Positions 1-32,000 of a DNA stretch of 32,000 nucleotides are shown in pieces. Each line of letters begins with the position of its first letter. Positions within the stretch are counted from its first letter, which is position 1. The translations under genes and the position numbers were made by a program. The notes below the pieces were generated by a model that did not search any database, was not told where the DNA came from, and saw only the letters and a program-made list of their open reading frames with translations. This stretch comes from Halorhodospira halophila SL1 (GTDB lineage Bacteria > Pseudomonadota > Gammaproteobacteria > Nitrococcales > Halorhodospiraceae): positions 330,001-362,000 of the forward strand of contig NC_008789.1 of assembly GCF_000015585.1 (NCBI RefSeq), read 5' to 3'.

Positions 1-373
1 CGCCGAACGCGCTCTCCGTTTCGATGACCTGCGTGGGGGTTTGGATCTGCGTGGTCTCGGGGCCGAGCAGGATGCGATCCACCCGCGGCGACAGGATGCG
101 ATCCAGATGACCGTCGAGCACGTCTTCCGGCACATGCTGACCGAGGGTGACCTCCTCAATGCCACGAACCTCACATTCGCCCTCGTGATCGCAGTACTCC
201 TGCGTAACCCTGAACGTCTCCGTGGCCACACCCACCCCGGAGAGGACCAGCACAGCCTGGCGCTCACTGTGGGCGACGGTCTCGTCGGCCCACTCCACGG
301 CAACACCACTCCCCCAGGGGATCCCCAGCAGGACCAGGCCTGCCAGGGATCGCCGTAAGATCCGTGCGGTCAT
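1..373 (-). CDS. Exported hypothetical protein, 3' end cut by the window edge; last gene of the exported-protein run
   Basis: Hand translation of the minus strand from ATG 373..371 stays open to the window edge (124 codons, MTARILRRSLAGLVLLGIPWGSGVAVEW...). An AAGAGGGG Shine-Dalgarno lies just upstream. The N-terminus is hydrophobic and signal-like. It is absent from the ORF track because it runs off the window. No domain recognised. Confidence 0.5.
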   Translation of the reverse strand, partial: MTARILRRSLAGLVLLGIPWGSGVAVEWADETVAHSERQAVLVLSGVGVATETFRVTQEYCDHEGECEVRGIEEVTLGQHVPEDVLDGHLDRILSPRVDRILLGPETTQIQTPTQVIETESAFG

Positions 374-419
374 AAACCCCTCTTGGTTGTTCTTGTTCGT
401 CTGGGTGCACTGGCCGCAA

Positions 420-1517
420 TTACTGCAGCAGCGCCTCACCGCTCTCACCGCTGATGACGGCCTCGGTCAGGGCCTCGGCCAGTGCCCGGCGGCGCTCCTC
501 GAGATCGCCTTCGGCGACCCGATCGATCCCCCCGGTGTGCTCCGCCACCGGCTGACCGCCTCGGTGGGCCTCGATGCGCGCCTCCAGGGCGTAGTAGTCC
601 TGATCAGCAACCCGGGACAGGTGGCGCTGTTCGATGCGCAGTTGCACCGTACGCTCGGCGTGAGCGTCCACCTCGATATCGTGTCGACCCAGCACCCCGG
701 CAACGGCCGACCGGGTGTCCTCGGGCAGATCCAGGGCCACACCGTGCTCAGCCACTGGGACCAACTCGATCTCCAGCGTCTTGTGGGTGTGGGCGACCAG
801 ATCGATGCGCCGCCGCTCGGTGCGGTACCCGTCGGCCTTGGCGCGGTAGCGGTACCGGCCGGGCGGGACGAGTTGCTCCTGGCGGTTGTCGAGGACCCGA
901 TCGCCGACGTGCAGTTCGGCCTCATCGGGTATCAGATCCGGTGTCAGGCGGGCGTAGTCGAGATACTGAATGGCCTCATCCCGATGCGCAGCCAATTGCT
1001 CCGCCGCCTCCTCGGCGGCCGCAGCATCGGGCTCGGCAGCGAAGGGCACCAGGGCCAGGCCGAAGTCGGCCCGGTCGGTGACGGCCTCGATCTCCTCGGC
1101 GTCGAGTCGCCCATAGTCGCGATCCACCTGACGCAGGAGACTCTCCAGCGTGCGCAGGACCCCCGACTCCCGCAGCCGCGCCTCCACCCGGTAGTCGTCA
1201 CGCGCCGCCTCGGGGTCGCTATACTCCACGCCCTCGAAGAAGCCCCGGGCCCGCGAGGCGATCCTGGCGTCCATCTCCTCGCTCACTTCGTCATCGGCGA
1301 GGGTGGTGCGCACCTCCTGGTCGCTCTCGACGGTGACCGCCACGCGCTCGCTCAGCGCGTTGAGGGCCGCGGCACGGGCACTCTCCTCGTCCGCCCCGTA
1401 GCCGGCAGCACTGAGGACCACCTCGCCGGCGTGGGCCTGCGAACCGACTGCCCCTGCCAGGAACACTCCCAGAGACCACGCCGCAGACCGGCGTAATTTG
1501 CGACTGCCCATGGTCAC
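420..1517 (-). CDS. Exported protein with an LPP20-like N-terminal module and a PEGA-like beta segment
   Basis: 365-aa ORF with a signal peptide (LGVFLAGAVGSQAHA|GE). It has an LPP20-style segment (SAAGYGADEESARAAALNALSERVAVTVES) and a PEGA-like stretch (VPPGRYRYRAKADGYRTERRRIDLV..KTLEIELVP). A GGAGGGGAGGG SD precedes the GTG at 1517; the ATG at 1511 is an alternative start. Confidence 0.75.
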   Translation of the reverse strand: MTMGSRKLRRSAAWSLGVFLAGAVGSQAHAGEVVLSAAGYGADEESARAAALNALSERVAVTVESDQEVRTTLADDEVSEEMDARIASRARGFFEGVEYSDPEAARDDYRVEARLRESGVLRTLESLLRQVDRDYGRLDAEEIEAVTDRADFGLALVPFAAEPDAAAAEEAAEQLAAHRDEAIQYLDYARLTPDLIPDEAELHVGDRVLDNRQEQLVPPGRYRYRAKADGYRTERRRIDLVAHTHKTLEIELVPVAEHGVALDLPEDTRSAVAGVLGRHDIEVDAHAERTVQLRIEQRHLSRVADQDYYALEARIEAHRGGQPVAEHTGGIDRVAEGDLEERRRALAEALTEAVISGESGEALLQ

Positions 1518-1544
1518 CGGCCCTCCCCTCCGGTCGGTTAGAAG

Positions 1545-1569
1545 GCCGGGGCACTCACAGCGCCCCGGC
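1545..1569 (-). other. Intercistronic GC hairpin (8-bp stem, 9-nt loop)
   Basis: GCCGGGGC (1545..1552) pairs with GCCCCGGC (1562..1569). It lies between the stop at 1587 and the next start at 1517 on the minus strand. No U-tract follows, so it is more likely an mRNA stability or attenuation element than a full terminator. Confidence 0.3.
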
Positions 1570-1586
1570 TCGGCTCCGGAACCCCA

Positions 1587-2186
1587 TCACTCCAGGGCTT
1601 CGTCCATGCGGTTGAGGGCCTCCTGACTGAGGAAGCGCTCGCGCAGCTCGGCGTCGGTGAACACGTCCTCCTCCTCGGGCTCGACCCGCTCGGCAACCTG
1701 ATCGACGATCTGATTCACGCTGTCCTGGCCAAGCGCCATCATCGAGCAGAAGTGGGTCACGTCCTCGCCGTCCCCGTCGGGCAGATCCACATAATCGGCA
1801 GTCACCCGGAACGACCCCCGCACCTGCTCCTCGACCACCTGGCGGCTGACCTCCTCGAACATGCCGCCCTGCTGAACGGCGCCGTCGTCGCCGTCGATGG
1901 TGCTCTGGTAGTCCTCGGACAGCGACTGCATCTGGGCGCTGAGCCCGGCGGCCAGCTGCTGACGTGCGTCCATATCGGCACGGCTCTGGTCCGTGTTGAA
2001 ACGACCCGTGGAGGGAACACAGGCGCTGGTGGCCAGCCCGTCCTCGACCTGGGGCGACATCACCCAGTCCGGCACGTCCAGCCCCTGTTCCTCGGCCTGC
2101 TCCTGGGGCTCGGGCTGCATCGCACCACAGGCAGCGAGCGCGACAGCGGAACTGGCCAGCAGCGCGGTGTAGAACGTCTTCTTCAT
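1587..2186 (-). CDS. LPP20-family lipoprotein
   Basis: I place the start at the internal ATG 2186 (MKKTFYTALLASSAVALAAC), which has a GGAGG SD 6-7 nt upstream. It has an LAAC lipobox and an LPP20-like core (PDWVMSP...GLATSACVP...SRADMDARQQLAAGLSAQ). The C-terminus is acidic. Confidence 0.8.
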   Translation of the reverse strand: MKKTFYTALLASSAVALAACGAMQPEPQEQAEEQGLDVPDWVMSPQVEDGLATSACVPSTGRFNTDQSRADMDARQQLAAGLSAQMQSLSEDYQSTIDGDDGAVQQGGMFEEVSRQVVEEQVRGSFRVTADYVDLPDGDGEDVTHFCSMMALGQDSVNQIVDQVAERVEPEEEDVFTDAELRERFLSQEALNRMDEALE

Positions 2187-2257
2187 GGTGTTACCTCCTC
2201 TCTTGGTTTCCGCGGCCCGACCCCGACGCACCCAAGGGGCGGACCATCCCGGGGCGC

Positions 2258-3367
2258 TCACGGCCCCCCGTCGAGTTGCTCGATGAGTACGTGCACCTCG
2301 GGCTCACCCCGGGTGCCGGTGAAGCGCACGCCGTGCAGCTGGGCGCGCAACTGCTCCTGTGTGCCGGCGTAGGTGGCCTCGGCGTAGAAGGTGCCCCCGC
2401 GGCGATCCTGGATCTGCACAGCTTCCTGCTCGATCTCCACCCCTTCCTCCTGTGCGAGTTGGACCAGACCGTGCTCCACGGCACGATCGATCTTGCTCGA
2501 CAGCAGGTCGACGGAGAGGTACCCCGAGAAGCGGCCCACGGCGATCCCCCGTTCGCCGATAGTGACTTCTTCATGCCAGTTGGCGGGCACACCCGAAGGC
2601 CGGGCCGGCGCCTCCGCACCTTGCAGGGCGACCCGGGCGTAGATCAGATCCCCGACCGCACACTGATCCGTGAGCAACAGCACCGGGGGCTCATCGCTGC
2701 CGGCATACTCCAGCTGTGTCTGCTCTCGATCGATCAATCGCGGGATGGCCGCAGCGGCGTCACGCCCTCCCTGGATCAGCGTCTCGCTGTACGCCTCGAC
2801 CTCGACGCCGAACAGCGCTTGCATCTGCGCCAGGGCGTTGTCGAGCAAAAGGCGATACTGCTCACGCTGATTGGCGGCCCGTTGGCTGACGGTCACCACC
2901 GAGGCGGCGTCGAGGGCATCGGCGTCGGCACACAGCCACTCGGGCTGACAAACCTGCGGACGGCAGGTCAGAGGCGAACAGCGCTCCTCCACCCGCGCCT
3001 CGGCCGCGTCGGAGTGTCGGTAGGCGTAGCTGTAGTGGTAGCCACCCGACGTCCAAGTATCAGCCACCGCCACCTGGGTCCCGCCCAGACTCAGCCGCTC
3101 ACCCTCCTTCGGCGCACTCTCCGGCGGATCGGCATCGAGGACGGCGGCCAGCGCCTGGACCGCGCGGTGTCGGCTGGTAGCGGCCAGATCCCCGGCCCCA
3201 TAGCGGCTGGCGATGCCGATGGCCCCCTCGGCGTGCTCACCGTAGGGGTCATCGAACCAGCACGGGCGGTCGTCACCCGCCTGCACCGGAGCGGCCAGGG
3301 CGAGGACGCTAACCGCCGCCACCAGGGCGCCGCCCCGCCCCGGTGCGAACCGGTTGTACCCGAACAT
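2258..3367 (-). CDS. Exported Cys-rich protein with three LPP20-like modules
   Basis: 369-aa ORF with a signal peptide (AVSVLALAAPVQA|GD). Three segments each open with a P-x-W motif followed by an LPP20-like helix (PCWFDDP..., PEWLCADAD..., PANWHEEV...). It starts 6 nt after the stop of the upstream transglycosylase gene. Confidence 0.75.
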   Translation of the reverse strand: MFGYNRFAPGRGGALVAAVSVLALAAPVQAGDDRPCWFDDPYGEHAEGAIGIASRYGAGDLAATSRHRAVQALAAVLDADPPESAPKEGERLSLGGTQVAVADTWTSGGYHYSYAYRHSDAAEARVEERCSPLTCRPQVCQPEWLCADADALDAASVVTVSQRAANQREQYRLLLDNALAQMQALFGVEVEAYSETLIQGGRDAAAAIPRLIDREQTQLEYAGSDEPPVLLLTDQCAVGDLIYARVALQGAEAPARPSGVPANWHEEVTIGERGIAVGRFSGYLSVDLLSSKIDRAVEHGLVQLAQEEGVEIEQEAVQIQDRRGGTFYAEATYAGTQEQLRAQLHGVRFTGTRGEPEVHVLIEQLDGGP

Positions 3368-3373
3368 GGCTAG

Positions 3374-4531
3374 TTAGAAGTCCCGGTAAGCCTGGTGGCG
3401 ACTGGCGACGTTGACGAGGTAGTTGCGCGTCTCTTCGTAGGGGAGGTTCTCCGCCAGCGTCTCGTAGACCTCGTCCGGGCTCATGTCGTTGATCACCTCG
3501 GCGGCAGCCGAGACGTTGGTGCCGTCGACAAACGCCCGGGCCACATTGCCGGCACCGGTGTTGTAGGCGGAGATGACGGCGTAAAGCCGGCTTTCGGGAT
3601 CCTCGATGGCGCTCAGGTAACTACTGTCGAGGATGTCGAGGTAGACGGCGCCGGCGCGGATGTTGTTATCCGGATTATAGAGATAGTCCGGAGAGAACAG
3701 GCGCTGCTCGCCGTAGACCCGCTGCGCCACGTCCCTGCCCGCCGACTCAGGTACGATCTGCATCAGCCCGTAGGCAGGGATATGGGAACGGGCCATGGGA
3801 TTGAAACTGCTCTCGCTGTGCATCACGGCGAGCATGAGCGCCGGATCCACGTCGTAGCGCTCCGCCTCCGCCTCCACATCCTCGCGGAACTCCTCGGCCT
3901 TGTCCGAGGCGCGACTTTCGGGCATGGGGACCGAGAACGAAAGGATGTCGCGTCGACCATCGCCCTCCGGTTCCTGGCGCTGCTCCGCCTTGGCTTGGGC
4001 CATCATCTCTTCGACGTCCTCGGCCGAGATCTCGCTGAGCACCCGCTGCTCATCGGAATTGCCGGCTGCGGTGGTCTCGCTTTCGGGGATGTCCAGTCGA
4101 TCCCACGTCCGCTGGGTGACCTCGTCGCCCTCGTAGGCTTCGGCCAAGGTGGTCTGCAACAGCTCATCCAGTCGCTGGGCGGCCGCCTGCACAGCCTCCC
4201 GCCCCTCCCCTGGGACATCCACTACAATCTCGTTCCGGGCGTAGTCGACGACGGTCCGGGAGGCCTGGTCATCGCCGTACTGAACCCACTCGCGGCGATC
4301 ACTGACCCGCGGCTCTTCCCAGCGCTGGGAGAGCTCCTCCTGATAGGCCTCAAGCTCTTCGTGGAAGGTGTCGCGGAAGTCGGCGTAGCGCTCGCGGAAA
4401 TCGGTGGCGAAGTCGTCAAAGGATTCCCGCTGCTGCTCCCGGAATTGCTCCAGGGCATCTCCAGCGTGGACGGCTCCAGGAACAGCTAGCGTCCCGATCA
4501 GGGCCGACAAGACCCAACGGCGCGTATCCAT
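3374..4531 (-). CDS. MltC-like membrane-bound or periplasmic lytic murein transglycosylase (DUF3393-like N-domain plus SLT domain)
   Basis: 385 aa. SLT catalytic region MHSESSFNPMARSHIPAYGLMQIVPESAGRDV...YNTGAGNV. The N-terminal region resembles the MltC N-domain (RVSDRREWVQYGDDQASRTVVDYARNEIVVDVP). It has a signal peptide (AVPGAVHA|GD) without a lipobox, so I leave the symbol empty. Confidence 0.9.
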   Translation of the reverse strand: MDTRRWVLSALIGTLAVPGAVHAGDALEQFREQQRESFDDFATDFRERYADFRDTFHEELEAYQEELSQRWEEPRVSDRREWVQYGDDQASRTVVDYARNEIVVDVPGEGREAVQAAAQRLDELLQTTLAEAYEGDEVTQRTWDRLDIPESETTAAGNSDEQRVLSEISAEDVEEMMAQAKAEQRQEPEGDGRRDILSFSVPMPESRASDKAEEFREDVEAEAERYDVDPALMLAVMHSESSFNPMARSHIPAYGLMQIVPESAGRDVAQRVYGEQRLFSPDYLYNPDNNIRAGAVYLDILDSSYLSAIEDPESRLYAVISAYNTGAGNVARAFVDGTNVSAAAEVINDMSPDEVYETLAENLPYEETRNYLVNVASRHQAYRDF

Positions 4532-4599
4532 GCTTTTCCCTTTTTGTTGTTTTTTTCCCGATGTCCAGCTGACTGGACTTAGTCAACGCTGCCTGTCGA

Positions 4600-4629
4600 A
4601 CGCTAGCAGTGGCTATTAACAGGTGTCAA
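4600..4629 (-). promoter_or_regulatory. Putative sigma70 promoter for the transglycosylase/LPP20 operon
   Basis: On the minus strand: TTGACA (4629..4624), an 18-nt spacer, then TAGCGT (4605..4600). It is followed by an unusually A-rich leader (GGGAAAAAAACAACAAAAAGGGAAAAGC) up to the ATG at 4531. Pattern match only. Confidence 0.35.
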
Positions 4630-4639
4630 ATGCGGTTTC

Positions 4640-5410
4640 TCAAAGACGCAGTTGATCGCCGCTGCCCAGCAGCTCGATGGCTACCCGGGCCGCAGCGGCC
4701 TGCTCGCGCAGCTCCTGCTCGATCCGCGCAGCGGCACTGGGCTTGAGATGGGAGACCCATACCTGCACACCGGAGGGGAGCTGGCGCAGTTGGTCGATGA
4801 GCAGCCCCGGGGTGAAATGCCCCACCTGCAGGGCCAGGGACCGCAGGGCATCCGGGAAGGCACACTCGATGATCAGGGCGTCCGGCGGCTCGGCTTCCAG
4901 CAGCCGTTGCCAGAAGGTGGGACACGGCCCCGTATCCCCGGTGAAGACGAAACAGGCGTGGCCATCCTCGATGCGGTACCCCACCGCCGGGACGGCGTGC
5001 TGCGCCGGCAGGGGCGTCACGTGCAGGGCCCCGATCGGCACGGCCTGATCGGGCGCCAGGGGGTGGAGGGTGAGCACCGGCTCCTCCCGGGTCGGGATGG
5101 CGGTGAAGTCCGGCCACAGGACCCCGTTGAACAGGTGCGCGCGCAGGGCGTCGAGCGTCGGCGCCGGCGCGTGGACCCGGATGGGCGGGCTGTCATCGCC
5201 GATGCGGGCGTCGGCCATCAGCCCCAGATAGGCGATGTGATCCAGGTGGGCGTGGGTGAGCAGGACATCGCGGATGCCGCCGAGCTCGGCGGCGGTCAGG
5301 TCGCCGACGCCGCTGCCGGCGTCGACGAGCAACCAGCCGTCCACCAGCAGGGCAGTGGTGCGCAGCCCCTGGCCGATACCGCCACTGGTACCTAGCGCGC
5401 GCAGCTCCAT
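4640..5410 (-). CDS. Class-II-type 3',5'-cyclic-nucleotide phosphodiesterase (metallo-beta-lactamase fold), apparently cytoplasmic
   Basis: 256 aa starting MELRALGTSGGIGQGLRTTALLVDGWLLVDAGSGVGDL, with an HAHLDH metal motif (LLTHAHLDHIAYLG). A GGAGGG SD lies upstream. No signal peptide. Confidence 0.75.
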   Translation of the reverse strand: MELRALGTSGGIGQGLRTTALLVDGWLLVDAGSGVGDLTAAELGGIRDVLLTHAHLDHIAYLGLMADARIGDDSPPIRVHAPAPTLDALRAHLFNGVLWPDFTAIPTREEPVLTLHPLAPDQAVPIGALHVTPLPAQHAVPAVGYRIEDGHACFVFTGDTGPCPTFWQRLLEAEPPDALIIECAFPDALRSLALQVGHFTPGLLIDQLRQLPSGVQVWVSHLKPSAAARIEQELREQAAAARVAIELLGSGDQLRL

Positions 5411-5455
5411 CGGCCCTCCGGTGGTGCAGGGTGGCCCCGCAAGGGACCGGCTCGT

Positions 5456-6217
5456 TCAGCCCCTGCGGCGCAGGACCCAGATCTCCAGCAGCGACCACTC
5501 CTCGCCAGGGTAGTTCTCCTGCTCGAGCTGAGACATGCGCCGGTGGCGCGAGGCCATGCTGCCGACGAACTCGAAGCGCTCGAGGAGCATGCGCTTGGTC
5601 GCGTCGGCCTTCTCCAGCGCGAAGGGGTTGAGGAAGTTGACCAGCATATACCCCTCGCCCTGCTTGCTGGCGAAGGCGTCGAGGATCTTCTCGATGGCCT
5701 CCGGCTCCAGGTAGACCAGCGCGGCGGTGGAGATGACCACGTCGGCCTCGGCCATGGTGCGCTCGACGGCCTGCTGCGTCTCGGCCGGTGGGACGTTGAG
5801 ATCGGCCTCGATGGTCTCGTCGTAGATCCCGGCCTGCTTGCCGTAGGCCAGCGCGCTGCCGGAGATGTCGATGCCGGTCACCCGAGCGGGAAAGCGGCGC
5901 TCGGCCTCGATGTTCAGCGCGGCATCGGGATCGCGCCAGTTGTGGCGGATCGCCTCGAAGTCCATGCCGTACAGGGTGGCCATCGTGGTGTTGCCGAAGC
6001 AGGCACACAGGTCCACAAAGTTGACCGGCTGGCCGCCGGCGGTCTGCTTCTCGACCCAGGGTAGGATCAGGCGGTCGAAGGTCTGGCGGTTGAAGTTGTC
6101 GGAGACGTAATCGAGGGCGTCGAGGATCTGTTCCTTGAAAGGAACCGGGGAATCGGCCACGTAGATGTCGTCGAAGTGCTGTTTCTTTTCGTCGGTCTTA
6201 ACACCGGAATCGCTCAT
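5456..6217 (-). CDS. Class I SAM-dependent methyltransferase-like protein
   Basis: I place the start at ATG 6217 (MSDSGVKTDEKK...), which has a GGAGA SD; the longer 6265 start is unsupported. Motif-I-like VNFVDLCACFGN is followed by VTGIDISGSAL. Substrate unknown. Confidence 0.7.
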   Translation of the reverse strand: MSDSGVKTDEKKQHFDDIYVADSPVPFKEQILDALDYVSDNFNRQTFDRLILPWVEKQTAGGQPVNFVDLCACFGNTTMATLYGMDFEAIRHNWRDPDAALNIEAERRFPARVTGIDISGSALAYGKQAGIYDETIEADLNVPPAETQQAVERTMAEADVVISTAALVYLEPEAIEKILDAFASKQGEGYMLVNFLNPFALEKADATKRMLLERFEFVGSMASRHRRMSQLEQENYPGEEWSLLEIWVLRRRG

Positions 6218-6379
6218 GCGTGCTTCTCCTTTTCGCTGATTTGCGGCGTATCCTCCCGCTGCCACGGTGGCGGGTCAAGCCGGACACCGCCCGTTGCGAC
6301 GCCGTGGCCCATTGTGTTCAGGGGCCTGCGAGCGTACCTTTCCCACAGGGGAAGCCCCGCAGACTGATCAGGAGGAACG

Positions 6380-6574
6380 ATGGATTTTGACACCCTCGGA
6401 GGCAAGCTGGCGCTGGTCGGCCTGACCGGTGTGGCCTTCGCCATACTCTACATGCTGTTCATCGCCATCGCCGTCGATCCGCGGCTGATCTCGATGGACT
6501 GGCTGGTGGTCGCAGCCTTGGCAGGGGCCGGCTGCAGCTACCTGATCTACGAGTACAAGGGGATCATCAAATAG
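6380..6574 (+). CDS. Small two-TM membrane protein
   Basis: 64 aa with an AGGAGG SD 5 nt upstream of the ATG. Two hydrophobic helices (LALVGLTGVAFAILYMLFIAIAV and WLVVAALAGAGCSYLIY). First gene of the plus-strand signalling operon. Confidence 0.6.
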   Translation: MDFDTLGGKLALVGLTGVAFAILYMLFIAIAVDPRLISMDWLVVAALAGAGCSYLIYEYKGIIK

Positions 6575-6616
6575 GCCGCCCGGACGGTTCCAGGCAGACT
6601 GCGCCGGGGCGCTCCG

Positions 6617-8245
6617 GTGGACGGACTGAACCCACCGCCGCTGACTGAGCAGCGCCTGGCGCAGCTGCTGGAGGTCGGTGTCGCCCTCTCGGCGGAGCAG
6701 GACACCGATCGCCTACTCGAACGCATCCTCTCCGGTGCGCGCGAGCTGACGGAGGCGGATGCCGGGACCATCTACCGGGTCCACGAGGGGCAGCTGCACT
6801 TCGACACCGTCCACAACGACACTCTCGGTCTCCACCTGGGCGGCACGTCCGGGGTGCCCATCGACTTCTCGCCCCTCCCCCTCTACCTGGCCGACGACAC
6901 GCCGAACACCCGCAACGTGGCCGCCTACGCGGCGGTCTCCGGCGAAACCGTGCGCATCGACGATGCCTACCACGCCGAGGGGTTCGACTTCTCGGGCACC
7001 CGCGCGGTGGACGCGCGCACCGGATACCGCTCGCAGTCCTTCCTCACTGTCCCGCTGCGCGACCACGAACAGACCATCATCGGTGTCCTGCAACTGATCA
7101 ACGCCGTGCGCGAGGGACAGACGGTCCCCTTCACCGGCCGCGATGCCCGGATTGCCGAGTCATTGGCCTCCCAGGCGGCCATTGCCCTGACCAAACAAGG
7201 CCTGATCGACACCCAACGGCAGCTGTTCGAGTCGTTCACCGAGGTCCTCGCCCGGGCCATCGACCGCAAGAACCCGACCACCGGCCGCCACTGCGAGCGC
7301 GTCCCGCAGCTGACGCTGATGATCGCCGACGCCGCCTGCCGCACCGGCGAGGGGGCGCTGGCCGATTACCGCCTGAGCGCCGAGGAACACGAAGAGCTGC
7401 GCCTGGCCGCCTGGCTCCACGACTGCGGCAAGGTCACCACCCCCGAGGCGGTGGTGAACAAGGCCACCAAGCTGGAACGCCAGACCGATCGCATCGAAGA
7501 GGTCGCGACCCGTGCGGCCGTGGTCCGCCAGGAGGCGGAGGCCGAACGACTGCGCCGCCGGCTGGCCGCCCGCGAGCAGGGCGTGGACCGGGACGCCGAG
7601 CAGGCCGATGCCGACTACCGCGCCCTCGTCCAGCGCCTCGACGACGACCTGGCCTTCCTGCGCAGCGCCAACATCGGCGGCGAGGCCATGGACGACGAGG
7701 CCTGCGAACGGGTCGCCGCCATCGCCCGCACCTACAGCTGGACGGACGCCGCGGGCGAGCGGCGCCCGCTACTCAGCGCCGAAGAGGTGGAGCACCTGCA
7801 GATCCGCCGCGGCACCCTGAGCGCCGCGGAGATGGAGCAGATGCGCGACCACGTGCGGGTCAGCCGCGAGATGCTCGAGCAGCTCACCTACCCGCGCCAC
7901 CTGCAGCGGGTGCCGGAGATCGCCTCGCAGCACCATGAGCGCATGGACGGCGGCGGCTACCCCGACGGCATCACCGGCGGGCAGATGTGCCGGCGGGCCC
8001 GAATGATGGCGCTGGCCGACGTCTTCGAGGCCCTGACCGCCGCCGACCGCCCCTACAAGCCAGGCAAGAAGCTCAGCGAAGCGGTGCGCATCATGGGCTT
8101 CATGACCCAGGACGGCCACTTCGACCCGGAGCTGTTCGACCTCTTCATCCGTGAAGGGGTCTACCTGGACTACGCCCGCCAGTTCATGCACCCGAGCGCC
8201 ATCGACGCGGTGGACGAGACCGCCATCCCCGGCTACCGGCCGTAG
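6617..8245 (+). CDS. GAF domain-containing HD-GYP phosphodiesterase (c-di-GMP or cyclic-dinucleotide hydrolase type)
   Basis: 542 aa with a GTG start. N-terminal GAF-like region (LERILSGARELTEADAGTIYRV...SFLTVPLRDHEQTIIGVLQLIN). HD motif WLHDCGKV and GYP motif HHERMDGGGYPDG. Confidence 0.9.
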   Translation: MDGLNPPPLTEQRLAQLLEVGVALSAEQDTDRLLERILSGARELTEADAGTIYRVHEGQLHFDTVHNDTLGLHLGGTSGVPIDFSPLPLYLADDTPNTRNVAAYAAVSGETVRIDDAYHAEGFDFSGTRAVDARTGYRSQSFLTVPLRDHEQTIIGVLQLINAVREGQTVPFTGRDARIAESLASQAAIALTKQGLIDTQRQLFESFTEVLARAIDRKNPTTGRHCERVPQLTLMIADAACRTGEGALADYRLSAEEHEELRLAAWLHDCGKVTTPEAVVNKATKLERQTDRIEEVATRAAVVRQEAEAERLRRRLAAREQGVDRDAEQADADYRALVQRLDDDLAFLRSANIGGEAMDDEACERVAAIARTYSWTDAAGERRPLLSAEEVEHLQIRRGTLSAAEMEQMRDHVRVSREMLEQLTYPRHLQRVPEIASQHHERMDGGGYPDGITGGQMCRRARMMALADVFEALTAADRPYKPGKKLSEAVRIMGFMTQDGHFDPELFDLFIREGVYLDYARQFMHPSAIDAVDETAIPGYRP

Positions 8246-8247
8246 CC

Positions 8248-10260
8248 GTGCCGACCCCCCTGCGCAACCGCCTCGCTCCCCTGGCCATCGGCCTCCTGCT
8301 CCTCGCCCTGGTCCTCGGCGCCACCCGCAGCGACTGGCCGCCCCTGCGCGACGCCGTACAGACCGCCGAGCACTTCATCTACGACCAGCGCCTGGTCTGG
8401 TCCCAGCGGACCGGCATCGAGCAGCACGACGATGCCGAGATCGTCATCATCGACATCGACGAACGCAGCCTGGGCGCCGTTGGCCGCTGGCCTTGGCCGC
8501 GGGCGACCATGGCCGATCTGCTGGAGCAGCTGTGGGCCGCCGGCACCATCGTCGTCGCCTTCGATATCGTCTTCGCCGAGCCCGAGCGCAATCCGGCGGA
8601 GCGGGTGGCCCGCGGGGTCGACGACCCGGCGCTGCGAGAACGCCTCGGTGAACTCGCTCCGCGATTCGACGGCGACCGGCACCTGGCCGAGCAGCTGGCG
8701 CGCGGCGACGCGGTGCTCGGCTTCTTCCTGCACCGTGACGAGACCGCCACCCATACCGGCACCCTGCCCGAGCCGGCTCGAGGCGCGGAGGAGCTGGGCA
8801 CCGGGACGCCGGTGATCCACCGTTTCCAGGCGTACACCGGCAACCGCCCTGCACTCCAGGAGGCGGCCACCGGCGCCGGCGCCTTCAGCGTCATCCCCGA
8901 CGCCGACGGCGTGGTGCGCCGGGCGCCGCTGCTGCTGGGCCACGGCGATGCCGTCTATCCGGGCCTGGCGCTGGAGACGGCGCGGGTCTATCAGCTGCTC
9001 GACGACTTCCGGGTCGAGACGGTGGCCCTCGGCGCGCACACCGCCGTAGACGCCATCGAGCTCGGCGCCGCCCGGCTGCCCACCGACGCCCGGGGCCAGG
9101 CCCTGATCCCCTACCGCGGCCCCCGGGGCAGCTTCCCCTACATCAGCGCCGTGGACCTACTCCGCGGTGAGACCGACCCCGACGCCCTGGAGGGCGCCAT
9201 CGCCCTGATCGGCACCAGCGCCATGGGCCTCTACGACCTGCGCCCGACCCCGACCGATGCGGCCTTCCCCGGCGTCGAGATCCACGCCAATCTGCTTGCC
9301 GGCATCCTCGCCGACGACCTCCCCCGGAAGCCGGCCTGGGTGGACGGCGCCAACCTGGTCACCACGCTCACCGCAGGCCTGGTTGCCGCCGGGCTGCTGC
9401 CGTTTCTCGGCCCGCTGGCCACGCTGGCCGTAACGGCCGGGCTGCTGGCCCTGCTCGTCGGCGGCAATCTGTGGGCCTGGGCCCAGTGGGATCTGGCCCT
9501 GGGCGCCGCCGGCCCCCTGGCCGCGGTCCTGCTGATCGGCGCCGGGAACCTGACCTGGGGATTCCTGTTCGAGCACCGCCGCCGCCACCAGCTGCGCCAA
9601 CGCTTCGGCGAGTACGTCCCGCCGGAGCTGGTGGAGCGCATGGCCGAGGCGCCCACCGCCTACACCCAGACGGGGGAAACCCGCGAGATCACGGTGCTCT
9701 TCGCCGATATCCGCGGCTTCACCACGCTCTCCGAACGGCTCGACGCGGTGGCCCTGCGCGAGCTGCTCAACCGCTTCTTCACCCCCATGACCCGGGTCAT
9801 CTTCGAGCACGGCGGGACCATCGACAAATACGTGGGGGATCTGATCATGGCCTTCTGGGGGGCGCCCATGGACGACCCGGAACACCGCCGCCACGCCGTC
9901 GCCGCCGCGCTGGCCATGCAGCGCGAGGCGGAACGCCTGCGCGAGGAGCTGGCCCGCGAGGGGCTGCCGGCGATCGAGATCGGCATCGGCCTGAACTCCG
10001 GACCCGCCGCCGTCGGCGACATGGGTTCCGCCTATCGCCGCGCCTACACCGCCCTGGGCGACGCCGTGAACCTGGCCTCCCGGGTGGAGGGGCAGACCAA
10101 GGCCTACGGCGTCGGGCTCCTGGTCACCGAGCACACCCGTGCCGGCCTGGAGACGGTTTACGGGTTCCGCGAGATCGATCGGATCCAGGTCAAGGGCCGC
10201 AGCCAACCGGTCACGCTCTACGAGCCGGTCGAGGCCACGCAGTCACCTGCAGAAACCTGA
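8248..10260 (+). CDS. CHASE2 sensor domain-containing class III adenylate cyclase
   Basis: 670 aa. The GTG start lies 2 nt after the upstream TAG. Order: N-terminal TM, a periplasmic CHASE2-like region (IVIIDIDERSLGAVGRWPWPR), a cluster of TM helices, then the cyclase domain (VLFADIRGFTTLSE, KYVGDLIMAFWGAP, GDAVNLASRVEG). Substrate-specifying positions are Lys (codon 9826..9828) and Thr (10048..10050), the K/T pair of class IIIb ATP-specific cyclases. Confidence 0.9.
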   Translation: MPTPLRNRLAPLAIGLLLLALVLGATRSDWPPLRDAVQTAEHFIYDQRLVWSQRTGIEQHDDAEIVIIDIDERSLGAVGRWPWPRATMADLLEQLWAAGTIVVAFDIVFAEPERNPAERVARGVDDPALRERLGELAPRFDGDRHLAEQLARGDAVLGFFLHRDETATHTGTLPEPARGAEELGTGTPVIHRFQAYTGNRPALQEAATGAGAFSVIPDADGVVRRAPLLLGHGDAVYPGLALETARVYQLLDDFRVETVALGAHTAVDAIELGAARLPTDARGQALIPYRGPRGSFPYISAVDLLRGETDPDALEGAIALIGTSAMGLYDLRPTPTDAAFPGVEIHANLLAGILADDLPRKPAWVDGANLVTTLTAGLVAAGLLPFLGPLATLAVTAGLLALLVGGNLWAWAQWDLALGAAGPLAAVLLIGAGNLTWGFLFEHRRRHQLRQRFGEYVPPELVERMAEAPTAYTQTGETREITVLFADIRGFTTLSERLDAVALRELLNRFFTPMTRVIFEHGGTIDKYVGDLIMAFWGAPMDDPEHRRHAVAAALAMQREAERLREELAREGLPAIEIGIGLNSGPAAVGDMGSAYRRAYTALGDAVNLASRVEGQTKAYGVGLLVTEHTRAGLETVYGFREIDRIQVKGRSQPVTLYEPVEATQSPAET

Positions 10261-10345
10261 ACCTTTTTTATGGCTTCCAATTTCAGCCCGGCTCGCTTAG
10301 CTTAACCGTAAGGGCGCCAAGGTTAACCCCTTCTCCAGGGCAGCT

Positions 10346-11707
10346 ATGGGACGGCTGGGTATGATCAAACGCACCGGGCTCTGCGCCCTCTACCTTGCGC
10401 TCGGCCCCGGTCTGGCAACCGCGGAGCCCCCGTCCCAGCCTACAAAGGTTGAGATCAATCCGGACCGGGTCGCCTTGGAGATCCGGCGGGAACTCGATGC
10501 CGACCGCCCCGGGCAGGCCCTCACCCTGGCCCGAACCCACAAGGAACTCGCCGGATACCCCATCTACGACTTCGAGGCCGGGCGCGCCTACCTGCGCAGC
10601 GGGGATATCGACGAGGCGGTGGTGCACTTCGACCGGGCCGTCATGGTCGCCCCGGATGTGCCGCGCTACCGTCTGGAGTACGCCCGCGCGCTGTTCGCGG
10701 CCGAGGATCACGAGGCCTCTCAGCGTCAGTTTCAGCGCGTGCTGGATACCGATGTACCGGAGCCGGTGGCCCAGAACATCCGCCGCTTCCTGGAGGTCAT
10801 TGACGCCCGGCTCGCCTCTCGCCGCCCGGAGACCCGACTGGAGGTCGCCGCCGCCGCTGGCTACGACTCCAACCCGCTCTCGGCGGCGGACGACGAGTTC
10901 CTGCTCTTCGGCGTCTTCCCGCAGACCTTCGAGCGCGAGTCCGATACCTTCCTCGACACCCGCGCGCAGCTGGAACACCGCCGCCCCCGCACCCGGAGCA
11001 GCAGCTACCACTACCGTGGCGAGGTGGAGCACCGCCGCCACAGCGACGTCAGCGCCGCCGACCAGACCCAAGCGCGCCTGCGCGGCGGGTTGTCGTTCGA
11101 GGGGGCACAGGGCCGCTCCTACCGCCTGCCGGTGGAGGTGCAACACACCCGCCTGGACGGCGAGACCTTCCGCACCCGCGTCGCCTTCCTGCCCCAGGCG
11201 GTGCTCCCCGGGGCCCCGGACCGCCAACTGCGCCTGCAGGGCCAGCTGGCCTACGCCGATTACGACAACGACGACCGCGACGCCGTCACCCTCGGCGCCT
11301 CCGCCACCTCGCTGCACGTCCTCAACCCGGATAGCGGGCTCTTGCTCTACACCGGCCTGGCGGCCTCCTATGAGGACGCCGACGCCGACGCGTTCACCAC
11401 CACCCGCGCCGGCGCATTCGTAGGCGCCCAACGGGACCTGTTCCAGGACGCCACCGCCAGCGTCACGCTCACCGCCTCCCACGAGCGGGCCCGCGAGGCG
11501 CGCGCGATCCTCGGCCTCTTCCCGGAGGAGGACAACACCGCCGAGCGGGCCACGACGTTCGAGCTCCGCGGGGCCCTGGCCCACCCGCTGTGGGACTCCG
11601 GATTCACCGGCTTCGCCGAGGGCGCCCTGCGCGAGAAGCGCTCCAACATCGACCTGTTCGAGTTCACCCAGCGTGAGATCTTCGCCGGAGTGCGCTATGA
11701 CTACTGA
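10346..11707 (+). CDS. TPR plus beta-barrel outer membrane protein (Slam/DUF560-like architecture; family not verified)
   Basis: 453 aa with a signal peptide (LALGPGLATA|EP). TPR-like helices (GRAYLRSGDIDEAVVHFDRAVMVAPDVPRYRLEYARALF). The roughly 300-aa C-terminal part shows alternating strand patterns, a GYDSNP motif and an aromatic C-terminus (GVRYDY). Alternative ATG at 10361. Confidence 0.8.
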   Translation: MGRLGMIKRTGLCALYLALGPGLATAEPPSQPTKVEINPDRVALEIRRELDADRPGQALTLARTHKELAGYPIYDFEAGRAYLRSGDIDEAVVHFDRAVMVAPDVPRYRLEYARALFAAEDHEASQRQFQRVLDTDVPEPVAQNIRRFLEVIDARLASRRPETRLEVAAAAGYDSNPLSAADDEFLLFGVFPQTFERESDTFLDTRAQLEHRRPRTRSSSYHYRGEVEHRRHSDVSAADQTQARLRGGLSFEGAQGRSYRLPVEVQHTRLDGETFRTRVAFLPQAVLPGAPDRQLRLQGQLAYADYDNDDRDAVTLGASATSLHVLNPDSGLLLYTGLAASYEDADADAFTTTRAGAFVGAQRDLFQDATASVTLTASHERAREARAILGLFPEEDNTAERATTFELRGALAHPLWDSGFTGFAEGALREKRSNIDLFEFTQREIFAGVRYDY

Positions 11708-13325
11708 GCCCGGCCGCGCGGCCGCCCCGCTGGTTCTGGCCGCTGCCGTTCTTGGCGGCACCGCCGGCTACATCCCCCTGGTCGCAGCGGAGGAGCGCAT
11801 CGGCATCGTCCTCGCCAACCGCGGCGACCCGGTGCTGATCCGCGACGGCGAAGAACAGCCCGTGGGGCGCCGCGACGAGATCCGCGCCGGCGACCGGCTC
11901 AAGACGGACGATCGCTCGCGGCTGCAGATGCGGCTCAACGACGGCCAGACCCTGAGCCTGACCGAGAACACCGAGCTGCACATCGAGGCCTACCACTTCG
12001 ACGAAGACAGCGGTGCCGGGGAGAGCCGCAAGAGCCTGATCGAGGGCGGCCTGCGCGCCATCACCGGGCAGATCAGTGGCGAGGACGATTACACCATCGA
12101 GACCGAGGTGGCCACCATCGGCATCCGCGGGACCATCTTCGAACTCGCCCACAGCGACGGCATCACCGCCGGCGGCACGCCCCGCGGTCGCGGCTATGCC
12201 GAGAACCGCGGTGATAACCGGCAACGGATCAACACCGGCGACGACGCCCGCACCGACTACTACCGGGTGGTGGACGCCGACCTGCCGCCCGAGGCGCTGC
12301 CCGAGCGGCCGGCGGAGCTGGCGGCGCTCGATGAGGCCGCGCCTGATACGCCGGAGGACTCGGAAGCGACGGACGAGAACGGTTCCCAGCCATCCGAAGA
12401 CGACGCCGAGGAGACCTCAACCGACGAGCAGCAGGCCTCGGAAGAGACGGAAGGCGACATGGACACGCCGGAGGACAGCGATCTCCCGGCGACCGTCGAT
12501 GCACCGGTGGAGCCGGCAACCGATGACGGGATCGCGGTGGCGCAGCAAGAAACCGCAGCCAAGGAGGCCGAAGACGACACCGACGACATCGATGACACCG
12601 TAGAGCTGGACCACGACCTACTCGTCGACATCAACCCCGACGCCGCGGGCGTCGTCCCCGAGCCCGGTGAATCCTTCGTCTACATCCGCGGCGACGCCCG
12701 GGGGGCCGACGATCCGCTCTTCTTCCGCACTCCGACACTCGAGGAGCGGGAGGAGATGGCCCGTGAAGGGGACTGGGATTTCCACGCGGACGACGAGCAG
12801 GAGGAGTTCGGTCCCGCGACCGGGGAGTGGGGATACTGGTTTGAAACCGATAGCGACGAGATCGGGGGGTTCTGGATACAGGGGGAGAGCTACGTCGATG
12901 AGGTCGATCTCGAGCCGGAGGAAGAACTCCCCTTTTATGGCGGGTGGGTGGAGGCGGGTTGGTCTCGCGGCCTCCTTGGCGACCAAGGTGCTGCTTTTGA
13001 GGATGCGCGGATCACCATTGCTGAGGACCAAGCCGTCACACTTGAGCATTTCGAGATCCGGCAGTACCGACCCGACCACGAGAATCACCTGATCTGGCGC
13101 ACCGACAGAAAGGACACAAACCTAGGAGCGCTCGCAGAAGGCATCAACGTCTCCGGCGACATCCTGATCCTTGGGGAGTCGGCCGATGGCTTCTCCGGCG
13201 ACCTCGCCGCCATGCTCTCGCAGATGGACGAGACCCTGGAGCTTTTGGGTGAGTTCGACTTCCAGGCGGATGACAACGAAGACTGGGCGGTGGACGGCGT
13301 CTTTTTCCTGGAGCTGGACGACTGA
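11697..13325 (+). CDS. Secreted FecR-domain protein with an acidic linker and an aromatic/Gly-rich C-terminal domain
   Basis: I choose ATG 11697, which overlaps the OMP stop by 11 nt; the ORF-track start at 11673 is also possible. Signal peptide without a lipobox (LAAAVLGGTAGYIPLVAA|EE). FecR-like segment (IVLANRGDPVLIRDG...IRAGDRLKTDDRSRLQMRLNDGQTLSLTENTELHI). A D/E/T/P-rich linker spans about 12240..12640. The C-terminal region contains GEWGYWFE, PFYGGWVEAGW and LLGEFDFQADDNEDWAVDGVFFLELDD. Confidence 0.8.
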   Translation: MTTEPGRAAAPLVLAAAVLGGTAGYIPLVAAEERIGIVLANRGDPVLIRDGEEQPVGRRDEIRAGDRLKTDDRSRLQMRLNDGQTLSLTENTELHIEAYHFDEDSGAGESRKSLIEGGLRAITGQISGEDDYTIETEVATIGIRGTIFELAHSDGITAGGTPRGRGYAENRGDNRQRINTGDDARTDYYRVVDADLPPEALPERPAELAALDEAAPDTPEDSEATDENGSQPSEDDAEETSTDEQQASEETEGDMDTPEDSDLPATVDAPVEPATDDGIAVAQQETAAKEAEDDTDDIDDTVELDHDLLVDINPDAAGVVPEPGESFVYIRGDARGADDPLFFRTPTLEEREEMAREGDWDFHADDEQEEFGPATGEWGYWFETDSDEIGGFWIQGESYVDEVDLEPEEELPFYGGWVEAGWSRGLLGDQGAAFEDARITIAEDQAVTLEHFEIRQYRPDHENHLIWRTDRKDTNLGALAEGINVSGDILILGESADGFSGDLAAMLSQMDETLELLGEFDFQADDNEDWAVDGVFFLELDD

Positions 13326-13383
13326 ATCCGCCCACACCCGGCGCGTTGTGGTCCGGCGCCCCCGCTGCTAGGGTTGGCGAGAT

Positions 13384-14136
13384 ATGACCTACTGCCTCGC
13401 CATCGCTGTGGATGAAGGCCTGGTCTTCGCCTCCGACAGCCGCACCCACGCCGGGGTCGATCAGGTCAGCACCTACAGCAAGATGTTCGCCTACGCCCGC
13501 CCCGGCGAGCGGAGTCTGGTGGTGCTCTCCGCCGGCAACCTGGCCACCACCCAGGCGGTGGTCCGGCGGCTCAACCGGGACTGGCAGACCGGCGCCGAGC
13601 CCTCGCTGGCGAACACGCCCACCCTCGAGGACGCCGCCGAGTACCTGGGTGAGGTCAGCGTCGAGCTGCAGCGCCGCTCGGTGGAGCAGTCCGGACAGCA
13701 GAACGGCCTGGCGGTGGAGGCCACCTTCCTCATCGGCGGTCAGATCCAGGGGCAGGCGCCGGGGATCTACATGGTCTATCCCCAGGGGAACTTCATCACC
13801 GCCTCGCCACTGCACCCGTTCCTGCAGATCGGCGAGACCAAGTACGGCAAGCCGATCCTCGATCGCATCGTCTCCGAGCAGCTGCCACTGGAGCGCGCCG
13901 CCACCTGCGCGCTGATCTCCATCGACTCGACCATGCGCAGCAACCTCTCCGTGGGCCCGCCGGTGGAGCTCCTCACCTACCGGCGCGACAGCCTCGACCC
14001 CGGCCACTACCGGGCCTTCCAGCCGGACGACCCCTACTTCGCCGACCTACGCGATGCCTGGCGGGACGGCCTGCAGCAGCTCTTCGATCAGCTGGCCGCC
14101 CCGCCGCTGGACCCGGCCGCCCCCACCACCTCCTGA
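13384..14136 (+). CDS. Anbu-type proteasome-like peptidase (Ntn hydrolase, T1 family)
   Basis: 250 aa starting MTYCLAIAVDEGLVFASDSRT. Thr immediately follows Met with no propeptide, as in Anbu. It also has GNLATTQ and LIGGQ...PGIYMVYPQGNF. Confidence 0.85.
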   Translation: MTYCLAIAVDEGLVFASDSRTHAGVDQVSTYSKMFAYARPGERSLVVLSAGNLATTQAVVRRLNRDWQTGAEPSLANTPTLEDAAEYLGEVSVELQRRSVEQSGQQNGLAVEATFLIGGQIQGQAPGIYMVYPQGNFITASPLHPFLQIGETKYGKPILDRIVSEQLPLERAATCALISIDSTMRSNLSVGPPVELLTYRRDSLDPGHYRAFQPDDPYFADLRDAWRDGLQQLFDQLAAPPLDPAAPTTS

Positions 14137-15125
14137 ATGAAGCGCAGCTTCTCGGCCACCGGCTCGGTGACCTTGAACGGATAGGGATCGCGCTGCCCGA
14201 GGCTGCGCGACAGGGCGTTGAGCGCCTCGCTGAGCTGGTGCCAGCGCTCGAGCAGCTGCTCGATGTCCTCCCCCGCCTGCGGCATCCCGGTGAGCTGGTA
14301 GACGCCGGCGGTCTCCAGGGCGTCGGTGATGTGCAGGTAGTGCGCCCAGCTCTCGGCCCAGTCCTCCCAGGGGTGCGAGGCCGCATAGGCGCTGATGTGG
14401 CGCACGGCCCAGTCCGGCCCCTGGGGGCCAAACTGGTAGTAGCGCTGCAGCGCCTGCTCGTAGGGCTCGCGCTCGTCGCCGAAGAGCGCGCGGAAACGCT
14501 CCTGCCACGGCGAGCCCTCGATCAGCCGCATCCAGTAGTAGTGGCCGATCTCGTGGCGCATGTGCCCGAGCAGGGTGCGGTAGGCCTCGCCCAAGGCGAT
14601 GCGGGTGCGCTCCCGGTGGATCTCGTCGGCCTCGGCGACGTTGATGGTGATCCGCCCCCCGGCGTGACCGGTGATGATCTGCTGCGGCCCCTCGGGGGTA
14701 TCGGCATCCGCCAGGAACTGGAAGACCAGGCCGCGCTGCGGGTCCTGCCAGCGGTCGGCCAGGGGCAGGCCGAGTCGCAGCAGATCGGTGATGAGGTAGC
14801 GCTTGGCCGCCTCCAGCCGCCCCCAGTAGATGCGGTTGAGCTCGTTATCCAGGTCGGGGATGGTGTCGGTCAGGCGGCAGGCCAGACACAGGGCGTCGCC
14901 GCTTTCCGCCGGCACCAGCCAGTCGCAGCTGGCGGCCACCACATTGGCGCAGTTGCGGTAGCGCTGCCCGCCGCCCCCGGGGGCCCGCCAGAGCCCGTCG
15001 GCGCCGGCGTCCAGGGCCACCACCGCGCGGCGGGCCGGATCGAAGCCCAGCGCCCGGCCGCAGCTCAGGCAACGGGTGTTGCCGAAGTGCAGCCGGTTGC
15101 CGCAGGCGCAGTGGAAGAGGCGCAT
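14088..15125 (-). CDS. Zinc-ribbon plus HExxH putative zinc metallopeptidase
   Basis: 345 aa. N-terminal Cys clusters (FHCACGNRLHFGNTRCLSCG and CDWLV..CLAC) and an HEIGHYYW metalloprotease motif. It starts 3 nt after the alpha-E gene stop. Its 3' end overlaps the Anbu 3' end. Confidence 0.8.
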   Translation of the reverse strand: MRLFHCACGNRLHFGNTRCLSCGRALGFDPARRAVVALDAGADGLWRAPGGGGQRYRNCANVVAASCDWLVPAESGDALCLACRLTDTIPDLDNELNRIYWGRLEAAKRYLITDLLRLGLPLADRWQDPQRGLVFQFLADADTPEGPQQIITGHAGGRITINVAEADEIHRERTRIALGEAYRTLLGHMRHEIGHYYWMRLIEGSPWQERFRALFGDEREPYEQALQRYYQFGPQGPDWAVRHISAYAASHPWEDWAESWAHYLHITDALETAGVYQLTGMPQAGEDIEQLLERWHQLSEALNALSRSLGQRDPYPFKVTEPVAEKLRFIQEVVGAAGSSGGAAS

Positions 15126-15128
15126 GGC

Positions 15129-16060
15129 TCAGCCTTCCGAGAAGTACGTCTCCCCCAGACTGGCATGGACCTGACTGAGGTCAACCTGCAGCGCATCCAG
15201 CCGCCGGTGCAGCGCCCCGGCATCCAGCGGCGCCTCCACCGGCGCGGTGGCCCGCTCCTCGGCGGCGGCGAGCAGACGGCACGGCGACTCGGGGTGGGGG
15301 AGTTCCCCCAGGGCCCGCTCCATGCGCTGGGTGCAGAAGCGCACCGAGCGCGGGAAGCGGTCATCGCGCAGCAGGAAGTCCACCACCCCGGGCCCCTGGA
15401 TCCCCGGGCCGCGCTGCTGGCGGAACTGGCTGTAGCCGCCCAGGTAGCGCAGCATGTTCATCCACACGGCGTCGTCCCAGGTGGGTGGGTGGTCGTCTTC
15501 GTCCCGGGGCAGCGTCGCCGCCCGCACGTCGATGGTGCGGGTGGTCATGTCGGCGCGCTCCAGGTGGCGGCCGAGCATCAGGAACTGGTAGGTCGGCCCG
15601 CGGGAGAGGGTCCCCTCGATGACCCCGCTGATGCCCTGGGCGTACTCGATGACCCCGCGCAGGTACTCGAAGCGGTGGGTCCGATCGACCGCCGTCTCGG
15701 CGCCGCGGTGGGTGTGGAAGTAGAGCTGGTTGATCCGCTCGCGCAGCTCGTCGGGGAGCAGATCGCGCACCGTGCGGGCGTTCTCCCGCGCCCGCACCAC
15801 CGCCGCGTGGATCGAGCTCGGGTGCTGCGAGGCGGGAATCAGCTCAAGCATGGCGGCGCGTTCCGGGGTACGGTTCGGGTCGCACTGCGCCGCGGCCTCC
15901 GGCCCGCCGAGGACCTCCACCAGCGCCCGCCAGTCGATGCGCACCGCGTGGGGCTGATCCAGCGCCAGGTGCGTACCGGTGCTGATCAGCCGCGCGGTAT
16001 TCTCGGCCCGCTCCAGGTAGCGGGCCATCCAATAGACGTGCTCAGCCAGGCGCGAAAGCA

Positions 16061-16061
<1 letters not shown>
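15129..16061 (-). CDS. Alpha-E domain protein
   Basis: 310 aa with the characteristic N-terminus MLSRLAEHVYWMARYLERAENTARL and a later HLERADMTTR. Its ATG shares one base with the upstream TGA (TGATG junction at 16061). Confidence 0.9.
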
Positions 16062-17527
<1,466 letters not shown>

Positions 17528-17587
17528 GGGGAGCTCCTCTCTCGCCCTCCCCTAGCTAAGCACACTCCGTGCCAGGCTTTCTAGCGG

Positions 17588-18880
17588 TCAGTGCAACACC
17601 GTCAGCCACCCCGCCAGCGCCAGGAGCGTGACCAGCAGCACCGGCGGCGTGATCACGATGCCGATGGCGAAGTACTTGGCCCAGGTGATGTGCACCCCCT
17701 TGCGCGCCAGCACGTGCAGCCAAAGCAGCGTGGCGAGACTGCCGATGGGTGTGATCTTCGGCCCCAGGTCGGAGCCGACCACGTTGGCGTAGATCATCGC
17801 CTCCTTAACCAGCCCGGTAGCCGCTGATTCATCGATGGAGAGCGCCACCACCATCACACCGGGCATGTTGTTCATCACCGAGGCGAGGAAGGCGGCGATA
17901 AAGCCGGTCCCCACCGTCGCAACCCACACACCCTGCTCGGCGATGACATCCAGCAGGCCGGCGACCTCGCCGGTCAGCCCCTCGTTGCGCAGGCCGTAGA
18001 CGACCAGGTACATGCCCACCGAGAAGATGACGATCTGCCAGGGGGCGTTCTTGAGGACCGTCCGCGTGGCGATGGCGTGGCCCCGCGCCGCCACGGCGAG
18101 CAGGATCGCGGCGCCGACGCCGACGATCGCCGAGATGGGCACCCCCATCGGCTCGATCACCAGGAAGGCGAAGAGCAGCAGGCCGAGCACCCCCCAACCG
18201 GCCTTGAAGACCGCCGGATCCTTGATCGCCTCCTGCGGATCGCGCAGCCCGTGGGTCTCGTAAACCCGCGGGATCTGCTTGCGGAAGAACAGGGTCAGCA
18301 CCGCCAGCGAGGCCACCACCGAGACCACGGTCACCGGCACCATCACCGTCGCATACTCTTTGAAGCCGATGCCGAAGAAATCCGCCGAGACGATGTTCAC
18401 CAGGTTGGAGATGACCAGCGGCAGCGAGGCGGTATCGGCGATGAACCCGGCGGCGATCACGAAGGCGAAGGCCGCCCCTGCGGTGAAGCCCAGAGCCAGC
18501 AGCATCTCCAGCACGATGGGGGTGAGCATCAGCGCCGCGCCGTCGTTGGCGAAGATCGCCGCCACCGCGGCACCGAGCAGGATGATGAAGGCGTAGAGGC
18601 GCAGACCGCTGCCCCTGCCCCAGCGCGCTACGTGGAGTGCGGCCCACTCGAAGAAGCCGGCCTCGTCGAGCAGCAGCGAGATGATGATGATGAACACGAA
18701 GGTCAGGGTCGCGTTCCAGACGATATCGACCACGATGGGCACATCGCTGAGCTCGACGACGCCCGTGGCCAGCGCGACCAGGGCGCCGGCGGTGGCGCTC
18801 CAGCCGATCCCCAGGCCCTTGGGCTGCCAGATGACCAGGGCGATGGTGACGACGAAGATCGCAATCGCGGCTAACAGCAT
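17588..18880 (-). CDS. arsB: Arsenite efflux permease ArsB (ArsB/NhaD superfamily)
   Basis: 430 aa, near-collinear with E. coli ArsB as I recall it ([31 protein letters not shown] ... NNMP..., [19 protein letters not shown]). Confidence 0.93.
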
Positions 18881-18939
18881 GGGGTGGTTATCCTTTTGGC
18901 CGGTCGGCCGATGGAAGCGGGCTTGATTGTTCGCAAGAG

Positions 18940-18968
18940 AGGGTATGAGCAGACGTATATACGGTCAA
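18940..18968 (-). promoter_or_regulatory. Putative arsB promoter with an embedded 10-bp palindrome
   Basis: On the minus strand: TTGACC (18968..18963), a 17-nt spacer, then TACCCT (18945..18940). The spacer contains the perfect palindrome CGTATATACG (18954..18963). This is an AT-rich patch in a GC-rich context. Pattern match only. Confidence 0.3.
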
Positions 18969-19025
18969 CCATATCTTGACGAGCGCGCGGCTCGATCCCT
19001 CGCGCGGCACCGCCCGGCCACCCCC

Positions 19026-19043
19026 GCCCCGTCCGGACGGGGC
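19026..19043 (-). terminator. Hairpin downstream of selO
   Basis: 18-nt perfect palindrome GCCCCGTCCGGACGGGGC located 20 nt past the selO stop on the minus strand. No U-tract follows, so terminator function is uncertain. Confidence 0.3.
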
Positions 19044-19062
19044 CAGCCCCGCAGGGTCCGCC

Positions 19063-20562
19063 TCAAGTCCCGCAGAAGGTGCGGGTCACGGCCTGCCCCG
19101 GCTCTGGGGGACGGGCCAGATCGGCGTGCTCCGGCTGATCCGAGAAGGGGTCGCCGAGCACCACCAGCAGCCGCTCCATGGGGGCGAAGTCCAGGCGCTC
19201 GGTGGCGGCGTCCACCGCCCACTGCGCCAGGTGATTGCGCAGGACGAAGGCGGGGTTGACCGCTCGCATAGCCGCACGGCGCTGGGCATCGCTGCGGCGC
19301 TCGGCCATCAGCCGCCCCCGCCAGGCCGCCAGCCAGTCGTCGGCAGCCTGTGGATCCCGGAAGCCGCCCCGGAACGGCTCATCGCCCCGGGCATCGGCGC
19401 CGTCGAGATCGCTGAGCCGGCGGAAGGTCAGGGTCCAGTCCGCCCCCTCGGCGGCCATGCGCCGGAGCAGGTCGTGGACCAGATCGTCGTCGCCGGGGCG
19501 CTCCTCGGCCAACCCGATCTTCGCCCGGAGTCCGGCGCGGTGCGCCGCCTCGAAGCGCGGCCGGTAGCCGCTCAGCGCCTCACGGGCGAGATCGACGGCG
19601 GTGTCCGGGTCGTCATCGAGCAGCGGCAGGAGGGCCTCGGCCAGGCGCGCCAGGTTCCACTCGCCGATGGCCGGCTGCTGATCGAAGGCGTAGCGGCCGA
19701 AACGGTCGATGGAGCTGTAGACGGTGGCGGGGTCGAAGGCGTCGAGGAAACCGAAGGGCCCGTAGTCGATGGTCTCGCCGGCGACGGAGAGGTTATCGGT
19801 GTTCATTACCCCGTGGATGAAGCCGATATGCATCCAGGCGGCGATCAGCTCCGCGGTGGCGGCGGCCACCGCCTCCAGTAGCGCCTGATGCGGCCGCGGC
19901 GCCTGGGCACAGTGCGGATAGTGACGGTAGAGCACGTAGTCGGCCAGCCGGCGCAGCGCGCTGCGATCACCGCGCTGGCCGAAATACTCGAAGGTGCCCA
20001 CGCGCACGTGGCTGGCCGCCACCCGGGTGAGCACGCCCCCGGGCTCCGGGCCCTGGCGCCAGACGGTCTCGCCGGTGGCCACCGCCGCCAGGGAGCGGGT
20101 GGTGGGCACCCCCAGGGCGGCCATGGCCTCGCTGGCCAGATACTCCCGGACCACCGGGCCGATGGGCGATCGCCCGTCCCCGCCCCGGGAGAAAGGCGTT
20201 CGCCCCGCCCCCTTGAGTTGAATATCCCGACGCACCCCATCGACATCGATCAGCTCGCCGAGCAGCAGCGCCCGGCCGTCGCCGAGCTGCGGGACGAAGT
20301 GTCCGAACTGGTGACCGGCGTAGGCCTGCGCGATGGGGTCGGCCCCGGCGGGGACGCGGTTGCCGGCGAAGACCGCCAGCGCCTCGGGGGTCGTCAGCCG
20401 CTCTGGATCCAGTCCGAGCTGCCGGGCCAGCGGGAGGTTGAGCTGCACCCACCGGGGGTGGCCCACCGGCGTAGGTTCGAGCCGGACGTGGAACGCTGCG
20501 GGCAACGCGGCGTAGGTGGCCTCCCAGGGGAGGCTGTCGAGCGCACTGACCGGTGGATGCAT
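19063..20562 (-). CDS. selO: Protein adenylyltransferase (AMPylase) SelO/YdiU
   Basis: I place the start at ATG 20562 (MHPPVSALDSLPWEATYAALP); the longer form uses a TTG. SelO hallmarks are present: AQAYAGHQFGHFVPQLGDGRALLLGE, DIQLKGAGRTPFSRGGDGR, HGVMNTDN. Confidence 0.9.
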   Translation of the reverse strand: MHPPVSALDSLPWEATYAALPAAFHVRLEPTPVGHPRWVQLNLPLARQLGLDPERLTTPEALAVFAGNRVPAGADPIAQAYAGHQFGHFVPQLGDGRALLLGELIDVDGVRRDIQLKGAGRTPFSRGGDGRSPIGPVVREYLASEAMAALGVPTTRSLAAVATGETVWRQGPEPGGVLTRVAASHVRVGTFEYFGQRGDRSALRRLADYVLYRHYPHCAQAPRPHQALLEAVAAATAELIAAWMHIGFIHGVMNTDNLSVAGETIDYGPFGFLDAFDPATVYSSIDRFGRYAFDQQPAIGEWNLARLAEALLPLLDDDPDTAVDLAREALSGYRPRFEAAHRAGLRAKIGLAEERPGDDDLVHDLLRRMAAEGADWTLTFRRLSDLDGADARGDEPFRGGFRDPQAADDWLAAWRGRLMAERRSDAQRRAAMRAVNPAFVLRNHLAQWAVDAATERLDFAPMERLLVVLGDPFSDQPEHADLARPPEPGQAVTRTFCGT

Positions 20563-20649
20563 GGCACAACCCCGCAATCCGCTGGCTAGAAAACCATGAT
20601 GCCGCGCTGCCCGGCCGCATTCGGCCCACGGACCATCCGGGAAAGCCGG

Positions 20650-22569
20650 CTAAGCGGCGCGCACCCGCGCCAGCAACTGCCAGAGTTCCGCCCGATCCAG
20701 GGGCTTGGTCAGGTAGGCATCACAACCGATGCGAAAACACTCCTGCTGGAAGCTGTCCAGGGCGTGGGCGGTGACCAGGGCGATGGGGGTGCGCGGCAGC
20801 CAGTCCTCGGCCTCCCGGGCGCGGATCCGGCGGGTCGCCTCGCGGCCGTCCACCTCCGGCATCTGCAGATCCATCAGCACCAGATCCGGCGACGCGCGCT
20901 GCCAGTGGCGCACCGCCTCCCGGCCATTGCCGACCACCGTCACATGGCAGCCGGCCTGCTCCAGCAGCTTCTGGAACAGCAAGGCGTTGGTCGGATCATC
21001 CTCGGCCACCAGCACCCAGAGCCCCTGCCCCACCGGCGCCTCGGTATCCACGGCCTCCTGCGGCACCGCCGCGGCCTCCGCCCGGTCCGGTTCCGCGCTC
21101 GGCAGCGTGACCGTAAAGCGGAAGGTGGTGCCCACGCCCGGGGTGCTCACCAGCTGGATGGTGCCGCCCATCAGCCGCACCAGCTCCTGGCAGATCTTCA
21201 GCCCCAGCCCGCTGCCCTCCTTGCGGGCGAGCACCGGACCGCCCTGACAGAAGGCGTCGAAGATCCGGCCCTGATCCGCCTCGGGGATCCCCGGCCCGGT
21301 ATCGGCCACCGTGAACATCAGACGCCCGCAGGTGCTGCGCGCGCCATCGACGCGGATCGAGCCGGTCTCGGTGAACTTCAGGGCGTTGCTGACCAGGTTG
21401 TAGAGAACCTGCCCGAAGCGTACCGGATCGCCGCGCACCCAGCCGGGCATGTCCGGTTCCAGCGACCAGATCAGCGATAGGCCTTTTTCTTCGGCCATGG
21501 GCTGAAGCAGACCGATCTGCGTGGTCAGGAACGCCGGCAGGTTGAAACGCTCGTCGCGCAGCTCCACGCGACCGGCCTCCAGACGCGAGAGCTCGAGGAC
21601 GGTATCGATGAGCCCGAGCAGGGTCTGACTGGCGCTGCGGCACAGCCCGACGTGATGGCGCTGCTCGGTATCGAGCTCGGAGCGGGCCAGCAGGTCGGTA
21701 AAACCGACGATGGCGTTGAGCGGCGTGCGCAGGTCGTGACTGATCGCCGCCAGGAAGATATTGCGATCCGCCTCGGCGCGCTGACGATCCACCTCCAACG
21801 CCCGACGCTCGCTGATATCCCGCATCACCCCGACGGCGTGCCAGCGCCCGTCGAGCTGCAGCGGCGAGACCGAGAGCTCCAGCGGTACCTCGTGGCCATC
21901 CCGGTGGAGCGCCTCGATCTCGGTGCGCTGATCGATCACCGCCCCACCCCCGCAGACCCGGAAGCGGCGCATCCCCGTCCGCGCCGAGGTCCGGTAACGG
22001 CTCGGCGCCACCTGTTCGTGGAAGGGGCTGCCGACCAGCTCCCCGGCCTCGTAGCCGAGCAGCGCCTCGAAGGCGGCGTTGCAGTAGACCAGGCGGTCGT
22101 CATCGTCGATCAGCACAATGGCGTCCCGGGCCGCCGCAGCGATCGCCTTTACCTTGGCCTCGGCGCCCTGCCGGGCCTGCTCCAGACGCCGCTGCTCGGT
22201 GATGTCCTCAAGGATGTGGACCGAGCAGCGGTAGCTGCCATCCGCCTCGCGCACCGTGTAGGAGCGCGAACGGAAGATCTCGCCACTCGGCAACTCGATC
22301 TCCTCGCTGGACTCGACGCCATCCCCGGCCTGGGGGGATCCGGCGCCGAGCTGCTCCATGGCCCGGCGGCACGCCGGCAGGGGGCCGTCACCACGGGGGA
22401 AGACCTCCCAATAGGGCCGGCCGATGACCTCTTCCTCAGTCGAGGCGCCGGCCCACTCCAGGTAGGCGCGATTGGCCCGCAGGATGCGGTAGTCGCCATC
22501 GTGCAGGAAGACCAGGCTGTGGACGGCGTTGATCGCGTCGTCCCAACCGTAGCGGGAAGGCTCCGTCAC
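20650..22569 (-). CDS. PAS-PAS hybrid sensor histidine kinase/response regulator
   Basis: 639 aa with a GTG start and a GGAGGAG SD. It has two PAS-like regions, an H-box (AISHDLRTPLNAIVGF), an HATPase region (DTGPGIP..GSGLGL) and a C-terminal receiver (VLVAEDDP...DLVLMDLQMPEVDG...KP). Confidence 0.9.
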   Translation of the reverse strand: MTEPSRYGWDDAINAVHSLVFLHDGDYRILRANRAYLEWAGASTEEEVIGRPYWEVFPRGDGPLPACRRAMEQLGAGSPQAGDGVESSEEIELPSGEIFRSRSYTVREADGSYRCSVHILEDITEQRRLEQARQGAEAKVKAIAAAARDAIVLIDDDDRLVYCNAAFEALLGYEAGELVGSPFHEQVAPSRYRTSARTGMRRFRVCGGGAVIDQRTEIEALHRDGHEVPLELSVSPLQLDGRWHAVGVMRDISERRALEVDRQRAEADRNIFLAAISHDLRTPLNAIVGFTDLLARSELDTEQRHHVGLCRSASQTLLGLIDTVLELSRLEAGRVELRDERFNLPAFLTTQIGLLQPMAEEKGLSLIWSLEPDMPGWVRGDPVRFGQVLYNLVSNALKFTETGSIRVDGARSTCGRLMFTVADTGPGIPEADQGRIFDAFCQGGPVLARKEGSGLGLKICQELVRLMGGTIQLVSTPGVGTTFRFTVTLPSAEPDRAEAAAVPQEAVDTEAPVGQGLWVLVAEDDPTNALLFQKLLEQAGCHVTVVGNGREAVRHWQRASPDLVLMDLQMPEVDGREATRRIRAREAEDWLPRTPIALVTAHALDSFQQECFRIGCDAYLTKPLDRAELWQLLARVRAA

Positions 22570-22814
22570 TCGCTCCTCCGTGCGGCGCCTCCATGCACCC
22601 CGGCAGCAAACATTGGTGGTTTCATGATACCTTAAGTACCCGCACGATGCCCGAGGCTTTCTGCACGCGAACTCGGGCCAGCGGCGCCAGGCGGTGGACG
22701 CGTGGGCGGCACTGGCTTAACTTGGATACGGTCAAGGAAATCCCACGGCAAGCAGGGAAGGCGCGTCTCCCCCCTCGCGCGGCTGCCACGGGCGTTCAGG
22801 AACGGGTATTTTGG

Positions 22815-24179
22815 ATGGCGTCAGAAGAGAGCCGCGCAGACAAGGAAAGCTCGAACCAACTGATCCGCCGGGCGCTGGAGGAACTCGACCGAGCCTTCAC
22901 TGGCCCACCGGTTGCCGAGCCGGAGGACCAGCAGCTGAGACTGGCGCTGCCCGCGCTGGTGCTCGCCACGGAAGTGGCCGCCATCGCCGTGCTCGACGGC
23001 CAAGGCGGCATCGTCTTCGCCAGCCCCCAGGCGCGCAAGCTGCTCGGGCTCGACCAGACCGCCACGCCGGAAGACGGCCACGCCCCGGCACCGCCGGCCG
23101 AGATCCTCGCCTTCCGCCTGGTGGCCATCACCGGCACCCCCCTGTCCGACGCCCGTTGCGAGATCGCCGTCGGGGGCGAAGAGCGGCACGTCCTGTCGAT
23201 CAACGCCGCACCGCTGCCGGGGGATGGTGGCGACACCGCGCTGGTCGCCCTGGCCATGACCGACCTCACCGAGCAGTACGACTACTACGAGCGCGCCCTG
23301 CGCGAGAGCGAGCAGCGCCTGAAGCTGGCCACCGAGGCCGCCGGGCTGGGGGTGTGGGAATACGACGCCATCACCGACACCTACCACTGGGACGAGCGCA
23401 TGATGGCCATCTACGGCCTGGAGGAATCCCAGCGCCCGGTCACCTACCGCGACTGGGTGGCCCTGCTCGACCCTGAGCACCACGACCGCCTGGAGGCGCT
23501 CACCCGCCGCGAACCCACTTACGGCGAACGGCGCGAGGTGGAGTTCCGCATCCAGCGCCCGGACGGCCGGACCCGCGATATCCGCGCCGTCTGGCAGCGC
23601 ATCGACGACGAGCACGGGCGCATCCAGCGCCTGGTGGGCATCAACGAGGACATCACCGAACAGCGCGAGCTGCACAGCGAGCTGGAGTACCGGGCCGCCC
23701 ACGACCCGCTCACCGACCTGTTCAACCGGGCCAAGATCCAGCAGCTGCTGCGCGCCGCCCAGGCCGCCTACATCCGCCACCACACGCCCTTCGCAGTACT
23801 GCTGTTCGACGTGGACCACTTCAAGCAGGTCAACGACCGCTTCGGCCACGCCACCGGCGACGCGGTCCTCTGGCTCATGGCCCGGCGCATCGAATCGGTG
23901 CTGCGTGAGACCGACCACATGGGCCGCTGGGGCGGCGAAGAGTTCCTGATCCTGGCCAGCCAGACCGATGAGGCCGGCGCCGAGGTGCTCGCCGAGCGCA
24001 TCCGGCACCAGGTCGAGACCACCGCCTTCGAGGGCGTGGGCACGGTGACCATCAGCCTCGGGGTGGCGGCGGCCGAACCCGGCACCAGCCTGGAGTCGCT
24101 GGAGCAGCGCGCCGACCGGGCCCTCTACGCGGCCAAACACCGCGGCCGCAATCGGACGGTCCGCTACTCCCAGCTGTAG
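22815..24179 (+). CDS. PAS domain-containing diguanylate cyclase (GGEEF with an RxxD I-site)
   Basis: I place the start at ATG 22815 (MASEESRADKE...). The 74-codon upstream extension in the ORF track looks non-coding. It has PAS regions followed by GGDEF (LFDVDHFKQVNDRFGHATGD, RETDHMGRWGGEEF). Confidence 0.88.
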   Translation: MASEESRADKESSNQLIRRALEELDRAFTGPPVAEPEDQQLRLALPALVLATEVAAIAVLDGQGGIVFASPQARKLLGLDQTATPEDGHAPAPPAEILAFRLVAITGTPLSDARCEIAVGGEERHVLSINAAPLPGDGGDTALVALAMTDLTEQYDYYERALRESEQRLKLATEAAGLGVWEYDAITDTYHWDERMMAIYGLEESQRPVTYRDWVALLDPEHHDRLEALTRREPTYGERREVEFRIQRPDGRTRDIRAVWQRIDDEHGRIQRLVGINEDITEQRELHSELEYRAAHDPLTDLFNRAKIQQLLRAAQAAYIRHHTPFAVLLFDVDHFKQVNDRFGHATGDAVLWLMARRIESVLRETDHMGRWGGEEFLILASQTDEAGAEVLAERIRHQVETTAFEGVGTVTISLGVAAAEPGTSLESLEQRADRALYAAKHRGRNRTVRYSQL

Positions 24180-24190
24180 GAGTCCCCGCC

Positions 24191-25309
24191 ATGGACATTC
24201 AGGCCCTCCTCGCCCAGGCCGTCGCCCGCCAGGCCTCGGACCTGTTCATCACCGTGGGCAGCCCGCCGGCGCTGAAGATCGACGGCGCCCTGACCCCGCT
24301 GACCGACCAACCGCCCCTCTCCTCCGAGGCGGTCAACGCCCTGGTGGCGGCGACCCTCAACGACACCCAGCAGACGGCCCTGGCGCAGACCCGCGAGGCG
24401 AACTTCGCCATCGTCCTCGACGACGGGACACGGTTTCGGGTCAGCGCCTTCTACCAGCGCGGCGAGCCGGGGCTGGTCATCCGCCGCATCGAGACGCAGA
24501 TCCCCACCCTGGAGGAGCTGGCCCTGCCCGGGATCCTCGGCGAGCTGGCCGGGCGCAAGCGCGGGCTGATCCTCTTCGTCGGCGGCACCGGCACGGGCAA
24601 GTCCACCTCCCTGGCGGCGATGATCGGCGCCCGCAACACCCACCACCCGGGGCACATCCTCACCATCGAGGACCCGGTGGAGTTCATCCACCCTCACCGG
24701 CGCAGCATCGTCACCCAGCGCGAGGTGGGCGTGGACACCGACAGCTTCGAGACCGCCCTGAAGAACGCCCTGCGCCAGGCGCCGGACGTGGTGCTCATCG
24801 GCGAGGTGCGCTCCCGCGAGGTGATGGACTACGCCGTCGCCTTCGCCGAGACCGGCCACCTGACCCTGGCCACCCTCCACGCCAACAACGCCAACCAGGC
24901 CCTGGACCGGATCATCAACTTCTTCCCCAGCGACCGGCGCGAGCAACTGCTCATGGACCTGTCGCTGAACCTGCAGGCCATCGTGGCGCAGCAGCTGATC
25001 CCCGCCGCCGACGGCCGTGGCCGCGTCGCCGCCCTGGAGGTCCTGCTCAACACGCCGCTGATCCAGGAGCGCATCCGCAACGGCGCCATTCACGAACTCA
25101 AGGCGACCATGGCGCAGTCGGAAGAGCCCGGCATGCAGACCTTCGACCACCACCTCTTCGAGCTCTACAGCGCCGGACGGATCCGCTACGAGGACGCCCT
25201 CGCCCACGCCGACTCGGCCAACGAGGTGCGGCTGCGGGTGAAGCTGGAGGGGGAGGATCCCACGGGGCCGGAGTCGGACGACGGGCCGGGGCTGCGGCTG
25301 CGGGATTGA
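24191..25309 (+). CDS. pilU: Type IV pilus ATPase PilU
   Basis: 372 aa, near-collinear with P. aeruginosa PilU as I recall it (SDLFITVG.PP..K..G, RFRVSAFYQR, GGTGTGKSTSLAAMIG, HANNANQALDRIINFFP, YEDALAHADSAN). An AGGAG SD overlaps the stop codon of the upstream GGDEF gene. Confidence 0.93.
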   Translation: MDIQALLAQAVARQASDLFITVGSPPALKIDGALTPLTDQPPLSSEAVNALVAATLNDTQQTALAQTREANFAIVLDDGTRFRVSAFYQRGEPGLVIRRIETQIPTLEELALPGILGELAGRKRGLILFVGGTGTGKSTSLAAMIGARNTHHPGHILTIEDPVEFIHPHRRSIVTQREVGVDTDSFETALKNALRQAPDVVLIGEVRSREVMDYAVAFAETGHLTLATLHANNANQALDRIINFFPSDRREQLLMDLSLNLQAIVAQQLIPAADGRGRVAALEVLLNTPLIQERIRNGAIHELKATMAQSEEPGMQTFDHHLFELYSAGRIRYEDALAHADSANEVRLRVKLEGEDPTGPESDDGPGLRLRD

Positions 25310-25393
25310 TGCCAGCGGGGGCACGGCGGCGGGGCCGAAAGGCCACACCGCCACGCCGACACTGCGCGAACAGGATCCGTGGGGTGAACTCAG

Positions 25394-25425
25394 GCCGGAG
25401 CCCGCCGAGGATATCGGGCTCCGGC
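25394..25425. terminator. Hairpin between convergent pilU and the lipoprotein gene
   Basis: GCCGGAGCCC (25394..25403) pairs with GGGCTCCGGC (25416..25425), giving a 10-bp stem and a 12-nt loop. There is no clear U-tract on either side. Confidence 0.4.
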
Positions 25426-25451
25426 GCTGATCGACGGCTTCTGCTACACCC

Positions 25452-27407
25452 TTACGGGTCGGGGCTCTTCACGGAGATGGAGCGGCTCCGCTGCACCGGC
25501 CAGCAGGCCTCGCCGGGCGTCTCCACTTCGATGACCACCGGCCACCCATCCTCGAGCCCATCCGGCAGCGGCCTGAGCGTGAAGGTGAACTCATCCACGC
25601 CCTCTTCCCCACTCCAGTCGTCCGCTGACGAATCCTGGTTGGTGCTGCCGACGGTCAAGCTCCGGGGCCCCAGGACCAGATCGACATCAAAGTCCTCGTC
25701 GATCCTGCTCTGATAGACGGTGGCATCGATGCGGACCTCCGTGCCGGCCGGGAGCGGTTGGTCATTGCCATCACGGACGACGAAGGTTACATCATTGGCA
25801 CCGTCTTCGAGGACGACATCCTCATCGCTCTCTGGCTCGATCCTGAACGGCAGACGACCCGACATCACCAGGACCGTCTGCGCACCGATACCCGCGAAGT
25901 CCTCACCACACCCAACCTCTGGAACACTCTCTAGCTCATCCTCTTTGCAGAGGAGGCCATCAAACTTTTGGTTCGGCCCTGTCCAGGTCCCGCTGTTGCT
26001 CTCCTCAAAGTCGTACCCCTCGGATGCGAGGCTGCTGCCATCGAAGTCGAAGAAGATCCCATCCACCCCGGGGGTGAACTCTTCAGAGGCGTAGTCCATG
26101 GGTTCATCGAACCACTGCTCGTGATCGTCGCGGAACGGCTCACCGGTATCGGCCCAGATCTGGTTCTTGTCCTTGTCGTCGTCGTCCCTCGCATCCACCC
26201 AGGCCTCTGCCTCGGCCCGACCAAATCGGCCGTCCCCCGTGTGGTCGAGGAAACTCTCCTCGCCAATCGCGTAGGCCAGAATGGTCGTGCGTCCGGTCTC
26301 CGGACGCGGGTTTTGGCTTCGCCACTCGACGGTGCACACCCCATCCTCTGTCTGGCAGCTCGGCTCGATGGCGCCACCCTGGGTGGAAAAGTTGATGGTC
26401 GTCCCGTCGATCACCGGGTTTGAGAACCGGTCACGGGCACGAACGGTGATTTCGACGACTTCACCGTCACAACTCCACGCATCGGCGTTCAGACGCTCGG
26501 CAGAGAGCGACAGGCCCTCCTCCGTGGGGATCCCCGTGCTGACCCAGAGCCGCTCAGACTGACCCGCGATATTGGGATTGCCCTGGACACGCCCAGTCAC
26601 ACGGACCGGCGTCGCAACCGTGCCCGCCAGAACCTGGGCCGATACTCGCCCCTCTTCGTCGGTGCGCGCGCTGGTCCGATCGAGCTCCAGCCCTCCCGTC
26701 TTGGGCGTCACCTCGAACTCGATCCGTTCGCCCTCGATGGGATCGCCGTACACGTCCAGCAGCTGGAAGCGAACGTTGGAGGTGGTTTCCCGCACCCCGG
26801 CCATCCCTTCCAGACCGATGTGCTCCGGATCCGCTTCCTCGAAAACCAGTGACCCGATATTGAGGATCCGCAGGTCCGCCGAGGCCTGGATCGTCTCATC
26901 GGTCAACTCCACCTCGGCGCGGATGGTATCGCTCTCCGCACACCCTTGCGCGGTGTAATCGGTCTGCGCGACCCCATCGATGACCTCCACGCGGCTCTGG
27001 CTGAACGCAGCCTCCTCCGCCTCGACACAGTCCGAGGTGAACCGCACCTGGACGTTGTCATCTTCGCCGACCGGATCAACATCCTCATCGACCACGACCG
27101 CCTCGACCGAGGTCGTCCCACTGGGGCCGATGCCGTCCAGGCCGAAGGTCAGCGAACCCGATTCAAACTCACCACCGTCACCCCACGCGCCGATTTGCAG
27201 CGCTTTATCGGACGGCTCGGAGGGCGGCAGTGGATCATCATCACCGTCGTCTTCGTCACCGTTCTCCCCCGACTCCTCCTGGGTCTCCGAACTCGCATCA
27301 TCGTCGTCATCGCTGTCACTGATACAACCGGCCGTCAGGAAGGCGGCCAGGATCAGTGCCAGCCAGCAGACGCGGGGGATGGGACTGCTCACCTTGAGAA
27401 CCTCCAT
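25452..27407 (-). CDS. Acidic lipoprotein with tandem bacterial Ig-like (Big_1, invasin/intimin-type) domains
   Basis: 651 aa with an AGGGAG SD. Lipobox LTAGC with Ile at +2, then a linker of about 50 aa rich in D/E/S/G. At least three Big_1-like units are visible (VRFQLLDVYGDPIEGERIEFEVTP...EEGRVSAQVLAGTVATPVRVTGRV; VEITVRARDRFSNPVIDGTTINFSTQGGAIEPSCQTEDGVCTVEW). The C-terminal half is acidic. Confidence 0.8.
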   Translation of the reverse strand: MEVLKVSSPIPRVCWLALILAAFLTAGCISDSDDDDDASSETQEESGENGDEDDGDDDPLPPSEPSDKALQIGAWGDGGEFESGSLTFGLDGIGPSGTTSVEAVVVDEDVDPVGEDDNVQVRFTSDCVEAEEAAFSQSRVEVIDGVAQTDYTAQGCAESDTIRAEVELTDETIQASADLRILNIGSLVFEEADPEHIGLEGMAGVRETTSNVRFQLLDVYGDPIEGERIEFEVTPKTGGLELDRTSARTDEEGRVSAQVLAGTVATPVRVTGRVQGNPNIAGQSERLWVSTGIPTEEGLSLSAERLNADAWSCDGEVVEITVRARDRFSNPVIDGTTINFSTQGGAIEPSCQTEDGVCTVEWRSQNPRPETGRTTILAYAIGEESFLDHTGDGRFGRAEAEAWVDARDDDDKDKNQIWADTGEPFRDDHEQWFDEPMDYASEEFTPGVDGIFFDFDGSSLASEGYDFEESNSGTWTGPNQKFDGLLCKEDELESVPEVGCGEDFAGIGAQTVLVMSGRLPFRIEPESDEDVVLEDGANDVTFVVRDGNDQPLPAGTEVRIDATVYQSRIDEDFDVDLVLGPRSLTVGSTNQDSSADDWSGEEGVDEFTFTLRPLPDGLEDGWPVVIEVETPGEACWPVQRSRSISVKSPDP

Positions 27408-27433
27408 GGTTCATTGCTCCCTGCGCAATCGAC

Positions 27434-28048
27434 TCAGTAGCGGTAGCGCATGCCGACGGCGGCGCTGCGTTCGTCCGAAAGCCATTCGCCGCGGGCGAAG
27501 AGCGCGAAACCGGCCTCGGCGGGCGCGGCGCTGAGCTCCAGGCGCCCGCCGGCCTGCGGGTCCGCATCGGAATCGGTTGGGTAGGCGACAACGGCCCGCA
27601 TGTCAGTTCTCAGGCGCGCCTGAGTCTCCTGCCAGGCTCGCGACCAGGCCCGGAGCCCGAACTCCACGGTGACGTCGGCGCGATCACTCCCCCAAGGCAG
27701 CTGCTGGTCGTGATCCAGGTAACGTCCACCGACCTCACCAATCATGGCGATATCTTCCGTCCAGGGCTGGATCAGGCCGAGCCCGACCGCGCCCCGCACT
27801 GCCTCGGTGTCCGCCCCCTGGCCCTCGTAGCCCTCGATAGCCCCGCGGGCCAGCAGCCAGCCCCAGTTGACTTCCAACTCGCCGCCGATGCCGATGAGAT
27901 CGTCATCCAGCGGATCGATATCCATCCAGGCGCCGTAAACGCCGATGTCCAAAGTGGGCTGATGGGACAGATGGGCATGCACCGCTGAGGAGGTGGCTGC
28001 CAGTGGGATCAGCGCTGCGGTTAGCACGGAGAGACGCAGGCCTCGCAT
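27434..28048 (-). CDS. Small outer-membrane beta-barrel protein
   Basis: I place the start at ATG 28048 (MRGLRLSVLTAALIPLAATSSAVHA), which has an AAGGAG SD 7 nt upstream. The sequence shows alternating strand patterns and an aromatic C-terminus (VGMRYRY). It ends 26 nt upstream of the Big_1 lipoprotein gene. Confidence 0.7.
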   Translation of the reverse strand: MRGLRLSVLTAALIPLAATSSAVHAHLSHQPTLDIGVYGAWMDIDPLDDDLIGIGGELEVNWGWLLARGAIEGYEGQGADTEAVRGAVGLGLIQPWTEDIAMIGEVGGRYLDHDQQLPWGSDRADVTVEFGLRAWSRAWQETQARLRTDMRAVVAYPTDSDADPQAGGRLELSAAPAEAGFALFARGEWLSDERSAAVGMRYRY

Positions 28049-28080
28049 GGCGAAGCTCCTTTTCACCGGTTTAGGTGTGA

Positions 28081-28089
28081 ATTTTATCA
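28081..28089 (-). promoter_or_regulatory. Putative extended -10 element for the OMP/lipoprotein operon
   Basis: TGATAAAAT on the minus strand (TGn plus TAAAAT), 32 nt upstream of the ATG at 28048. There is no good -35. Pattern match only. Confidence 0.3.
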
Positions 28090-28148
28090 GATTCCCCCAC
28101 TCCACCGCCGCGCCTTATTGCCGCAGCTCATCCCGTCTCAGCTTCTGC

Positions 28149-28177
28149 TTGCTGGTGGCTGACCCGATTGATAGTCT
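28149..28177 (+). promoter_or_regulatory. Putative pilT promoter
   Basis: TTGCTG (28149..28154), a 17-nt spacer, then TAGTCT (28172..28177), about 34 nt upstream of the pilT ATG. Pattern match only. Confidence 0.25.
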
Positions 28178-28210
28178 GCTAACAAACCGGCCAATTCCCC
28201 GAGGGGTCCC

Positions 28211-29248
28211 ATGGACATTACCAAGCTGCTCAGCTTCGCCGTCGAACAGGGCGCCTCGGATCTGCACCTCTCGGCCGGGCAGCCGCCGATCATCCGGGTG
28301 GACGGCGACATCCGCCGCGTGGACGCCCCGGCGTTCAGCCACAAGGACGTCCAGCGCCGCGTCTACGACATCATGAACGACGGCCAGCGCCGCGAGTTCG
28401 AGGCGCGGATGGAGACCGACTTCTCCTTCGCCGCCCGCGGCATCGGGCGCTTCCGCGTCAACGCCTTCCAGCAGGACCGCGGCATGGGGGCGGTTTTCCG
28501 GGCCATCCCCGACGAGATCCCCACCCTGCAGGGCCTGAGTGCGCCGCGGATCTTCCGCGACCTCTGCCAGCTGCCCCGGGGGCTGATCCTGGTCACCGGG
28601 CCCACCGGCTCCGGCAAGTCGACCACCCTGGCGGCGATGATCAACGAGAAGAACCGCAGCGACTACGGACATATCCTCACCATCGAGGATCCCATCGAGT
28701 TCGTCCACGAGCCGCAGCGCTGCCTGATCAACCAGCGCGAGGTCCACCGCGACACCCAGAGCTTCGACGCCGCCCTGCGCTCCGCCCTGCGCGAGGACCC
28801 GGACGTGATCCTCGTCGGCGAGCTGCGCGATCTGGAGACCATCCGCCTGGCCCTGACCGCCGCCGAGACCGGCCACCTGGTCTTCGGCACGCTGCACACC
28901 TCCTCGGCCCCGAAGACCATCGACCGCATCATCGACGTCTTCCCCGCCGCCGAGAAGGCCATGGTCCGCTCCATGCTCTCGGAATCGCTCCAGGCGGTGA
29001 TCGCCCAGACCCTGCTCAAGCGCGCCAACGGCGGCCGCGTCGCCGCCCACGAGATCATGCTCGGCACCTCGGCCATCCGGAACCTCATCCGCGAGGACAA
29101 GGTGGCGCAGATGTACTCGACGATGCAGACGGCGCAGTCCCAGGGGATGCAGACCCTCGACCACGCCCTGCAGCAGCTGGTGCAGCAGGGCGTGGTGTCA
29201 ATGGAGGAGGCGGGGCGGAGGGGTGGGCGGTCTCAGGCATACCAATAG
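28211..29248 (+). CDS. pilT: Type IV pilus retraction ATPase PilT
   Basis: 345 aa, near-collinear with P. aeruginosa PilT as I recall it (MDIT.LL.F....GASDLHLSAG.PP.IRVDGD.RR, GPTGSGKSTTLAAM, ILVGE.RDLETIRLALTAAETGHLVFGTLHT, AIRNLIREDKVAQMYS). Confidence 0.96.
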   Translation: MDITKLLSFAVEQGASDLHLSAGQPPIIRVDGDIRRVDAPAFSHKDVQRRVYDIMNDGQRREFEARMETDFSFAARGIGRFRVNAFQQDRGMGAVFRAIPDEIPTLQGLSAPRIFRDLCQLPRGLILVTGPTGSGKSTTLAAMINEKNRSDYGHILTIEDPIEFVHEPQRCLINQREVHRDTQSFDAALRSALREDPDVILVGELRDLETIRLALTAAETGHLVFGTLHTSSAPKTIDRIIDVFPAAEKAMVRSMLSESLQAVIAQTLLKRANGGRVAAHEIMLGTSAIRNLIREDKVAQMYSTMQTAQSQGMQTLDHALQQLVQQGVVSMEEAGRRGGRSQAYQ

Positions 29249-29295
29249 ATCTCTCACCCTCTCCTTAAAAGCTGATCTTGCTAACGCCTTTTTAC

Positions 29296-30111
29296 TTAGA
29301 AAACCGCATATCCCCAATTGCCACCGCTCGCGGGGTCATTTTCAAACACCCCACACCAATGCCCGTTTTCAGTCGGCTCACCCGGCTCTTCATCACATCC
29401 GCCATATTGATGAATATGAGACGGTTCGGCTACCTCCCCCTCAATATAGATACACCCCCCAAAATCTGGCGCACCCCCAGAGAAATATTCCTTATCCGGA
29501 TTATTCCCCTCAGCTTTGGACTGGATAAACACGTCACCTTCAAATGACACTTTACCTGTAATGCTAGCGCCACTCGCTAGACATGCCCCCCCACGAACCA
29601 CGGCATTACCACCACCTTGTGCTTTTTCGCCCTCAGGGATTAAAACGTTCTCGTAATCTTTTTTATCCCACCCATCTACAGCGTCCCAGTCATCCTCCCT
29701 TTCGGCATATTCCCTATCCAACTCACTCCCACCGGGGTAACAAATCGCGTGCCTAGCATGAGCATTGCCCCATGATTGGCTTTCCCCAACCCACCCGACA
29801 TACAAATCCATTTGTTCACAGGGATTGCCACTTATGAAACCAGGATTTTTTTTGGAGTAGATCTGCCCGCCAGGGAAGTCAACATCCCCCCTCTTCATCC
29901 GAGCGCTCTCAGCCGCATAAAAGGCCTGCGCGTCGACTAGGCTGTCAACAACCACGGATGCGCGGCTTTCTACCATTCTTCCTATGCCAGCTAACAAAAG
30001 TCCAATAGCAAGAATCGTGACGACTCCCATAACCAACATCGATCCAGCCTGAGTTTTTTTAAAGCGGACGGCCACCTCCGCTCTTCCTAACGTATGTGAG
30101 TAATACTCCAT
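29296..30111 (-). CDS. PilX_N-like pilus assembly protein with a Cys-rich C-terminal extension
   Basis: I place the start at ATG 30111 (MEYYSHTL...), which has a GGGAGGG SD. The hydrophobic N-terminus followed by QAFYAAESA matches the PilX/MshP-type N-domain pattern (AGSMLVMGVVTILAIGLLLAGIGRMVESRASVV..DAQAFYAAESA). It uses AT-rich codons (tta, aga, aaa, att). Confidence 0.62.
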   Translation of the reverse strand: MEYYSHTLGRAEVAVRFKKTQAGSMLVMGVVTILAIGLLLAGIGRMVESRASVVVDSLVDAQAFYAAESARMKRGDVDFPGGQIYSKKNPGFISGNPCEQMDLYVGWVGESQSWGNAHARHAICYPGGSELDREYAEREDDWDAVDGWDKKDYENVLIPEGEKAQGGGNAVVRGGACLASGASITGKVSFEGDVFIQSKAEGNNPDKEYFSGGAPDFGGCIYIEGEVAEPSHIHQYGGCDEEPGEPTENGHWCGVFENDPASGGNWGYAVF

Positions 30112-30124
30112 CCGCCCTCCCAAG

Positions 30125-30613
30125 CTATGGGCTCAAAGCTGCTCGATGAGTTACTCCGAAGTCATAACTTACCACATCATCGCCTTGGCTCACGGTCAGC
30201 GTGATGACATAAAAACCGTCCACGCCCGTATCTTCCGGGTTCTCACAGGGCACTTCGCTCCCATTTACGATCAGCCCGCGAACCGGCACTCGCAGGCTCG
30301 GATCCTCCTCCCTTTCAAGCGTTATCTCATCCTCTTTAGCTTTTATATCGCTGCACGAGAACGAGGTACCTGGACGTGAACGAATCTCTTGCCTCAGGCG
30401 CTGAACCGCGTACACCACATCCGACCGCTTGTCTAGCTCTTCCTCAAGCGCGAAAGAGATGTTAAAGAGTGCCGAAATCGGTTGCGCTGCCATGACCGCC
30501 ACCATACCGGCCAGCACCAGAACGAGGATCAGCTCCCAGAGGGTGAGTCCTGCCTGTTTATTGACCCCTTTCGGGTTGCGCTTGTGGGTGGTACTCACCG
30601 CCCCCTCACTCAT
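30125..30613 (-). CDS. Prepilin-type N-terminal cleavage/methylation domain protein (minor pseudopilin)
   Basis: I choose ATG 30613, which overlaps the upstream stop within ATGAGTGA. Class III signal: ...NKQAG|LTLWELILVLVLAGMVAVMAA with Glu at +5. The leader is 22 aa, or 17 aa from the GTG at 30598. Confidence 0.7.
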   Translation of the reverse strand: MSEGAVSTTHKRNPKGVNKQAGLTLWELILVLVLAGMVAVMAAQPISALFNISFALEEELDKRSDVVYAVQRLRQEIRSRPGTSFSCSDIKAKEDEITLEREEDPSLRVPVRGLIVNGSEVPCENPEDTGVDGFYVITLTVSQGDDVVSYDFGVTHRAALSP

Positions 30614-31151
30614 CAGCGTCGAAACCCACATAAAGCGGATCAAGGCCACCGACCCCCGGCCCCTCATAGCCGATTCTGATGACTAGCACCGCCGCCGCGT
30701 CATCTTCTTCAACACGAGAAACTCGGACGAGCGAGTCCGTTTCCTCATCAGCAGCGCCACAAAAACGGTTCCAGAGATCCGCCGCAATCCCAATTCCGGG
30801 GCTCTCAGCGGTTAGGTCTTCGCCATTTTCCGTATTGTCTTTAATCCGATGCGGGTCGAACACCGCATTTTCGTCTTCGTCATCGGTCCGCGATGCCGCG
30901 ATAATCAACTCAGCACAGCTCTCCGCATTTCTGGCCGCTTTCTCCACCCGCTCGGCATCGGGCAGCGTGGCAAAGAACGGATAGAAGGACGCCAGTGCCG
31001 CCATGGCGATCCCCAGCACCACGATGGTCACAATCATCTCGATGAGCGTGAGGCCACGCTGGGCCGATCGAGTATTGCGGCGGAACCCGCTCCCGTGCCT
31101 CCCGCCAGGACGTGCCGTATTGAGGTGGAGCCGCAGGCCGCTAGTCTTCAT
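30606..31151 (-). CDS. Prepilin-type N-terminal cleavage/methylation domain protein (minor pseudopilin)
   Basis: I choose ATG 31151, which overlaps the upstream TAG by 11 nt; the GTG at 31172 is an alternative. Class III signal: ...RSAQRG|LTLIEMIVTIVVLGIAMAALA with Glu at +5. The leader is 33 aa and basic. Confidence 0.7.
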   Translation of the reverse strand: MKTSGLRLHLNTARPGGRHGSGFRRNTRSAQRGLTLIEMIVTIVVLGIAMAALASFYPFFATLPDAERVEKAARNAESCAELIIAASRTDDEDENAVFDPHRIKDNTENGEDLTAESPGIGIAADLWNRFCGAADEETDSLVRVSRVEEDDAAAVLVIRIGYEGPGVGGLDPLYVGFDADE

Positions 31152-31740
31152 TGCATTCCCCCCGGGTGACACTGCCGGTCGCTACACGAACACACATCGT
31201 TCGGGAGGCGTCCCCCTTACTAAGCGCGACCTCGAAGGATTTGTCGTTGATTTCTCCGCCATCGTCAGCCACCAGCTCGCCGTGCGGATAGGTCAGGCGG
31301 AAAGCATCGGGCGAACTGGTCACCGTCACGCCATCCCGCTCCGTCAGCCCCCGTAGGGGGCCGCAACCGTCGCCCGAGGACTCCCAAGTCATCGCCCAAG
31401 CACGACCCAGATCCACCTTCAAATCCGCCCCACTACACGCCATGGCCTTGCCCCGCGCGCTGCGCAGGTCGCTGATCAGGCCGTTCTTGACGGCGTTCAC
31501 GCTGGGGCCGTCGGTGAAGCCGCCCAGGCGCGGGGCGGCGATGCCGGCCAGGATGCTGAGGATCACCAGGACCAGGATGAGTTCGATGAGGGTTACGCCC
31601 CGGTGGCGCGCTGTAACCGCCCCACTGCCCCACCGATGCGGGGCCGGATCACGCCGCCGACCGCCAACCCGCCGGCGGGCGCTCGGGAGCTCCGACCCGC
31701 GCCGCGGGGCGCTGGGCGTGACATCGCGGGGACGCGGCAT
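31141..31740 (-). CDS. GspH/FimT-like prepilin-type minor pilin
   Basis: 199 aa. Class III signal ...TARHRG|VTLIELILVLVILSILAGIAAP with Glu at +5, followed by a GspH/FimT-like segment (VKNGLISDLRSARGKAMA). No in-frame ATG, GTG or TTG lies between ATG 31740 and the cleavage site, which implies a 48-aa Arg-rich leader. Confidence 0.68.
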   Translation of the reverse strand: MPRPRDVTPSAPRRGSELPSARRRVGGRRRDPAPHRWGSGAVTARHRGVTLIELILVLVILSILAGIAAPRLGGFTDGPSVNAVKNGLISDLRSARGKAMACSGADLKVDLGRAWAMTWESSGDGCGPLRGLTERDGVTVTSSPDAFRLTYPHGELVADDGGEINDKSFEVALSKGDASRTMCVRVATGSVTRGECNED

Positions 31741-31842
31741 GGCAGACCATCCCAGTGTGGCGCGGACATGTCCGGTGGTTGCGGGGTGTATCGCCGCTTC
31801 CGGCGACCCGACGGGGGTTAGGGTGCGGACCGGTACACATCC

Positions 31843-31871
31843 AATATAGGCGCGAATAGCACTGCACGCAA
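31843..31871 (-). promoter_or_regulatory. Putative sigma70 promoter for the minor-pilin-like operon
   Basis: On the minus strand: TTGCGT (31871..31866), a 17-nt spacer, then TATATT (31848..31843), about 100 nt upstream of the ATG at 31740. Pattern match only. Confidence 0.35.
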
Positions 31872-32000
31872 CGGGGATATTGAGCCGCGGTCGACCTCGA
31901 AAATCTTGGATGCGTCGGACTCACCCCGGGCGGTGGAGGCACCGGCGACTGCCGGCAGCCGCGGCCGTTCGGTGTACGCAGATCCCGGCGGAGCCTGCCC

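Follow-up and report, generated by a model that had tools for sequence, protein, structure and literature searches.

The window, by which we mean the whole 32,000-nt stretch of Halorhodospira halophila SL1 DNA that was analysed, contains a cluster of four co-directional genes, in which a gene for an outer-membrane protein (OMP) related to type 11 secretion (T11SS/Slam) and a gene for a FecR-domain protein follow two cyclic-nucleotide signalling genes. The features are listed below.

6617..8245, + strand: GAF-HD-GYP phosphodiesterase gene (GAF-HD_5), first gene of the cluster
8248..10260, + strand: gene for a CHASE2 sensor fused to a class III nucleotide cyclase (Pfam)
10346..11707, + strand: T11SS/Slam-superfamily OMP gene (longest ORF; likely ATG at 10361)
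10460..10818, + strand: periplasmic TPR-like helical domain of the OMP, residues 39-157
10829..11704, + strand: predicted 14-strand beta-barrel of the OMP, residues 162-453
11686..11707, + strand: translational-coupling junction, read from the sequence
11697..13325, + strand: FecR-domain protein gene, putative T11SS cargo (542 aa, predicted Sec-exported, non-lipidated)
11793..12191, + strand: FecR-like beta domain, residues 33-165
12297..12701, + strand: acidic low-complexity linker, residues 201-335
12702..13322, + strand: C-terminal domain, residues 336-542, positional equivalent of a TbpB/hemophilin-type barrel

The stop codon of the GAF-HD-GYP gene lies 2 nt upstream of the cyclase start, and about 85-100 nt separate the cyclase and OMP genes. 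The OMP gene ends GGA GTG CGC TAT GAC TAC TGA with its TGA at 11705-11707, and the FecR gene opens with the ATG at 11697-11699 (frame MTTEPG...), preceded by a GGAG at 11686-11689, 7 nt upstream. The two genes therefore overlap by 11 nt (11697-11707), as the earlier note had read, and both lie on the same strand downstream of the CHASE2 cyclase, as it had also stated; they are translationally coupled, and an overlap of about 11 nt recurs in two further loci (L005 and L006). An alternative in-frame GTG is present at 11673, but the ATG at 11697 is taken as the start of the FecR gene because MTTEPHRP opens all orthologues. For the OMP, the ATG at 10361 is a likelier start than 10346, because the NCBI version of the protein has 448 aa and the homologues begin MIKRTG.

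The cyclase carries CHASE2 (PF05226, 209.2 bits, residues 29-377) and Guanylate_cyc (PF00211, 81.9 bits, residues 477-656), both above their cutoffs, which places it among the CHASE2-class III cyclases. The motifs FADIRGFT, DKYVGD and YTALGDAVNLASR were read in its sequence, and the Lys...Thr substrate-specifying pair suggests that it is an adenylate cyclase. The GAF-HD-GYP protein matched HD_5 (127.5 bits) and GAF (60.4 bits) in Pfam and contains the motif HHERMDGGGYPDG. Tlr0485 is a GAF-HD-GYP protein that is switched on by cAMP (bioRxiv 10.1101/2021.11.05.467447). The other neighbours examined encode a proteasome-like protein, a Peptidase_Mx protein, an Alpha-E protein and a CP-ATP-grasp protein; none of the genes examined around the cluster belongs to polysaccharide synthesis or encodes an ECF sigma factor or a TonB-dependent transducer, and no LapG or LapD genes or RTX repeats were seen.

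The OMP has the layout that the earlier note had described, with a signal peptide, TPR-like helices and a strand-rich part running to GVRYDY. Its N-terminus is signal-like and hydrophobic (MIKRTGLCALYLALGPGLATA/EP; ATA/EP), as read from the sequence, and behind this predicted Sec signal peptide seven helices fill residues 39-157 of the AF2 model with a pLDDT of about 90. Pfam placed TPR_19 (31.6 bits), TPR_16 and TPR_2 at residues 76-144. The barrel begins at the family-invariant GYDSN motif, with G172, Y173, D174 and N176 invariant, and the model (mean pLDDT 82.9) has 14 strands at residues 162-452 by DSSP, ending in GVRYDY. A 14-strand barrel behind periplasmic TPR repeats was what the earlier note had predicted. 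T11SS OMPs are 14-strand DUF560 barrels with TPR (PMC8406197, PMC12282271), and the window OMP conforms to this type both in strand number, as opposed to the 16 strands of the PgaA type, and in the position of its TPR domain. The best barrel alignments in Foldseek were with 14-strand OmpG (TM-score 0.62 on target) and CymA; no Slam barrel structure is available in the PDB, so that the fold search returns only generic 14-16-strand barrels.

The assignment of the OMP to Slam/DUF560, proposed in the earlier note, held for the family but not for a direct search with the window protein. The window OMP gave no match to PF04575 at E<=1, Pfam returning only TPR families and TPR_Slam at 22.9 bits, below its cutoff of 35.2. 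Its homologues among 5.8e9 sequences run from P0005 (E 2.9e-16) through P0008 (E 3.4e-4), and P0008 matched PF04575 at 31.3 bits over nearly the whole length (cutoff 22 bits). Four other full-length homologues above the same cutoff, L046 (52.2 bits), L017 (43.5 bits), L084 (38.7 bits) and L053 (33.6 bits), aligned to most or nearly all of the PF04575 model, and phmmer from the window OMP aligned L046, L053 and L084 over most of the barrel and L017 over part of it, which links the window barrel transitively to bona fide DUF560 proteins. PF04575 was also the top non-TPR family among representatives found with the family profile, 66 of 104 of which matched it at E<=1e-3; at E<=1e-30 the OMP family comprises 1,775 representatives. 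By these profile comparisons the family falls within DUF560, and the window OMP is homologous to that superfamily.

In its N-terminal signal, FecR domain and linker the FecR protein also matches the layout that had been proposed for it. Its signal-like N-terminus is free of Cys, and the FecR domain (PF04773), matched at residues 66-156, reached 46.9 bits where the cutoff is 24. A FecR-type anti-sigma factor was considered and rejected: the protein has no N-terminal anti-sigma domain or TM helix, and the FecR domain begins at about residue 35, after the signal-like N-terminus. Halorhodospira orthologues share 92-96% identity over the FecR-like domain, and it is this N-domain, not the C-terminal part, that is most conserved in the window cargo. 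The linker consists of 34% D+E and 36% P/T/S/A with 1% aromatic residues; it is poorly conserved (34% identity between the window protein and its orthologues), and its AF2 pLDDT is below 35.

The N-domain has a second relationship. NCBIfam retention_LapA (NF033682) matched the window protein at 21.4 bits (E 2.3e-4), the best score in the family was 31.2 bits (L004), with E values down to 2e-7, and the FecR-like family profile matched the N-terminal domain of MpIBP (PDB 5ix9) at 27.8 bits (E 1.5e-5). Because all retention_LapA matches, at 21-31 bits, fall under the curated cutoff of 50 bits, we do not count the window protein as a member of the LapA retention module; at the sequence level the N-domain is significantly similar to it, short of membership. 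As a hypothesis, this likeness suggests that the cargo may be tethered across the outer membrane.

At the extreme C-terminus of the family's partners we found a domain of about 170 aa, which the first HMM detected in 56 complete partners and the extended HMM in 65 of 69; in giant members it occurs in 4-7 copies. The profile of this domain matched LbpB (E 4.4e-7), TbpB (4.6e-6), NHBA (GNA2132) and hemophilin in the PDB, after which matches (LbpB again, then enolase) came only at E>0.3, and in Pfam six individual members matched TbpB_B_D and three matched HphA_C. The family's C-terminal domain is thus, as judged from profiles, of the TbpB/hemophilin barrel type, a marker of type 11 cargo. The earlier note had seen a TbpB-type barrel by eye in the window protein itself, and here the likeness carried over to the family, with its LbpB and TbpB profile matches, whereas the window protein gave only a weak signal. 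Its C-terminal domain had no Pfam match, including to PF01298, the search that the note had proposed, at E<=10. Against the family HMM it gave weak, co-linear scores of 4-7 bits, the best of which (7.4 bits) was equalled by 0 of 200 shuffles; hhalign against the family domain was not significant (E 0.05, probability 1%), and the AF2 model of the cargo, with a pLDDT of 36, was unusable for the fold. Aromatic residues make up 13% of the C-terminal 207 positions, and conservation over the final 62 aa is 67-79%. This particular domain is a candidate TbpB/hemophilin-type barrel.

The OMP/FecR gene pair is spread across many proteobacteria. A FecR-domain gene lies directly downstream of the OMP gene, on the same strand, in 78 of 86 loci, and three of the eight loci that lack it end at contig edges. 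In 13 of the 86 loci a CHASE2 cyclase is encoded no more than 3 kb away, with at least four different gene orders, so that the trio of the window recurs in 12 other loci, as the earlier note had asked of a conserved unit. In 18 loci the adjacent, divergently oriented gene encodes a small cNMP-binding protein. The linkage of the pair to cyclic-nucleotide genes is thus recurrent, but it appears to be accessory and not universal, because about 65% of the loci have neither a nearby CHASE2 cyclase nor a cNMP-binding gene. None of the three findings that the note had named as counting against its reading, namely another barrel family for the OMP, a partner lacking a barrel fold or a trio confined to this genome, was obtained.

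From these results the OMP (10361-11707) and the FecR protein (11697-13325) are probably a divergent cognate type 11 (Slam/DUF560) secretion pair. The reading of the two as OMP and cargo holds at the family level, because a FecR partner follows the OMP in 78 of 86 loci and a TbpB/hemophilin-type C-terminus ends 65 of 69 partners. The OMP would be exported by Sec and would place its TPR domain in the periplasm and its 14-strand barrel in the outer membrane. Its partner, also exported by Sec and non-lipidated, would consist of the FecR-like beta domain, some 135 aa of disordered acidic linker and, at the C-terminus, a domain of roughly 200 aa. In the proposed mechanism this last domain is what the OMP recognises and carries over the outer membrane; both this translocation and the final topology of the cargo are inferred. 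The pair most likely belongs to the same cyclic-nucleotide pathway as the CHASE2 cyclase and the GAF-HD-GYP phosphodiesterase, because all lie in one co-directional cluster. cAMP made by the cyclase could be sensed by the GAF domain and so control c-di-GMP hydrolysis, a relay for which Tlr0485 is a precedent. The pair itself may feed into cAMP signalling or may be controlled by it.

It is possible, although we think it rather unlikely, that the pair is purely an output, a T11SS OMP with a cAMP-controlled surface or secreted protein such as an adhesin that gives no input into the CHASE2 cyclase. The earlier note had cast the pair as an input arm for cAMP signalling, which was conjecture on its part; in S. 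meliloti the cAMP regulator Clr has among its targets the FecR-domain protein SMc02177 and the TPR protein SMb20495, which both depend on CHASE2 cyclases and are dispensable for signal perception, SMc02177 together with two other Clr targets (PMC5498481). An output role would also suit the neighbour found in 18 loci, which is a reader of cNMP and not a cyclase, the adhesin-like look of the giant multi-barrel members, and the resemblance of FecR domains in the family to Leptospira LipL45 (a lipoprotein) and Lsa33 (by name a surface adhesin). However, the pair follows the cyclase and phosphodiesterase genes at short distances and in the same orientation, a layout typical of sensor accessories, the GAF-HD-GYP protein is already a plausible cAMP reader and output in the operon, and in Burkholderia and P. 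aeruginosa the partners of CHASE2 sensors are periplasmic FecR-domain proteins (PMC5192318).

More doubtful is an arrangement without any secretion, in which the FecR protein would be a periplasmic accessory of CHASE2 and the OMP a receptor or porin relaying an external signal. Such a role would resemble that of NsrA, an outer-membrane beta-barrel protein that mediates the perception of a signal upstream of the S. meliloti CHASE2 cyclases (PMC13001267). Genes for LysM-FecR proteins, predicted to be extracytoplasmic with a peptidoglycan-binding LysM, adjoin those of CHASE2 histidine kinases (PMC5192318); some OMP homologues have a periplasmic LysM domain, in two loci (L013 and L044) the OMP adjoins a CHASE2 cyclase without any FecR gene, and the unproven barrel of the window cargo is in keeping with this arrangement. 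What speaks against it is that the T11SS-cargo barrel type ends nearly all complete partners, that the OMP family lies within DUF560, and that the strict order of OMP and then partner, with translational coupling, is as in known T11SS loci. The long disordered linkers and the 4-7-fold barrel repeats would be left unexplained by a purely periplasmic role.

An exopolysaccharide export porin of the BcsC/PgaA/PelB type, with an unrelated FecR neighbour, is a very improbable reading of the OMP: BcsC was the top Foldseek match (E 8e-15), PelBC and PgaA-type entries were also found and PF04575 takes in some PgaA homologues (PMC8406197), but the TM-scores to BcsC are low (0.46/0.39), the AF2 barrel has 14 strands and not 16 (a distinction drawn in PMC8406197), synthase genes are missing from the neighbours examined and the FecR partner is nearly always next.

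Among known systems, the preferred secretion pair is closest to T11SS/Slam, as exemplified by Neisseria Slam1/2, Xenorhabdus NilB and HrpB (PF04575 DUF560/SlipAM) with the cargo proteins TbpB, LbpB, fHbp, hemophilin and HphA. T11SS cargo has a C-terminal 8-strand barrel, is soluble or lipidated and frequently contains disordered regions (PMC8406197, PMC12282271), so that a non-lipidated cargo has precedent there. Shared with these systems are a Sec-exported OMP with N-terminal TPR and a 14-strand barrel, a cargo gene adjoining it and, at the family level, a cargo composed of a signal peptide, a variable N-terminal module, disorder and a C-terminal TbpB/hemophilin-type barrel. Unlike them, the window OMP is too divergent for a PF04575 score, its cargo carries a FecR-like N-terminal module and is more conserved there than in the C-terminal barrel region, and the neighbours are cyclic-nucleotide signalling genes, with no TonB-dependent receptor, metal or haem context. 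We found no description of the OMP/FecR pair as a secretion system in the secretion literature searched, nor of a FecR-like module as cargo in the T11SS literature searched, where FecR is mentioned solely as an iron regulator encoded nearby.

CHASE2 and FecR modules have been described in the Burkholderia BiofilmReg operon, in P. aeruginosa PAO1, in S. meliloti (CyaD1/D2/K with SMc02177) and in a Campylobacterota cluster. As in the window, a CHASE2 signalling protein lies beside or works with an extracytoplasmic FecR-domain protein (PMC5192318, PMC5498481), although in Burkholderia this FecR protein contains LysM and is not accompanied by an OMP. The Campylobacterota cluster, with CHASE2 cyclase, phosphodiesterase, FecR and TPR protein, has the same four gene types as the window according to its published description (PMC9239204). 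The combination, which the earlier note did not know to be characterised, is in print as far as the CHASE2-FecR association and the four-gene cluster are concerned, and it is not known to be characterised under the T11SS reading: in the published reports the TPR protein was not recognised as a DUF560/T11SS barrel, nor was a TbpB-type barrel recognised in the FecR protein.

Two further systems share parts of the design. The adhesins LapA and MpIBP likewise have an N-terminal beta domain, then a flexible linker and then surface domains, and 5ix9 served as the modelling template for the LapA retention module, a plug on the periplasmic side of the outer-membrane pore (bioRxiv 10.1101/198937). LapA adhesins use a T1SS with the LapE pore and are under c-di-GMP control through LapG/LapD; the window operon likewise encodes a c-di-GMP enzyme, whereas its cargo would be exported by Sec and a T11SS barrel and not by a T1SS. 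In FecA-FecR-FecI, as in the window, a periplasmic FecR (PF04773) domain is functionally connected both with an outer-membrane barrel and with a signalling step at the cytoplasmic membrane, with the differences that the FecR domain of the window protein stands right behind a predicted cleavable signal peptide and that the output is a nucleotide cyclase.

The OMP gene and the gene of its FecR-domain partner are the last two of four genes that form one operon on the forward strand of the window:

6617–8245 (+): GAF-HD_5 protein with an HD-GYP motif, from ORF reading and Pfam
8248–10260 (+): CHASE2 and class III cyclase protein, beginning 2 nt past the preceding stop
10346–11707 (+): TPR/barrel protein (OMP), probable start ATG 10361
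11697–13325 (+): FecR-domain protein, whose ATG overlaps the OMP stop

The OMP and the FecR protein are each 100% identical to NCBI entries. The NCBI OMP is 448 aa long and homologues begin MIKRTG, so the OMP probably starts at ATG 10361. Since all orthologues of the FecR protein begin MTTEPHRP, ATG 11697, which has a GGAG 7 nt 5′ of it, is favoured over the in-frame GTG 11673. We read the junction directly: the OMP stop TGA occupies 11705–11707 and the overlap with the FecR gene is 11 nt, and this reading together with the evidence for the starts bears out the genes, stop, ATG and overlap described in the earlier note. The cyclase carries the motifs DKYVGD and YTALGD, whose Lys and Thr we take to be the substrate-specifying pair of an adenylate cyclase.

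A second cAMP-related gene (4640–5410, −) is found on the reverse strand some 1.2 kb 5′ of the operon and encodes a metallo-beta-lactamase-fold protein matching Pfam PDEase_II (class II cAMP phosphodiesterase) with 46 bits. A soluble lytic transglycosylase (SLT) gene also lies near the cluster (3374–4531, −), and another SLT gene (L013:7854–9806, −) is found immediately 5′ of the OMP gene in L013, a locus encoding an OMP relative; this placement may be a coincidence. Directly 3′ of the operon, a proteasome-subunit-like gene (+) is followed by Peptidase_Mx/zinc-ribbon, Alpha-E and circularly permuted ATP-grasp genes, all on the reverse strand, and no link to the operon was seen for the genes of this region (13384–17527). 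At 29001–31000 the G+C content is 0.55–0.56 against ~0.68 elsewhere and the GC skew is strongly negative; the ORF at 29296–30123 (−) had no Pfam match at E ≤ 1e-5, and Rfam and tRNA scans of the whole window gave no match.

The earlier note had called the OMP Slam/DUF560-like, a reading that failed in the direct check on the window protein but held through its relatives. Against Pfam, the window OMP matched TPR families only, with no PF04575 (DUF560) hit at E ≤ 1 and TPR_Slam sub-threshold, and Pfam/NCBIfam scans of both window proteins yielded neither DUF560 nor TbpB_B_D. Relatives of the OMP among 5.8e9 sequences were significant, ranging from P0005 (2.9e-16) to P0008 (3.4e-4), and the latter homologue matches PF04575 above the cutoff almost from end to end. 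When 1.84e9 representatives were searched with a profile, 15,809 proteins passed E ≤ 1e-3 and 1,775 of them E ≤ 1e-30, and the best 150 of these matches were nearly all ~440 aa long and aligned full length. PF04575 was the top non-TPR family, matched at E ≤ 1e-3 by 66 of 104 family representatives. Genomic homologues found by phmmer with the window OMP scored 33.6–52.2 bits on PF04575; the phmmer matches covered most of the barrel for the loci L046, L053 and L084 and part of it for L017.

The AlphaFold2 model of the OMP, computed from a 12-sequence alignment, was confident (mean pLDDT 82.9) and has the architecture that the earlier note had expected, a TPR domain and a 14-strand barrel, with seven helices at residues 39–157 followed by 14 strands at 162–452. 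Foldseek searches of the PDB with this model returned BcsC (TPR plus barrel, low TM-score) and the 14-strand CymA and OmpG, generic matches that could not tell Slam from other 14–16-strand barrels as the PDB contains no Slam barrel. PDB sequence searches with the window OMP and the OMP family profile found TPR proteins only, plus marginal barrel-region matches to FhuE and OmpX for the profile. The definition of a T11SS OMP is a DUF560 protein that combines a TPR domain with a barrel of 14 strands, which leaves out the 16-strand PgaA group (PMC8406197). The transitive homology and the modelled fold thus place the window OMP in the DUF560 superfamily as a divergent member, despite the failed direct Pfam test. 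The possibility that the OMP is an EPS porin was rejected in view of the modelled strand count and the genes among the neighbours examined.

Scanning one genome per species gave 80 loci with OMP relatives, and five metagenomic loci and the window brought the set to 86; ORFs were called in these loci and searched with the window protein domains. A FecR-domain gene lies immediately 3′ of the OMP gene on the same strand in 78 of the 86, and of the eight remaining loci three end at a contig edge and two have a FecR gene ~3 kb onward. The two genes overlap by about the same length as in the window in L005 and L006. Gamma- and betaproteobacteria account for most of the loci (Halorhodospira, Bermanella, Thalassolituus, Bacterioplanoides, Pseudohongiella, Aidingimonas, Burkholderiales, Rhodocyclales), with a few MAGs assigned elsewhere. 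In L013:9911–16484 and L044:6435–11204 the OMP gene adjoins a CHASE2 cyclase gene, and a FecR-domain gene could not be detected in the vicinity; a GAF-HD-GYP gene is present as well in L013, and a cNMP-binding/rhodanese protein in L044. Large ORFs beside the OMP gene in these two loci were considered as FecR-less partners and discarded as high-GC artefacts with no domain.

In the partners, a signal-like N-terminus and a FecR domain are followed by a low-complexity linker, either acidic or rich in Pro/Thr, and by a C-terminal domain. Starting from the final 205 residues of one partner, HMM iteration converged on a domain of ~170 residues, which forms the extreme C-terminus of 57 of the 78 partners, and an extended HMM found the C-terminal domain in 65 of 69 complete partners. 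When a 53-sequence profile of this domain was searched against the PDB, it matched LbpB (4.4e-7 and 8e-7) and TbpB (4.6e-6 and 1.8e-4), and also GNA2132/NHBA and hemophilin, the rest (another LbpB entry, enolase) having E > 0.3; only this profile gave matches, and a single C-terminal domain from the locus L004 had none in the PDB. Individual partners match Pfam TbpB_B_D and HphA_C. The possibility that the partner is an anti-sigma FecR protein was rejected in view of its domain architecture and the neighbours examined. In the T11SS/Slam literature we found no description of FecR-domain cargo, FecR appearing there only as a neighbouring iron regulator. As judged from sequence, the combination of FecR-like domain, linker and TbpB-type barrel is a new and widespread candidate class of T11SS cargo, and the reading as an OMP/cargo pair is well supported at the family level and probable for the window locus.

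The resemblance to a TbpB-type barrel that the earlier note had noticed by eye at the C-terminus of the cargo holds for the family, but the window protein itself had no TbpB_B_D match and gave weak scores. Its residues 336–542 are very acidic (28% D+E) and had no Pfam match at E ≤ 10. The comparison with the family profile by hhalign was weak or non-significant in local and global modes (E 0.05, probability 1%). HMMER gave 4–7 bits against the family domain, 7.4 bits being reached by 0 of 200 shuffles, and its matches were co-linear, with a WGxW motif at the start and an LLGxFDF...AVDGVFFLE segment at the end. For the close orthologue L006 the score across the C-terminal half was 9.5 bits (E 7e-4 among 13 sequences), and L008, from a second Halorhodospira lineage, has a clear copy of the family domain (hhalign 85%, E 6e-6). 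Bridges from the window domain through iterated and extended HMMs were weak or non-significant, a metagenome scan for intermediate relatives of the FecR protein found two close orthologues and no bridging sequence, and the AlphaFold2 model of the FecR protein from a 9-sequence alignment was unusable (pLDDT 36). The position and length of the window domain fit the family domain, and conservation in its last 62 residues is second only to that of the FecR domain. We consider it rather likely that this domain is a degenerate, halophile-acidified cargo barrel.

Linkage to cyclic-nucleotide genes recurs outside H. halophila: a CHASE2 cyclase lies <3 kb from the OMP gene in 13 of the 86 loci, counting the window, in at least four arrangements (cyclase–OMP–FecR co-directional; OMP–FecR convergent with the cyclase; divergent; OMP–cyclase). 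By chance such adjacency would be seen in well under one of the 86 loci, a rough estimate that assumes CHASE2 cyclases to be rare per genome; because the loci are phylogenetically related, we withhold a formal probability. In 18 loci a 150-aa cNMP-binding protein is divergently adjacent to the pair. This ~150-aa cNMP-binding-domain-only protein (L001:7371–7832, −; L004:639–1097, −; 16 more loci) occurs in Bermanella-like and related genomes without an adjacent cyclase. GAF-HD-GYP genes stand beside the cluster in the window, L006 and L013. By analogy with Tlr0485, a GAF-HD-GYP protein that needs cAMP for c-di-GMP hydrolysis (bioRxiv 10.1101/2021.11.05.467447), the window GAF-HD-GYP protein could plausibly be an in-operon reader of the cyclase product, suggesting a cAMP-to-c-di-GMP relay. 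A signalling role of the OMP/FecR pair is plausible. Two S. meliloti proteins, the FecR-domain SMc02177 and one with TPR, belong to the cAMP/Clr targets and are dispensable for signal perception (PMC5498481), so the link to cAMP could be either an input or an output.

The FecR-like domain of the window protein (11793–12191) resembles the retention module of LapA and MpIBP, significantly and below the curated cutoff: NCBIfam retention_LapA (NF033682) matched it with E 2.3e-4, and likewise 7 of 8 other partners tested, the best at 2.1e-7. The gene at L004:2648–5398 is among those encoding such a partner. In the PDB, the sole significant match of a 61-sequence profile of the domain was 5ix9, the N-terminal domain of the Marinomonas adhesin MpIBP (E 1.5e-5), which served as modelling template for the LapA retention module; that module sits in the periplasm, where it forms a plug in the outer-membrane pore and holds the adhesin by a flexible tethering segment (bioRxiv 10.1101/198937). 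Our literature search found no paper linking FecR domains with retention modules. Among orthologues of the window protein, identity is 92–96% in the FecR domain, 34–60% in the linker and 37–52% in most of the C-terminal domain. Classical T11SS cargo has the reverse pattern, as in the variability of TbpB. The OMP homologues P0002, P0004 (L005:2587–4164) and P0030 have a periplasmic, peptidoglycan-binding LysM domain after the signal peptide and ahead of the TPR domain.

The retention-module similarity, the conservation of the N-terminal domain and the LysM on OMP homologues hint that this domain may remain in the periplasm with the linker threaded. We regard it as unlikely, yet worth stating, that the FecR-like domain acts as a retention module in the periplasm rather than as an exported effector, with the cargo tethered across the outer membrane. 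The N-terminal domain would fold in the periplasm after Sec export, translocation by the Slam-like barrel would be confined to the TbpB-type barrel at the C-terminus (in giant members, to several barrels), and the acidic linker would stay threaded through the 14-strand pore, resulting in a non-lipidated T11SS cargo that spans the outer membrane. With the linker threaded in this way, the periplasmic end could make contact either with the cyclase, at its CHASE2 domain, or with the OMP, at its TPR domain, and surface events such as binding, pulling or loss of the outer domain might be converted into cAMP synthesis and, via the GAF-HD-GYP protein, into a c-di-GMP response. If true, the tether would be a new way of anchoring type 11 cargo, and a CHASE2 sensor would for the first time have a protein as its input.

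At the family level, sequence evidence thus points to a T11SS with a new cargo class and a signalling context. What is understood of T11SS so far derives nearly exclusively from host-associated systems that scavenge metal or haem, and most DUF560 proteins are without predicted cargo (PMC12282271). The OMP branch described here is large (1,775 representatives) and mainly environmental, and one cargo architecture almost invariably following the OMP gene makes a concrete, easily testable class. CHASE2 is a widespread sensor domain with unknown ligands (PMC5192318), and its repeated genetic linkage to a secretion pair could help to learn what it senses or controls.

The gene association around the pair is already in print, without the T11SS interpretation. 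A four-gene cluster of Campylobacterota combines a CHASE2 cyclase and a phosphodiesterase with FecR and TPR proteins (PMC9239204), and in S. meliloti the outer-membrane barrel NsrA acts upstream of CHASE2 cyclases (PMC13001267). LysM-FecR proteins adjoin CHASE2 histidine kinases in Burkholderia and P. aeruginosa (PMC5192318), and these fusions, together with the LysM on OMP homologues, are hints for the tether; LysM is placed on the FecR protein in the kinase systems and on the OMP in the present family. Known T11SS cargo, of which TbpB, LbpB and hemophilins are named examples, has a C-terminal barrel of 8 strands behind a variable N-terminal module, frequently with disordered regions, and is soluble or lipidated (PMC12282271); the partner family shares with it the C-terminal TbpB/hemophilin-type domain. 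The linker of the partner at L001:9442–12102 contains tandem TDPG repeats (DPGTDPGTDPGT...), recalling the Pro-Thr-Asp repeats of predicted Psychrobacter T11SS cargo (PMC12282271). Giant partners of 1,389–2,346 aa (L026:1888–8928, L030:11295–18317, L022:11388–15557), with one N-terminal FecR domain and 4–7 tandem copies of the C-terminal domain, resemble the multi-TbpBBD surface proteins described as T11SS cargo of Sphingomonas and Psychrobacter (PMC12282271).
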